A stretch of 58,604 nt of DNA from Candidatus Bathyarchaeota archaeon (GTDB taxonomy: Archaea; Thermoproteota; Bathyarchaeia; Bathyarchaeales; Bathycorpusculaceae): contig PIXZ01000001.1 in NCBI GenBank assembly GCA_003601605.1, positions 1 through 58,604 of the forward strand. Reading direction: 5' to 3'. Below the pieces are notes generated by a model. It was not told where the DNA came from. It saw nothing but the letters and a program-made list of their open reading frames with translations, and searched no databases. Shown one piece after another: positions 1 through 58,604 of this stretch (positions within the stretch are counted from its first letter, which is position 1; every line of letters starts with the position of its first letter). The position numbers were made by a program, and so were the translations under genes.

Positions 1-96
1 CACTTTTTTGGATTTTTGAAAAAACGCCCGAAGGGTTCACCTATACCTGACGAGTGTTTGACATGTAGCAGAATGATTGAATGTTTAACACGTTAA
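1..96 (+). CDS. 3' end of an upstream gene (partial, last 31 codons, tail ...DECLTCSRMIECLTR)
   Basis: Frame 1 is open from the window edge to TAA at 94-96. It is too short to assign a family. Confidence 0.3.
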   Translation, partial: HFFGFLKKRPKGSPIPDECLTCSRMIECLTR

Positions 97-157
97 AACC
101 AAAAATTAATACGAAACAGTTTTCTAGGTTATTATCCGCTTTCATAGTGGATAGTAA

Positions 158-894
158 ATGTTTCCCATTAGAGACTTGAATAAACCTTTGAAAACTCCGC
201 ATGTGAATCGTTTGCTCTTAGTGGCAAACATCATTATCTTTGCTGTTTATTGGCTTTCAAGCCAGAATATTTTCTTAAATGAAAAATTTGCAATGGACAT
301 AGAAGAAAAGTTTGTGATGATACCAGAAAGTATATTGCAAGGGAAGCAGCTTTACACCCTTTTCACTTCCATGTTTATGCACGCTGGATGGCTTCATTTG
401 CTAGGCAATATGCTTTACCTCTACATTTTCGGAGATAATGTTGAAGATATTTTCGGACATGCGGGTTACCTAATTTTTTACATGATTTCGGGGCTAGTTG
501 CATCCTTTACACATATAATAAGCATTTTATTTGCTCCTGAAATAGGTAATTTCAAATAGGTAATTTCATAGGTGTCCCTCAAGTATCAGACTTAACAATA
601 GGTGTTGTTGGGGCTTCGGGAGCAATTTCCGGAGTTCTAGGCGCATATATGGTGCTTTATCCGACATCAAGAATTCTTACTCTGATTTTTTATGGATGGA
701 TAATAATAGTGCCCATACCTGCAATTTTCTTTTTAGGCTTTTGGTTTTTGATGCAGTGGCTTCTCGCGTTTTTTGATATAACGGGCGGTGTTGCTTACTG
801 GGCGCATATAGGAGGTTTTATAGCGGGAATAATTCTGGCTTTGGTTTTTGGTTTGAAAAGGAAAAGGGCTAGAGATTCGCGTCTTGGGTTGTAA
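158..894 (+). pseudogene. Rhomboid family intramembrane serine protease, interrupted by a frameshift
   Basis: ORF 158-559 carries the rhomboid N-terminal motifs (FTSMFMHAGWLHLLGNMLYLYIFGDNVED). The frame read from about 571 to 894 carries the catalytic GASGAISGVLGAY and AHIGGFIAG motifs. Deleting one copy of the 14-bp repeat at 541-568 joins the two into one ORF. Confidence 0.85.
541..568. repeat. Exact 14-bp tandem duplication (aataggtaatttca x2) inside the rhomboid gene
   Basis: Read directly: 541-554 is identical to 555-568. The duplication creates the TAG at 557-559 and a +2 frame shift. Confidence 0.95.
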
Positions 895-914
895 CTGATT
901 GTTTTGGAAAATAA

Positions 915-978
915 GGGGTCTGTCCGTCATGAGTTCCTCATCTGCATAAATCAGACTGGGACGGCAACATCATCCCCC
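915..978 (-). ncRNA. Candidate C/D-box-like sRNA (degenerate boxes)
   Basis: The minus strand reads GGGG-AUGAUGU-UGCCGUCCCAGU(12 nt)-CUGA-UUUAUG-CAGAUGA-(15 nt)-CAGA-CCCC. It is intergenic, just downstream of pop5. The C box has 1 mismatch, D' is perfect, C' and D are degenerate, and the second spacer is longer than the usual 12 nt. Confidence 0.3.
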
Positions 979-1022
979 AAGAGATAAAGGGAGAAGATAT
1001 AGAATAAGATTTCTGTATAGCG

Positions 1023-1343
1023 CTATTGTTTTAACTTTTTATACAAACTTTTTATTGTTCCCGAAACGTTTAAAACGTGGATTGCAGTGGGTTTTTCAGC
1101 AATTTTTGTTATTGAGGCTATAGCTGCCCGAACATTTTCAACTGCAATATGCACCACACGTATTACAGCAAACCTTTTTTCACCATTATAGTCAATCAAA
1201 GCCAAACCAGTTTTGCTTGCACCATACTCCCCGTAAAGCTTTAAAACTGCACTCCAAAGCGCGTTCATAAGCTCCTTCGAACTAAAAGTTTCCTCTGAAT
1301 CAATTTCCAAGGCTAGATAGCGTCTGCGCTCTTTTTTCAGCAA
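1023..1343 (-). CDS. rnp2: RNase P protein component 2 (Pop5)
   Basis: Pop5-like pattern RRYLALEI...ALW...LYGEYG...AVIRV.H...VSGTIKSL. It overlaps rnp3 by 7 nt. Confidence 0.85.
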   Translation of the reverse strand: MLKKERRRYLALEIDSEETFSSKELMNALWSAVLKLYGEYGASKTGLALIDYNGEKRFAVIRVVHIAVENVRAAIASITKIAEKPTAIHVLNVSGTIKSLYKKLKQ

Positions 1344-2071
1344 TCTTTTCCTCTCCGGATAACGCGTATTCCTGGGGCAACAAACCTTGGACTAAGCTTT
1401 TCCCTATTTCTTTTAACAATTGCTACAGGATTTTTGGAAACTGCTTCTAGGGCTGCCGTTTCTTTTAGGTCGAAAAGAGAAGCTAGAGCTGCAAGCTCTC
1501 TTGGTTTTCTCATGTGTAATTCGTCTGAAACTCCGCTAGAGACGATTGTTGGCACGCGAAACTTTTGGGCAATTGCCACCTCTTTCCGCAAATTTGACAT
1601 AAGCCTTACCCTCGCGGCTCCTTCAAACATAATTAAAGGTTTTACATCTATTTCAAAGGCGGTTAAGCCGCTAGAAGCCAATTCAGCTTCTGCTTTGTCA
1701 AAGAATCTCCTACGAAAGTTTATGGCTGGAAAGTTTAGTAAATCCACTCGACGGTCTTTTGCCGCTTGTCTTGCCACCTGCTTCGTTTCGCATAACACGG
1801 CGATTATTTCAAATCTTCGTCTGAGTCTTCTTAAGTTGACAATTAGTTCTCTTGGTGTTCGCGGTTTTAAGTCTATACGAGAAGCAAACTCTATGCCTAC
1901 TTCTTCGCAAAGGTTTCTCAGCCACCTAACCTTTTTTTCTGTGAGGCTTAAAGGGACGGGTATGGCTATTAGACGGTATCCAAGGGCAGCGGCTTTTCTT
2001 ATCATACGAGCTGTTTGTCTTTCATTGTTTAAATTTGGGCATAAGTGTAAATCGGCGTAGATTCTTTTCAT
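1337..2071 (-). CDS. rnp3: RNase P protein component 3 (Rpp30, PHP-like fold)
   Basis: N-terminus MKRIYADLHLCP and 244-aa length. The operon context with Pop5 and L15e is the conserved archaeal arrangement. Confidence 0.8.
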   Translation of the reverse strand: MKRIYADLHLCPNLNNERQTARMIRKAAALGYRLIAIPVPLSLTEKKVRWLRNLCEEVGIEFASRIDLKPRTPRELIVNLRRLRRRFEIIAVLCETKQVARQAAKDRRVDLLNFPAINFRRRFFDKAEAELASSGLTAFEIDVKPLIMFEGAARVRLMSNLRKEVAIAQKFRVPTIVSSGVSDELHMRKPRELAALASLFDLKETAALEAVSKNPVAIVKRNREKLSPRFVAPGIRVIRRGKDC

Positions 2072-2517
2072 GGGAGTAACCCGAAGTTTTTGCAGATTTT
2101 CACAATTTCTTCTGGTTTAGATTTCCTGAAATGTATGCGGAAGCGTATAGGGTCTTCTTGATGAAGTTTAATCGAGTTTAGGTAGGCAGACTGCTTGTTA
2201 AGCCTTATGTAAAGATTTCCCCTATCCAAATGTTGTTTGATTTTGTTGCTCAATATTTCTTTGTCTTGAGGGAGTAAGTTGGAGGCTAACTTTTCAAAAA
2301 CTTTGTTTGTTTCGTCTTTTTCTTTAATTTTTGTTTCAAAAAGGATTATAGGATTCCCATAGTGTCCCTTTAGATTGGTTTTTTTGAAAACAATCTTGTC
2401 GATTAGTTCGGTTGGAAGGGTGTTCCGAACTGCCGCTAAAACCTTTTCTAAGTCTTCGGTTGCGTGGGCAAAGACTCGTATGTCAATGTAGGCTATTGAG
2501 CTTTTAGAAGAGGACAA
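2068..2517 (-). CDS. DUF54/COG1325-type RNA-binding protein ('predicted exosome subunit')
   Basis: IDIRVFAHATED start and about 150-aa size. Its position between L13e/L15e and Rpp30 matches the archaeal superoperon. It has a 4-nt ATGA overlap with rnp3. Confidence 0.6.
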   Translation of the reverse strand: MSSSKSSIAYIDIRVFAHATEDLEKVLAAVRNTLPTELIDKIVFKKTNLKGHYGNPIILFETKIKEKDETNKVFEKLASNLLPQDKEILSNKIKQHLDRGNLYIRLNKQSAYLNSIKLHQEDPIRFRIHFRKSKPEEIVKICKNFGLLP

Positions 2518-2549
2518 AACAGCATCACACGATTAAATTTAATATTCTT

Positions 2550-2789
2550 TCAGCTTTTAGGTTTTCTTCTCTTCTTGCCAGTTGATACTGGTTTTTTGCC
2601 TTCCAAGAATTCTTTAATCGCTGCAACATTCTCTTTATATGCAGTTTTCCTTCTCAAATCTATTGGAATTTTAAGTTTTAAAGCTTCTTTTAAGCTTAAG
2701 CCAGCTTCTCTAACCTCTCCCCTACTAAAACCTCTTCCGTAACGCTGCTTTCCACCTTTTCTAAAGACAAGAGGTTTGACGCTTGTCAT
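2550..2789 (-). CDS. rpl13e: Ribosomal protein L13e
   Basis: 79 aa, with GRGFSRGEVREAGLSLKEALKLKIPIDLRRKT matching the L13e core motif. Confidence 0.75.
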   Translation of the reverse strand: MTSVKPLVFRKGGKQRYGRGFSRGEVREAGLSLKEALKLKIPIDLRRKTAYKENVAAIKEFLEGKKPVSTGKKRRKPKS

Positions 2790-2794
2790 GTTTG

Positions 2795-3373
2795 TTAGTT
2801 TTCTCCTCTAGCTGCTTTTTTACTTGGTCTAGCTTTCTCTGCCCCTCGCCCCTTGTTCCTTAAACCTCTAACTTTTTTGCCAGCGCTCGTTAAACCTCTA
2901 AAAACTCTTCTATGGTGTTGATTTTCACATATCCAATTAACGTCTTTATCCGCCTTTATTGCTGGATGATTTGGGTCAACCATCACAACTTCAAACCATT
3001 TGGAGCGCCCGTCTTCGCCAACCCAGTAAGAGTTCAAAACCTCTAGGTTTGGAAACTTTCGCGCTGCTCTTTCTTCAGCTATGAGTCTCAGACTTTTTGC
3101 AGGCTTAAACTTTTTAACACCCATTCTTTTTGGTCTTCTGCCGGCTCTTGGCCGTTGTTTTCTTAAGCCTCCACGTCTAACGCGAACCCGAACCATGATA
3201 AAACCTTGTTTTGCCTTATACCCCAACTTTCTTGCTCTGTCAATTCTTGTGGGTTTTTCTATTCGAACTATGGCGGGCTGTCTACGCCACCGAATCAGTC
3301 TTTGCCGCATTAACTCGTCTACGTAGGATTTCTCGGGTTTTGACCAAGCTTCAGCTATATATTTATATGCCAT
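2795..3373 (-). CDS. rpl15e: Ribosomal protein L15e
   Basis: [10 protein letters not shown]...[19 protein letters not shown]...[19 protein letters not shown] is unmistakably L15e. GGTGA lies 6 nt upstream of the ATG. Confidence 0.95.
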
Positions 3374-3497
3374 TTTTTCACCTCACTTCTAGTTTACGGT
3401 TCAGCCTTAAGAGGCTACATCCCAGCGGATTTTATCCGCCATTGGCTTTGATTCATAGCAACATGCAACAAAATAAACTTTTCCAGAGCCATTTACC

Positions 3498-4169
3498 TTA
3501 TTTGTTTTCAAGCTTTGCTTCTCGAATAAGGAAATAGCCGCTTTGATTTTTCCAAATCTTTTCTGCCTCAACAACCTTTATCCTCTTATTAAAGAAAACT
3601 GCATCCAAAACCAGTGTCTCGTATTCTCCTCCTTCACCAACTAGAGAAATTCCATAACGTTTGTTAAGTTCCATTAAATCTTTAACAGCGCTTCTGTCAA
3701 TTTTTCTTCCAAGCCATTCTTGGCTGAAGCCATAGGCGTAAACTCCTGTAATGATAGTCTCAAATTTTAAGGCTAAAATTTCTTCTAGCAATTTTGTTGG
3801 GCTTTCCTGCCAAAGGGGACAAATACACTTTAGACCTAAATCTTTGCAAATTTTCTCTATTCGCGATTTTTGATAATTGGAGGCAACTGCTCCAGAAACT
3901 ATGCCTTCAATGTTAAGTTTTCCAATTAAATGTTTGAGGTCTTCAATTTCTTTCTCTTTCTTTCCAGAAGTTTCAGCTTTAACTAGCGGAATATCCACAG
4001 CTTCTGCAACCAAATCCATCAAACGGATGTTTGGATAATGAAACATCCAACTGTCGTCTCTTAGAGGAATCATGCTCACTAAACATGCCACGTTGTAACC
4101 TTCAGTTAAAACTCTGTAAAGCGCTAGGGTTGAATCTTTTCCTCCTGTTGCTAAAACTGCTACATGCAC
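3498..4169 (-). CDS. Diphthine-ammonia ligase-like ATP pyrophosphatase (MJ0570/DUF71 family)
   Basis: N-terminal PP-loop VAVLATGGKDS, about 220 aa, family-typical GVYAYG and GEGGEYETLVLD motifs. Confidence 0.75.
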   Translation of the reverse strand: MHVAVLATGGKDSTLALYRVLTEGYNVACLVSMIPLRDDSWMFHYPNIRLMDLVAEAVDIPLVKAETSGKKEKEIEDLKHLIGKLNIEGIVSGAVASNYQKSRIEKICKDLGLKCICPLWQESPTKLLEEILALKFETIITGVYAYGFSQEWLGRKIDRSAVKDLMELNKRYGISLVGEGGEYETLVLDAVFFNKRIKVVEAEKIWKNQSGYFLIREAKLENK

Positions 4170-4174
4170 GAACT

Positions 4175-5554
4175 TTACACTTCTAGACTTTTGCTACTCA
4201 TAACTTTTGATTTTGCTTTCTTGAATAAAGTTTCCGTTTCTATTTGCCATTTCTTAAACTCTTCAATGGTTTTAGGATAGTTTTGATAGTGGGTCTTAAC
4301 CTCTCTCATAAAATTGACAGTTAATCTAAGCCTGTTTAAGAAACGAATCCTCTTTAGTCCTCTGAAAACTCGTTTAGCGGTTTCAGTTATCTTTAAGCGG
4401 AAATCTTTTCCTAAACCAGCCTTTAAAACATCTTCTTCTGTCATAAGTTTGTATTTCATTCCATAACTTAAGTCTTCGTTGCGGCTATTTAGAAGCAACA
4501 AACGAAAAACGTCAAGTGCAGCTTGTTTCACACCATACATTTCCATGTATCTAACATTGTAAGGCCATAAGGATTTTTGACTTACATCACCCTTCTCTAA
4601 GGCTTCTATCACCGTTTTTCCAGCAAGATAACCGCTTAACATTGAAGGCCCTATCCCGCCACCATGAATTGGATTCACAAGACATGCTGCATCACCCAGA
4701 ATTGCTACGCCATTTCCAACCATGTTGTCTAAAGGTCTACGGGTAGGGTCGTACCACGCCCCACCACTAAGCAGAAGAGAACCTTGGAAAAGGGGTTTTT
4801 TCAGAATATGCTCATAAAACTGTTTTTTAGGGTTCGGAAAAGCGCCCCCCATACACACCCCCAAGCCAGCGTTGACTCTTGCCCCTCCTTTCGGAAAAAT
4901 CCATGTGTAGCCTCCGGGCGTTACCTTTTGGTCTAAATAGATTTCGCAATAGTTTGTCTCGTTGCCCTCTTGTTTAAGCTGCCTTATCTCACGGTAGCAT
5001 GCTTCTATATCTTCATTTGAGATTTCCCTTTGTATCATCATATCGTCTGGAAGCTTACGCCTAATCACAGCTAAAAATCCACTTGCATCCAAAACCATTT
5101 TGGCTTTTAACTGAAACTTTTCATTTTTTTCTTGGTTTTTAACTGAAACACCAGTTACAAATCCTTTCTCAATTATCGGTGATAAGCATAATGTAGAATC
5201 GTATAAAACTGCGCCTTTGTCAAGAGCCTTTCTCAAAAGCCACTGTCCGAAAAGGCGTCTATTCAATAAATAGCCGACAAAATCTTCATGAGCAATAACG
5301 AAAACTGTTTCCAAATCCGGAGAATAAATCTTAATGCCTTCAATTCTTTTTTCCAATTCGCCGCCTTGAGGCTTTTCTAGACCCAAAGTTTTTAAGTGAT
5401 GTTCTCCAAGGGCGTCTCCACAAATTTTTTCCCCTATTTCTTCTTTTCTTTTCCTTTCGATAAGGCATACTTTTAAGCCTGCTTCAGCTGTTGTTTTTGC
5501 GGCTAGGCATCCAGCGGTTCCAGCTCCGACGACCACAACATCGAATTTTTCCAA
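4175..5554 (-). CDS. Geranylgeranyl reductase family flavoprotein (digeranylgeranylglycerophospholipid reductase-like)
   Basis: FAD-binding fingerprint DVVVVGAGTAGCLAA, with later LGDAACLVNPIHGGGI. Confidence 0.8.
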   Translation of the reverse strand: MEKFDVVVVGAGTAGCLAAKTTAEAGLKVCLIERKRKEEIGEKICGDALGEHHLKTLGLEKPQGGELEKRIEGIKIYSPDLETVFVIAHEDFVGYLLNRRLFGQWLLRKALDKGAVLYDSTLCLSPIIEKGFVTGVSVKNQEKNEKFQLKAKMVLDASGFLAVIRRKLPDDMMIQREISNEDIEACYREIRQLKQEGNETNYCEIYLDQKVTPGGYTWIFPKGGARVNAGLGVCMGGAFPNPKKQFYEHILKKPLFQGSLLLSGGAWYDPTRRPLDNMVGNGVAILGDAACLVNPIHGGGIGPSMLSGYLAGKTVIEALEKGDVSQKSLWPYNVRYMEMYGVKQAALDVFRLLLLNSRNEDLSYGMKYKLMTEEDVLKAGLGKDFRLKITETAKRVFRGLKRIRFLNRLRLTVNFMREVKTHYQNYPKTIEEFKKWQIETETLFKKAKSKVMSSKSLEV

Positions 5555-5615
5555 TTTTTAAACCTCTGTTGTTAAAGCTTTAGTTTTTACTTCAATCAGT
5601 TATAATTCATAACTT

Positions 5616-6122
5616 TTACTGAATTCTCTTCAAAAATTCTTTGTTCACAGGCAAAACTATTTCCGTCGTTTCTTTTTGTGTGGCGAAAACCATGCAAGTT
5701 AATGTTTTTTCTATTCCTTTAACTGTTCTCAGCTTGTCTATCACAAATTTTCCAATGGCATTAACATCTTTTTCTTTAACTTTAACTAGAATATCCCAGT
5801 CTCCGGAAATTATATGAACTTCCTGGACTTCTGGAAACTTGGCAATTTGTTCTGCAATAACTCTTTGAGAAAGAAAAGTTTCTCCATCCCTATAAGAAAA
5901 AGACGCTAAAACAAAAGCTGTTGCTCCAGCATCCAATTTTTTCGAATCAAGAACAGCCCTATAGTCTTTTATTATTTTTTGCTTTTCCATACGTTTTATC
6001 TTTGCGAAAACTGTTGTTATTGGAGAACCGATTGTTTTAGCGATTTCCCTAGCAGTCATTCTACAGTTTTTCTGTAACAAGTATAATATTGCAAGGTCTT
6101 TTTCATCTAACTTCGCTGACAT
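5616..6122 (-). CDS. Lrp/AsnC family transcriptional regulator
   Basis: LDEKDLAILYLLQKNCRMTAREIAKTIGSPITTVFAKIKRMEK (HTH) followed by a RAM/ACT-like C-terminal half. Confidence 0.85.
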   Translation of the reverse strand: MSAKLDEKDLAILYLLQKNCRMTAREIAKTIGSPITTVFAKIKRMEKQKIIKDYRAVLDSKKLDAGATAFVLASFSYRDGETFLSQRVIAEQIAKFPEVQEVHIISGDWDILVKVKEKDVNAIGKFVIDKLRTVKGIEKTLTCMVFATQKETTEIVLPVNKEFLKRIQ

Positions 6123-6260
6123 ATGTAAATTTTATACAATTGATGCTTAACCCGCTCTGATCAGCTGTATTTTTACTTATAATATTGACTGGAAATTCAT
6201 AATTGTTAATTATATTTTTGGCAAACCATGGAATCAAAATGCGATAAAAGGTGTAACTAA

Positions 6261-6509
6261 ATGATGAAAAAAGCAACCGCAAAGAAAAGCTTGATATACA
6301 CAGTAGATTTGACAAAAATTGACGGGGACGGAGCTTTCCCCTGCCCGAAATGTGGAGTTATAATATCACCAGACGACGAAACAGAGGAAATTTACCAGAT
6401 TATAGATACAAGAACCAAGAATAATGAGTTGATAGAACTGGTGCTGCTTTGCAAAAAGTGTGGAAGTAAAATTAAACTTGTAGGCTTTATACCGCAGCCA
6501 GAAAGTTGA
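6261..6509 (+). CDS. Small zinc-ribbon protein
   Basis: CPKC...CKKC pair, 82 aa. The surrounding intergenic context is compatible with an independent gene. Confidence 0.55.
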   Translation: MMKKATAKKSLIYTVDLTKIDGDGAFPCPKCGVIISPDDETEEIYQIIDTRTKNNELIELVLLCKKCGSKIKLVGFIPQPES

Positions 6510-6530
6510 GTTCCGAGACATGTGATAAAA

Positions 6531-6755
6531 CTATTTTTGTTGTTCTAGCCTTTTACTGATAAGAGTGAAAACTAGCCATAAAATCGCTCCATAAAAAACT
6601 CCGTTAAAAACAGCACTCAAATATTCAGCATAATCCACTGCAGCTTCTCCAATTAACGTACAGAAAAAGTTTCCAGGAAACATGGGAGAAGGGATAAGCA
6701 GAGAGGCGACTGTGAACATGGAGAAGAAAACAACGAGTATTAGGACACCTCTCAT
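6531..6755 (-). CDS. Small two-TM membrane protein (hypothetical)
   Basis: 74 aa with two hydrophobic helices. A palindrome plus an A-rich box lie directly upstream, so the transcript may be leaderless. Confidence 0.5.
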   Translation of the reverse strand: MRGVLILVVFFSMFTVASLLIPSPMFPGNFFCTLIGEAAVDYAEYLSAVFNGVFYGAILWLVFTLISKRLEQQK

Positions 6756-6787
6756 TACATGATTCCCGTATTGATTCTTTTTTTGAA

Positions 6788-6800
6788 TTCGGATTCAGAA
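6788..6800. promoter_or_regulatory. Palindromic motif copy a: TTCGGATTCAGAA
   Basis: Matches TTCNGAWTCNGAA. It is intergenic, 33-45 nt upstream of the ATG at 6755 (minus strand). Confidence 0.45.
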
Positions 6801-6871
6801 TATATAGAGTATCGCAATATTTAATAAATGTTATTGTCTACTTGACGACCACAAATACAAACAAGCATTTT

Positions 6872-7963
6872 TCAGAGAAGAAGATACAAAGAGGGGGGTG
6901 TGCATAAGATAAAGATCCCTATTAAAACAATACTTACAAGTTTTCTACTTTTAGATAAGCTGGATACATCGTCCAAGGGACCTGGATGCTTGTACATGCT
7001 CATAAACAGAACTAAAATTGCCATCACATAAACTCGTAGAACAATTAAATAAAAAACAGATAACATTGCTAGCACAAATCTGTATTTTTCTCCTCCCAAG
7101 GCTCTTGCTATGTGCCCACCATCGAGCATACCTGCTGGCAACAAATTAAGCATCGTCACCACTATTCCAACCCATCCTGCAAAGGCTATGGGATGCAAGA
7201 GCAGCATTCCGCCTGGTGGTGGTTTTGGAATCATGTTCAAGGCTTCAAGTGCATGCTCTATGATAATCCAGAGCAGAGGAGCACCAATTACTCCCGCTGG
7301 AACTTGTGGAGAAGGCACCGTCATTGTTAAACCTACTGTACTAATTATGAATGCAACTATAAATCCCGAAATCGGGCCATCTGCTCCAATATCAAATAGA
7401 GCGTCCCTATTTGGAGGTAGCGACTTTTGCATTATTACTGCACCAAAAGTTCCTAAAGGAGGAGGACCTGGAATAAAATAAGGAAGAGTCGCGTCAACTT
7501 CGTTTTTGTTCGCTGTTAGCTTGTGTCCCATTTCATGTGTGCCTAAAACTGCTAGCATAGCTATTGTAAAGGAAAACCCGCCAACATAAGGGTTGATAAC
7601 TTCCGGAGACACCAAGTACCCTGCTAAGAAAGTGGTAAATATTGTTGCTAAAAGTAGTAACAAGTTAACTGCAGTGTTACTAGGTTTTATCGGAGGCTTC
7701 GGAACAACTTTTAATATCACTTTTCCATTTTCTTTACGAAGGAAGGCAATAAGGTTCATGTTTTTAAGATTTTTAAGCAGTCGAAGAAATGGTTGTTTTG
7801 TTTCCTGTGGTTGTTTTAGATAGTATGTGGGAATATTATGTTCCAGTAATGTTTCTTCCAATTGAAATTCTGCACTAACTAGCTTAGTTATTTTTTCGAA
7901 ATCCTCTTGTGTGAACAGTGCTTTTGTTGTTTCGTTGGGTATTTCGCTCATTTGCCTCTTCAC
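6872..7963 (-). CDS. Site-2 protease family (M50) intramembrane metalloprotease
   Basis: HEMGH in a TM helix, LNLLPAGMLDGGH second motif, polytopic. Confidence 0.85.
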   Translation of the reverse strand: MKRQMSEIPNETTKALFTQEDFEKITKLVSAEFQLEETLLEHNIPTYYLKQPQETKQPFLRLLKNLKNMNLIAFLRKENGKVILKVVPKPPIKPSNTAVNLLLLLATIFTTFLAGYLVSPEVINPYVGGFSFTIAMLAVLGTHEMGHKLTANKNEVDATLPYFIPGPPPLGTFGAVIMQKSLPPNRDALFDIGADGPISGFIVAFIISTVGLTMTVPSPQVPAGVIGAPLLWIIIEHALEALNMIPKPPPGGMLLLHPIAFAGWVGIVVTMLNLLPAGMLDGGHIARALGGEKYRFVLAMLSVFYLIVLRVYVMAILVLFMSMYKHPGPLDDVSSLSKSRKLVSIVLIGIFILCTPPSLYLLL

Positions 7964-8027
7964 TTTTGTTTATGGTTGTTATAGAGAAGTGCAAGTAGAA
8001 AAGTTTATTGGATTTTGTTTCCTCATG

Positions 8028-8064
8028 TTCGGAATCTGAACTACTAAAAACTTTTTAATAATCG
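8028..8064 (+). promoter_or_regulatory. Palindromic motif copy b (TTCGGAATCTGAA) plus conserved TATA module
   Basis: The 37 nt ttcggaatctgaactactaaaaactttttaataatcg match 31/37 positions with the reverse complement of 13772-13808. The module lies upstream of the GT4 pair. Confidence 0.5.
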
Positions 8065-8174
8065 TTGAAAGACAAAACTCTCCGCAGAACCAAAAAAGAC
8101 ACAAAAATAGCAAAACAATGGCGACAACAAAATTCAGTAACATGATTAAAAACTAAAATAAAGGATGGAAATCC

Positions 8175-9377
8175 TTGAAAATCGCAATTCTTTATAGTCA
8201 CCTAAAAGAAATGGGCGGGGCGGAGAGAGTAATTCTTAAACAAGTTGAACTATTCCAGAAAAAAGGATTTAATGCTGAATGTTATTTTGCGTATATTGAT
8301 AAAAATCTCCATAAGGAAACATCGAACCCCCACTGTTACACAAAAACCTTCTTCAACAAACTTGTTCCCAACAATTCGGCGATAAGAATAATCACCTCAA
8401 TACCTTTAGCACCCCTAGCCCTACCCACCTTTAACAAAGAAAACCTTTTAATATGCCACGGATACGGTCCAGCTCCTATAATAGGCTATCTAAACAAAAA
8501 GTTGAGGAAAACAAAATATGTTACCTACATTCATTCTCCTCCAAGATTTCTCTACCTAAACCCTGAAGAAAGAAGCTTATGGAAATTTAACGACATACGT
8601 AAAATAATTTTTAGATTAAGCAAAATCGCTGGCCCCATTCTGAAAGAACTGGATTATTTGGGTGTAACAAACTCTGACATAGTTTTGGCAAACAGTTATT
8701 TTACAGCAAAAAGAATTCAAACAATCTATCAAATACACGCAAAAGTTTGTTATCCACCAGTAGATATTAAAAGTTTTAGAATTCTTGACAGAAAAATTGT
8801 TGAAAAAGTTAGAAACAGGTTTAGTTGTCCCATTATCCTTTCAACTGGAAGAATTGTTGCTGTAAAACGTTGGGAGTGGCTCCTAGAAATAATGAGTTTA
8901 ACAGTGAAAGAAATTCCTTCAGCCACCTTAGCCATAACAGGTGAAATTTCAGAAGAAAACTTCCAATACGTGGAAAAACTTAGGAAAATGTCAAAAAAGC
9001 TGAAGATAGAGAGAAATGTGAAATTTTTAGGATTTAAATCCCAGAAAGAACTCATAGAACTTTACAATGCCGCTGACGTTTACGTCTACCCCGTGCCAAA
9101 AGAAGATTTTGGGTTAGGTCCTGTAGAAGCAATGGCTTGCGGGACCCCTTCTGTTGTTTGGGACGATGGAGGAGGCCCCTGCGAAACAGTATTTGAAGGT
9201 AAGACTGGTTTTAGAGCAAAACCTTATGACCGGAAAGATTTTGCTGAAAAAATTTTAAAAATTCTAGAAATGGATAAATCCGAATTTTCCTGTAAAACAC
9301 GAAATTTTGTAAAGGAAAACTTCTCTTGCACAAAACATTGGAAAACCTTAAGAGAAATAATAGAAAGGGTAGGGTGA
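8175..9377 (+). CDS. Glycosyltransferase, GT4 (GT-B fold)
   Basis: TTG start. MKIAILYSHLKEMGGAERV N-terminus and a C-terminal EDFGLGPVEAMACGTP (E-x7-E type) motif. Confidence 0.85.
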   Translation: MKIAILYSHLKEMGGAERVILKQVELFQKKGFNAECYFAYIDKNLHKETSNPHCYTKTFFNKLVPNNSAIRIITSIPLAPLALPTFNKENLLICHGYGPAPIIGYLNKKLRKTKYVTYIHSPPRFLYLNPEERSLWKFNDIRKIIFRLSKIAGPILKELDYLGVTNSDIVLANSYFTAKRIQTIYQIHAKVCYPPVDIKSFRILDRKIVEKVRNRFSCPIILSTGRIVAVKRWEWLLEIMSLTVKEIPSATLAITGEISEENFQYVEKLRKMSKKLKIERNVKFLGFKSQKELIELYNAADVYVYPVPKEDFGLGPVEAMACGTPSVVWDDGGGPCETVFEGKTGFRAKPYDRKDFAEKILKILEMDKSEFSCKTRNFVKENFSCTKHWKTLREIIERVG

Positions 9378-9378
9378 A

Positions 9379-10641
9379 GTGGTTAAAATTGAAAAAAGAA
9401 AAAATTTCATTCCGTCAATTTTCGCCATTTTTTTCCATCCAAACCCCAAAATAACCGCTTTAGGGGGAGCAGAAAAAAGGTTTATTGAAACTTTAAAGAT
9501 TTTCTGCAATAAGAAAAACTTGAAAATCACGGTTCTAGAGTCGAATCCAAGCTTTTCAGAAGAAAGAGGGATAAAATGCAAAAAATATCAGGTGTCTTGT
9601 AGTGTTAAAGGAAAGGGATGGTTAAGTGCATACTTTAACTGGATTGTTTGGGCGATAAAGGCTTCGATTAAAGGTGTTTCTGTTGTGCGCCTTGCAAAGC
9701 CAGAAATTATTCTCGCTCCGAACAATACTTTGCCCAACCTCTTTCCAGCCATTTTCTTAAGCTTTATTTTCCATACCCCCCTAGTAGTAACTGTTCATCA
9801 TCTCGACAACCCAAGCATAAAAACTGAAAACAAAGCCAAAGACTGCTCGCTTTACGGTTGTTATCGTTGTTTAGGCTACAGCAGACTCGTGTCATTAACT
9901 AAAGCCTTCGCTTTTTATCTAACCATCTTTCTTTTAAAAAAGGTTAAAGGGGTAATTGCTGTTTCAAAATTTACGGCAAAAAATCTCGAAAACAACGGTG
10001 TCCTGCCTAGCAAAATTCTTGTTAGCGGTAATGCAGTGAATTTAGATTTAATTGACAAAGTTACACCTTGCAGTCAAGGAAAAGTTTATGATGGAATTTT
10101 TGTTGGCAGAATTGCGAAGGAAAAAGGAGTTTTTGATCTAGTTAAAATTTGGAAAGAAGTTGTAATGGTTAAGAGAGATGCTAAATTATTAATTATCGGA
10201 AGTGGACTGGAACTGCCGTTTCTAAAAGAAAAAATAAGTTCTCTTGGCTTGGAAGGTAAAGTTCTTCTACATGGAAAGTGTAGCGATTTTGAACTATACA
10301 GCTTACTAAAGTCCAGTAAAATCTTCATTTTTCCAAGTGTTTTTGAAGGGTGGGGACTTGCAGTTGCTGAGGCTTTAGCCTGCAGCCTACCAGTAGTAGC
10401 CTATGACATACCGGCTTTAAGGGAAAATTTTGGAAAATGTCAAAGCGTCTTTTTTATTCGCCCCAAAAATTTGAGAGAGTTAAGCTTGATGGTTCTTGAA
10501 CTTTTAAATCTAAGCAGAAAGGAGCTGGTTAGACTCGGTGAAAAATCAAGGAGTTTTTCTAGAAAGTTTAGTTGGGAAACTGTGGCGGAGAAGGACTTGG
10601 AAGCATTACGGTTATTTCTAAAAACTTCTGGCAAAAACTAA
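9379..10641 (+). CDS. Glycosyltransferase, GT4 (GT-B fold)
   Basis: GGAEKRF near the N-terminus and a FEGWGLAVAEALACSLPVV motif. It starts 2 nt after the previous GT4. Confidence 0.8.
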   Translation: MVKIEKRKNFIPSIFAIFFHPNPKITALGGAEKRFIETLKIFCNKKNLKITVLESNPSFSEERGIKCKKYQVSCSVKGKGWLSAYFNWIVWAIKASIKGVSVVRLAKPEIILAPNNTLPNLFPAIFLSFIFHTPLVVTVHHLDNPSIKTENKAKDCSLYGCYRCLGYSRLVSLTKAFAFYLTIFLLKKVKGVIAVSKFTAKNLENNGVLPSKILVSGNAVNLDLIDKVTPCSQGKVYDGIFVGRIAKEKGVFDLVKIWKEVVMVKRDAKLLIIGSGLELPFLKEKISSLGLEGKVLLHGKCSDFELYSLLKSSKIFIFPSVFEGWGLAVAEALACSLPVVAYDIPALRENFGKCQSVFFIRPKNLRELSLMVLELLNLSRKELVRLGEKSRSFSRKFSWETVAEKDLEALRLFLKTSGKN

Positions 10642-10694
10642 TTTTAGGCTAAAAAGGTTGGGATAAAAAAGGGAAAGATAGGTTTAAGGTTCGG

Positions 10695-13600
10695 CTAAGG
10701 ATCGTGCGGTGTCTTTTCACTTATTGTTCCTAGACGTTCAAGGATTGTAACTTCTGGATTATGAGCGTCATAGTCGTAGTATGGTTTTTGATCCGTATAA
10801 TCTATCCTCACTATAAGCGTTGTTACTCCCGGATTTTCTGTCTGCAGGTAGTAAATGCCGTATTCGTGGAACCATTTACAGGTATAGTATGTGTCGTCGC
10901 CGCTCCACCCGTAAATCATGAAGCCTACAGTGCCGTTAATGTCTTTGTATGTGGTTATTACACCTATTCCCGTGTTAGTTGCTCCGGGTGTAAATTGGCC
11001 ATTACTATAATAGTACTGTCCAAGATAGTTGCTGGCTTTTGTCGTGTTCCAACAGGTAGGTGCAAATATTACATCCACAAGATTACCGCCTATAATGCCG
11101 TAGATTTGAATTGCTTGCGAGAATTCGTTAAAGTATTCGCTGAAGAGGTTAGCTGAAGGACCAGCTACTGTGATTATGTTAGAAGTGGAGACAGGATAGC
11201 GCGTACACCAGTCGTCTACATAGGCTAGTCTGCCTAGACTGTCATAAATATCTGTCCATGCTGGGCCTCCTGCACGCCATGTTGCATTGCCGAGGTCAGC
11301 GAGTAAGTAGGGAACATTTGTACCCCACATATCCATCATGTCAAGGCCGCCGTTTCCAATTTCCACCTGTTTGTTTTTGAAGGCTGCTGAAACCATTGCC
11401 GCGCCTACCGAGTCTATAGCACGTGAGTGGTTGCCAACCACCACCCATTCGTAGCGTCCAGGAATGTGCTCTGTGTAAAGCTGGTGTTGTCTTAAGCCAT
11501 ATCCGTTGATGTTGAGGTCGATTGTTACATTCCAAGTGGTTACATTGTATAGAGCGGTGATGTTGTAGTCTACATCCAAATGGATCCAGTCTATGTGAAC
11601 GTCTGTATGTGTTGGCGGTGTTACTGTTACTGTTAATTGAAAGTCGTCTAAACTGATTTTGATTTTGTCGTTATCATCTGTATGGTTCCAATGATTATTA
11701 GAGCTGCCTCGTTCACCTAGCCAATAAACTTTGATTGTAGCTGGATTTTCTTTGAAAACTTTAATGTCTTCTGCCCACCAGTCAGCTGTGCCGGTTAGGC
11801 TGAATTTGTCTCCATTCGTTAACTTTGTGAGGTTTGAAACAACAAATTCTAGATAGTTAACATCAAACCTGTAGTTAACTCCAAGATAATCCGTAAAGCT
11901 ACTGTCCGCCCAAGCGGGGTCGTCGTATGTGAACGTGTGGGTGTCGGCAAAGGTTACATTCTCGTTGTGAGCATATGAAATGTTACCATAGTGAGTATAG
12001 CTTGTTTCGGTGGAATAAAGTATTTTTATTCTCGTTCCAGCTGCCGGCACTTTTGAATACGGAATTGTCACTGTGCCCACTCCATTCGAGTCAACATCAA
12101 ATATGTAATCGTAGGGTGTCCATACCGATCTTAACGGTATTCTTCTAACGCCTCCCCATTCAACTCTTTCACTGAAATTGCAATATTTTTCCCAGACATT
12201 TGAATACTTCACCGGCGTGTTTGTTAGGGTAATTTCCAAGTCGATATGATTAGTGTGTGCATTTTCGTATTCGGTAGGGGTCACAGTGTGAAAGTCTACC
12301 CATCTCCTTGTATCTTTATGGACGGCAGTGCGCAGGTCCCATGGATTAAACACTTCGTCAAGTTGATATTTCACTTCCCGATCAATCACATTGCTGCCAC
12401 CCGACCGGTTAGCATCATCTCCGTTCCAACAGTCAGTTAATCCGTAGACGGTGACTCCTCTAAATTGCCTGTCAAAATGGCGGCCTCCAGAATCCACAGG
12501 AGTTTTAGTTAGAACAAAGTCCCACTCTCCAATTGTGTATGGGGACATGAACGGTTCGAGAGATGTGTCTGCAATATCGTCATTCTGATCTAGAGACTTC
12601 CACCATTCGTCTTGATAACCGGCATCAACATGCCAGTTTGAGACTGACGGCCAGAATGCAGCCCAACCAACATACTGTCTGTCTTTGGCAACTATCTGAG
12701 CTAGATCGTAGGTTCCAGAAGCATTAGGTTGAGGTCCGTAGCTGGAAATGCCAAGCCAAGTTGCTGGATAAAGCGTTGGATTTAAGTGGTAATCTACATC
12801 ATAGACTGTGGATAAACCCATTGCCAGCTCTGTTCTATTTTCTGCTCTGTAGAAGTGGACATAACTATCATAGGTGTTGGCTGGTCCAATATCCCATTCG
12901 CCTCTGTTACTAAACTGGATTATGGCGCCGTTAACAGTCGCATTTGTTTCACCGTCTACTGGCACTGTCATTTGACCGAATACGAATTTGGTTGTGGCTT
13001 CTTTGATGTCTTTGATAACTATAACTTGTTTTTTCACCTTATTGAAAATGTATGTGAATACTATGTCGACTAATGGTTCGTCTTCACTCCATCCTGGATC
13101 CCAGTCATAAATGTGCGTTACTGTGCGAGCGACAAACATTCTTGGACCGTTGTATAATACAGTGATATCCTCTGTTACAGCGGTGCCATTGGTTTTTCTT
13201 CCACCATTGACAGGTCCTTCACCCGTGCTTATCAGCTTACCAACGTCTCGTGGATCTTCTTGCCATTCGTACAACGCGCCTGAGTATCCATAGCTACTGT
13301 CAACTCTTATCCAGTCTTTTCCGTATTCCACTAAATCTGCATGTTGCGCCATTGCCCATACATTTCTAATGCCGGAAGTTGCGTGATATGTTATATTTAT
13401 TAGCCACCCGCTCATCCATTTCTTTTTAGTTATCTCTGGAGGTACACTGTCACCTGCTGGTGGTGCAAAGACATCTCGGTCACGATATTCTAGACCTACA
13501 TTTGTACTGCTATCGATTATTTCGCCGAACTTTGAGAACCCGAATTTCAAGCTTTTGTCGGTTTTAAATGGGTAAAGCGTATAATAATCGCTGTCGAGTA

Positions 13601-13739
13601 CTCCTTCGACGGTCATGTACCAATCGGCAGGGTCGGTTGCGGCTACTGATTTTGTTGAGAATAATGGGATGATGATTGTTATGGTGATCATTGCAATGGA
13701 TAGTGTTGAGAGTATTTTCTTTCTTTTTTCCATTTTCAT
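10695..13739 (-). CDS. Large secreted glycoprotein candidate (possible S-layer or cell-surface protein)
   Basis: 1014 aa. It has an N-terminal signal or anchor (KKILSTLSIAMITITIIIPLF...AAT) and no C-terminal TM. I count 18 N-X-S/T sequons. It is very rich in Trp and Tyr and is flanked by glycosyltransferases. I recognised no family. Confidence 0.8.
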   Translation of the reverse strand: MKMEKRKKILSTLSIAMITITIIIPLFSTKSVAATDPADWYMTVEGVLDSDYYTLYPFKTDKSLKFGFSKFGEIIDSSTNVGLEYRDRDVFAPPAGDSVPPEITKKKWMSGWLINITYHATSGIRNVWAMAQHADLVEYGKDWIRVDSSYGYSGALYEWQEDPRDVGKLISTGEGPVNGGRKTNGTAVTEDITVLYNGPRMFVARTVTHIYDWDPGWSEDEPLVDIVFTYIFNKVKKQVIVIKDIKEATTKFVFGQMTVPVDGETNATVNGAIIQFSNRGEWDIGPANTYDSYVHFYRAENRTELAMGLSTVYDVDYHLNPTLYPATWLGISSYGPQPNASGTYDLAQIVAKDRQYVGWAAFWPSVSNWHVDAGYQDEWWKSLDQNDDIADTSLEPFMSPYTIGEWDFVLTKTPVDSGGRHFDRQFRGVTVYGLTDCWNGDDANRSGGSNVIDREVKYQLDEVFNPWDLRTAVHKDTRRWVDFHTVTPTEYENAHTNHIDLEITLTNTPVKYSNVWEKYCNFSERVEWGGVRRIPLRSVWTPYDYIFDVDSNGVGTVTIPYSKVPAAGTRIKILYSTETSYTHYGNISYAHNENVTFADTHTFTYDDPAWADSSFTDYLGVNYRFDVNYLEFVVSNLTKLTNGDKFSLTGTADWWAEDIKVFKENPATIKVYWLGERGSSNNHWNHTDDNDKIKISLDDFQLTVTVTPPTHTDVHIDWIHLDVDYNITALYNVTTWNVTIDLNINGYGLRQHQLYTEHIPGRYEWVVVGNHSRAIDSVGAAMVSAAFKNKQVEIGNGGLDMMDMWGTNVPYLLADLGNATWRAGGPAWTDIYDSLGRLAYVDDWCTRYPVSTSNIITVAGPSANLFSEYFNEFSQAIQIYGIIGGNLVDVIFAPTCWNTTKASNYLGQYYYSNGQFTPGATNTGIGVITTYKDINGTVGFMIYGWSGDDTYYTCKWFHEYGIYYLQTENPGVTTLIVRIDYTDQKPYYDYDAHNPEVTILERLGTISEKTPHDP

Positions 13740-13771
13740 TCCTCTTTTGGTTCATGTATGAGAGCGTGGCA

Positions 13772-13808
13772 CGTTTATTAAAAATTTTTTAGTGGTTCTG
13801 AATCAGAA
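13772..13808 (-). promoter_or_regulatory. Palindromic motif copy c (perfect TTCTGAATCAGAA, 13796-13808) plus conserved TATA module
   Basis: The minus strand reads ttctgattcagaaccactaaaaaatttttaataaacg. The TATA-like box sits about 35-45 nt upstream of the ATG at 13739, and GAGG precedes that ATG. Confidence 0.55.
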
Positions 13809-13872
13809 TTAGAATAAAAACCATAAAATAATTCAAACAAAAACCAAAAATAACAAAAATATTAAAAACTAT

Positions 13873-14595
13873 TCAAATTCTACGCTTAAAAAGCAAAACA
13901 AGATACCTAACAACCGTAGAAAACAAACGCATTTTACTAGCACCACCCTTCCGACCATAATCAAGAACTATAGGAACTTCAACCACAACGCCGCCAGAAT
14001 TTACAGCCTTAAGCAACAACTCAAGCGAGGACTCAAACCCTTTAGCTTCAATAAACTTGTCTCCAAACTCCTTGTAAAGACGTTTAAGCAATCCGGCCTT
14101 GAAACATCGAAAACCACTAGTAGCATCTTTTAAAGGCAGTCGAAAAACTATTCTAACTAAAAAATTGACAGTCTTGCTTAGAAAAACTCTGTGAAAGGAA
14201 ACATTCAACTGTGTCCCACCCTTAACGTAACGAGACCCTACAACTACATCAGCCTTTTCCGCCACAGTCAACATGTCTAAAACATGCTTTGGATTATGAG
14301 TGTTGTCAGAGTCCATGGTAACAACAAAATCGTCGTCAAAAGTTTCCTCTGCAGCGGCAGTTAAACCAGTTTTTAAAGCAGTTCCCAAACCAAGATTAAA
14401 AGGATGCTCAAGAATTTCTATAGGATATTCGCTGGAAAGGTCTTTTAAAATCTCGCCTGTTCTATCATAGCTCCCGTCATTAACCACGATAATTTTGTAT
14501 GGCAGTAAAGGTTTTAGAACATGATCTATTGAGTGGACTAGTTGTTTAATGTTTTTTTCCTCATTAAAGCAAGGTAAAACTATGAAACATCTCAT
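13873..14595 (-). CDS. GT2 glycosyltransferase, dolichyl-phosphate sugar synthase-like (Dpm1/AglD-like)
   Basis: VLPCFNEEKNI...VVNDGSYDRT...DSDNTH (DxD) and about 240 aa without a TM tail. Confidence 0.8.
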   Translation of the reverse strand: MRCFIVLPCFNEEKNIKQLVHSIDHVLKPLLPYKIIVVNDGSYDRTGEILKDLSSEYPIEILEHPFNLGLGTALKTGLTAAAEETFDDDFVVTMDSDNTHNPKHVLDMLTVAEKADVVVGSRYVKGGTQLNVSFHRVFLSKTVNFLVRIVFRLPLKDATSGFRCFKAGLLKRLYKEFGDKFIEAKGFESSLELLLKAVNSGGVVVEVPIVLDYGRKGGASKMRLFSTVVRYLVLLFKRRI

Positions 14596-14861
14596 TTGAA
14601 GATTTCACTTTGAAAGCGTTCTAATGATGCTTTGGATTGTAGAAAAAAGAGTTTTAAGGAGAGTTCAGAGTTAGATTTCGAGTTTGCTAGTATTTCTTAA
14701 CTTTTCTGAAAAGCAGAATCTTTCCAATAGAAAGAAAACCTAAAGGCGAATCAGCCAAACCATAATCTAACGGCTTCGCCAACAACATCAAAATCTTCGA
14801 TAAAAACGAAAGAAAATTAGGCGAAAAAGAAGGCTTACTTGCCAAAAAGTAGTAAGCTTTC

Positions 14862-15059
14862 TTACTGAAAGTAGCAGCATATTTTCTTAAACCTAGAAAC
14901 GTTATTGGAATTTTCTCTAATAGTTACATATTCCTGAAAGGTTTGAGCAATAAAGTCGTATGTTTTATTCTCTGCATAATGGGCAAGCCAGTTTCTCGCG
15001 ACTTTTCTCCATTTGGAGAGCCTAACGTCTAATTCTTCTCTTTCAGTTTCAAAAGCCAC
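14862..15059 (-). CDS. Small hypothetical protein, possibly the 5' part of a frameshifted gene
   Basis: The ORF track gives 14862-15116, whose first 14 codons overlap the upstream gene. A GTG at 15059 lies just past that gene's stop. A second open frame (14687 to about 14917) continues downstream in another frame. Confidence 0.3.
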   Translation of the reverse strand: MAFETEREELDVRLSKWRKVARNWLAHYAENKTYDFIAQTFQEYVTIRENSNNVSRFKKICCYFQ

Positions 15060-15073
15060 AACATTCCAATAAT

Positions 15074-18000
15074 CTACTTCCTTCCGGCTCTCAGCAGCCA
15101 AGCTTTCACCTTCCAAAAAGCTAGACGACTTTTAATACGTTTAGAAATATTTCTTGGGGTAAGAACAGCTACGACAATGAAAATCAAACTTGCCAGAGAG
15201 ATTTTTAACCCTACATCTGCATACCATTGACCTGCAAAATATACGTCTATATTAAACTCTCCAGTTTTATTCACGTAGAAACTATTAACAAAAGAAAAAG
15301 CAATAGTTGAACTTATTTCTTGACCATTCTCTAATCTAGCTTTCCAGAGGGGATGGTAAGTTTCAGAAAAAACCAGAAAAAATGGCTTTTCAGTCTTTAC
15401 ATGTAATTTGTAGCATGTCGGATTTAATTTTTCATAGTGGATTATTGGCGAATCAACATTAGAGTTAAAAATATTCTGAACAGAAACTATACTTTCATCT
15501 TCTTTAAGCGAATACAAAATTATTTGGTCAAACAGTATTTTACCATAAGCCGCAATGGTAAACTTTTGTTCACCTTTTTCCAAAAAAATTGGCCCTGCTT
15601 CATACCATTGAAAATTTTCCTCCACACCAGAACAATTAAATAGCAAGGAATTATTGGCTACTCTCAGATTTAATGTTCCATAACCAGGACCTCTAGCGAG
15701 ACGTAACGCTAGCATATACTTGCCAGTTTTAGGTATGAAATGGCTGGTGGTGATTGAAGATAGTTTACAAGGTTCAAGTTCAAAAATGCTAACTAAGTGA
15801 TGCTCAGTTCCATAAGAGTTTACTGTAAGCAAAAGTTTATCGGTTTCAACAGGCTTTTTAAACATATAAACAGGTGAAAGCAGGGAGTTGCCTGTAATAT
15901 TTATTTGTGTAACCCAGTGTGTTCCATTCCAGGTTTGAATTGTAAAATCTTTTGCAACGGCTGTTTCAAAGAAAATTTTTACACCTGCTAGTTCCTGTGG
16001 TGTTGGCCACTCTATTTCTAACCATTGAGGAGTCTCTTGGGCAGGGTTCGAAGCCCATCTAGTTTCGAGTGACCCGTCTAAAACATTTTGTGGAATAAAA
16101 TTGTCTTGAGTAGAGCTTGCAGAAACTGTAGCGTTTTCTTTTATCACTTCTAAGGCGTTTTCAGCTTTTAATAAGTCATTTTCGTATTCTTGGAGATGAA
16201 TTGCCCATCCTTCGGTAAGGTTGTATGCGAAAAGGTTAGCAGCACCTATGATGTCGACTATTCTACCTTGAAAAGATTCAATGGATTGAAGGATTTCATT
16301 GTAAGTGGTTTGGAAGACGCTTGGTTCAACTACTGCCACAGCATCAACATCGTTAAAACCGGGACCATTATTTTTTAAAGTTATCACATGCCTCCCTTCT
16401 TCCAAGTGTAAGTTTTGTATTTTAACCCATGAAAGGGCACACCAGTAGTCTGCTTCAGGTTTAATTTCGCCTGCAAGATTGCCGTCTACAGAAATCGTCA
16501 GATTGCCTCTGTTAGAAAGGAAACCAATACGTACCCAAATGTCGTACGTCGCATCTTTTGTTATCTCAAAAGGAATGCTCTCTGTTACATTTCCGTAGGT
16601 GGTAAGTGTTTTACCACCGTAAACTAATGCGCCAATTTCATTCCAAGAGCTTGTCTGCACCCAATATTCTGAAGCGTTATAACTATAAACTCCGAAATCT
16701 GCAGCGTTTAGAATTATTGCTTTTCCTCTCAATTGCAACATTACAAGGTCTAAAATGTTGGAATTAACTAAAACTAACGCGGTAGCATTTATTTGCAGTT
16801 TTTTAAAAAATTCATCATCCAACTGATTAATGAAAAAAAGACTTGTCTCATTTAACACGAACGATTTAATTCGGCATAAATATCCAAAAGTATTGTAGCC
16901 GCCTAGAACATTTGCGTATTTACTTGTGCCAAAGAAAGGTGGGACATGATAGGGATTTTCAATTATTAATGATTCATTTTCGTTATAGACTATGTTACAC
17001 GTGGCTCCAGTTTGGTTTAGAAAGAAACTTTTTATATCGCTGTCCAAGTATGCAGGTAAAACTATGTATTTATAATTAAATAAACCCACTATTTTTAGAA
17101 AATCGCTGGTTTTCCTTTGCCCAGCTAAACGGAAGCGTAGGTAATCCGTGAAGCTGTGGGCGTTAGAATCCCAGCCACCGTCCTGCATTACTGGTTTATC
17201 ATGGATAAACGAACTTTCAAAGCCAATATCATGTCCCCAACCTATTTCTGTTAGCATTGCGGAATAGCCAAAATCAAAACTGGATGAAGAAACGCCCATC
17301 CATCTTGCTGGGCCTCTGTTAATGCTTACAACTTTAAAGTCGCCTTCTTGAAGACTTAGCCATTCGTAGGGTTGCACATAATTTTCTAGTGGAGAATAAA
17401 CTTGCAGTCCTTCCCGGAGAAAGTACCATGTTGAAAAGAAACCATTAAGAAAAATTAAGATTATCAAACATACACTTAGGTAATGAAGAGCTTTATGAAA
17501 GTTAAAAAAGAAGTTTCCAATAATTTTGAATGGGGTTGCAAGCTTTTTTGCCTTAAGATACCATGCAATCTTTACGCTAAAGTTAGAAAACACTTCTTTT
17601 ATTTCAAGATATCGTTTCTTTCTAATGTATAGTGTTAAAATGTTTACAAGCGACCCTATAAGAAAAGCGTGTGATAAACAGCTCATCATTATCCATCTGC
17701 TTGCAGCCCTAAAAACGGCAAAGTATGGAATGTTCAACCAACCCCAAACAAACAACTCGCCAAATGGAGGGTATGGTCCTTTGGAAACAAACATTGAAAC
17801 TACAGAGGCGGTTACGAAGAAAACGGTGTATTTATCTTTTCTGAGAAAAACGGTGCAGTATGCCAAAAAGAATATTACTATTGATATAGTCTTTGCTGGA
17901 ACATCTGACAAGTCTATCCCTGTAACCACATCTACAATGTTTACGTATCCCCAGACTTCTACTGCTCCTAGAGCAAAGGCATCCGTCAGATTTTTGTAGG

Positions 18001-18859
18001 TGCCACCCCAAATTTCCTCTAAATAATATTTGTAGGTAGGCGAATAGTATCTTGGCTGAACATTGAAAATCATTGGTAAAAACAGAAAAGCAGCCAAGAA
18101 GAAGCTGATGAGAGCCAAGGGTAATGCCGTTTTTAGCAGATTTTCAACCTGTTTTAGTTTGCTTGAAGTGTTTTTGTTCATAAGCACGTATGTTAGTGCA
18201 AAAATAATAAAGGAAGTGCCGTAAATTACAACGCATTCTGGATGAAAAGCAGAAACAAAAATAGCTAAAACCAAGCCAGTAACCAAGATTTCTTTGGTTT
18301 TTTTTGTTTCAAAAACTTTGAAAATCAAAAGAAAGAGTATTGGTGCAATTGCATAGCTGAAAAGTATATCGCCATGAGCCTCGGTGTATTGGGAAAAAAG
18401 CCACGGATTTAAAACGTAAATAAGAGATGCAGCAAGCGAACTTGTGGGGTTTTTTGTGTACCAGTAAACTAAAGCATAGCTCGTAAAGCCTGAAAAAATG
18501 AAAGTAAAAAATAGAAAATATTTAGCTGTAGCTATGGCGTTTCCTGTAAACCAGTGAAGAATCATAAGGAAAAAGTCATACCCATGGATTACTTCCACAA
18601 AACCGAAGGAGTGGGGTCGCCATACGTAAAGCCATCTTAAATCTTTGCCGAAAATGTAAGCCCTAGAAACAAGTCCAAGGGCATCGCCTCCCGCTGGCCA
18701 CTTATTTGTAAAAAGGAAGTTGCGAAATATTATAATACCTATTAAAGTGATTAGACAGAAATCTAGCAGTATTCTAATTTTTAGCCAGCTTATGTTTCCA
18801 AAGTTTGCTTTAAACTTTTGACAAAAAGTTTTTAGAAATTTTTTCAAGGTTTCATCCAC
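15074..18859 (-). CDS. Polytopic GT-C-like membrane protein with extracytoplasmic F5/8 type C (discoidin) domain
   Basis: 1261 aa. The first 480 aa or so are multi-TM. The discoidin-like segment NVLDGSLETRWASNPAQETPQWLEIEWP...FTIQTWNGTHWV is encoded at about 15880-16110. There is a single C-terminal TM. No WWDYG motif, so it is not a canonical AglB. Confidence 0.8.
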   Translation of the reverse strand: MDETLKKFLKTFCQKFKANFGNISWLKIRILLDFCLITLIGIIIFRNFLFTNKWPAGGDALGLVSRAYIFGKDLRWLYVWRPHSFGFVEVIHGYDFFLMILHWFTGNAIATAKYFLFFTFIFSGFTSYALVYWYTKNPTSSLAASLIYVLNPWLFSQYTEAHGDILFSYAIAPILFLLIFKVFETKKTKEILVTGLVLAIFVSAFHPECVVIYGTSFIIFALTYVLMNKNTSSKLKQVENLLKTALPLALISFFLAAFLFLPMIFNVQPRYYSPTYKYYLEEIWGGTYKNLTDAFALGAVEVWGYVNIVDVVTGIDLSDVPAKTISIVIFFLAYCTVFLRKDKYTVFFVTASVVSMFVSKGPYPPFGELFVWGWLNIPYFAVFRAASRWIMMSCLSHAFLIGSLVNILTLYIRKKRYLEIKEVFSNFSVKIAWYLKAKKLATPFKIIGNFFFNFHKALHYLSVCLIILIFLNGFFSTWYFLREGLQVYSPLENYVQPYEWLSLQEGDFKVVSINRGPARWMGVSSSSFDFGYSAMLTEIGWGHDIGFESSFIHDKPVMQDGGWDSNAHSFTDYLRFRLAGQRKTSDFLKIVGLFNYKYIVLPAYLDSDIKSFFLNQTGATCNIVYNENESLIIENPYHVPPFFGTSKYANVLGGYNTFGYLCRIKSFVLNETSLFFINQLDDEFFKKLQINATALVLVNSNILDLVMLQLRGKAIILNAADFGVYSYNASEYWVQTSSWNEIGALVYGGKTLTTYGNVTESIPFEITKDATYDIWVRIGFLSNRGNLTISVDGNLAGEIKPEADYWCALSWVKIQNLHLEEGRHVITLKNNGPGFNDVDAVAVVEPSVFQTTYNEILQSIESFQGRIVDIIGAANLFAYNLTEGWAIHLQEYENDLLKAENALEVIKENATVSASSTQDNFIPQNVLDGSLETRWASNPAQETPQWLEIEWPTPQELAGVKIFFETAVAKDFTIQTWNGTHWVTQINITGNSLLSPVYMFKKPVETDKLLLTVNSYGTEHHLVSIFELEPCKLSSITTSHFIPKTGKYMLALRLARGPGYGTLNLRVANNSLLFNCSGVEENFQWYEAGPIFLEKGEQKFTIAAYGKILFDQIILYSLKEDESIVSVQNIFNSNVDSPIIHYEKLNPTCYKLHVKTEKPFFLVFSETYHPLWKARLENGQEISSTIAFSFVNSFYVNKTGEFNIDVYFAGQWYADVGLKISLASLIFIVVAVLTPRNISKRIKSRLAFWKVKAWLLRAGRK

Positions 18860-19689
18860 CCAGTCAAATTTCTCAAAGAGAAAAGAGAGGTTAAGAAACC
18901 CGCTATGTATGCTGCGTACTCGATTAATTTTAAGCTAAGTAACTCGACAAAAAGCAGTGGTTGCTTTTTGAAAAAAGACAAATTTCTTACAAAATATGCT
19001 GGTGAAGAAGTTTTTAATGTTAGAATAGGTTCCTTTTTAAAGTAGAATGGCAGTGTGCTACCATAATAATAAAGTTTTGCTATCAGCTTTTTAATTGTGA
19101 GGTCTTCTTCGTGATGTTTTATAGAAGCTTTACATTTTCCAATGTCAAATCCGTGTTTACGGAGACGTTGCGTTAACTCAAAATCTTCACCGATAACCAG
19201 ATTTTTATCGTATCCACCGACATCATCAAAAACCTTTTTCTTGAAAAACCGTGGAGCTTCACCATAAACCTCACGCATATGCATTGTTTTTTCCAACTTT
19301 TTACATCTGGCAATGAAACTTTCCCCAACGGATTTTTCTGGAATAATTACTGCATCGAACTTATTGAAGTAGGACAGTTTCACACATTCTGCTACAACAT
19401 TAGGAGTTAACTCCATATCTGAATCAACAAATAAAACAAATTTTCCTTTAGCTTTTTTAGCTCCAAAATTTCTAGCAAGACTTCTTTCACTAGCTGAAAA
19501 AAATAGTTTAGCCCCGAATTTTTTCGCAATTCTTTTAGTATCGTCTTTGCTGAAGGCGTCCACTATTATAATTTCTATGTTTTTATAGCTTTGATTTAGA
19601 ATGGATTTAAGACACAACTCTAAACTTTTACCAGAATTGAAAGTGGGTATTATTATAGAAACTAAAGGAAAAGGGCTATCACATTTCAT
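18844..19689 (-). CDS. GT2 glycosyltransferase
   Basis: PLVSIIIPTFNSGKSL...IIVDAFSKDDT...FVDSDME. It overlaps the downstream GT-C-like gene by 16 nt. Confidence 0.85.
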   Translation of the reverse strand: MKCDSPFPLVSIIIPTFNSGKSLELCLKSILNQSYKNIEIIIVDAFSKDDTKRIAKKFGAKLFFSASERSLARNFGAKKAKGKFVLFVDSDMELTPNVVAECVKLSYFNKFDAVIIPEKSVGESFIARCKKLEKTMHMREVYGEAPRFFKKKVFDDVGGYDKNLVIGEDFELTQRLRKHGFDIGKCKASIKHHEEDLTIKKLIAKLYYYGSTLPFYFKKEPILTLKTSSPAYFVRNLSFFKKQPLLFVELLSLKLIEYAAYIAGFLTSLFSLRNLTGWMKP

Positions 19690-19694
19690 CGCAT

Positions 19695-20531
19695 CTACCT
19701 CAGAAAAATTGTGTGACTTAAGACATATGCGAAAACGCCAATTGCATAAGAAACATATTCAAGTAGTTTAATGACTAAAATGCCGAATAGATAGGCGGGC
19801 TGTTTCAGCAAGAATTTTATATTTCGAACAAACCTTGTTGGAGAATATCCTCTTAATGTTAGTGTAGGATTTTTAAAAAAGAAGGGAACAAAACTCTTGC
19901 CATAGTAATAAGCTTTTAAAATAACTTTTGTTAAGGCAAGTTTTCCTTCAATATGCTTTATTGGCAGAGTTGCCACTCCTATGTGGTAACCCCTTTTCTC
20001 GTATCGCCTAGCTAAGTCAAAATCTTCTCCTAAAACAAGTCTTTCATCAAATCCTTGCACATTAAGGAAGGTTTTTTTGTTGAAAAAGCGTGGCATCAAA
20101 AAAAAGTTTGAATCATTATTGTAGAAGTCTCTTTCATGCTTTCTACATCTAGCCCAGAACCCGTAAGCTATAGTTGTTTCCGGAATCATTACTGCATCAA
20201 AATTTTTTTCGTTGCATAAAACAATGCATTCTTCGACAGTTTTTGGATGTAATTCCATGTCTGAATCCATGAATAAAAGGAATTTTCCGCTGGATTTCTT
20301 GGCGCCGAAATTCTTAGCTAAGCTTCTTTCGCTGTTTAGGCGCAGTATTTTAACATTAAATTGTTTGGCTATTTGAATTGTTTTGTCAGAACTGTAACGG
20401 TCAACGATTATGGTTTCGATTTTCTTGTAGGTTTGATCAGCAATGGACTGTAAGCATCGTTGAATTGTCTGTTGCGAATTATATACGGGAATTATTATTG
20501 AAACCAGTGGTTCAGCGTTACGATTTTTCAC
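19695..20531 (-). CDS. GT2 glycosyltransferase (tandem paralog of 18844-19689)
   Basis: PLVSIIIPVYNSQQTI...IIVDRYSSDKT...FMDSDME. It is collinear with its neighbour over the full length. GTG start preceded by GAGGAGG. Confidence 0.85.
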   Translation of the reverse strand: MKNRNAEPLVSIIIPVYNSQQTIQRCLQSIADQTYKKIETIIVDRYSSDKTIQIAKQFNVKILRLNSERSLAKNFGAKKSSGKFLLFMDSDMELHPKTVEECIVLCNEKNFDAVMIPETTIAYGFWARCRKHERDFYNNDSNFFLMPRFFNKKTFLNVQGFDERLVLGEDFDLARRYEKRGYHIGVATLPIKHIEGKLALTKVILKAYYYGKSFVPFFFKNPTLTLRGYSPTRFVRNIKFLLKQPAYLFGILVIKLLEYVSYAIGVFAYVLSHTIFLR

Positions 20532-20597
20532 TTAAGCCTCCTCGTTAACGTGTGCAGAGGCTTTGTTTATGAATTTTCCTTCAAAAATTAAACAATA

Positions 20598-20610
20598 TTC
20601 AGAATCGGAT
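20598..20610. promoter_or_regulatory. Palindromic motif copy d: TTCAGAATCGGAT (12/13 match)
   Basis: Intergenic, 67-79 nt upstream of the GT2 operon start at 20531. An AT-rich box follows on the minus strand. Confidence 0.35.
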
Positions 20611-20622
20611 TAGAAATAGAGA

Positions 20623-20877
20623 TTATTTTCTAAAAAATCTGGATTTCCTAGGGGCTTCACCCTTTTCACTAATGGCATACACTTCATGCAATTCAAACTT
20701 AGCTCCGCATCCTTTGCATTGAACATAGGCGTTATCACGTTTAAAACCAAGCCAAAATCCTGAAACAGATTTACATTTAGGGCAGATTTTAAAACGAGCT
20801 GCGACCTCTTCAATCTCTCGAATACCCAAACCTTCCCTTTCTCCACAAATATTTACTTCAACCAGAAATTTAATCAT
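20623..20877 (-). CDS. Small zinc-ribbon protein
   Basis: CPKC...CKGC. The internal Met (MIKFLVEV) is the preferred start, because the 20922 start would leave only 8 nt to the divergent gene. Confidence 0.5.
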   Translation of the reverse strand: MIKFLVEVNICGEREGLGIREIEEVAARFKICPKCKSVSGFWLGFKRDNAYVQCKGCGAKFELHEVYAISEKGEAPRKSRFFRK

Positions 20878-20930
20878 TTTGGTGTACCAAACAGAAATGA
20901 AAAGCAAACGGTTATTAGCCATAAAACATC

Positions 20931-21584
20931 ATGGTCAATGAGATAGAAATGAAAGTGCAAAGTTTCGTTGTAGGCGCATTATTCACGAACTGTTACGTTA
21001 TAACTTGCGAAGAAACAAGAGAAGCCATTATTGTTGACCCTGGTTTTGATGATGAGAGAGAGGCAGGAAAAATTTTCAAAGTTATTGAAGAAAACTCATT
21101 GAAATTGAAGTACATTGTGAATACTCATGGACATCCAGACCACACGTGCGGAAATGGAATTGTTAAGGAGAAATTTGACGTGCCAATCTTGATTCATGAA
21201 TTTGATGCGTACATGCTTGGAGAAACGAGTAGAGGAATTGCTGGTTTTTTTAGTTTCAAAAATTTTTCTCCAAAGGCTGACGTGTTATTGCATGACGGAG
21301 ATACCATTAAGTTTGGAAAGTCGGTTCTAAAGGTTATGCACACGCCGGGCCACAGTCGAGGAAGCATATCACTTATAGGTGAAAAAGAAGTATTTAGTGG
21401 AGACACTTTGTTTATGGGCTCTATTGGAAGAGTGGATTTTCCAGAAAGTTCTGAAAAAGAAATGCGACAGTCTTTAAAAAAATTGGCGTACTTGCCAGAC
21501 CATTTTGTTGTTTATCCAGGACATGGCCCATCAACAACTATGGGAGAAGAGAAATGCAGTAATCCATTTCTAATTGAGTTATAG
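20931..21584 (+). CDS. MBL-fold metallo-hydrolase (glyoxalase II-like)
   Basis: NTHGHPDH motif plus a downstream HTPGHS and a GD...PGHG pattern. Confidence 0.85.
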   Translation: MVNEIEMKVQSFVVGALFTNCYVITCEETREAIIVDPGFDDEREAGKIFKVIEENSLKLKYIVNTHGHPDHTCGNGIVKEKFDVPILIHEFDAYMLGETSRGIAGFFSFKNFSPKADVLLHDGDTIKFGKSVLKVMHTPGHSRGSISLIGEKEVFSGDTLFMGSIGRVDFPESSEKEMRQSLKKLAYLPDHFVVYPGHGPSTTMGEEKCSNPFLIEL

Positions 21585-22352
21585 CGCGTCTCTAAACAGG
21601 TCTTCTTCTCTTGAAATTTGAAGATCGTTTATACTGTGTTTTTCACAGAATTCTACGATGTTGTTTAATCCTTTAAAAATCACTACAGGAGTTGCTTCCT
21701 TACCCTGTCCCATCAGAATTTCCGCGGCAGCAGCTATTTCGTCAACAATTGCAACATTTTTAACTTTAAGGATTTTTCCGAAAAGGTCTTCTTTTCCTCT
21801 GTAATCTTTGAAAGGATTTATTCCCGCAAAGCCTATGGCAAAATTTACTTGACCACGCCTAAAAGGACGGCTGTAGGTATCACATACTATTACTGCAACG
21901 TTTTTGCCTGTTAACTTCTTTATTTTTACGCGGCATTCTTCTGCAGATTTGTCGGGATTTTCTGGCAGTAGTGCAAAGTTGCCTTCGCCTTCAACATTGG
22001 ATTTGTCTATCCCAGCATTTATACAGATTAAACCACGCTTATCTTTAACCAACAATATTTCAGGGGAAGCCTTTACGATTTTTTCTGTTTCTTTCAAAAC
22101 CAACTCTACAAACTTTGGGCTTTTTCCAGTTTTTTCTGCGATTTCATAGACTTCTTCTGAAGGAATTATGTCTCTTAGCTTCACTACACGTTTTTCGGCT
22201 TTGGAGAATATTTTTTGAGCTATAACAACAATGTCTCCTTCCTCGATTTTTACGCCATTTTTCGTGGCTATATCCACAATTAGTTGGGCTATGTCATCTC
22301 CCGATTTTACTAATGGAAAATTATCAAGGGCTATGGCTGTGAAAGTCTTCAA
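21579..22352 (-). CDS. cofE: Coenzyme F420-0:L-glutamate ligase
   Basis: About 257 aa. GDIVVIAQKIFSKAEKR, CINAGIDKSN and VIVCDTYSRPFRRGQVNFAIG are typical of CofE. Confidence 0.8.
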   Translation of the reverse strand: MKTFTAIALDNFPLVKSGDDIAQLIVDIATKNGVKIEEGDIVVIAQKIFSKAEKRVVKLRDIIPSEEVYEIAEKTGKSPKFVELVLKETEKIVKASPEILLVKDKRGLICINAGIDKSNVEGEGNFALLPENPDKSAEECRVKIKKLTGKNVAVIVCDTYSRPFRRGQVNFAIGFAGINPFKDYRGKEDLFGKILKVKNVAIVDEIAAAAEILMGQGKEATPVVIFKGLNNIVEFCEKHSINDLQISREEDLFRDAL

Positions 22353-22519
22353 AGTTTTTCCTCCTTATGCTTTTTAGGTTGTGTTTTCGCTTGGTTAAAT
22401 CTCTTGCTAAAAAACCGTCTTATGGGATTGTTTTCAATTTCATATTTTGAATTCATAACTTTTAAACTAGCATAGGTCGAGGGATACTGTAAGTTTAAAT
22501 TACAAATGGATGTATACCT

Positions 22520-25471
22520 ATGAAAAGACAATTAATAGTATTGAGTATCTTGTTAATTTTAACTTTTAGCATTTTCAAAATTGCAAATGTTACACTTCTC
22601 CCTTCGGTAAAGGCAACTTACGTAGAAGGAGAAATAAACCAAGACACTGTCTGGACGCTTGTTGACCACCCCTTCGTTCTATCCAATAACGTCACTGTTT
22701 TGCCAGATGTCACGTTGACAATAGAGCCTGGTGTAGAAGTTAGATTTGGGGGAAAATTTTCTTTAATAGTGGAGGGAATATTAGTTGCTAATGGCACTGG
22801 TGATAGGGTTATTAGGTTTACGTCAAACAAGAAAGAACCAGAACCAGGAGACTGGAGAGCCATCATATTTTCTAATGACAACCCAGCCCAACAATCTACA
22901 CTGAAAAAGTGTGTTTTGGAATACGGAGAAAACGGGATAGTATTAGAAAGGGGAACCTTAAAAATTGGAGAGTGCTTCGTGCAGCATAATTCGGTGAACG
23001 GCATACAGATATCAGGCGGCACCATAGAAGTTAAAAACAATACTATATTAAACAACCAAAATGGTATAGAAATATTTGGCGGCAACCAGATCACTATACA
23101 AAACAACAACATAACTTTAAATGAAAACGGTATAAGCCTAGAAGGAAGTTTAACAGGAACAACACTAAGTATACAGCAAAATAGCATTTCACAAAACAGT
23201 AATGCAGGGATACTTTTTGAACCAGAAGAATACAGCGATATAAAAATTAAAGATAACCAAATTTTGCAGAACAATTATGGTTTCTATATTTCAACAAACA
23301 CGAGCACTGTCATAACCAAGAACTACATAGTAAACAACACTGTTGGAATCTACTACGCAAGCGGAGAAAACCATGAGGCCCATTTCAATGACATTTACGA
23401 TAACGATATGGGCATGGACGTATGGGGCAGTGCTGCCGTTAATGCTACGTATAATTATTGGGGAGACAGAAGTGGACCGTATCATCCATCTCTAAATCCT
23501 AAAGGAAAAGGAAATCCAGTTGGAGGAGATGGAGTGAATCTTGATTTTATATTCTTTTTAACAAAACCCATAGACTATAGTAATATTGCTCCAACAGCAG
23601 TGCTTTGGACAGACCTGGTATTAGCTGCACCAAACCAAACAATTACGTTCGTAGGGACAGATTCCTACGATGACGGACAAGTGAACCAGTACTTCTTCGA
23701 TTTTGGCGATGGAAATGTAACTGGCTGGATAACATTGTCGCTTTTCATGCACAAGTATAACAACACAGGAACTTACATAGCAACATTAAAGGTAAAGGAC
23801 GATTTTGGAAATGAAAGCGAAATAGCCTCGACAACAATAATTGTGCAGGACCTTACGCCGTTAAATGTGCAAATAAGTTTGGACAAATATACTGCAGAGT
23901 TCAACCAAAATATCGCAGTCACGGTTTACGTAACAAATGGCACCGCTCCTGTAGGAAATGCAAATGTCAAGTTGTATTCTATAAAAGGCGGAGTTTTCTC
24001 GCCTTTCACAGGTCTAACGAATTCTACGGGATATTTCACAACAACTTTCACAACTCCAAATGTGACAGAAGTAACCGATGTAAGGCTTATTGCAAGAGCA
24101 TTTAAAGATGGTTACGCAGACGGTTCTGACCACGCATATGTGACCGTTCTTCCACCAATGATGGTTGACATGTCCACTGAACCCGCAACGATTAAGTCGG
24201 AAGAGACAGCCACCTTAACGGTTCATGTAACAGAGTTTTCTGGAGAACCAATTTTAGACGCAATAATTTCAATAGAATGTGATAATGGCGTTGTTTCGCC
24301 GTTGACTAGTGTAACAGACATCAACGGAACTGCGACGTTTAACTTCACTGCTCCTCAAACAACTGTTGAGATAAATGTCGCTGTAACTGTTACAGCCACA
24401 AAATCAGGATTTGCAGAAAGCTACGGCTCTTTCATGATTACGATAAAACCTAAAATACTTCAAGTAGAAGTTATTGCCAGTCCTCAAACTATATTCTCAG
24501 AGGCTAACTCCACAGTAATAACTCGCGTAACCTATGATGACATTCCAATCGTAAACGCAACTATTCTTATGGCATCGGATAATGGAGGAAACTTCTCAAC
24601 GCAAACAGCGAATACAAATTTGGAAGGCGAGATTACTGTTGTCTTTACTGCACCACAGACTGTGGCAGAAGACGGATTGAACGTTTCGATAACAGCCACT
24701 GCAATTAAGGAAGGCTACGCTAACGGAGTTGGACAGACAACGATATGGGTGAAGCCAAGAATACTCACTCTCGAAATAACTGCCGTATCCAACACCACCT
24801 TATCTAATGCGGAGCTGGAATTAACCGTTAATGTGAAACATGAAACTTATCCAGTAGAGGGAGCAAATGTTACCATAACAAGCGAAGGCACTGATGTTGC
24901 AATTTCAGAAATAACAGATGCCTATGGAAACGCGACACTTATGTATATAGCACCAGCTGTTAACGAGCAGACCAACATAACGATCGTCGCTTCAGCCACA
25001 AAAGAAGGTTATATTGGAAGCACAAGCCAGTTGAACATAACGGTTAACCCGAGAACCTTTGAAATTCAAATATTAATATCTGCAGTGAGGTCTGGAGAAC
25101 CAGCTACAGTTGAAGTGCTTGTAACATGTAAAGATGATGGAAGCAAGGTAAGCGACGCCCTAGTGACCCTATACTCGACAGCTGGAAGTTTCCAAGAAAA
25201 CACAGCAACAACTAATGAAGAGGGCTATTGCTCCTTCATTTTCAATGCGCCTCAAACAGCAAACGAATTGCTCGTTAACATCACCGCAAACGTAACCAGA
25301 GAAGGCTACGTGGAAGGAACAAACCAAATAACAGTGCTTATAGAGCCGAAGCCGTGGGAGTGGCCATGGACTCTTACATTGGCTATTCTTATTCCAATAA
25401 TTATAATTGCGATAGTTGTTGTCCTCATTAAATTGAAGATTATTACAGTTTCAACGGAAGAAGAAACGTAA
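22520..25471 (+). CDS. Cell-surface protein: Sec signal, right-handed beta-helix (NosD/PbH1-like), PKD-like domain, five Ig-like repeats, C-terminal TM anchor
   Basis: NNxI(T/S)xNxNGI-type parallel beta-helix repeats at about 22620-23560. FDFGDGN...GTYIATLKVKDDFGN (PKD) at about 23590-23851. Five repeats of about 100 aa follow, then the anchor LAILIPIIIIAIVVVLI. Confidence 0.85.
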   Translation: MKRQLIVLSILLILTFSIFKIANVTLLPSVKATYVEGEINQDTVWTLVDHPFVLSNNVTVLPDVTLTIEPGVEVRFGGKFSLIVEGILVANGTGDRVIRFTSNKKEPEPGDWRAIIFSNDNPAQQSTLKKCVLEYGENGIVLERGTLKIGECFVQHNSVNGIQISGGTIEVKNNTILNNQNGIEIFGGNQITIQNNNITLNENGISLEGSLTGTTLSIQQNSISQNSNAGILFEPEEYSDIKIKDNQILQNNYGFYISTNTSTVITKNYIVNNTVGIYYASGENHEAHFNDIYDNDMGMDVWGSAAVNATYNYWGDRSGPYHPSLNPKGKGNPVGGDGVNLDFIFFLTKPIDYSNIAPTAVLWTDLVLAAPNQTITFVGTDSYDDGQVNQYFFDFGDGNVTGWITLSLFMHKYNNTGTYIATLKVKDDFGNESEIASTTIIVQDLTPLNVQISLDKYTAEFNQNIAVTVYVTNGTAPVGNANVKLYSIKGGVFSPFTGLTNSTGYFTTTFTTPNVTEVTDVRLIARAFKDGYADGSDHAYVTVLPPMMVDMSTEPATIKSEETATLTVHVTEFSGEPILDAIISIECDNGVVSPLTSVTDINGTATFNFTAPQTTVEINVAVTVTATKSGFAESYGSFMITIKPKILQVEVIASPQTIFSEANSTVITRVTYDDIPIVNATILMASDNGGNFSTQTANTNLEGEITVVFTAPQTVAEDGLNVSITATAIKEGYANGVGQTTIWVKPRILTLEITAVSNTTLSNAELELTVNVKHETYPVEGANVTITSEGTDVAISEITDAYGNATLMYIAPAVNEQTNITIVASATKEGYIGSTSQLNITVNPRTFEIQILISAVRSGEPATVEVLVTCKDDGSKVSDALVTLYSTAGSFQENTATTNEEGYCSFIFNAPQTANELLVNITANVTREGYVEGTNQITVLIEPKPWEWPWTLTLAILIPIIIIAIVVVLIKLKIITVSTEEET
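23852..25355 (+). repeat. Five tandem Ig-like repeats of about 100 aa (protein level) within the surface protein
   Basis: Recurrent pattern ...G(T/Y)(A/C/F)TF.FTAPQT....(V/I)T(A/V)TA.K.GY..G......(V/I).P in five consecutive units. The DNA copies have diverged. Confidence 0.7.
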
Positions 25472-25520
25472 TGTTTCGTGAGACGCAATATTTAATAGAC
25501 CGTACATATCATATAAATGG

Positions 25521-27164
25521 ATGGGAGAAAAGCCAATGGCTAAACTTCGACTAAAGGAATCACTAGCTAAACTGAAGAAAGTTAGAATAAGATTTAATCT
25601 AAAGAAAAAAGAGAAAGTAGCGATTCCGCCAGCTCCACCAAAACCTGTACCCAGAGGGTTCAAAGTTGTGGAGAAATACCCTCTTTATGAGCCCTTTGCT
25701 CATGTTGCCATTGTTCAAAATCCGAAGACGGGTGAGTACAAGTACATATTGGATGAGTTACAGCTTGACCCGCTCGAAAGAAGCGTTTACAACCGTATTT
25801 TAGAAATATTGCTTGCAGAAATAGAATCGCCAAAAGAAGAAATACTTGACCCCAGAAAGTTTTTTGCAGAAGAAGCCAAGAAAATTGTTGACAAATATCG
25901 AATAAGCTTAGGATGGCTTCCAGACGTTTCATGGTACAAGATTCTTTATCATGCTGAAAGAAACCTTGTAGGATTCGGCAGAATTGACCCGTTAATGCGT
26001 GATCCAAATATCGAAGACATTTCATGCGACGGTGTTAATAAGCCTGTTTACGTGTGGCATAGAAAATATGAAAGCATAGAAACCAACCTTGAATTTGAAA
26101 GCGATGAAGAACTTGACAACATGGTTGTCAAACTTGTACACATGGCTGGAAAACATGTAAGCTCAGCCTTCCCCATAGTAGACGCTTCGCTTCCTGGAAA
26201 GCACAGACTTGCAGTCTGCTACAGACGCGAAGTAACCCCGTTTGGAACAGCCTTCACCATCAGAAAGTTCAGAGAAGACCCCTACTCCATAATTGACCTA
26301 ATAAACTTGGGCACTTTCTCGGAGGAGATGGCAGCTTACTTCTGGATGTGCCTTGAAAACAGAGCGTCAATAATGGTTTTAGGCGGCACAGCAGCTGGAA
26401 AAACCACAGCCTTAAACGCTTTGGCATGTCTAATAAAGCCTGGAAGCAAAATAATAACGATAGAAGAAACCGCAGAACTTAACCTACCGCATGAAAACTG
26501 GGTCTCACTTATAGCAAGACAAAGTTACGGTTTAGGCGGCAGCGGTGTAGGCGAAGTAACACTTTTCGACCTTGTGAAAACTTCGATGAGACATCGTCCA
26601 GATGTACTGATTGTGGGAGAGGTTAGAGGACAAGAAGCCTACGTGCTTTTCCAAGCGTTAGCCACGGGTCACGGCGGTATGTGTACAATGCACGCTGAAA
26701 ACCTTGATTCTGCAGTTAAGCGTTTAACACAGAAACCTATGGATATTGCCCCTGCTTACATTCCATTGATGAACTTGGTTCTGTCAGTTCAAAGGGTTCA
26801 TCTCATAAAAGGTGAGGAGAGAAAGGCGTATAGGCGTGTAATAAATGCTAATGAGGTTGCTGATTACGAAGATTATCGGTGTATTTTCAAGTGGAACCCT
26901 GCGAAAGACGAGCATGTGTCCTCATTTAACAAAAGCGTACTGCTGTCGTCTATTTCTGAACGTTTAGGTATAAGCAAAAAAGAGCTAATAGAAGAGATAA
27001 AAAGACGAAAAGAAGTTTTGCATTGGATGCGTGAACGTAACATACGAAGCTACAAAGACGTAGCTGCAATCATCGCGGAATATTATGCTAGACCAAAGCA
27101 GATTTACGAGAAAGTTCTTGCAGGGGAGGAGGTAAAACTAGTTGCCACTTCTAGAAAAACTTGA
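25521..27164 (+). CDS. Type IV filament assembly ATPase (FlaI/PilB/VirB11 superfamily)
   Basis: Walker A GGTAAGKTT, Walker B DVLIVGEVRG, His box TGHGGMCTMHA. The FlaI-like N-terminal domain contains IEDISCDG. Confidence 0.9.
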   Translation: MGEKPMAKLRLKESLAKLKKVRIRFNLKKKEKVAIPPAPPKPVPRGFKVVEKYPLYEPFAHVAIVQNPKTGEYKYILDELQLDPLERSVYNRILEILLAEIESPKEEILDPRKFFAEEAKKIVDKYRISLGWLPDVSWYKILYHAERNLVGFGRIDPLMRDPNIEDISCDGVNKPVYVWHRKYESIETNLEFESDEELDNMVVKLVHMAGKHVSSAFPIVDASLPGKHRLAVCYRREVTPFGTAFTIRKFREDPYSIIDLINLGTFSEEMAAYFWMCLENRASIMVLGGTAAGKTTALNALACLIKPGSKIITIEETAELNLPHENWVSLIARQSYGLGGSGVGEVTLFDLVKTSMRHRPDVLIVGEVRGQEAYVLFQALATGHGGMCTMHAENLDSAVKRLTQKPMDIAPAYIPLMNLVLSVQRVHLIKGEERKAYRRVINANEVADYEDYRCIFKWNPAKDEHVSSFNKSVLLSSISERLGISKKELIEEIKRRKEVLHWMRERNIRSYKDVAAIIAEYYARPKQIYEKVLAGEEVKLVATSRKT

Positions 27165-28842
27165 GGCATGGTCTTTCCGCATTTTCGGAAGGACGGCGCC
27201 TTCCTTTCTAAAACATGTTTTTGAATTCAAGGACTACTTGGAAAAGGCGAAAATTAAGATTTACCCAGAAACCTACGTTTCTTTAATGTTTTTCCTCGCA
27301 ACCTTGACACTTCCCATTTCGATAGTAGCCATAATAATTTTGTATCTTTACGGTTTCATCCCAATGATTTTCTTAGTGCCGGTTCCCTTTTACATAATGA
27401 TAGGTTTCTTGCTGATACCTCTCTCAAGAGCAAGCGAAAGGGCAAGCAGTCTAGAGAGGGAAATGCCTTTCGCTGCCGCATACATCAGCGTCATGGCTTC
27501 TGGAGGTATAGCACCTTACACCAGTGTTAAACGCCTCGCAGAAGTTGAACTGATGCCGGCTATGAGAAGTGAAGCCAGAGAAATAATAAAGGATGTGGAA
27601 ATCTTCGGTATAGACCCACTTACAGCTATCGAAAATTCCGCAAAAAACAACCCATTAGATGTCTTCAAGGATTTCTTTTCCGGATACGCCTCAACAGTAA
27701 TCATAGGCGGGGATATAGGACACTTCCTCGAAAGAAAAGCAGAAGACATTTTTAAAACAAGGGCTATGCGTGTTAAGGCGGCGGCAGAAAGACTTGGAAT
27801 GCTGTTGGAAACGTTCATAATTGTTATGGTTTTGATGTCTTTATGCTTCTACATTTTGTTCAGCGTTGAATCCATCTACAGCGTTGGCATATCCATGTAT
27901 TCTGGCATAATCCTTTACACTTACTTATTTACGCCCTTGCTTTCGTTAATGTTCATCTATTTAGCGCACAGCATGCAACCTAAAACTCCTATTGTAGAAA
28001 TGCGTCCCTACAAAGTCTTCGGAGTCTGCAGCATAATAGCCATGATACTCTTCTTGCTGATGACAGACTTTATGGGATACATGGAAGTGCCATTCTTCAG
28101 CTCGTTTCAGACAATAATTGATTTGCCAGTGGCTGTTACTATAGCCCTTTTCGTGGCAACAGCACCAGCCGCTGTGGTTCACAGCAGGATTTCAAAAAAG
28201 AAGGCAAGTATCGAAATGGGTATAAACAGTTTCTTGAGAGACTTAACGGAAGTTAGGAAAACAGGGTTGTCTCCAGAAAAATGTATCGAAAGTTTATCTA
28301 ATCGTGATTATGGTGAGTTCAGCAAGGAACTACGCAAAATAAGCTCTGAGATTTCTTGGGGGGTTCCCTTAAGGAAAGTGATTATGGATTTTGTTAAGCG
28401 TGTTCGCAGTTGGATGACTCAAATTATCATGTTCTTGCTTGTTGAAACCATAGATGTGGGTGGTGGAACAATTGCTATGGTAGAGTCTCTGGCAAGATTC
28501 AACAATCTAACGCAGGAAGTTGAAAAAGAGAAGAAGATGGCTGTCCGTCCCTACATACTGATGCCCTATTTTGCTGCGATTCTGCTTGTAGCCACAACAA
28601 CCATGATTATAGGATTTACAGCTGGAACACTCGGCGTGGCTGAAACTACTCAAACGCAGGATTTAAGTCCTATGATAATGACTTTTACAACCTCATGCAT
28701 TTTCCACAGTTATCTAATAGGGTTAGTTGCGGGTAAAATAAGTGAAGAATCCGTTGCGGCAGGTTTCAAGCATGCTTCGCTTCTTGTGATAATTGCAGTT
28801 CTAGCATCGAAACTTGTGCCTATGTTTATAACATTCGGATAG
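27142..28842 (+). CDS. Type IV filament platform protein (FlaJ/TadC/PilC family, fused two-domain form)
   Basis: 566 aa and polytopic, with two T2SSF-like cytoplasmic repeats. TTG start preceded by GGAGGAGGT. It overlaps the ATPase gene by 23 nt. Confidence 0.85.
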   Translation: MPLLEKLEAWSFRIFGRTAPSFLKHVFEFKDYLEKAKIKIYPETYVSLMFFLATLTLPISIVAIIILYLYGFIPMIFLVPVPFYIMIGFLLIPLSRASERASSLEREMPFAAAYISVMASGGIAPYTSVKRLAEVELMPAMRSEAREIIKDVEIFGIDPLTAIENSAKNNPLDVFKDFFSGYASTVIIGGDIGHFLERKAEDIFKTRAMRVKAAAERLGMLLETFIIVMVLMSLCFYILFSVESIYSVGISMYSGIILYTYLFTPLLSLMFIYLAHSMQPKTPIVEMRPYKVFGVCSIIAMILFLLMTDFMGYMEVPFFSSFQTIIDLPVAVTIALFVATAPAAVVHSRISKKKASIEMGINSFLRDLTEVRKTGLSPEKCIESLSNRDYGEFSKELRKISSEISWGVPLRKVIMDFVKRVRSWMTQIIMFLLVETIDVGGGTIAMVESLARFNNLTQEVEKEKKMAVRPYILMPYFAAILLVATTTMIIGFTAGTLGVAETTQTQDLSPMIMTFTTSCIFHSYLIGLVAGKISEESVAAGFKHASLLVIIAVLASKLVPMFITFG

Positions 28843-28854
28843 GGGGGAAGTAAA

Positions 28855-29703
28855 ATAAAGAAGAAGAAAAAGTCGCTTCAAAAGTTTAAAGCTGATAAAA
28901 GGGCGGTTAGTCCAGCCATTTCCACGGTTATACTGACTAGCGCCGTAGTTGTGCTTTTGCTAGTTACTGTGGTTTTTGCGAATAACTTTTTGAATGCGAG
29001 AATGGCTGAAAACGAGTTTAGCGCTGTGAAACAATTTATGCAGACTGTGGGGCTTCAAATAGATGATGTCGCTTGGACTATTGGACGTACACAGACGGTA
29101 AGCTATAGCAGTAAATTTGGACAAGTAAATTTTGAATCTTCTGCTTTAAATTATACAGTGTATGTAAATGGAACAACATATTTTGCAAGCTATACTACCG
29201 GAATTATCCTGTTTAACATGCCTGTAAGCAAATACTCCCTTGGGAACAACTACTATGAAAGTTTACATCCGTCAAACCGTTCTTTTCTTCAAGCAGGTAC
29301 ATCGGCGCCTGTCAGTCGAGTTTATGTGATGGAAAAGTTGCCTATGAACGATGGAAACTTCATAAGGATTGTTGTCGCGCCCATAATAAGAGTGATGAAT
29401 TCGACAATATTTACTGGTCAAGAATCTGTTAATTACTTCAAGTTTTACTTGCCAATTCTCTCTTCTGGATCTCATCCGCGATATTCACAGTCTATAACGC
29501 TTAGAGGAAGCAATGTCTCCGTAAAGAGTCAGAGCGGTGTTACCTCTGTCAAGATAGAGGTTTCTTTTCCGAAAGAAAGCATAGGGTTTGACTCTGACTT
29601 CTTTAATTTTGAAAATCAGACCGTTTACGTGAATGTTCCTTCAGGTTCTATTATTGAGTTTTACACCGGAGAGGTGATCGTGTCTTTAGGATTACACGTA
29701 TAG
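28855..29703 (+). CDS. Pilin-like protein with class III signal peptide (start codon uncertain)
   Basis: The ORF track starts at GTG 28951, inside the hydrophobic helix. The frame is open from 28843 and encodes KKKKSLQKFKADKRAVSPAISTVILTSAVVVLLLVTVVFA. ATA at 28855 follows GGGGGGAAG. There is no ATG, GTG or TTG upstream of 28951. Confidence 0.65.
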   Translation: MKKKKKSLQKFKADKRAVSPAISTVILTSAVVVLLLVTVVFANNFLNARMAENEFSAVKQFMQTVGLQIDDVAWTIGRTQTVSYSSKFGQVNFESSALNYTVYVNGTTYFASYTTGIILFNMPVSKYSLGNNYYESLHPSNRSFLQAGTSAPVSRVYVMEKLPMNDGNFIRIVVAPIIRVMNSTIFTGQESVNYFKFYLPILSSGSHPRYSQSITLRGSNVSVKSQSGVTSVKIEVSFPKESIGFDSDFFNFENQTVYVNVPSGSIIEFYTGEVIVSLGLHV

Positions 29704-29716
29704 GAGGAATATATGA

Positions 29717-30196
29717 GTGCCACATATAACTATTGAATATATGATTATGGTTCCGGTTTTGATATTGCAGATCTTTCTCTTTCCCTTGGCTGCTGGCTGG
29801 ATGATGAATATTTGGGTAGATTCTCGGAGAACTTTGGCTCTTCAGGAAGCCGCAAGCCATTTGGGAAGCACGATACAGCAAATATATTTCTCTTTAAATC
29901 ATGAAACGATAGGCACTGGAACCGTTACACAAAAGGTCGATGTTCCGCCTTTCATAGAAAATCATGCTTATACTGGAAATGCAACGCTTGAAACATTAAG
30001 TCAGCCTGAAAATTCCAGTAAAGTTTTGGAAATAACGCTTAGAATGGTTGATGCAAAAACTTCAGTAACAACTTCTGTAATTCTAGGAAGCAATATTGTT
30101 TGGCAAGACTCAACTTTCGTAAGCAACTCCACAAACGCGGGAGTCAGAGCAATAAAATTTGCTAATGGAACTATTTCTTTGGCTTTCACGGGGTAG
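29717..30196 (+). CDS. Small pilin-like/TadE-like protein
   Basis: The N-terminus MPHITIEYMIMVPVLILQIFLFPL has an IEY plus hydrophobic helix reminiscent of Flp/TadE N-termini. GTG start lies 10 nt after AGGAGG. Confidence 0.6.
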   Translation: MPHITIEYMIMVPVLILQIFLFPLAAGWMMNIWVDSRRTLALQEAASHLGSTIQQIYFSLNHETIGTGTVTQKVDVPPFIENHAYTGNATLETLSQPENSSKVLEITLRMVDAKTSVTTSVILGSNIVWQDSTFVSNSTNAGVRAIKFANGTISLAFTG

Positions 30197-30208
30197 GGGG
30201 AGTAGAAA

Positions 30209-31429
30209 ATGGCAGGCTCAACCATAGATCACCTGGTTTCGGTCACGGTTTTCCTAGGGGCACTAATGCTTTTCATAGGCTTATTCAACCAAACGATTCA
30301 AACAGCCATAATTTATCAACACCACAGAGTTTTAGCAGTGAAATGCAGCGACCTATTAGATAACATGTTATTGAACCCCGGCATGCCTATAGATTGGGGA
30401 AAAAGCAATGTTACACCTACGGGTTTCGGTTTACAAGACCCAGAATTTACCCAGTATAGGCTTAGTCCTTTCTCGCTTATGCGTTTACAGTCAGCAGTAG
30501 GCGACACGGTTTACTATCCAAAAACAGGACAATATTATAGCAACATTACTGTAGGTTTTGGCAACTTCTTGCTTGTACCCTTTACTGAAGCTATCAATTA
30601 TTCTCTTGCGGCGCGTTTGCTTGGAATAAACGGAACATATAGTTTCCAATTAACCGTAACACCCGTTGTAACGGTTTCAATATCGAAACTTCAATCAAAC
30701 CCATTGAATTTGTCCGTTAATGTCAAAGGTCGTGGATTTCCCCTCCCCAACGCAATGGTAAGCTATTGCTTCATCACTGTTAAGACTGGAGGAGGAGCTT
30801 ATCCATCATTTACTACAGATTATGGAACCGTTTACACTAACGCTGAAGGTTCAGCCGTGTTAAGTTTTCCTAGCGTAGATGAAGATAATGATTCCTATGT
30901 GTTGATTGCTTATGCGCATTTAAGTGGACTTATAGGAGTTGGCTATTATGAACATGTTACTCACGACGAAAACTATGTGGTTCCTTTTATCAGCGATTTT
31001 GAAGAAAGAACCGTGATAATTGCTCATAGTTATGACGTGCATGGTGGAGATAATCCAGCAGCAATAGCTTACAATGCCACCTTCGTTTTGTTAACCGAAG
31101 ACTTTACCCTTCGCGAAGTGCCCATGGAAAACTCTACAGGAAAAGTTGGAAAAATCAACTATGGTGAGGGAAAACCTTACAAAACAATTACAATCCCAAC
31201 GTATAACCCCGGCATTCTCGTTATCACTTATAAAAAAAGTGCCGTAGAAACTGGCGTTGTTTTAATGCCTTGGGGTATAAGCTCTTTAGCTTTTCCAGTG
31301 GTTTTTGGAGACGACCCCTCAAGTAGCGACTGGGTGACAACAGACTTACGCCAAGTCATAGTGAACGACATCGCCTATCAAGCTAAACTCGCCTTGTGGA
31401 GTTTGGAAGGTTATCAGGTGATTGGCTGA
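30209..31429 (+). CDS. Large pilin-like protein (406 aa), function unknown
   Basis: N-terminus MAGSTIDHLVSVTVFLGALMLFIGLF, then a sequon-rich presumably extracellular domain. Confidence 0.7.
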   Translation: MAGSTIDHLVSVTVFLGALMLFIGLFNQTIQTAIIYQHHRVLAVKCSDLLDNMLLNPGMPIDWGKSNVTPTGFGLQDPEFTQYRLSPFSLMRLQSAVGDTVYYPKTGQYYSNITVGFGNFLLVPFTEAINYSLAARLLGINGTYSFQLTVTPVVTVSISKLQSNPLNLSVNVKGRGFPLPNAMVSYCFITVKTGGGAYPSFTTDYGTVYTNAEGSAVLSFPSVDEDNDSYVLIAYAHLSGLIGVGYYEHVTHDENYVVPFISDFEERTVIIAHSYDVHGGDNPAAIAYNATFVLLTEDFTLREVPMENSTGKVGKINYGEGKPYKTITIPTYNPGILVITYKKSAVETGVVLMPWGISSLAFPVVFGDDPSSSDWVTTDLRQVIVNDIAYQAKLALWSLEGYQVIG

Positions 31430-32736
31430 TGATGCGCACCATCGAAATATTACTGGTAATAATTATTATTACAAGCGCCTTCATAATTGCCTCTTTTTAC
31501 GCCGTATTGCCCATTCCAAGACGTGTTTCACCCATAAACTTAAGAAGGCTGGCTTTGACGACTTTACAAACTTTGGATGTGGATTATGATTTAAGCGAAA
31601 TAGTTTTCTTGCCAGAAAATGACACACTTTGGGGTCAGCTTCAAATCGCACTTTCTGCTTGTCTTCCTCCAAACGTAGTTTACAATTTAACGGTTTACGA
31701 AGTGCAAAGCGGAAGTACAGGAGAGCTTTATTTGCCTATAAAGTCAATTTCTAACGCTGAAAGTTTAGGGATTGGTTCTGATGCTGCTTCTTATCTTGTG
31801 GCTTCTTCCAATGTTACTTTTAGGGTGGTTCCCGAAAAGATTGGGGAGCACGGAGGCGGAGGGACTCTTTACATATTGAATTGCAGCGACGCCAACGGAT
31901 GGTGGATAACTGGCTATACAGCACATACTCTAGCAGAAGACCTATACAACCTATTATCACCCTATTTCCAAATAACCATAATGGTGCAAAACACAACACA
32001 ACTCGGACAAATACTCAACGGAACATCCCTACAAGGCGAAACAGTGCAAGGAGCCGTGATAATAAACACTTGCGGAGAAGCTGTACCAATACCAGCAGGG
32101 TATTATTCAAGTTCTGGCGTGGGATACGACACTGGTGCTGGTTCTTATGCGTTATACTGTTATACTTTGGGTCAAAAAGTACGAGAACATAATTTCACAT
32201 GGGTAAGTATAGTAGGCTACCCACTCTATTATGTCTGCAACACTGGCTTATTCCCAAACCAACAAAATAGTTGGGGAATCTACGGGATGAAACGTGTAGG
32301 CGCAGCCGGATTAAACGCTTTCCTCAAAGGCTTAGATAATCAATCGTACTCTTATGATTCAGGATGGATAACTGGAAGCCCAGGGGTTGTTTACCTTTCA
32401 TCTGATTCTATGTATTACGCAAACTATTATGGTATCTACCCTTCTCCCTATCAGACGGCGACAAGAGCCTTACCATCTTGGATAACAAGCACGTACCATT
32501 TGACTGTAACTACTTACGTTTTAAACCCCGTAGGGGGCTGGATACCTGGAGCTGTGTTTAGAAATACAGGGTCTGGTTCTCTCTTCGCTCTTGGTTTAAC
32601 AAGAACACCGGATATAAGGCTTACAGTTCTAGGGCTTTTAAGCGATTACAAACCTAGACTTTATCGCTCGGAGTATACGGCAACAGGAACTTCTAGGCTT
32701 GTAGTTTTACAGCTTGGGCTGGTGGGAGGTGTTTAG
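31429..32736 (+). CDS. Large pilin-like protein (about 435 aa), function unknown
   Basis: The preferred start is the ATGATG overlapping the upstream TGA. N-terminus MMRTIEILLVIIIITSAFIIASFYAV. The ORF-track start at 31396 would add 11 residues inside the upstream gene. Confidence 0.7.
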   Translation: MMRTIEILLVIIIITSAFIIASFYAVLPIPRRVSPINLRRLALTTLQTLDVDYDLSEIVFLPENDTLWGQLQIALSACLPPNVVYNLTVYEVQSGSTGELYLPIKSISNAESLGIGSDAASYLVASSNVTFRVVPEKIGEHGGGGTLYILNCSDANGWWITGYTAHTLAEDLYNLLSPYFQITIMVQNTTQLGQILNGTSLQGETVQGAVIINTCGEAVPIPAGYYSSSGVGYDTGAGSYALYCYTLGQKVREHNFTWVSIVGYPLYYVCNTGLFPNQQNSWGIYGMKRVGAAGLNAFLKGLDNQSYSYDSGWITGSPGVVYLSSDSMYYANYYGIYPSPYQTATRALPSWITSTYHLTVTTYVLNPVGGWIPGAVFRNTGSGSLFALGLTRTPDIRLTVLGLLSDYKPRLYRSEYTATGTSRLVVLQLGLVGGV

Positions 32737-32740
32737 CCTT

Positions 32741-34633
32741 ATGAATTGTAAAGGACAATTTTCTCTTATTGCGGCTTTGCTTGTAGCTGTCGTCTTGATA
32801 GGCACTGTCATAATAACTTATTCAGTTATACGCAACAGTCCAGTGCGAGAGCAAGCCCAAATATTAAGCGCAATAGACGAAACAAACCTCGCACTAAAAC
32901 AGATCTTAGGCTTCACCATAGGATATTACGGTTCAGTTCTGCAAGTTACCGGAAACACTTCCTATGCGAGAACATTAGCAACAAATTATCTTCACAGTGG
33001 ACTGGTAAACATTGCAAATATGCACCCGGAATGGGGAACATCCTTCAACGTAAGCAATCTAGACTTGACCACATACTGGTTTACAAACAACAGCTATAGC
33101 ACTGGAAATCTGGCAGTTACCTATAGCTTAAACGGTTTAGGAATGCACGGAATAACCTACACAACTTCATGCAGATTATCCGTACAAATCCAAAACGCAA
33201 CATCAACCGAATATGTAAGATTAAGTGTAGCTAGAGATGAAGGAGAACCCATCATAAATCTTGGAAAACAAAACTTCAAATTCTACCACTACTTTTACAC
33301 AAACTCTACATGGGAACTTATAACACCAAGTACAGAACCAACAGCCTTCGCAAACGGCACATACCTTATAGAAAAACCACCAGAAATAGACCCATACTCC
33401 TATGTGCTCCAAGTAGAGGACCCAAGAGGCATAATAGTTGTGGCATCATCCTTCAGCAAATATACCATTACACTTTCATGGAACTCTACATTGTATCAGC
33501 AACTAGAAGACGCAACACTGATGGTTGAACTATTACAAAATGGAACGATGCGGTGGCTTGGACAAAACTTTAATTTAACAACCCAAGCGAAACCTGTTCC
33601 ACCAATACCAGTGAAAGCCATCCATGTTAACCAAACAGTAAACAATGTAAACCACGAAGTACCATTCCAAATAGAAGATTGGGCTTCAGACTACAGAATC
33701 CCCTTAGGACTAACCAACAATGCCAGCGTTTTCAACAGCAGAACAATGCTAGTTTTCCTTGTAAACCCAAACGTTTCAAAAGTAACCATATGGTGGAATG
33801 GAAGCGATACAGCAACTCAAACACCGTATGCATACACAAACAGATATTTTACGGACAACCCTAGTAGTGGAGTATTATCCAATGGAATAATTACACTACA
33901 TATAGATACCTCAGGAAGCTATTTCAGAATCTATTCTAGTATCAGAACAACCGAAGCTACCGCCCGTTTTATGCGTATAAACAACGAATGGAGCATATAC
34001 GGAGCCGACCCTGCCTATTGCATTTATAATGGAATCGTAAGAGATATAATTCATCAAGAAGCGGAATGGGGTGGAGGAGCCGACAATTGCCCTAATCTCT
34101 ATGCACACATCGTTTTAACCCTTCCTGCAAACGCTACATACTACACGTACCAGTTACGTTTAATGTTCATAAGCTCGCAACAAGCAAGAAACATTCAGGA
34201 TATATGCCCGATTAGACTATCATATTCAGGTGGGCAACCGCAAACAGAAAACGGGACAGAAGTTTCAACATCAACTGGCTTATTCTACAATTGCTCAGCT
34301 TCATGTTGGCAACACCACTGGAGCCAATTAACCTCAGCCTCGGGAACAAAAGGCACTGGAATAATGTTTAGAGATGCAGCCAACCAAATGCTCTATTTCT
34401 TTGACAACATAGCAGGAAACAAAACAGGAGCCCTCAACGTCGCTTCAGACGCTATAGAACTGTGCCCAGTAACCAGTATGGCTTCAGTTAGCTTCACACA
34501 TGCGTTAGACATACTCTGGTATGGCGCAGTAGTAACATTCGACGGAACAACACCCATATACAAATCTGACGGCAGCGGCTTGTGGATAATCGCTGAACAT
34601 CCACCAGTAATCACCGTGACTACAGAAAGTTAG
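32741..34633 (+). CDS. Large pilin-like protein (about 630 aa) with class III-like signal peptide
   Basis: The ATG at 32741 lies 10 nt after GGTGGGAGGTG. N-terminus MNCKGQFSLIAALLVAVVLIG (a KG/Q-type cleavage motif). The remainder is sequon-rich and I recognised no family. Confidence 0.75.
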   Translation: MNCKGQFSLIAALLVAVVLIGTVIITYSVIRNSPVREQAQILSAIDETNLALKQILGFTIGYYGSVLQVTGNTSYARTLATNYLHSGLVNIANMHPEWGTSFNVSNLDLTTYWFTNNSYSTGNLAVTYSLNGLGMHGITYTTSCRLSVQIQNATSTEYVRLSVARDEGEPIINLGKQNFKFYHYFYTNSTWELITPSTEPTAFANGTYLIEKPPEIDPYSYVLQVEDPRGIIVVASSFSKYTITLSWNSTLYQQLEDATLMVELLQNGTMRWLGQNFNLTTQAKPVPPIPVKAIHVNQTVNNVNHEVPFQIEDWASDYRIPLGLTNNASVFNSRTMLVFLVNPNVSKVTIWWNGSDTATQTPYAYTNRYFTDNPSSGVLSNGIITLHIDTSGSYFRIYSSIRTTEATARFMRINNEWSIYGADPAYCIYNGIVRDIIHQEAEWGGGADNCPNLYAHIVLTLPANATYYTYQLRLMFISSQQARNIQDICPIRLSYSGGQPQTENGTEVSTSTGLFYNCSASCWQHHWSQLTSASGTKGTGIMFRDAANQMLYFFDNIAGNKTGALNVASDAIELCPVTSMASVSFTHALDILWYGAVVTFDGTTPIYKSDGSGLWIIAEHPPVITVTTES

Positions 34634-34649
34634 GCACCATCTGCTTTTA

Positions 34650-34675
34650 GAATTTGAAATTTAGATTTCAAGTTC
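34650..34675 (+). other. Stem-loop between the last large pilin-like gene and the small pilin gene
   Basis: GAAUUUGAAAU-UUAG-AUUUCAAGUUC forms an 11-bp stem (one G-U pair) with a 4-nt loop. It begins 17 nt after the upstream stop codon. Confidence 0.5.
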
Positions 34676-34729
34676 ATATAAGTTAAATAATAAATCAAAA
34701 GATTTGCTAAACAGTAAAAGGTGAAAAAC

Positions 34730-35182
34730 ATGGCACAGAAAAACATGTTAAAAACTAAAAAGGCTATATCGCCTATACTTGCCACACTCCTCTTAATAGT
34801 TATAGCCGTAGCCGCAATAGTAGTAACATACGCATGGATAATGACATACATGAGCAGCGCAGGACAACAAGCAGGAGTAATCCTATACAAGGCAAACGTG
34901 AGATTTTACAACGATAGTGGAACATTAAAGATAGATATTGACGTTGGAAACTCGGGGACGTCGGACACGCAGATAATTCAGGTCTACGTTGGAACATCGT
35001 CCACAAACTTGGAGAACCAAACGACAACACCATCACTTCCGGTATCGCTGGCTGCAGGCTCAATTGTCAGACTCACCGTAACCTACGATTGGACTGCTGG
35101 AAACACGTATTACTTTAAGATTATACCCTCAGCAGGACAGCAACCATTAGGTCCATTCCCAGAACAAGCACCAACCAGCTAA
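34730..35182 (+). CDS. Archaeal type IV pilin (probable major subunit)
   Basis: MAQKNMLKTKKAISPILATLLLIVIAVAAIVVTY is a canonical class III signal peptide of the DUF361 type. 150 aa. The ATG lies 5 nt after GGTGA (the ORF-track GTG at 34721 overlaps that SD). Confidence 0.85.
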   Translation: MAQKNMLKTKKAISPILATLLLIVIAVAAIVVTYAWIMTYMSSAGQQAGVILYKANVRFYNDSGTLKIDIDVGNSGTSDTQIIQVYVGTSSTNLENQTTTPSLPVSLAAGSIVRLTVTYDWTAGNTYYFKIIPSAGQQPLGPFPEQAPTS

Positions 35183-35203
35183 ACACAGCCTTCCCTAAAA
35201 CTC

Positions 35204-35208
35204 TTTTT
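35204..35208 (+). terminator. Oligo-T tract downstream of the pilin gene
   Basis: CTCTTTTTG lies 22 nt after the pilin stop. Archaeal terminators are typically short T runs. An AT-rich promoter-like stretch follows before the peptidase gene. Confidence 0.3.
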
Positions 35209-35268
35209 GAAACAAGTCTACACTATTTTAAAATATTAAATAGCACCTAAAACACTTCAACATAGCCA

Positions 35269-36090
35269 ATGGTGTTCATATTGCAAACATGGATTACCCT
35301 GACAAGAACTATCGTAACTTTATCCTTTCTCGTTTACGCTTCTTGGAGTGACTATAGAACCCGCGAAGTCAGTAACACCCTCTGGATTTTCTTTGCACCC
35401 CCAGCATTCGCCTTAACTATTCTGGAACTCCTCTTCTACAACCCTTCAATGCTATATCTTTACGGCTTATGCTTCGCCTTAACCTCAACCTTCGCCATAA
35501 CACTCTTTTATCTAGGGGGTTTCGGCGGCGCCGACGCAAAAGCCCTAATGTGCCTAGCTCTTGCCCTACCCTTTTTCCCAGAAAAACTGTTAACGCCTTT
35601 ATCTGGAGAAATCTCAATAATTTCACAAAACTTTTTGCCTTTCACCGTTTTCAGCAACTCGGTCATAATAGCCGCAGCAACAGCTATCTACATATTTATA
35701 CGTAACATAGTTTGGCACAGAAAAAGCGGAACATCGCTATTTGGAGAAAGCCATAAGAAAGAGTCTTTCTGGAGAAAAATCCTTGTTTTGATAACTGGCT
35801 ACAAGGTTCCAATAGAAAAACTGAAAGAGAAATGGCATTATTATCCGCTAGAAGATGTGGAAGAAAAAAGCGAAAATGAGCTGCAACGGAAACTTATAGT
35901 AATGCCAAATGATGAAGAAAGAGAAGCCATAGTTGAAAGATTAGCCAAAGCAATAGAAAATGGCAAAATCCAAGACATGGTTTGGGCAAGTCCAGGACTT
36001 CCAATGCTAATTTTCATAACCGCAGGCTTAATAACAGCCTTGCTTTTCGGAGATTTCGTTTGGATGTTTGTAAGCTTTCTATTTAGATAA
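35269..36090 (+). CDS. Prepilin/preflagellin peptidase (A24 family, PibD/FlaK/EppA-like)
   Basis: Two catalytic Asp contexts, ASWSDYRTREVSN and LGGFGGADAKALMCL. It is polytopic, with a soluble insert of about 90 aa before the last TM. Confidence 0.85.
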   Translation: MVFILQTWITLTRTIVTLSFLVYASWSDYRTREVSNTLWIFFAPPAFALTILELLFYNPSMLYLYGLCFALTSTFAITLFYLGGFGGADAKALMCLALALPFFPEKLLTPLSGEISIISQNFLPFTVFSNSVIIAAATAIYIFIRNIVWHRKSGTSLFGESHKKESFWRKILVLITGYKVPIEKLKEKWHYYPLEDVEEKSENELQRKLIVMPNDEEREAIVERLAKAIENGKIQDMVWASPGLPMLIFITAGLITALLFGDFVWMFVSFLFR

Positions 36091-36777
36091 AAATAGAAGG
36101 TATTCCAAAGCGATTGACAGCAAAGCTGGAATAAAAGACAATGGAAGATAACTCCATGCCAAACTGCGTTCTGGACTAAGCATCATCACAGTGACAAGCA
36201 GCGGGATTATAAGCCAGAAAAGACTCACACCGAAACTTGCCTTTCTAAGGGGATAAATTTCCACAAACAATTTTCTCAGAACCCAAGATAACAAAATAAA
36301 ACCTAGAGCAAAAAATAGAAGGCCGATGAGAAGCGAAGATTGCCTTGTCAAAACACCTAAACCAATCAGTTCTTCAACGTCTCCAAAAGGCGCTAACCCA
36401 CCGATTATAAGGTACCCAGTGGAATTTACAAGCGTCCAAAAAGCCAACCAAAAAAGGACAATAGCCAAATGCCACTGAACCTTCTTTTTACAAAACAGAA
36501 ACGTTTGGGTCATAAATGATGCGAACAGGCATACGAGTATTCCGCCAACATAAATCCATGCCAACTGCGTTAAGCTAACGTCACCCGTAAAACTCCACGA
36601 TATACGAGAAAACTCGTAAGGCCACAACAAACTAATATGCACACCCGTTATTTTCCCTCCGAAAAGCAGCACAAAAAAGCCGTGTCCACAAACTTCATGT
36701 AAGAATTCTGAAACTATTTTAAAAATAAAACCCAACGTTACAAATGTTGTAAAGAATGTTGTTGGTTTATCTGGCAA
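36079..36777 (-). CDS. Polytopic membrane protein (hypothetical)
   Basis: 232 aa with about 7 hydrophobic helices. It has a convergent 12-nt overlap with the peptidase gene. The HEVCGH motif is not a canonical HExxH. Confidence 0.6.
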   Translation of the reverse strand: MPDKPTTFFTTFVTLGFIFKIVSEFLHEVCGHGFFVLLFGGKITGVHISLLWPYEFSRISWSFTGDVSLTQLAWIYVGGILVCLFASFMTQTFLFCKKKVQWHLAIVLFWLAFWTLVNSTGYLIIGGLAPFGDVEELIGLGVLTRQSSLLIGLLFFALGFILLSWVLRKLFVEIYPLRKASFGVSLFWLIIPLLVTVMMLSPERSLAWSYLPLSFIPALLSIALEYLLFLSK

Positions 36778-36796
36778 TTACGTTCAGTCCTTTTTG

Positions 36797-37000
36797 TTAT
36801 TTTCGTTTTGAATAAAGAATTGCAGCAATTACCATAAAAACTGATGCAATGCCAACTAGCAGCAAGGCAAAATCTCTATAAGGATAATTTACAATGGGCA
36901 GCATGTTTTGACTTGAAGCTTCATAAGAATAGCAAAATGTGCTGACAATGTATAGGATGATCGCGGATATTAGCAGAGAAAGTTCAATTTTAAACTTCAA
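36797..37000 (-). CDS. Small two-TM membrane protein (hypothetical)
   Basis: 67 aa with two hydrophobic segments. It lies directly downstream of the previous membrane-protein gene on the minus strand. Confidence 0.4.
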   Translation of the reverse strand: MKFKIELSLLISAIILYIVSTFCYSYEASSQNMLPIVNYPYRDFALLLVGIASVFMVIAAILYSKRK

Positions 37001-37080
37001 ACTTCATCCCTTAAGCGCATGCTTCGGCTTTTGAAAGTCTACGGTACTAGTCCGGACTTACTCAAATACTTTATGAAAAA

Positions 37081-38214
37081 ATGTTATCTACATATAGATT
37101 CACTTTGCTTATGGTGAAACATGACTTGCCCTCTAACAGACTTATTAAAGAAACTCTTGAGCTTCTGAAGGGTAGAGCTAAAGAATTTAACGTAGTAGTC
37201 ATGCCAGACTTTTTCCTCGACCGCCTAGTAAACCTGCCCTTCTCTTTGAAAGAATTTGCTGAAAACCTTGAAAATGCCGCGAAAAGGAAAGGAGGAAGCA
37301 TAGACGGTGTAAGACAAACTGAGATTAGAGGGGGAAACGCCATAAACACGGCTTCCGCCCTTGCACTGTTAGGCGTAAAGGTCACTCCCATAGTTTGCAC
37401 AAGCACACTTGGATTACAGCTTATAAAATTCTACCTCACCTCAAAAAAGGTGGATTTTTCGCATATCAAAATCTTGGATAAAACGTCTATGACAACATCC
37501 TTGGAAATTAAAACAGAAAATGGAATAGTCAACATTATGTTAAGAGATGTAGGCTCGTTAGAAGATTTTGGACCGCAAGATTTAGACCGCAAAGATTTTG
37601 AAGCTATAGAGAATGCTGATTACGTGTGCGTTTTTAATTGGGCGGGAACTAGGTATTTTGGAACAGAGCTGGCTAAAACCGTTTTTCATCGTGCAAAAGC
37701 GAAAGGTAAAGGTAAAACCTATTATGACACGGCAGACCCGACGCCAAATAAAGAGAAAATTCCGCAGTTGGTTAAAGAAGTTCTGATGAGTGGACATGTT
37801 GACGTTCTTAGTTTAAACGAAAACGAGGCAATATGTTATGCTTCTTACATAAGTTCTGAAATAGGAAAAATGCGGAAAAAATTGCGGTTTGAAGAGTTGG
37901 CAAAGGAATCAGCGAGAATTTTGGCTTCACATATTTCTGCAAGAGTTGATTTGCACACCACAAAATTTTCTGCAACATTCACGAAAAAATATGAAGAGAC
38001 TGCGCCAGCTTTTAAAGTTCCAGTTTTGCGGGCTACAGGTGCTGGAGACTCTTGGAACGCTGGAAACATACTAGGCGACGCTTATGAACTTCCCGACAGT
38101 TGCAGGCTAACTTTGGCTAATGCCATAGCTGCCTATTACATTTCAAACAATAAAGGAAAACATCCAACACTAAAAGAGCTTACAAGATTTTTAGAAAAGT
38201 TTTGCTCCGCTTAA
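37081..38214 (+). CDS. PfkB/ribokinase-family carbohydrate kinase
   Basis: The C-terminal ATGAGDSWNAGNILG signature and an N-terminal GGNAINTASALALLG motif. The start may lie further downstream. Confidence 0.75.
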   Translation: MLSTYRFTLLMVKHDLPSNRLIKETLELLKGRAKEFNVVVMPDFFLDRLVNLPFSLKEFAENLENAAKRKGGSIDGVRQTEIRGGNAINTASALALLGVKVTPIVCTSTLGLQLIKFYLTSKKVDFSHIKILDKTSMTTSLEIKTENGIVNIMLRDVGSLEDFGPQDLDRKDFEAIENADYVCVFNWAGTRYFGTELAKTVFHRAKAKGKGKTYYDTADPTPNKEKIPQLVKEVLMSGHVDVLSLNENEAICYASYISSEIGKMRKKLRFEELAKESARILASHISARVDLHTTKFSATFTKKYEETAPAFKVPVLRATGAGDSWNAGNILGDAYELPDSCRLTLANAIAAYYISNNKGKHPTLKELTRFLEKFCSA

Positions 38215-38266
38215 ATTATTTAAATGGATTCTTTATTTAACCATACCAGAGAAGAGTGAATATTGT

Positions 38267-39634
38267 TTGAGTCCAAAACTGTTTGGCAGTTCTGGAATAC
38301 GCGGCCTAGTTAATCTAGATTTAACAACGGATTTAGCGGTTAAAATAGGCATGACTATCGCAACTTTTTCTAAAAACAGAAAGGTTCTTGTGGCAAGAGA
38401 CACCAGAGTTTCGGGTTTAATGCTTGAAAACGCGTTGGTTTCTGGACTTTTGGCTGGTGGAGCGGATGTTAAAGTTTTAGGGATTTTGCCTACCCCCGTT
38501 TTGGCTTACTTGACAAGATGTTTAGAGGCTGACGCGGGTGTTATGATTACAGCTTCTCACAATCCACCTCAATATAACGGAATCAAAATTTTCGACGAAA
38601 ACGGCATAGCCTACAATGATGAAAAACAAGATGAAATTGAAGAAATTATTAGAAAAGAAAAATTCCGATTAGCTGATTGGCAAAAAATCGGTGAAGCCGA
38701 ATTTTGCGATAAAAGCGGGTTTTACACGGAAATGATATGGGAAAAAGTGAAACTGCAGAAAAAATGGTCTTTAATAGTAGACCCTGGATGTGGAGCCACT
38801 TACAACCTTGCGCCAAAGATTTTCAAAGGTTTAGGGTGCCGAGTAATAGCTGCAAATGCCCATCCAGACGGATTCTTTCCAGCTCGAAGCCCAGAGCCAA
38901 ATGCTGAAACATTGAAGCCTTTGGCAAAACTTGTTAAACGGTTAGGCGTGGACGTTGGAGTTGCCTATGACGGGGATGGAGACAGAGTAGCCTTTATTGA
39001 CGAGTGTGGAGAATTTGTGGATTTTGACCGTGTTTTGGCAGCCTATGCTGCTTATGCCATAAAGAAAGGAAAGGGCAAAACTATTATCACGAATGTTGAG
39101 GCTTCCATGTGCGTTGAAAAAATGGTGGAAAAGCTTGGAGGAAAAGTTGTTAGGACGAGAGTTGGCGACGTTTATGTTGCTGAAGAAATAAAACGGCGAA
39201 AAGCTGTTTTTGGGGGAGAACCTTGTGGAGCCTGGATACATCCTCAATATCATTACTGTCCGGACGGAATACTTTCATCCATTTTACTTTTGAAAGCATT
39301 AGAAAACGAGAACAAGAAACTATCAGAATTTGTTGCAGAAACACCACGTTATACGACTCTGAGAGAAAACATACCTTGCAAAAACGAACTTAAACACAGG
39401 GTTGTTGAAAAAGCAGCGGAGGAATTAAAGGCTGCGTTTTCTTCTGTTAAAGATTTTTTGGATGTCGATGGCTTACGTCTAACTCTAGAAGAAGGGTGGA
39501 TTTTGATTAGGGCTTCTGGCACAGAGCCTCTTGTGAGGCTTACGGTTGAAGGTGAATCGTTAAAAGCTGCAAAGAAGATAATGGAGAAGGGAATAGCTGT
39601 TATAAGAACTGCTGTTGAGAGGATGAGTAAGTGA
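38267..39634 (+). CDS. glmM: Phosphoglucosamine mutase / phosphohexomutase
   Basis: Active-site TASHNPPQYNGIK and metal loop YDGDGDRV, 455 aa. Confidence 0.85.
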   Translation: MSPKLFGSSGIRGLVNLDLTTDLAVKIGMTIATFSKNRKVLVARDTRVSGLMLENALVSGLLAGGADVKVLGILPTPVLAYLTRCLEADAGVMITASHNPPQYNGIKIFDENGIAYNDEKQDEIEEIIRKEKFRLADWQKIGEAEFCDKSGFYTEMIWEKVKLQKKWSLIVDPGCGATYNLAPKIFKGLGCRVIAANAHPDGFFPARSPEPNAETLKPLAKLVKRLGVDVGVAYDGDGDRVAFIDECGEFVDFDRVLAAYAAYAIKKGKGKTIITNVEASMCVEKMVEKLGGKVVRTRVGDVYVAEEIKRRKAVFGGEPCGAWIHPQYHYCPDGILSSILLLKALENENKKLSEFVAETPRYTTLRENIPCKNELKHRVVEKAAEELKAAFSSVKDFLDVDGLRLTLEEGWILIRASGTEPLVRLTVEGESLKAAKKIMEKGIAVIRTAVERMSK

Positions 39635-40905
39635 AGGCTGTAGTATTAGCCGCTGGAGAAGGTACTAGACTTAAGCCAATTACGCTAACTAGACCTAAAC
39701 ACCTGATAAGAGTTGGCGGAAAACTATTACTGGAACACTGTTTAAACGCTTTAAAAGCTGTGGGAATAGAAGAAACTTTAATCGTTATTCATTATATGGG
39801 AGATGCCATTCGCACATATTTCGGAGATGGAAAAAATTTTGGATTAAGAATTAGTTATGTAGAGCAAAAGGAAGTGCTTGGAACAGGCAACGCCGTAAGC
39901 ATCGCAGAACCGTACGTTAAAGAAGACTTCGTCCTAGTTTATGGAGACCTGCTTTTTTCTGTAGATGCCTTAAAAAAAGTTGTTGCCATCCACGAGAGAG
40001 AGAAACCAGCAGCCACAATGGCAGTTGTTCCTGTGGAAAAGCCAGAAAATTACGGTATAGTGGAGCTTGAAAACTCACGTGTGAAAAACATAATTGAAAA
40101 GCCAAGTCGAGATAAGGCGCCAACAAATTTGGCTAATGCTGGTATATACGTTTTCTCCACGGAAATCTTCGAAAAGATAAAAAAGACCAAAGCTTCTGTT
40201 AGGGGAGAGTGGGAAATAACAGATGCCATTTCGCTTCTGTTGAAAGAAAAAACGGTTCTAGGCGTAGAAATCTCCAAGGATGAATGGTTAGACATCGGAA
40301 GACCTTGGGATTTGCTAAAGGCAAACCGTTGGATACTCCAAAGAACAAAGCATAAAGTCCTTGGCACGATAGAAAACGGCGCCCATTTAATTGGCCCGGT
40401 AAGCGTTGCTGAAACAGCTCGCATACGTTCTGGAGCCTACATCGAAGGACCAGCGTTTATAGATGAAGAGAGCGATATAGGTCCCAACTGTTACATTCGC
40501 CCATGCACAAGTATAGGCAAAAAAGTTCGAATAGGCAATGCTTGCGAGATAAAAAACAGCATAATCATGGACAACACGCATATTGGACATCTATCCTATG
40601 TAGGCGACAGCATAATCGGCGAAAACTGCAATTTAGGGGCTGGAACTATAACGGCCAATTATCGTTTAGATGCTAAGACGATAAAAATGAAGATAAAAGA
40701 TAAGGTTGTAGACAGTGAAAGAACAAAGCTTGGAGCAGTTTTAGGTGACAATGTTAAGGCTGGGATAAACACGCTTTTTATGCCAGGCGTTAAAGTTGGA
40801 TGTAACAGTTGGATTGGACCAAATGTTGTTGTTTACCGCGATTTGCCGTCCAACACAATTACATTGCTGAAGCAGAGTTTGGAACAAAGAGAATTGAAAC
40901 CCTAA
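39631..40905 (+). CDS. Bifunctional sugar-1-phosphate nucleotidylyltransferase/acetyltransferase (archaeal GlmU-like)
   Basis: MKAVVLAAGEGTRLKPIT N-terminus plus a C-terminal left-handed beta-helix of hexapeptide repeats. 4-nt overlap with glmM. Confidence 0.8.
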   Translation: MKAVVLAAGEGTRLKPITLTRPKHLIRVGGKLLLEHCLNALKAVGIEETLIVIHYMGDAIRTYFGDGKNFGLRISYVEQKEVLGTGNAVSIAEPYVKEDFVLVYGDLLFSVDALKKVVAIHEREKPAATMAVVPVEKPENYGIVELENSRVKNIIEKPSRDKAPTNLANAGIYVFSTEIFEKIKKTKASVRGEWEITDAISLLLKEKTVLGVEISKDEWLDIGRPWDLLKANRWILQRTKHKVLGTIENGAHLIGPVSVAETARIRSGAYIEGPAFIDEESDIGPNCYIRPCTSIGKKVRIGNACEIKNSIIMDNTHIGHLSYVGDSIIGENCNLGAGTITANYRLDAKTIKMKIKDKVVDSERTKLGAVLGDNVKAGINTLFMPGVKVGCNSWIGPNVVVYRDLPSNTITLLKQSLEQRELKP

Positions 40906-40965
40906 GTTAAAATCCTAAATAGGTGTTTTGCACTTCTGTTAAGGCGGTAATGGAGGTTTAAACTA

Positions 40966-41391
40966 TTGTCTATAGCACAAAGGAAATTCTTTACCGAAAT
41001 AACGGCGATGGTGGATAAGGATGTGATTGTTTCCACCACAACTGGAAAGACTTATAGTGGAACATTGGTAGGCGTTAACCCTGACACGCTAAGCTTGGTT
41101 CTTGCAGAAGCAAAGGATGAGAAAGGGAAAACCTTGCACAGAGTTTTTCTAAACGGAAACGTTGTAGCCCACATTTTAAGCGTGGAAAAACCTTTTGATC
41201 TAAGGGCTTTGGCAAACCGCCTTGAAAAAGTTTTCCCAACCATGGTTAAACTTTACGAAGATAAGGGCTTCATATGGGTGATGGACAAGGTTAAAGTTAC
41301 AGAAAAAGGTGTTGTGGAAGGTTCAGGACCAGCAGCAGAGCGTGTTCAAAAAGTTTATGAGCAGTTCATAAGCGAAGTCAAAGGAAAATGA
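40966..41391 (+). CDS. Sm-like (LSm) domain protein with C-terminal extension (SmAP3-like)
   Basis: The Sm fold pattern VIVSTTTGKTYSGTLVGVNPDTLSLVLAEA...VFLNGNVVAHI is followed by an extra domain of about 65 aa. Confidence 0.55.
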   Translation: MSIAQRKFFTEITAMVDKDVIVSTTTGKTYSGTLVGVNPDTLSLVLAEAKDEKGKTLHRVFLNGNVVAHILSVEKPFDLRALANRLEKVFPTMVKLYEDKGFIWVMDKVKVTEKGVVEGSGPAAERVQKVYEQFISEVKGK

Positions 41392-41456
41392 AAGCAAACA
41401 CATTTTATTTCTTCTTTTTCTAAAATTTCAACAGCACAACACGCAAGGGAATATTA

Positions 41457-43442
41457 TTGAGCATAAAACATGAAAAGAAAATTCAAAAACTGGTAAAAGA
41501 AATTTTTCCATACTCAAGTTTTCGCCCTTTCCAACTTGACGCAATAAAATTCGCTTTCAACATTTTTAGAAACAGGAAAATAGGTTTACTTTCTTCGCCA
41601 TGTGGAACTGGAAAATCGGTTTCTATACTTACAGCCTATTTTGCAGCAAAAGAATTAGATGATGCTGTAGGAAGACTTCTCGTATTAACAAGAACGAGAA
41701 ACCAGCTTGAAATTTATTGCAGAGAACTGAAAAACATCAAAGAGCACAGTCACGTTAAACTTGTAGCTTCAGTATTCAAAAGCAAAAAGGAAATGTGTCC
41801 ATATGCCACGGAAGAACCAAAACTTAGAGAAGTAAGCTATCGCGATTTTCTCTACTACTGTAAAGGTTTGAAACAAGGCATGTTTGGAAAAACGTGCAAA
41901 TATTATGAAAAAACTTATAGTGGACGCAAGCCAAGCTGGCACACTTACACAACAATTAACAAGATTAAAGATATTGGACCATTAATGCCAAGTGAAGTTT
42001 ATGAAAAATGCCGAAAAAGCGAAATATGCCCGTACGAAGCAACAAAAATTCTTGCCAGACACGCCGACATAATAATAGGCAATTACAACTACATTCTTGT
42101 AAGCGCTATAAGAGGGTCTATTTTAGGAAGAGCTGGAATAAAAACCGAAGAGTTAAACTGTGTTTTTGATGAAGCTCATAGCTTACCTTATTATGCTGCG
42201 GGCATACTATCCGATGAGCTTTCTTCAACTTCTGTTAGAAGAGCCTTAAGAGAAGTGGAAAGATTTGGTTTAGATGATTTTGGCGTTTTAGAGGTATTTT
42301 ATAATGTTATGGTTAGGCTTGGAAGAAACATTTATAAGAAGTATGGTTCAGAAGCGGAGCACCTCATTCAAAAAGATGTTTTGGTAAATAAACTTTCAAA
42401 AAAGCTTCAAACGAAAGCAGATAAGTTGCAGCATGTTTTTTCGGAGCTTTCAGACTTGGGAGAAAACATTCGACAGAAAAGAGTTGAAGAAGGCAAAAGC
42501 CCCATCTCATACCTCTCTAGATGTGCAAACTTCCTTTTAGACTGGCTTAGCGTAGAAAATTCAAGCTATGTGCATTACATAAGAGTTGAAACGGACAGGT
42601 TTGGAAGAAAAAGCGTAAGGTTGGGGATAAGATGTTTAGACCCGGCTTTAGCCACTAAGATTGTTAATGATTTGCGCTCTGTAATATTGATGTCTGGAAC
42701 CCTTTGGCATACAAGCTATTATATGGATGTTTTGGGGATGGAAAAGAAACGTTGCGAAAGCCTTGAACTTCCAAATCCGTTTCCGCCGGAAAACAGGATT
42801 ATTTTAGTAGACAGAGCGGTTACAACAAAGTTTGAGAAAAGAAATGAAGAGCAATGGCGAAAAATAGCTGAACGTCTCTCAAAAATAATCCAACAAATCA
42901 GCGGCAGAGTCGCGGTTTACTTCCCCTCTTATGAAGTAATGCACAAAGTTTTAGAAATTGCAAAGTTCAACTTTCCTTTGCTTGTTGAAGAAAGGCGTAC
43001 AAAAATTTCAGACGTGCTGAAATTCTTTAAAACAAACGAGAACTGCGTTGTTTGCGGTGTTGCACGAGGAAAAATAAGCGAGGGGGTTGATATGACGGAT
43101 GAGGGGAAAAGCCTTCTTTCCAGCGTTATAATAGTTGGTTTGCCTTATCCGCGGAAAACCGAGCTTCAAGAAGCCCTCTACAAGTATTTTAAAGATAAGT
43201 TTGGAGAGAAAGCCCGCGAATATTCTAATGGAATACCTTGCTTAAACGCGTTAGCACAGTCTGCTGGCAGGTTGATACGCAGCGAAGAAGATAGGGGAAT
43301 AATAGTTGTTATGGATGCACGAGCAGCAGGTAGATTTAAATGGAAGTTTCCTGCGGATTGGCGGAATTGTATGGAAGTTTACATGAATGTGGACAAAATT
43401 ATTGGAAGGATTGCAGATTTCACGGATAGAAGATGGGATTAA
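41457..43442 (+). CDS. xpd: XPD/Rad3-family 5'-3' DNA helicase with FeS domain
   Basis: Walker A SPCGTGKS, DEAH box (FDEAHSL), four Cys of the 4Fe-4S domain (CPY...C...C...CPYE), and C-terminal QSAGRLIR. Confidence 0.85.
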   Translation: MSIKHEKKIQKLVKEIFPYSSFRPFQLDAIKFAFNIFRNRKIGLLSSPCGTGKSVSILTAYFAAKELDDAVGRLLVLTRTRNQLEIYCRELKNIKEHSHVKLVASVFKSKKEMCPYATEEPKLREVSYRDFLYYCKGLKQGMFGKTCKYYEKTYSGRKPSWHTYTTINKIKDIGPLMPSEVYEKCRKSEICPYEATKILARHADIIIGNYNYILVSAIRGSILGRAGIKTEELNCVFDEAHSLPYYAAGILSDELSSTSVRRALREVERFGLDDFGVLEVFYNVMVRLGRNIYKKYGSEAEHLIQKDVLVNKLSKKLQTKADKLQHVFSELSDLGENIRQKRVEEGKSPISYLSRCANFLLDWLSVENSSYVHYIRVETDRFGRKSVRLGIRCLDPALATKIVNDLRSVILMSGTLWHTSYYMDVLGMEKKRCESLELPNPFPPENRIILVDRAVTTKFEKRNEEQWRKIAERLSKIIQQISGRVAVYFPSYEVMHKVLEIAKFNFPLLVEERRTKISDVLKFFKTNENCVVCGVARGKISEGVDMTDEGKSLLSSVIIVGLPYPRKTELQEALYKYFKDKFGEKAREYSNGIPCLNALAQSAGRLIRSEEDRGIIVVMDARAAGRFKWKFPADWRNCMEVYMNVDKIIGRIADFTDRRWD

Positions 43443-44188
43443 ACAAACCAGCGAAACGGCTGCTCTTCCTTCTTTTCTTCCACAACGCTTGAAACCAAAC
43501 CAAAGGACTCCAGCAGCTTTTTTGTTCTTTCAGCAGCCAAATCCAACCTTGACAAGTCAATATTTAAGTTCAAAAACTTGTTTAAGGCTGAAAAAACGTG
43601 CCGTGCAGCATTTGCGTCGGGATACATACCTAAAGTTTCCACCAACAAAGAAAATCCTTTAAAACCTCTAAGCCTTCCCACGCCCAACAGGATGCCTGCA
43701 ACACCGAAAATTTGTCCCACCATAACTTTGGCGCCTAACTTTAAGGCTTCATTTAAGGTTTCATGGTCTGTGGCTGCACAGTAAATTTGTGGAGTTTCCT
43801 TTGCTTCATCAATTTTGAAACCGCCTAAGGTTACGATAAAACGGCAACCCAGCTCTTCAGCAATGTTTAAAACTTGACCGCAAAGCTCGTATTGCCCGAA
43901 GGTTGTTAACGCCTGCGTATTGCCATACCAGACGATTAGGTCGCGGCCGCCATCATCTCTCTTGCAATAGTAAAGTTCGTTTATGGGAGAACGTGTACCG
44001 CCTGTTTCGGTGGTTACGGCTAAGTCTTGGAAAGATGCAGAAACGATTTCTGCGAAAAGCTTACCTTTTAACTCTTGAATTAGATGTAAGGCTGCAATGT
44101 TGGCAACAAATCCTATTCCTGGCAGTCCCTCAATTAAAACGGGATTGTTAAGTTTCGGTTTTTCGTGGATGTTAACTTTGCAAACCAT
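43439..44188 (-). CDS. PAC2-family proteasome assembly chaperone
   Basis: NPVLIEGLPGIGFVANIAALHLI N-terminus, about 250 aa. Confidence 0.7.
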   Translation of the reverse strand: MVCKVNIHEKPKLNNPVLIEGLPGIGFVANIAALHLIQELKGKLFAEIVSASFQDLAVTTETGGTRSPINELYYCKRDDGGRDLIVWYGNTQALTTFGQYELCGQVLNIAEELGCRFIVTLGGFKIDEAKETPQIYCAATDHETLNEALKLGAKVMVGQIFGVAGILLGVGRLRGFKGFSLLVETLGMYPDANAARHVFSALNKFLNLNIDLSRLDLAAERTKKLLESFGLVSSVVEEKKEEQPFRWFV

Positions 44189-44260
44189 TAAAGACCCTTC
44201 ACGGCTTTGATTAGCTTATGAGAACACTAATAATTATGTTTAGCTGATTCTCTTTAGGCT

Positions 44261-45877
44261 TTGTCGATGAGCTTTGAAATAAAAGAGAAGGATTTGCTAG
44301 CGAGAATAGGTAGGCTTAAAACCAAAAGCGGAGTTTTTGAAACTCCAGCTCTGCTTCCTGTTATTAATCCAGCCGTACAGCCCGTTCCGCCGAGAAAAAT
44401 TCGTGAAACGTTCTGTTTTGAGGCGCTAATAACTAATGCTTATATATTGAAAAAACGATTCAAAAACCAGCCCATAAAAGAAGGCTTACACAAATTTTTA
44501 GATTTCAACGGTGTAATAATGACTGATTCTGGCGCTTACCAAATGCTTGTTTACGGCGACATAGAAACAACTCCCGAAGAAATCGTGAAATACCAAGAGC
44601 AAATAGACACGGACATAGCCACAATATTAGATTGGCCAACAGGATGGAGAGTTACCAAAAAATATGCGGAGAAAACGGTAAATGAAACCTTAAAGAGAGC
44701 AAGAGAACTGCCTAAAATAAAAACTCGCAATGACATCTTGTGGGTTGGCCCTGTTCAAGGCGGGAAATATTTAGACCTTGTAGCCAAATCCGCTGAGGAA
44801 ATGGGAAAACTGCCTTTTGATGTTTACGCCTTGGGAAGCCCAACAGAAGTTATGGAAAATTACCGTTTCGATGTTTTAGTAGATATGATTTTAACTGCAA
44901 AAATGAAACTGCCAATAGAAAAGCCGCTTCATCTTTTCGGGGCTGGTCATCCCTTCATGTTTTCCTTAGCTGTAGCTTTAGGATGTGACCTTTTCGATTC
45001 TGCAGCTTATGCTTTGTACGCGAAAGAAAACCGTTACATGACGGAAACAGGCACTTTTAGGCTGGAAGAACTTAACTATTTCCCATGCACATGTCCAACA
45101 TGCTCACAAAAAACGCCTAAAGAAATTTCCGAACTCCCAAAAGAAGAGAGGCAAAGGTTTTTGGCTGAACATAACCTCTACGTTTGTGCTGCTGAGCTAA
45201 AACGCGTAAAACAAGCCATAAAAGATGGCAGATTATGGGAGCATCTGGAAATTAGAATGCGTAGCCATCCAGCTCTGCTTCAAGCTTTGAAGAAGTTGAA
45301 GACTTATGAAGAGTTTATTGAGGAAAACAGTCCAGTAGTTAAGAAAAGCGGGCTTTTCTTTTTTGATTCTGTTGGGCTTATGAGACCAGAAATTGTGCGG
45401 CATAGAAAGAGGCTCACGGAAAGGTATTCGCCTCCACAAAATGCAAGCGTGCTTGTGCTTGTGCCTCAGACTCGAAGTAAACCCTTCCATAAATCGAAAA
45501 AGTTTAAGGCGATTAAAAAAATTCTTCGAAAAACATTTGGAGAAAAATCCGATAGACTTCACATATGTTTTTATGCTGCCCCTTTTGGCGTGGTTCCCAT
45601 AGAGCTTGACGAAGTTTACCCCCTCTCTCAGCACGAAACGGTTCTGCCTCTTGACAAAGAAACAATTGAGTATGTGGCAGACCAAACAGCAAGATATATC
45701 AAAAACAATGATTACAAGGCAGTTATTCTCTTGCATGACCCGGAAAACTGGAATGATGCATTGCTAAAAGCTTGCAAAGGAGTTTGCGCGAAAAGAAAAG
45801 TTAAATTTGAACATTTAATTTTAAATAGGGAAAGTAAAGCATTTTTAGCCAGTTTTAAAAGTTTAATGGAAAAATGA
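44261..45877 (+). CDS. tgtA: tRNA-guanine(15) transglycosylase (archaeosine TGT)
   Basis: ARIGRLKTKSGVFETPALLPV, the MTDSGAYQ catalytic motif and the zinc site CTCPTC...H. I recognised no clear PUA domain at the C-terminus. Confidence 0.85.
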   Translation: MSMSFEIKEKDLLARIGRLKTKSGVFETPALLPVINPAVQPVPPRKIRETFCFEALITNAYILKKRFKNQPIKEGLHKFLDFNGVIMTDSGAYQMLVYGDIETTPEEIVKYQEQIDTDIATILDWPTGWRVTKKYAEKTVNETLKRARELPKIKTRNDILWVGPVQGGKYLDLVAKSAEEMGKLPFDVYALGSPTEVMENYRFDVLVDMILTAKMKLPIEKPLHLFGAGHPFMFSLAVALGCDLFDSAAYALYAKENRYMTETGTFRLEELNYFPCTCPTCSQKTPKEISELPKEERQRFLAEHNLYVCAAELKRVKQAIKDGRLWEHLEIRMRSHPALLQALKKLKTYEEFIEENSPVVKKSGLFFFDSVGLMRPEIVRHRKRLTERYSPPQNASVLVLVPQTRSKPFHKSKKFKAIKKILRKTFGEKSDRLHICFYAAPFGVVPIELDEVYPLSQHETVLPLDKETIEYVADQTARYIKNNDYKAVILLHDPENWNDALLKACKGVCAKRKVKFEHLILNRESKAFLASFKSLMEK

Positions 45878-45888
45878 GCGAATAACCC

Positions 45889-46497
45889 TTGATTCGTGCA
45901 GACTTACATCTTCACACAACATATTCGGCTGACGCCTCCATACCGCCAAAAACCATCGTTGAACAGCTTTACGCCCACCCCTACATAAAAGCTGTGGCAA
46001 TCACAGACCACAACACCCTTGAAGGATACAGAAAAGTTAGGGAACTGGCTTCTGCTTATTCCGACATTTTGATTATTCCAGGAGTAGAGATAAGAGCTGT
46101 GGGCGGTGACCTTCTAGTTTTGGGTGTAGAGGAAATGCCGCCTAGACCGTGGAATGTTGAAGATGTTATCGATTTTACACACGAAAGAGGGGGACTAGTC
46201 ATAACAGCCCATCCCTACAGAGCTTACGGTTTAGGAGACTTAGCTAAAAAATATGCGATTGACGCTGTAGAAGTTTTAAACGGCATTTCGCCTTCTCACA
46301 TCAACAGAATGGCTGAGATTTTGGCTAAAGAAATGAAATTGCCGGGTGTTGCTGGCAGCGATGCACATTACCTAGATGAAATGTGGAAGGTTTACACAGA
46401 AGTTCAAGCGTCCTCTGATGTTGACGAGATTCTGAAGGCGATAAAAAGGGGAGCGGTTAGAGTTGCTTACGCGTCGGAAAAGTCAATACATTTTTAA
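45889..46497 (+). CDS. PHP-domain metal-dependent phosphoesterase
   Basis: ADLHLHTTYSADAS...ITDHN...AHP...GSDAH motif series. Confidence 0.8.
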   Translation: MIRADLHLHTTYSADASIPPKTIVEQLYAHPYIKAVAITDHNTLEGYRKVRELASAYSDILIIPGVEIRAVGGDLLVLGVEEMPPRPWNVEDVIDFTHERGGLVITAHPYRAYGLGDLAKKYAIDAVEVLNGISPSHINRMAEILAKEMKLPGVAGSDAHYLDEMWKVYTEVQASSDVDEILKAIKRGAVRVAYASEKSIHF

Positions 46498-46540
46498 AAC
46501 AGCAAGAAGCATGATTACTGCATTAAATGGATGAAAGAAA

Positions 46541-47806
46541 ATGAGTCCTTTACAGATCAGGTTTCTAGGCGGAACCCATGAAGTTGGAAGAATTGCCATA
46601 GCAGTAAAAACAGAAAAGACGCAGATTATGCTGGATTACGGCGTTATGCTGAACCATGAGCCCGGCTTTCCCATGCACATACCACCAAAAGACGTGGACG
46701 CAATAATTTTAACCCACAGCCACCTCGACCATTCCGGCGCTATTCCAATCTTCTACATTCATGGGAAAAAGCCCTTGTACACTAACAAGCTAAATTTAGA
46801 ATTAAGCCACCTGCTTATTTCGGATTTTATACACTTATCAAGCTACTATTTACCCTTTGAATATTTAGAGTTACGTTCCATGATGAAAAGCAACAAAGCC
46901 TTAGATTTTAACGTGGAAGAAACTGTTGGAGACATCACATTCCAACTTGTGAATGCAGGACATGTTCCAGGAAGCGCTTCAATATTAGTGGAGGCAGAAG
47001 GTAAGAAAATTCTCTACACAGGCGACTTCAACACTGTAGACACAAGACTTTTGGAAGGCGCTAAGATGGAGTATGATGATTTGGACGCTTTGATAATTGA
47101 AAGCACTTATGCCGATGAAGACCACACAGAGCGTTTAGAACTGGAAAAGCGTCTTGTAGACGAAATAACAGAAGTTGTGGAAAGAGGCGGTATTGTTTTA
47201 ATTCCAGCTTTTGGTGTTGGCAGGTCTCAAGAAATTGCATGTGTTTTAGCCGCGCACCATTTTGAATATCCAGTCACCATAGATGGAATGGCGAGAGAAG
47301 CAGGCAGAATAATGATGAATTATAAAGAGTTTTTGAGAGACCCCAAGCTTTTCATGGACGCCATGCATTCTGCCAATTGGGTTGAAGGTTGGAGAGACCG
47401 CCGAAAAGCAACAAAAAAGGCAGGCGTTATAATTTCGCCCGCGGGCATGCTTAAGGGTGGTCCAGCAGTTTTCTACATATCCAAGATTGGAAAGAAAGCG
47501 AATAACGCTGTATTTCTCGTTAGCTATCAGATTCCTGGCACTCCTGGGAGAGAACTTTTAGAGAAAGGTGTATGTCTTATTGACGGCAAAATTAGAAAGG
47601 TTAAAGCGCGTGTGGAACACTTTGACTTTTCATCCCATTGTGGGGCAAGCCAGCTTAAAGAGTTTGTTAAAAAGCTTGGCGGAAATCCCAAGGTTTTTGT
47701 AGTTCACGGTGCTGAGGGAAACTGTGACCTTTTTGCTAAATGGATTAAAAAGGAAGTGGGTTTTGAAGCTTTTGCTCCTCACACCGGAGACGTAGTGAAA
47801 ATCTAG
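46541..47806 (+). CDS. Beta-CASP family MBL ribonuclease (aCPSF2-like, no KH domains)
   Basis: HSHLDHSG, GDFN...ESTY, and a C-terminal H (VVHGAEG) pattern. 421 aa. Confidence 0.8.
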   Translation: MSPLQIRFLGGTHEVGRIAIAVKTEKTQIMLDYGVMLNHEPGFPMHIPPKDVDAIILTHSHLDHSGAIPIFYIHGKKPLYTNKLNLELSHLLISDFIHLSSYYLPFEYLELRSMMKSNKALDFNVEETVGDITFQLVNAGHVPGSASILVEAEGKKILYTGDFNTVDTRLLEGAKMEYDDLDALIIESTYADEDHTERLELEKRLVDEITEVVERGGIVLIPAFGVGRSQEIACVLAAHHFEYPVTIDGMAREAGRIMMNYKEFLRDPKLFMDAMHSANWVEGWRDRRKATKKAGVIISPAGMLKGGPAVFYISKIGKKANNAVFLVSYQIPGTPGRELLEKGVCLIDGKIRKVKARVEHFDFSSHCGASQLKEFVKKLGGNPKVFVVHGAEGNCDLFAKWIKKEVGFEAFAPHTGDVVKI

Positions 47807-47816
47807 AAGGTATAGC

Positions 47817-48365
47817 ATGAGGATTGGAATTTTACGCATCGGAAAAGTAGACGAGGATGTCGTAGAGCGGATTAGAGAAAGCCTTACTATGGCTTTTCCA
47901 GAGACAAAATGTGAAGTTATTGCGGAAAATTCGGAGATTCCAGAAGAAGCATTTGACAAATTGAGAGAACAATATCGTTCAGACATTATTTTAGGCTTTG
48001 TTAAGAGACAAGCAGAGAAAGAGAAAACTTTTAACCGTGTCCTGGGAGTTGTTGACGCTGATATTTTTGTTCCAAGGTTAAATTTTGTTTTCGGAGAAGC
48101 AGAATGCCCAGGGAAAGCTGCATTGATTTCTTTATGGAGGCTTCGACCAGAATTCTATGGCAAAAAGCCGAACATGGAGATTTTTGTAGAGCGAAGTGTT
48201 AAGGAGGCTATTCATGAGCTTGGGCATACTTTAGGTTTAGAACATTGTGTTAATCCTTTTTGTGTTATGTATTTTTCTAATTCAATCTTCGAAACCGACA
48301 GAAAACAAAGCTTATTCTGCAGTAAATGCTTTTTAAAAGTTGAAAATGCTATGAAAATGAGGTAG
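47817..48365 (+). CDS. amzA: Archaemetzincin (peptidase M54)
   Basis: Full signature HELGHTLGLEHCVNPFCVM...CSKC, that is HExxHxxGxxxCx4CxMx17CxxC. Confidence 0.9.
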   Translation: MRIGILRIGKVDEDVVERIRESLTMAFPETKCEVIAENSEIPEEAFDKLREQYRSDIILGFVKRQAEKEKTFNRVLGVVDADIFVPRLNFVFGEAECPGKAALISLWRLRPEFYGKKPNMEIFVERSVKEAIHELGHTLGLEHCVNPFCVMYFSNSIFETDRKQSLFCSKCFLKVENAMKMR

Positions 48366-48371
48366 AAGAGA

Positions 48372-49193
48372 GTGGAGGAAAAGTTTAAAGCAAGAATAGT
48401 GCATTTGACACCTGTTTTAGCAAGCTTGCTTTTTGGAAGTTTCTGCGCCTTTTTGCTTTGGACCTCCCAAGTAGAGTTTTATCAGATAACCCCCTTTTCC
48501 GAGGGGGTGGGTTCCTTAGGTAACGCCCTATATTTCGTTGTCCTTGTAGGCGTGGGCGCTTCAATTTTGTATCTGCTTTTGAAAAAGAGGAACATGAAAG
48601 TGATAAGCTTGGTTATTGGTTTTGCTTTAACAACAGCCTTTTTTATGCTTTCCGTCGTTTATTTGTCGGCTGGGTTTGGCAGATTTTCTGTGCCCAACAT
48701 GGGAGTGTTGGTTTTGGGTTTGTCTTTGCTTATAACTGTGTTAGGTGATTTGGCAATTTTCAAAGGAAAGAGCATTGTATGTAATGTGGTGGTTTTGTTG
48801 TTGGGAGGAGCTTTAGGCACTTTCTTGGGAGTTTCAATACCTACTTTGAGCGCCATGTTGATTTTGAGTTTCTTGGCTGTTTACGACGCTTTTGCTGTTT
48901 ACCATGGTCCTGTTGGGAAAATAGCGCATACTGGGCTTGAGCAGCTTAAGGGTTTAAGTTTCTCTTTTAGAGACGTGCAAATGGGGCTGGGGGATTTAAC
49001 CTTTTATTCCATGCTTTCTGGTCATTTGCTTTTTAATTTCGGCGTTTTTCCTTGCGCAGCTTCTGTTTTAGGTATTTTGCTAGGTTGTTTTTTGGCTTTT
49101 AAAATGTTGGAGAAAAAGGGAATGTTTCCTGGTTTACCGTTTCCAATTTTTCTTGGTTTAGCAGCTGGCTTTCTTACTACTCTTATTTTTTGA
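48372..49193 (+). CDS. Presenilin/signal-peptide-peptidase homolog (GxGD intramembrane aspartyl protease)
   Basis: YD (LAVYDAFAVY) and GLGD (QMGLGDLTFY) in adjacent TMs, a PAL-like PGLPFP near the C-terminus, about 9 TMs. Confidence 0.8.
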   Translation: MEEKFKARIVHLTPVLASLLFGSFCAFLLWTSQVEFYQITPFSEGVGSLGNALYFVVLVGVGASILYLLLKKRNMKVISLVIGFALTTAFFMLSVVYLSAGFGRFSVPNMGVLVLGLSLLITVLGDLAIFKGKSIVCNVVVLLLGGALGTFLGVSIPTLSAMLILSFLAVYDAFAVYHGPVGKIAHTGLEQLKGLSFSFRDVQMGLGDLTFYSMLSGHLLFNFGVFPCAASVLGILLGCFLAFKMLEKKGMFPGLPFPIFLGLAAGFLTTLIF

Positions 49194-49374
49194 CGCTTGC
49201 CAAGACCATTCGTGTGTTGCTGACATCTACTTCTATTATTTGACAATTGGCAAACTGTTTGGAGTTTCCCAGCACATCTTTGAGGATTAAATTGTTGTTT
49301 TCCAGTTTTGCGTAAACTACGTCTTTGAAAACTGTTTCATTATTAAGGATGACTGTAAATTCGCACATTTTCAA
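49183..49374 (-). CDS. CooT-family small protein (putative Ni-binding/RNA-binding-like)
   Basis: About 60 aa. MCEFTVILNNE...VVYAKLENNNLILKDVLG resembles CooT, so the real start is probably the second Met at 49368, giving an MC N-terminus. Confidence 0.5.
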   Translation of the reverse strand: MKMCEFTVILNNETVFKDVVYAKLENNNLILKDVLGNSKQFANCQIIEVDVSNTRMVLASVKK

Positions 49375-49500
49375 TCAACCCTAACAGATAAAATAAAGAC
49401 GCATGTTATAAGCTTCTTGTTGAAAATGTGATTTTATGCGTTGCCGATAAGCTAAAATCGATAGCCCCCCTCTAGATTTTAAGAGCAAACTTTTAGGAAA

Positions 49501-49917
49501 ATGTTAATTAAGAGCTTGGCTTATTGCTGTGCAGATGGAAGGATAAAATTGAGTGACGAACTTGCAAAGCTTCCACCTGAAGTTCAGCAGAGACTGTTAA
49601 GACTTCAGCAACTTCAACAAACTTTACAGTCCGTTTTAGCTCAAAAGCAGCAAGTGGAAATTGAACTTACAGAAATTGAACAAGCTTTAAGTGAGCTGCA
49701 GAAAACGGCTGACGACACAGTAATATACAAGGCGATAGGTTCGCTTCTGGTGAAAGCGGAAAAGGAGAAAGTTACGGCTGATTTGAACGAGAGAAAGGAG
49801 CTACTTAACACTAGAGCCAAGGTTTTGGGAAAACAAGAAGAAAGAATACGCACCCAACTGAAGGAACTGCAAACAAAACTTCAACAGGACTTAAGCCCAG
49901 TTTCTCCATCAACATAA
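49501..49917 (+). CDS. pfdB: Prefoldin beta subunit
   Basis: Coiled-coil, beta-hairpin, coiled-coil layout: LPPEVQQRLLRLQQLQQTLQ...VIYKAIGSLLVKAEKE...LQTKLQQ. The true start is probably an internal TTG near 49549. Confidence 0.8.
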   Translation: MLIKSLAYCCADGRIKLSDELAKLPPEVQQRLLRLQQLQQTLQSVLAQKQQVEIELTEIEQALSELQKTADDTVIYKAIGSLLVKAEKEKVTADLNERKELLNTRAKVLGKQEERIRTQLKELQTKLQQDLSPVSPST

Positions 49918-49950
49918 AACTGTTGGCAGATTTGCTTTAGGTGAAAACTT

Positions 49951-50253
49951 GTGGAAGACTTGGGCATACCAGAGTTAACCAGCGAACAAATTGAAGGACT
50001 ATGTGGAGTTGCGGAAGAAGCTGCACGAAAATACATCCTGTCAAAGGTTCCTTCGAAAAGGATAGAAACGTTAAACATAAGTGTTGAGGCTGAAGGTGCA
50101 AAACCCCTAACATTGACGGTGGACATAGACATTGAGCTTTCGCCGTTAATGAAAAACTTTGAAGTGCAAAAACTGGTGGATGAGGCTGTAAAAGAAGCTT
50201 TCACTTCAGCTGAAAAATACTTGAGGAAACTGGCATGCAATTCACACAGATAA
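49951..50253 (+). CDS. DUF3194-family small protein
   Basis: About 100 aa. It is conserved as a neighbour of archaeal pfdB, and the pattern LSKVPSKRIETLNISVEAEG fits the family. Confidence 0.5.
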   Translation: MEDLGIPELTSEQIEGLCGVAEEAARKYILSKVPSKRIETLNISVEAEGAKPLTLTVDIDIELSPLMKNFEVQKLVDEAVKEAFTSAEKYLRKLACNSHR

Positions 50254-51227
50254 TCAGAGTGTTGGACGAGTTAAACGCTAAGCTAGTTGTTTTGCTATGC
50301 CACCATAACGCTGACCCAGACGCAATATGCTCATCCTACGCTTTTGCAGGTCTGCTAAAACGGTTAAAACCAGAGTTGGAAGTGGAAATAGGAGCTTCCC
50401 AAGGAATAAGCCGCCTTTCAAAACATTTGCTTAAGTTTTTGCCGATAAACGTGTGTTTGCAGCCTAACGTGGAAAAAGCAGACGTTATAGTGTTGCTGGA
50501 TACTAACACGATTCAGCAGTTGAACAATTTGGCTGAGAAAATAAAAGACTCAAAAGCTCCTCTCATCGTTATTGACCATCATGCTGCTCATCCCGAAACA
50601 GAGAAAATAGCAAAAGTTTGCATAACCAACGAGGAAGTCTCTTCAACATGCGAAATGGTATACACTTTCTTCAAAGAAATGAACATTAAACCAAACGAAA
50701 ACGAGGCAAAAGCCATGTTTTTAGGCATAGCCTTCGACACCCGCCATTTTATTTTAGCTAATTCTTCAACCCTAAAAGCCATAGCAGAACTTATAGACGC
50801 TGGCGTGAACGCCCAAGAAACTTTGCCCCTGCTTTCTCTGCCTATGGATTTTTCAGAACGCGTAGCTAGATTGAAAGCGTGTCGAAGAGCTAAGCTTTAC
50901 AAAATTGGCGAGTGGATAATTGCCCTATCCCACGTTAGTGCTTACCAAGCTTCGGCTGCCAGAGCCATAATGGAGTTAGGTGCCCACGTGGCTGTTGTGG
51001 CTGGACAGAAAAATGAAAGCGTTGAAATCAGTTTACGATGCACCCGAGAGTTTCACAAGAAGACGGGTATACATTTAGGAAGGGATATTGCCAAGCCTTT
51101 GGGAGAATTTCTCCATGGGATGGGTGGGGGACATGCTTCTGCCGCTGGCGTTAACGGTGTTGGAGATGTTGAAGCTGGGCTTAAACGTTGTCTACGGCTT
51201 TTAAAGGAAAAGTTGTCTAATCAGTAA
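50235..51227 (+). CDS. DHH/DHHA1 phosphoesterase (NrnA-like)
   Basis: HHNADPDA, LLDT, IDHH and GGGHASAAG motifs. Confidence 0.8.
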   Translation: MQFTQIIRVLDELNAKLVVLLCHHNADPDAICSSYAFAGLLKRLKPELEVEIGASQGISRLSKHLLKFLPINVCLQPNVEKADVIVLLDTNTIQQLNNLAEKIKDSKAPLIVIDHHAAHPETEKIAKVCITNEEVSSTCEMVYTFFKEMNIKPNENEAKAMFLGIAFDTRHFILANSSTLKAIAELIDAGVNAQETLPLLSLPMDFSERVARLKACRRAKLYKIGEWIIALSHVSAYQASAARAIMELGAHVAVVAGQKNESVEISLRCTREFHKKTGIHLGRDIAKPLGEFLHGMGGGHASAAGVNGVGDVEAGLKRCLRLLKEKLSNQ

Positions 51228-51287
51228 TAAGTAGCTACTCTTAAATGGAAGAGGCAGAATCGCTTAAACTGGTAGGGCATCTAAAGC

Positions 51288-52136
51288 ATGGCAATAATAC
51301 AAACAGAAAACCTCACATACACATATCCAAGCGCAACAAAACCATCCATTAGAGATATCTCCATAAAAATCGAGAAAGGAGAATTCGTCCTAATCACCGG
51401 TCCAAGCGGATGTGGAAAAACAACATTATGCCGATGCTTCAACGGACTTATACCCCACTTCTATCAGGGAGAATTAAAAGGGAAAATAACCGTTGTAGGA
51501 TTAAACGTTCTAGAACATCCAACATACGAACTGGCAAAACATGTGGGGCTTGTATTCCAAAACCCGGAAAACCAGCTTTTCGCGTTGTCTGTGGAAAAAG
51601 ACGTGGCTTTCGGACTGGAAAATCTTGGAGTCCCAAAGGAAGAAATGTGGAAAAGAGTAAACTGGGCTTTAAACCTGACTGGAATATATGATTTAAGGGA
51701 AAGAGCCCCCCACGAACTTTCAGGAGGACAGCAACAACGCGTAGCCATAGCCTCTGTTTTAGCCATGCAACCCGAAGTCTTGGTTCTGGACGAGCCTACC
51801 TCTTTTCTTGACCCGCTAACAGCGAAAAAAATTTTTGAAGTTATCTATGAATTGAACAGAAAGCTTGGAATAACGGTGGTGCTTGTTGAACATAGGTTGG
51901 ATTTGACAGCGCACTACACAAACCACATTATTATAATGAATGAAGGAAAAGTCGTTTTGGACGGAGACCCTAGAGAAATTTTAGGCTCTGAAGAAGCTCG
52001 TCTTATTGGAGTGGGAATCCCCAAAGCAACACGCCTCTATCAGATACTGAAAAAGGACAACATAAAACTGGGAAACAAAATCCCCTTGTCTTCTGAGGAA
52101 ATGGCAGCCTTACTAAGGGAGGCTATTAAGGCGTAA
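51288..52136 (+). CDS. ecfA1: ECF transporter ATPase component
   Basis: Walker A GPSGCGKTT, signature LSGGQQQRV, Walker B LVLDEPTS. Confidence 0.85.
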   Translation: MAIIQTENLTYTYPSATKPSIRDISIKIEKGEFVLITGPSGCGKTTLCRCFNGLIPHFYQGELKGKITVVGLNVLEHPTYELAKHVGLVFQNPENQLFALSVEKDVAFGLENLGVPKEEMWKRVNWALNLTGIYDLRERAPHELSGGQQQRVAIASVLAMQPEVLVLDEPTSFLDPLTAKKIFEVIYELNRKLGITVVLVEHRLDLTAHYTNHIIIMNEGKVVLDGDPREILGSEEARLIGVGIPKATRLYQILKKDNIKLGNKIPLSSEEMAALLREAIKA

Positions 52137-52963
52137 TGATTGAAGTTGAAGACGTCTACTTCACTTATCCAAACGGGGTGGAAGCACTAAAAGGGATATC
52201 ACTGAAAATAAAAAACGGCGAGTTCGTCGCTATAATGGGACAAAACGGTGCTGGAAAAACAACCCTTGTTAAACACTTCAACGGGCTTCTAAAACCCACA
52301 AAAGGAAAAGTCCTTGTAGACGGTGTTGAAACCACAAAGGTAAGTGTGGCAACCCTAGCGAGAAAAGTAGGTTTCGTTTTCCAAAATCCAGACACCCAGC
52401 TTTTCAGCGAAACAGTAGAAGACGAAGTAGCCTTTGCACTAAAAAATTTCGGATTCAAAGAAAACGTTATAAAAAAGCGAGTTTCATGGGCTCTCAACCT
52501 TTTAGGATTAACCCAATACAGAAAAACCTCTCCTTTCATGCTTAGCGGCGGCGAAAGAAAACGCGTAGCCCTAGCTTCTGTTCTAGCATGGAACCCCAAA
52601 ATACTGATATTAGACGAACCCACCATAGGGCAGGATTACCAGCAAAAAGAGAAGCTTAGACAGTTTATTTTGCAGTTGAAAGCTCAGAGAAAAACCATAA
52701 TAATTGTGACCCATGACGTGGAGTTTGTGGCTGAATGCAATCCAAGAGTCATACTGATGCGAGAGGGAAAAATTGTTGCTGACGGTAAAGCAAGAGAAAT
52801 ATTGACAACACCGGAAATTTTAAACCAAGCCTCAATTGTGCCGCCCCAAATAGCTCAAATTTTCCTACAGCTATCCGATTTAAGCTTTCCAAAAAATGTC
52901 ATTGACATCTACGAAGCAAGGGAAATACTGCTTAAAACTGTAAGGGAGGGAAAGCTGAAGTGA
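52136..52963 (+). CDS. ecfA2: ECF transporter ATPase component
   Basis: Walker A GQNGAGKTT, signature LSGGERKRV, Walker B LILDEPT. Its start shares 1 nt (52136) with the ecfA1 stop codon. Confidence 0.85.
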   Translation: MIEVEDVYFTYPNGVEALKGISLKIKNGEFVAIMGQNGAGKTTLVKHFNGLLKPTKGKVLVDGVETTKVSVATLARKVGFVFQNPDTQLFSETVEDEVAFALKNFGFKENVIKKRVSWALNLLGLTQYRKTSPFMLSGGERKRVALASVLAWNPKILILDEPTIGQDYQQKEKLRQFILQLKAQRKTIIIVTHDVEFVAECNPRVILMREGKIVADGKAREILTTPEILNQASIVPPQIAQIFLQLSDLSFPKNVIDIYEAREILLKTVREGKLK

Positions 52964-53748
52964 GCGTTTTCGACGGACTAAAGTTTAGAAGAGTTTACTC
53001 GCCAATCCACAACTTAGACCCCAGAATAAAATTCATTTACGTTTGCGCCATCTTTGTTATCGCAATTATGTTTGGAGAACTTCTCCCATTAATAGTCCTT
53101 TTCATAATGCAAATTCCCTTTGTGCTTTTGGCTGGAGTTAAACGTGAATGGTTACGTTCCATGCGAGGAGCCGTCTTCTTGGCAACGATAATTTTCTTAA
53201 CAAACTTCATATTCGCATACTTAGGTGCGCGGGGATTAGGTGAAAGCCTAGAAAACGCTGTTGCCATGACCCTACGTTTCATAGTGCTTATCGAATCTTT
53301 TTCCATATTCTTTTTAACAACTTCGCCAGACCATTTAGGCTTAGCTTTAGAACAGACCCGCGTGCCCTACGAGTTTACCTTCGCATTCACAACCGCCGTG
53401 CGTTTTGTTCCAGTATTAGCGGAAGAAGCGCAAACAATCATGGACGCCCAAAAAGCGAGAGGTTTAGAACTTGAACGCGGAAACTTTCTAAAAAGAATTA
53501 GAAACTACATTCCAATTCTCATACCACTGATAGTAAGCGCTATTCGAAGAAGTTTAGAACTTGCCGAAGCCATGGAATCCCGCGCTTGGGGAGCCACCAA
53601 AAACCGCACAAACCTTTACGAGTTAAAAATGCACAAAGGAGACTTTGTCCTCATAGCCGTAACAATAGGAATTTTAGCCGCTGCAATATACATACGCTTA
53701 TACCTTCCAATCCCCTCGATAAACCAACTTCTAACTAGCATAAGTTAA
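52960..53748 (+). CDS. ecfT: ECF transporter transmembrane (T) component (CbiQ family)
   Basis: Polytopic, with conserved ARG motifs (MDAQKARGLE ... SLELAEAMESRAWG). 4-nt overlap with ecfA2. Confidence 0.8.
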   Translation: MSVFDGLKFRRVYSPIHNLDPRIKFIYVCAIFVIAIMFGELLPLIVLFIMQIPFVLLAGVKREWLRSMRGAVFLATIIFLTNFIFAYLGARGLGESLENAVAMTLRFIVLIESFSIFFLTTSPDHLGLALEQTRVPYEFTFAFTTAVRFVPVLAEEAQTIMDAQKARGLELERGNFLKRIRNYIPILIPLIVSAIRRSLELAEAMESRAWGATKNRTNLYELKMHKGDFVLIAVTIGILAAAIYIRLYLPIPSINQLLTSIS

Positions 53749-53779
53749 ACCGCAAGATTTTTAACACAGCCAATTTGTA

Positions 53780-54403
53780 ATGGGTTTTCGGAGCCTAGAA
53801 AATTTGGAATGGTTAAAAGCAGCAGCAGAAGAAATAATCACGGGGATAAAAAGCTCAATACAAGAGCTTAACATGAAAGAAGTTGAACGGCTAATCGAGC
53901 TTTTGCTTACTGCAAAAGACAAAAAAATCTTCATTGTAGGCATGGGAAGAAGCGGATTCGTAGCCAGAGCCTTCGCCCTACGCCTAATGAACCTAGGCTT
54001 CAACGTCTACTTCCTAGGAGAAACAATAACCCCAGCAGCAGAAAAGGGCGACCTCCTAATAGCCATTTCAGGAACAGGCGCTACAAAAATGGTTCTAACA
54101 GCCGGAGCCGCAGCAAAAGATATAGGCGCCACCGTAATCGCCATAACTTCTTTCCCAGAATCTCCTTTAGGACAAATGGCAGACCTTACAGTAACTATTA
54201 AAGGTAGAACAAAGGCAGGCTGGCCGAGAGAAGAGGATTATTTAGCTAGGCAGATTATAGGTGAGAAAGAGCCTTTAACTCCTTTGGGAAGCATCTTCGA
54301 AAACAACTGCATGGTTTTCCTCGACAGTTTAATTGTAGAGTTAATGCATAGAATGGGAAAAACCGAGGAGGATTTAAAGCGTAAACACGCCACAATAGAG
54401 TAG
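53780..54403 (+). CDS. hxlB: 6-phospho-3-hexuloisomerase (SIS domain)
   Basis: KIFIVGMGRSGFVARAFALRLMNLGFNVYFLGETITP...GDLLIAISGTGAT is typical of PHI. Confidence 0.75.
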   Translation: MGFRSLENLEWLKAAAEEIITGIKSSIQELNMKEVERLIELLLTAKDKKIFIVGMGRSGFVARAFALRLMNLGFNVYFLGETITPAAEKGDLLIAISGTGATKMVLTAGAAAKDIGATVIAITSFPESPLGQMADLTVTIKGRTKAGWPREEDYLARQIIGEKEPLTPLGSIFENNCMVFLDSLIVELMHRMGKTEEDLKRKHATIE

Positions 54404-54415
54404 GAGTTCATGTTA

Positions 54416-54493
54416 ATGCGTGCTAAATGGAAAAAGAAAAAGATGCGCCGCCAGAAAAAGAAGAGGAAGAAGAGACGGGCAAGATACAAGTAG
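54416..54493 (+). CDS. rpl41e: Ribosomal protein eL41 (25 aa), absent from the ORF track
   Basis: Translation MRAKWKKKKMRRQKKKRKKRRARYK* closely matches the eukaryotic/archaeal L41e consensus MRAKW.KKRMRR.KRKRR. AGGAG lies at 54402-54406. An alternative ATG at 54410 would add ML. Confidence 0.8.
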   Translation: MRAKWKKKKMRRQKKKRKKRRARYK

Positions 54494-54638
54494 CTTGGCT
54501 TTTAGAGTGTTTCTAAATTGTTGTTGGGAGTTTTAAGTTGAGTTAATATTGGGCGTGCATATAACTTATTAAGACTTGCGACACACTATATTTTAATGCG
54601 GGTAAACCACACGCTAAACCCTTAAGGAGCCTTACAAC

Positions 54639-56198
54639 TTGAAAAAACCTAAGTCGAAAACTGCAAAAACAATAGAAGAACCAGTAGGGATAATACTAAA
54701 AGAAAAGGGAAAAAAGCCAGCAGTCTTTAGAGAAGTTTACCCAATACAAGAACCTTACGTTTACGCTGCCATAGTTAAAGACCCAGCAACCCAGAAAACC
54801 CTCTACGAGGTTATAGAACCCACACTGCAAGAAGAAGAGCAGAAACGCCTTCAAGAAACTAAAAACTTTATCATGGAAGAAGTGGATGTAAGCCTAAAAG
54901 AGATAGAAACCAAAGAAAAAGCAGAAAAATATCTGAAAGAAAAAACAAAAGAAATTATCAGAAAATACAAGATAAAGATTCCACAAGAATCTATTGATAA
55001 ACTAACCTATTACATTGTAAGAGATTTTCTAGGTTACGGAAAAATAGATCCACTAATGAAAGACCATTTAATAGAAGATATTTCCGCTGATGGTGTCAAC
55101 ATACCCATATACGTTTGGCATAGGGTTTACGAGTCCTTACCCACAAACATACTATTCGAAGATGAAGCAGAGCTGAACTCTTTCATAATACGCCTTGCAT
55201 ACTTGGCTGGAAAAAACATTTCACTCGCATCACCCATACTAGACGCTTCCCTTCCAGACGGAAGCCGCATCCAACTAACCTACGGAAACGAAGTTACTAG
55301 AAGAGGCTCAACCTTCACTATCCGACGTTTCAGAGTAGATCCTCTAACAATTTCAGATTTAATCGCTTTCAACACCCTTTCATCGGAAATGGCTGCATAC
55401 CTATGGTATATAATTGAGCACAGAGCCTCTGTCCTAGTTGCTGGCGGAGTAGCCTCTGGAAAAACCACGATGTTGAACTGTCTCTCCATGTTCATAAAGC
55501 CTGAAATGAAAATAGTAAGCGTAGAAGACACGCAAGAACTGAACCTTCCCCACGAAAACTGGATACCATCCGTTGTGAGACTCGGCTTTGGACATGAAAG
55601 CAAAAGGGAAGGCACAATTACCCTCTTCGACTTGCTTAAAGCTGCTGTAAGACAAAGACCAGACTATATTATTGTAGGCGAAGTTCGCGGAGAAGAGGCC
55701 TACACGCTGTTTCAGGCAATGGCCACAGGACATCTCGGAATGAGCACTATACACGCAGAATCAGTCGAAGCCGTCATAAATCGGCTGGAGTCTGAACCCA
55801 TGAACATTCCTAAAACTCTCATAGCAATGACCGACGTTATCATGGTTATGGCAAGAACAGAAATTGAAGGAAAACCCGCCAGAAGAGTGAGAACAACCGC
55901 GGAAATTGTAGAGTTGGACCCGAAAACGCGGGAGATACTAACGGAAGAAGTTTTCCGTTGGAATGCGAAACAAGACAAGTTTGTCTTTTCCGGGCGCAGC
56001 ACAATTTTGAAGAAAAACATGAAAAAGCTTGGTCTTGACGAAAAGGATGTTAAAAGCGAACTTCGCCGCAGAAAAACTGTTTTGGAGTGGATGGTGCACA
56101 AGGGAATTCGCCGCCACGCAGAAGTTGCCAACGTTATACGAGAATATTACATTAACCCGAAACGTGTTTTCCAAAAAGCAAGAGTGGGACTAAAGTGA
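54639..56198 (+). CDS. Type IV filament assembly ATPase (FlaI/PilB/TadA-like), paralog of 25521-27164
   Basis: Walker A GGVASGKTT, Walker B DYIIVGEVRG, His box TGHLGMSTIHA, IEDISADG. TTG start. Confidence 0.9.
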   Translation: MKKPKSKTAKTIEEPVGIILKEKGKKPAVFREVYPIQEPYVYAAIVKDPATQKTLYEVIEPTLQEEEQKRLQETKNFIMEEVDVSLKEIETKEKAEKYLKEKTKEIIRKYKIKIPQESIDKLTYYIVRDFLGYGKIDPLMKDHLIEDISADGVNIPIYVWHRVYESLPTNILFEDEAELNSFIIRLAYLAGKNISLASPILDASLPDGSRIQLTYGNEVTRRGSTFTIRRFRVDPLTISDLIAFNTLSSEMAAYLWYIIEHRASVLVAGGVASGKTTMLNCLSMFIKPEMKIVSVEDTQELNLPHENWIPSVVRLGFGHESKREGTITLFDLLKAAVRQRPDYIIVGEVRGEEAYTLFQAMATGHLGMSTIHAESVEAVINRLESEPMNIPKTLIAMTDVIMVMARTEIEGKPARRVRTTAEIVELDPKTREILTEEVFRWNAKQDKFVFSGRSTILKKNMKKLGLDEKDVKSELRRRKTVLEWMVHKGIRRHAEVANVIREYYINPKRVFQKARVGLK

Positions 56199-57202
56199 AA
56201 AGCAAAATATTAGAAAAAATCAAAGAAATCCTAACACGCTTCCAACGAATTTCTAAATTGCCATTCCCAAGGGTTCCAAAAACCTCTAAAGAAACGCTGC
56301 AAGAGAAAACGAAAGCCGCATCAAAGGGGTTTCACTCCTTCGCCTACCAAGTTATTGGAGAAAAAATAGGGCGGATTCTCCCTCTTTTCAGAGATTTAGA
56401 TTCGAGTTTGCAAAAAGCTGGAATAAAAATCAGTTTTAAAGCTTATGTCAGCCTAACAGTTTTCACCACATTTTTAATAGCTCTAGCAACTCTTGCTTTT
56501 ATACCATGCTTTTTGATTTTTGCTTTCCATATGCCAGCATTTCCAGCAATTCTATTCGGAATCGGTGGAAGCCTCTTCACATGCGCCTTTTCAGTCATAG
56601 GCTTTTACATCTATCCAATTTACCGAGCAGACAAACTTAAAAGAGAGTTAGAAGACGAGTTGCCCTTCACTACCGGGTATATGGCAATTCTTGCAAGCGC
56701 TGGCGTTCCACCAGAAAAAATTTTCTACTCTCTTTCAAATCTCAGCGTACCCCTAGCTGTATCCAAGGAAGCAAAAAACATTGTTACAGACATAAATCTT
56801 TTCGGTTTAGATGTGATTTCATCCTTAGAAAAAGCGTCTAAACGGACACCTTCAGAAAAATTCCATGAAATGCTTGAAGGCTTTATTTCCACAATACATT
56901 CAGGCGGCAATTTAGCAGCGTATCTTCGTGAAAAGTCAAGGCAGTACATGAGGCTTAAAAGGATAAGTTTGAAAAAGTTTTCAGACACCTTATCAATTCT
57001 CGCTGAATTCTATATATCTTTGCTTATAACTGGACCGTTACTCTTTGTTATAATGTTAGCAGTTATGGCAATGATGGGCGGCGGCACATTAGGAGGTATA
57101 CTGGCTCCAGACCTCTTACTTAACTTGATTACATACATTGGAATACCGTTGGCCTCAATAATGTTTCTGATAATATTGGACACCGTATCACCTAAATGGT
57201 AA
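56195..57202 (+). CDS. Platform protein, first half-size FlaJ/TadB-like subunit
   Basis: 335 aa. TM pair, one T2SSF-like domain (LPFTTGYMAILASAGVPPEKIF...), then C-terminal TMs. 4-nt overlap with the ATPase gene. Confidence 0.8.
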   Translation: MKSKILEKIKEILTRFQRISKLPFPRVPKTSKETLQEKTKAASKGFHSFAYQVIGEKIGRILPLFRDLDSSLQKAGIKISFKAYVSLTVFTTFLIALATLAFIPCFLIFAFHMPAFPAILFGIGGSLFTCAFSVIGFYIYPIYRADKLKRELEDELPFTTGYMAILASAGVPPEKIFYSLSNLSVPLAVSKEAKNIVTDINLFGLDVISSLEKASKRTPSEKFHEMLEGFISTIHSGGNLAAYLREKSRQYMRLKRISLKKFSDTLSILAEFYISLLITGPLLFVIMLAVMAMMGGGTLGGILAPDLLLNLITYIGIPLASIMFLIILDTVSPKW

Positions 57203-58023
57203 TAGAAATGCCGAAAGTAGAGGAAAAAGAGAAAAAATTCGCCTGGATTATATCTGTTTCATTAGCCATAACCCTAATAGCTTTTGGATATGTAATGTTT
57301 GGGTTCACTCGCGCCTTCGATGAATTCGTCTTTTTCGCGGTGATAATCGCTGTTTTTCCTCCGACAGTGTTAAACTACTTGGATTACAGATGGAGAAAAG
57401 ATGTAGACAACCACTTGCCCGACCTTTTCCGAAGTATAGTTCAAGCCCAAAAGACAGGAATGACCCTTCCCCAGGCTTTGGAAGAGATTTCTAAAAGAAA
57501 GTACGGACCGTTAACAGCGGAGTTGAAGAAAATGAATGCTCAGATTTCGTGGGGTATGACTTTTGAAGAGGCTCTTTTAGCTTTGGGAAAACGTGTAAAC
57601 ACTGTTCTTATGCAGAGAACTGTGCCTTTAATAATTGAGGCAAGCCGTTCTGGTGGACGTGTAGAAAAGGTTTTTGAGCCTACTGGCAAGTTCGTGCGAA
57701 CCACTCTTTTGTTAGATAAGGAGAGAAGAAACCAAACCCGCCCATACATCGCTATAATCTATGTGGCTTTTTTCGTTTACCTGTTTACCATAATTTTGCT
57801 TTTCAAATCCTTCTTCGTGAACATAGAAGGACTACCGTTGCTTGGAAGCCCAGTCATGGCACCTCAAGAAATGCAACGCATGTTCTTCCACATGACGGCA
57901 ATTCAGGCTTTTTTTGGAGGATTAGTGGCGGGAAAAATGGGCGAAGGAACAATAAACGCTGGGTTGAAACACAGCCTGATAATGATGCTCTGCGGCTACA
58001 TAGCCTTAAAACTGTTTCTTTGA
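57196..58023 (+). CDS. Platform protein, second half-size FlaJ/TadC-like subunit
   Basis: 275 aa. TM pair, one T2SSF-like domain (LPDLFRSIVQAQKTGMTLPQALEEIS...), then C-terminal TMs. 7-nt ATGGTAA overlap with the preceding gene. Confidence 0.8.
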   Translation: MVIEMPKVEEKEKKFAWIISVSLAITLIAFGYVMFGFTRAFDEFVFFAVIIAVFPPTVLNYLDYRWRKDVDNHLPDLFRSIVQAQKTGMTLPQALEEISKRKYGPLTAELKKMNAQISWGMTFEEALLALGKRVNTVLMQRTVPLIIEASRSGGRVEKVFEPTGKFVRTTLLLDKERRNQTRPYIAIIYVAFFVYLFTIILLFKSFFVNIEGLPLLGSPVMAPQEMQRMFFHMTAIQAFFGGLVAGKMGEGTINAGLKHSLIMMLCGYIALKLFL

Positions 58024-58034
58024 GGTGAACATGA

Positions 58035-58457
58035 ATGGCAAAAAGAAAAATTAAACATTTGTTCAGGGACAGACGGGCTATAACTCCGGTTTTAAGCAAT
58101 CTTTTGCTTATGGTTGTGGCAGTAGCCGCTATGTCCATCGCCACAACAGCCACCTACGTTATAACAACAAACCTTAGAGAAACCATGAGCGAACGTCTCA
58201 TCACAGAAGATGTGTGGTTTAACAATTCCACAAACAACATCAACGTCTACCTGCGCAACGTTGGAAAAGTGGCAGTGCAAATTTCAGCAGTTTATGTAAA
58301 TCACACTTCCCAAGCTTTCACAGCACCCTCCAGTTTAGAAATAGGCAGTCACGGCTGGCTTAACATCTCATACGGCTGGGTTTCCCAAAGCCTGTATTAC
58401 ATAGATATTGTCACATCAAGGGGGACGCATATTGGAGGCTATTATAAGGCGCCTTAA
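58035..58457 (+). CDS. Archaeal type IV pilin (class III signal peptide)
   Basis: MAKRKIKHLFRDRRAITPVLSNLLLMVVAVAAMSIATTATYV, 140 aa. Confidence 0.85.
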   Translation: MAKRKIKHLFRDRRAITPVLSNLLLMVVAVAAMSIATTATYVITTNLRETMSERLITEDVWFNNSTNNINVYLRNVGKVAVQISAVYVNHTSQAFTAPSSLEIGSHGWLNISYGWVSQSLYYIDIVTSRGTHIGGYYKAP

Positions 58458-58604
58458 ACGCGACAAACGCGGTGTAAGCAACGTTATAGTTGTTATGCTA
58501 AGCCTAATTCTAATCGTCATTATAGTAGCTAATGTGGTTTTGTGGAGTTACCAAATGAACCAGTTTGACTGGGAAAAAATGCAGGAAAACATCGAAATCC
58601 TCAA
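58432..58604 (+). CDS. Pilin-like protein, 5' fragment truncated by the window end (absent from the ORF track)
   Basis: The TTG at 58432 opens MEAIIRRLKRDKRGVSNVIVVMLSLILIVIIVANVVLWSY..., a class III-like signal peptide. The frame is open to the last base and overlaps the upstream pilin gene by 26 nt. Confidence 0.6.
   Translation, partial: MEAIIRRLKRDKRGVSNVIVVMLSLILIVIIVANVVLWSYQMNQFDWEKMQENIEIL

Follow-up and report, generated by a model that had tools for sequence, protein, structure and literature searches.

A conserved 13-bp palindrome upstream of cell-surface and glycosylation genes in Bathyarchaeales as a predicted regulator site

The stretch of DNA analysed here (the window, 58,604 nt of a Candidatus Bathyarchaeota contig) carries a 13-bp palindrome, hereafter the dyad, in the promoter regions of a gene island for cell-surface functions. 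Our data indicate that it is a genuine, previously undescribed cis-regulatory element with a regulon of known kind. As the dyad stands at a fixed distance before promoters and is conserved in dozens of related genomes, a putative regulator that would switch cell-surface genes together very likely docks on it. We assign a probability of roughly 0.72 to the joint reading that the dyad is the site of a dimeric transcription factor, that FFRP is the likeliest class of this factor and that the island is co-activated. The element is best described in general form as TTCNG-WWW-CNGAA. The sites and adjoining promoter elements are as follows.

6788-6800, no strand assigned: site 1, lineage-specific dyad TTCGGATTCAGAA, flanked by the M50 stop codon and the small membrane ORF
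8021-8042, plus strand: site 2, extended element in the divergent GT4/M50-protease intergenic region, dyad TTCGGAATCTGAA at 8028-8040, exact match
8044-8061, plus strand: probable BRE/TATA block CTAAAAACTTTTTAATAA for the GT4 pair
13794-13815, minus strand: site 3, extended element of the 1014-aa gene, ATTCTAA-TTCTGATTCAGAA-CC, dyad at 13796-13808, third TTC 6 bp upstream
13775-13792, minus strand: probable BRE/TATA block for the 1014-aa gene, CTAAAAAATTTTTAATAA, with TAATAA starting 15 nt past the dyad
14664-14676, minus strand: degenerate dyad ATCTAACTCTGAA in the 240-aa GT2 promoter, 3 mismatches, third-best matrix match of the window
20596-20617, minus strand: site 4, promoter of the GT2-GT2-1261-aa operon, dyad ATCCGATTCTGAA at 20598-20610, 12/13 match

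The exact pattern TTCNGAWTCNGAA occurs three times in the window (6788-6800, 8028-8040 and 13796-13808) with 0.04 copies expected, and 0 of 100 dinucleotide shuffles reached three copies. A preliminary description had listed these three copies and the 12/13 match at 20598-20610, and had put the chance expectation far below one in about 59 kb. All four sites are present at these positions and are intergenic as proposed; the estimate holds as well. With one mismatch allowed, five matches are found in the window versus 1.55 expected, so the window by itself does not make site 4 significant. A position matrix was built with only the relatives as input. Its best matches in the window are the intergenic regions of the island, and no best match is found near pilus or housekeeping genes, which agrees with the earlier statement that promoters of those genes are free of the dyad. 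The same statement had extended to coding sequence; one of the one-mismatch matches (25714-25726) falls within the pilus ATPase ORF. No known RNA family overlaps the sites.

A Pfam check covered the genes which the four sites face, namely the 61-aa membrane ORF, the GT4 pair, the 1014-aa protein and the GT2-GT2-1261-aa operon. The genes considered are listed below.

5616-6122, minus strand: Lrp/AsnC (FFRP) regulator gene (Pfam, NCBIfam), the regulator candidate of the preliminary description
6570-6755: 61-aa membrane ORF, facing site 1
6872-7963, minus strand: M50 (site-2-protease family) membrane peptidase (Pfam), divergent from the site-2 region
8175-10641, plus strand: GT4 pair operon (Pfam Glycos_transf_1, Glyco_transf_4; NCBIfam)
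10695-13739, minus strand: 1014-aa secreted protein gene, with signal peptide and 18 N-X-S/T sequons
13873-14595, minus strand: 240-aa GT2 gene, resembling polyprenyl-phosphate sugar synthases
15074-20531, minus strand: GT2-GT2-1261-aa operon (GT2 19695-20531, GT2 18844-19689, 1261-aa 15074-18859)

The 1014-aa protein is probably a major surface glycoprotein. Its 18 sequons are twice the expectation, eight of them are conserved, and more than 500 homologs exist in Bathyarchaeia. The Pfam search returned no family for it. Since modelling gave only a poor structure (pLDDT 58) and the fold search no significant match, its putative identity as an S-layer protein rests on the signal peptide, the sequons and conservation. 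The second GT4 protein has a single match in the genome collection, distant and bacterial, and an exact-sequence search found no record of the window proteins. The GT-C label given to the 1261-aa polytopic membrane protein in the preliminary description was not confirmed: its recognised features are confined to a carbohydrate-binding domain of F5/8-type-C and a weak MmpA-like match, the latter in the membrane part. The 240-aa GT2 shows sub-threshold matches to the PpgS, AglJ and dolichyl-phosphate hexose transferase families. The M50 protease may share the site-2 element with the GT4 pair, and a conserved block CCAATAAACTTTTCTAC is located on its side of the dyad; the sequence of its N-terminal domain, read by eye, contains nothing resembling a DNA-binding motif. 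With dyads at the four sites and a degenerate copy in the window representing a fifth promoter class, each transcription unit of the island thus carries the element. This fifth-class copy (14664-14676) is absent from the earlier list of sites.

For comparison we used 76 related metagenomic loci (~900 kb; 957 kb including the window), which were scanned over ~10 kb either side of the island. Sequence outside ORFs of ≥90 aa was taken as non-coding and makes up ~9%. It harbours 46 of the 49 exact copies found in the 957 kb. Allowing one mismatch gave 130 intergenic versus 29 coding matches, the intergenic ones nearly all in four promoter classes, and the unified pattern TTCNG-WWW-CNGAA has 60 intergenic and 9 coding occurrences in the loci.

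Phylogenetic footprinting, an approach already suggested in the preliminary description, showed that orthologous promoters retain the dyad at sites 2, 3 and 4. All 24 orthologous regions of site 2 (GT4/M50) are within one mismatch (18 exact, 6 with one mismatch), as are 27/33 at site 3 (1014-aa promoter), 15/17 at site 4 and 12/23 in the class of the 240-aa GT2 promoter (GT2_240), whereby the orthologous loci are phylogenetically related and the counts hence do not represent independent events. The dyad persists where the 1014-aa protein has diverged to 38-42% identity. At site 4 the orthologous promoters show the variant TTCNGAAACNGAA in the same register with variable N positions, and relatives carry TTCTAAATCGGAAACTGAA with 0-2 mismatches at the 240-aa GT2 promoter. 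The dyad thereby defines a regulon in the sense of comparative genomics: one motif is found at several related units, is kept in the orthologous promoters of diverged genomes and is rare elsewhere. The idea of an operator of an envelope and glycosylation regulon gains from the conservation of sites 2-4, from the fifth class and from the near-confinement to non-coding DNA.

This does not apply to site 1. Its copy was found only in the identical strain (L032) and is missing in 24 other orthologous regions, other relatives showing 2-4 mismatches, so that it drops out as a conserved member. Moreover site 1 is located downstream of the conserved TATA box of the small membrane ORF (TTTATTAAATA, about 6821-6831).

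The GT/M50 promoters were aligned by their TATA box and not by the dyad. Here the specified positions reach 1.82 bits, compared with 0.58 for the N/W positions and 0.76 for the upstream flank; the first N position takes all four bases, the second three of four. The site-4 and GT2_240 classes repeat this footprint. Site 3 (13796-13808) has the top matrix score (32.6) and is kept in 37 distinct orthologous promoters, which are conserved throughout, N positions and leader included, and therefore cannot alone separate the dyad from general constraint.

The dyad is usually preceded 6 bp upstream by another TTC and has G...C flanks; as scan pattern the element reads TTCNGWWWCNGAA. At sites 2 and 3 the dyad is followed by 12 nt and TTTTTAATAA. 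All 18 distinct GT/M50 orthologs have 15 nt between the dyad end and TAATAA; in the 1014-aa promoters this distance is 15 nt in 31/37 and 14 nt in 6/37. Both sites have ~39 nt in common including BRE/TATA, a block present nowhere else in the window, and exact copies of CTAAAAAATTTTTAATAA occur in the window solely at the 1014-aa gene and at site 2. Site 4 has a different geometry with the nearest TATA-like box 5 nt or 27 nt away. An AT-rich box adjoins every site, as previously described, but a common geometry is restricted to sites 2 and 3. The dyad of these promoters is placed as in an upstream activating site, at a fixed distance upstream of BRE/TATA, with the TATA boxes and transcription starts being predicted from sequence.

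Sites 1-3 show the self-complementary 13-bp form abcdeWWWedcba, that is TTCNG[AAT/ATT]CNGAA, while the site-4 and GT2_240 classes of the relatives read TTCNG[AAA]CNGAA. In 17/18 GT/M50 promoters, and likewise in the site-4 and GT2_240 classes, the central 3 bp are all A:T. Ten of the 37 1014-aa promoters have a central G, unusual for FFRP sites; binding to FFRP sites has been reported lost only with all three central bp G:C (PMC2715240). That a 13-bp dyad is typical of archaeal Lrp/FFRP regulators, as the preliminary description had put it, conforms to the published form abcdeWWWedcba (PMC2715240). Hence the regulator most likely belongs to the FFRP class. The closest likeness is to the operators of FL10 (Pyrococcus) and LysM (Sulfolobus), (G)TTCGA[AAT/ATT]TCGAA(C) (PMC2715240). 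They have the same inverted repeat with TTC at bases a, b, c, an AAT/ATT centre and, likewise in the GT/M50 class, G...C flanks. In contrast, bases d, e are G, A in FL10/LysM and N, G in the dyad; an AAA centre occurs in two promoter classes and AGT in a quarter of the 1014-aa promoters, both unlike FL10/LysM. The targets also differ, being cell-surface genes here and amino-acid genes for FL10/LysM.

Based on this analysis, we infer that a dimeric sequence-specific transcription factor binds the palindrome. Each island unit bears one copy, i.e. the 1014-aa gene, the GT4 pair (site shared with M50), the 240-aa GT2 and the GT2-GT2-1261-aa operon, in a lineage of Bathyarchaeia, Bathyarchaeales, that is probably Bathycorpusculaceae-like. 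At the two strongest promoters the site adjoins the presumed BRE, its end lying 15 nt before TAATAA. Binding upstream of BRE/TATA goes with activation in archaea (PMC4158304, PMC6737238). As the characterised archaeal activators (Ptr2, Tar, TrmBL1/Tgr) bind there, the most likely mechanism is that the surface glycoprotein and its glycosylating enzymes are activated in concert. Ptr2 of Methanocaldococcus jannaschii and Tar (TK0271) of Thermococcus kodakarensis (TGGACA-N8-TGTCCA) recognise a palindrome upstream of BRE/TATA, as here, and like the dyad their sites are common to several operons of one pathway (PMC4158304, PMC6737238). The sequence of the dyad however differs from both, its spacing differs from Tar, and activation is suggested here by position only. 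The strain-specific 6788 copy, downstream of the TATA box, may instead lead to repression. The glycolytic motif of TrmBL1/Tgr in Thermococcales is upstream of BRE/TATA in activated and downstream in repressed promoters (PMC4158304), and such a dual use would account for the different position of this copy. However, that motif and regulator family are unrelated to the dyad, dual use would here concern one non-conserved site, and the window contains no TrmB-family gene.

For the protein acting at the dyad, the preliminary description had suggested, as pure inference, the neighbouring Lrp/AsnC protein (5616-6122). It could bind as dimer or octamer and convey an amino-acid signal to envelope synthesis. 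This protein is the sole canonical transcription factor of the 58.6-kb window and the dyad has the FFRP 13-bp form. Its contact residues (A24, P34, I35, T36, T37 and F39 by ungapped alignment to FL11) are the same in nine orthologs (68-77% identity), and the published contacts assign T at bases a and b to Pro34, Thr36 and Thr37 (PMC2715240), in agreement with the dyad. While TT at these bases fits the published contact pattern, C at base c normally needs Arg39, the residue reading it in every characterised archaeal FFRP that has C there; residue 39 of the present protein is Phe (and residue 24 Ala). The code is also broken by E. coli Lrp, which combines Leu39 with C at base c (PMC2715240), and the contact test is thus not decisive. 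However, at least 12 loci retaining the dyad lack the gene at this position (e.g. L009, L012, L013, L016, L018, L021, L040 and L055). Moreover the matrix finds no dyad in its own promoter, autoregulation being usual though not universal and this finding referring to this Lrp only. A different conserved palindrome (TGTAATAATTACA or TGTATAAAAATTACA, 6124-6138) lies beside its start codon instead, where an autoregulatory FFRP site would be expected. The link is weak, and we consider this particular protein an unlikely regulator. Neither the window nor the loci of the relatives contain other FFRP paralogs, or a cognate FFRP with Arg39, and no regulator gene was found consistently linked to the island across loci. 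A 99-aa zinc-ribbon ORF (20623-20922), which invariably stands before a dyad promoter, was for that reason weighed as a candidate; it was rejected, having a homolog in L051, which lacks the dyad, and belonging to a family that looks like elongation factor Elf1.

An explanation without any dedicated regulator takes dyad and BRE/TATA together as a duplicated long core promoter cassette, i.e. a strong constitutive promoter. The ~39 nt common to sites 2 and 3, the rigid dyad-TAATAA spacing and conservation of the 1014-aa promoter over its full length would suit this. Strength could come e.g. from DNA shape or from contacts of a basal factor paralog. Yet the site-4 and GT2_240 promoters have the dyad footprint with neither the BRE/TATA block nor its spacing, and fixed palindromic positions next to free N/W positions are the contact signature of a symmetric dimer, not of a duplicated block. 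With the strain-specific 6788 copy in addition lying downstream of a TATA box, we regard a core cassette as quite improbable. Known methyltransferase and restriction families recognise TCNGA and GANTC. The palindrome is made up wholly of them (two TCNGA and one GANTC, overlapping) and might accordingly be a methyltransferase target cluster, as an epigenetic switch or under restriction-modification pressure. Against this, neither is depleted (O/E 1.0 and 0.87 in the window, 0.96 and 0.94 in the window plus nine long loci), unlike GATC and GGCC, which are strongly depleted. Conservation also goes past the pentamers and includes the adjoining T and A as well as the upstream TTC, and in two classes a right pentamer ACNGA destroys one TCNGA and the GANTC while the rest is kept. 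The chance that methylation explains the dyad is therefore very slight. A site for a dimeric transcription factor remains the preferred reading.

Bathyarchaeia are abundant in sediments and barely cultured, and no paper on transcriptional regulation of their envelope genes was found in the literature. The dyad offers a concrete, testable cis-regulatory code, and the co-regulated gene set indicates which protein is likely the major surface glycoprotein and which enzymes build its glycans. Short dyad DNA could be used as bait for the regulator in enrichment cultures or with expressed candidate proteins, and the promoters represent a natural strong cassette that could serve once genetic tools exist for Bathyarchaeia. 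More tentatively, and with considerable doubt, an Lrp-type or new-family regulator may, throughout Bathyarchaeales, act as master switch for the surface glycoprotein together with its entire glycosylation pathway. In that case cell-envelope synthesis would be set directly by nutritional or other ligand signals in a group that ranks among the most abundant uncultured archaea, and dyad promoters would mark the borders of an exchangeable glycosylation cassette. In three loci (L048, L053 and L056) the glycosyltransferase genes of the island are replaced, yet the dyad promoters at both edges are retained.

Exact matches to TTCNGAWTCNGAA, the 13-bp palindrome (dyad), occur three times in the window (6788, 8028 and 13796; sites 1 to 3) as opposed to 0.04 expected, and none of the shuffles gave three. 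The three exact copies reported in the preliminary description are hence real. Allowing up to one mismatch adds 20598 (site 4, intergenic) and 25714 (within the pilus ATPase gene) at 1.55 expected in the window, so that the fourth site is not significant from window evidence alone. All four sites are intergenic as claimed, and no known RNA family overlaps them. Site 1 faces a small membrane ORF; the other genes concerned are the following.

8175-10641, two GT4 genes (site 2, together with M50)
10695-13739, 1014-aa protein (site 3)
GT2-240, a 240-aa GT2 gene resembling polyprenyl-phosphate sugar synthases
15074-20531, GT2-GT2-1261-aa operon (site 4)

Archaeal markers are present in the window (F420 ligase, diphthamide synthase, L15e, RNase P p30). 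The 1014-aa protein has homologs under the name Candidatus Bathyarchaeia, and one neighbour family leads to Bathycorpusculaceae, order Bathyarchaeales. A signal peptide and 18 N-X-S/T sequons (8.7 expected) mark this protein; eight of the sequons persist in 80% or more of 50 orthologs, and the window's cytoplasmic proteins carry ~2 per 1000 residues. The term secreted glycoprotein is thus well founded. Its structure model was poor and gave no match, and an S-layer protein is a candidate identity only. The GT-C label previously given to the 1261-aa protein found no backing in domain searches.

Metagenome contigs were scanned with an alignment of 50 orthologs, resulting in 76 loci that comprise the island of cell-surface and glycosylation genes and ~10 kb to either side of it. 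The loci share a strongly conserved gene order: beta-helix protein, CofE, MBL, zinc-ribbon ORF, GT2, GT2, 1261-aa, methyltransferase, GT2-240, 1014-aa, GT4b, GT4a, followed by divergent M50, small membrane ORF, zinc-ribbon 82-aa, (Lrp), GGR and Dph6. The proposed pattern search for intergenic enrichment was run on 957 kb: 46 of 49 exact matches fall into the ~9% outside ORFs of at least 90 aa, and with one mismatch allowed 130 intergenic matches stand against 29 coding ones, the former nearly all in four promoter classes.

Best match to the dyad per orthologous intergenic region, counted by mismatches (mm); the loci are phylogenetically related and counts across them are non-independent.
Site 2 region, 24 loci: exact 18; 1 mm 6; 2 mm 0; at least 3 mm 0
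Site 3 region, 33 loci: exact 12; 1 mm 15; 2 mm 6; at least 3 mm 0
Site 4 region, 17 loci: exact 1; 1 mm 14; 2 mm 2; at least 3 mm 0
GT2-240 promoter, 23 loci: exact 3; 1 mm 9; 2 mm 10; at least 3 mm 1
Site 1 region, 25 loci: exact 1; 1 mm 0; 2 mm 3; at least 3 mm 21

Phylogenetic footprinting, likewise suggested before, shows that orthologous promoters keep the dyad in four classes. The sole exact site-1 match among relatives belongs to L032, an identical strain, which argues for a recent, strain-level acquisition. The envelope/glycosylation regulon postulated earlier has support in four promoter classes; conserved membership of site 1 has none. The GT2-240 promoter copy of the window (14664-14676) is decayed to ATCTAACTCTGAA. 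A matrix built from relatives only gave 13794, 8021, 14662, 6781 and 20596 as best window hits, of which just 13794 and 8021 individually exceed the shuffle maximum; no hit lies near pilus or housekeeping genes of the window. The dyad observation is confirmed and considerably strengthened. We consider the dyad a new cis-regulatory element with good computational support; its kind is familiar, the archaeal group that carries it is poorly known, and a literature search found no earlier description.

With GT/M50 promoters aligned by TATA box and not by dyad, specified positions carry 1.82 bits, N/W positions 0.58 and the 12 nt upstream 0.76; the first N position has 4/4 bases, the second 3/4. The site-4 and GT2-240 classes show the same footprint with A at position 8 (TTCNGAAACNGAA). 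An extra TTC 6 bp upstream of the dyad is common to all classes. TAATAA, a TATA box as judged by sequence, begins 15 nt from the dyad end in 18/18 GT/M50 promoters; for 1014-aa promoters the spacing is 15 nt in 31/37 and 14 nt in 6/37. Thirty-seven distinct 1014-aa upstreams retain TTCTAA-TTCTGAATCAGAA-CCACTAAAAAATTTTTAATAA and a conserved leader, and both persist at 38-42% protein identity. This leader (13741-13774, minus strand), ACGTGCCACGCTCTCATACATGA...AAAGAGGAATGAAA, is nearly invariant among orthologs of 40-70% protein identity, a degree of conservation beyond what a ribosome-binding site by itself requires. Upstream of the GT4 start codon, ~110 nt (8062-8174) follow the TATA-like box and hold blocks kept in relatives (GTTTAAAGACA, CAAAACAGACAC); they may be an unexplained long leader, or there may be a second TATA-like box at 8065-8072.

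In gene orientation, sites 2 and 3 have ~39 nt in common (dyad, CYACTAAAAA(A/C), TTTTTAATAA, WCGT), and exact copies of their BRE/TATA-like block are found at only these two places in the window. The arrangement at sites 1 and 4 differs. Pure promoter duplication does not explain the dyad, as it leaves the palindromic pattern of constraint unaccounted for and the dyad also occurs in promoters without the common block. Nor does a methylation or restriction target find support: neither TCNGA nor GANTC shows depletion, and the variant classes disrupt these pentamers while the rest is kept. Separately, GATC and GGCC are strongly depleted over the whole window (O/E 0.25 each; GTAC 0.51), which suggests restriction-modification pressure at these sequences; relatives show the depletion to a lesser degree.

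In 5-3-5 notation, the dyad reads TTCNG-[AAT/ATT]-CNGAA, with the variant TTCNG-AAA-CNGAA; the unified pattern occurs 60 times intergenic and 9 times coding in the loci. Archaeal FFRPs favour abcde[AAT/ATT]edcba, and FL10 and LysM prefer (G)TTCGA[AAT/ATT]TCGAA(C) (Yokoyama et al. 2009, PMC2715240). The dyad fits this form, in line with the Lrp/FFRP-type format assigned to it before, and resembles the FL10/LysM sites in outer TTC, centre and flanks. A second conserved palindrome of FFRP-like 5-3-5 form, TTCAATTTTTGAA in relatives (TTTAATTTTTGAA in the window, 20580-20592), separates the site-4 dyad from the probable TATA box of the GT2 operon (TTCATAAACAAA, 20562-20573). Archaeal regulators bound upstream of BRE/TATA are activators, and the same motif downstream leads to repression (PMC4158304, PMC6737238). 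By position, the conserved sites would hence mediate activation; the 6788 copy, downstream of the conserved TATA-like box of the small ORF, might mediate repression.

That the adjacent Lrp/AsnC gene (5616-6122, minus strand) encodes the regulator, as previously put forward, seems rather unlikely. It aligns with FL11 without gaps across the DNA-binding region, its contact residues A24, P34, I35, T36, T37 and F39 are invariant in nine orthologs, and the published table predicts TT at bases a and b from residues 34, 36 and 37, as observed. Base c = C pairs with Arg39 in that table; this Lrp lacks Arg39, and E. coli Lrp is a documented exception to the pairing. At least 12 loci with dyads lack the gene here, and the relatives-only matrix found no dyad in its promoter within the window. 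A different palindrome, TGTAAATTTTATACA (6124-6138), lies directly upstream of its start codon. Eight orthologous promoters conserve this palindrome as TGTAATAATTACA or TGTATAAAAATTACA, and it is probably the autoregulatory operator of the Lrp gene. No further FFRP genes are encoded in the window and related loci. The zinc-ribbon ORF (20623-20922, minus strand) was rejected as a good regulator candidate: it always precedes a dyad promoter, but a homolog exists in L051, a dyad-less locus, and its family resembles elongation factor Elf1, a name given to one member by one source. Its listed 99-aa start is just 8 nt from the divergent MBL start (20931, plus strand); orthologs indicate a real protein of ~70-74 aa with a C4 ribbon (CPKC...CKGC) and basic tail.

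Between the zinc-ribbon ORF and M50, no transcription unit lacks a dyad copy. Compared with window 8175-20531, glycosyltransferase content varies in L048, L053, L056 and L058 with flanks and dyad promoters constant; in the first three, glycosyltransferase genes are swapped for others between retained dyad promoters at both edges. Hence the island looks like an exchangeable glycosylation cassette. In some relatives the 1014-aa gene immediately follows the zinc-ribbon ORF. In a second clade (L010, L033, L041, L042, L045, L047, L049, L050, L051, L062, L065, L067, L075), the 1014-aa homologs of all 13 loci have a very different, equally conserved promoter, GGAAAACCTTTTAAA...ACTATAGAAAG, confined to this gene and devoid of the dyad. 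Between the clades, the 1014-aa promoter has been replaced.

Relatives have an intact SAM-methyltransferase-like gene (285 aa in L013, 8195-9052). In the window (14687-15116, minus strand) it is reduced to two pieces, 14862-15116 and 14687-14845, lacks ~540 nt and looks like a pseudogene with internal deletion. Upstream of the L15e gene (3393-3439, minus strand), the Rfam ribosomal protein leader 'eL15-Euryarchaeota' scores 44 bits, above the gathering score; the match is in a genome of Bathyarchaeia, not of a euryarchaeon.
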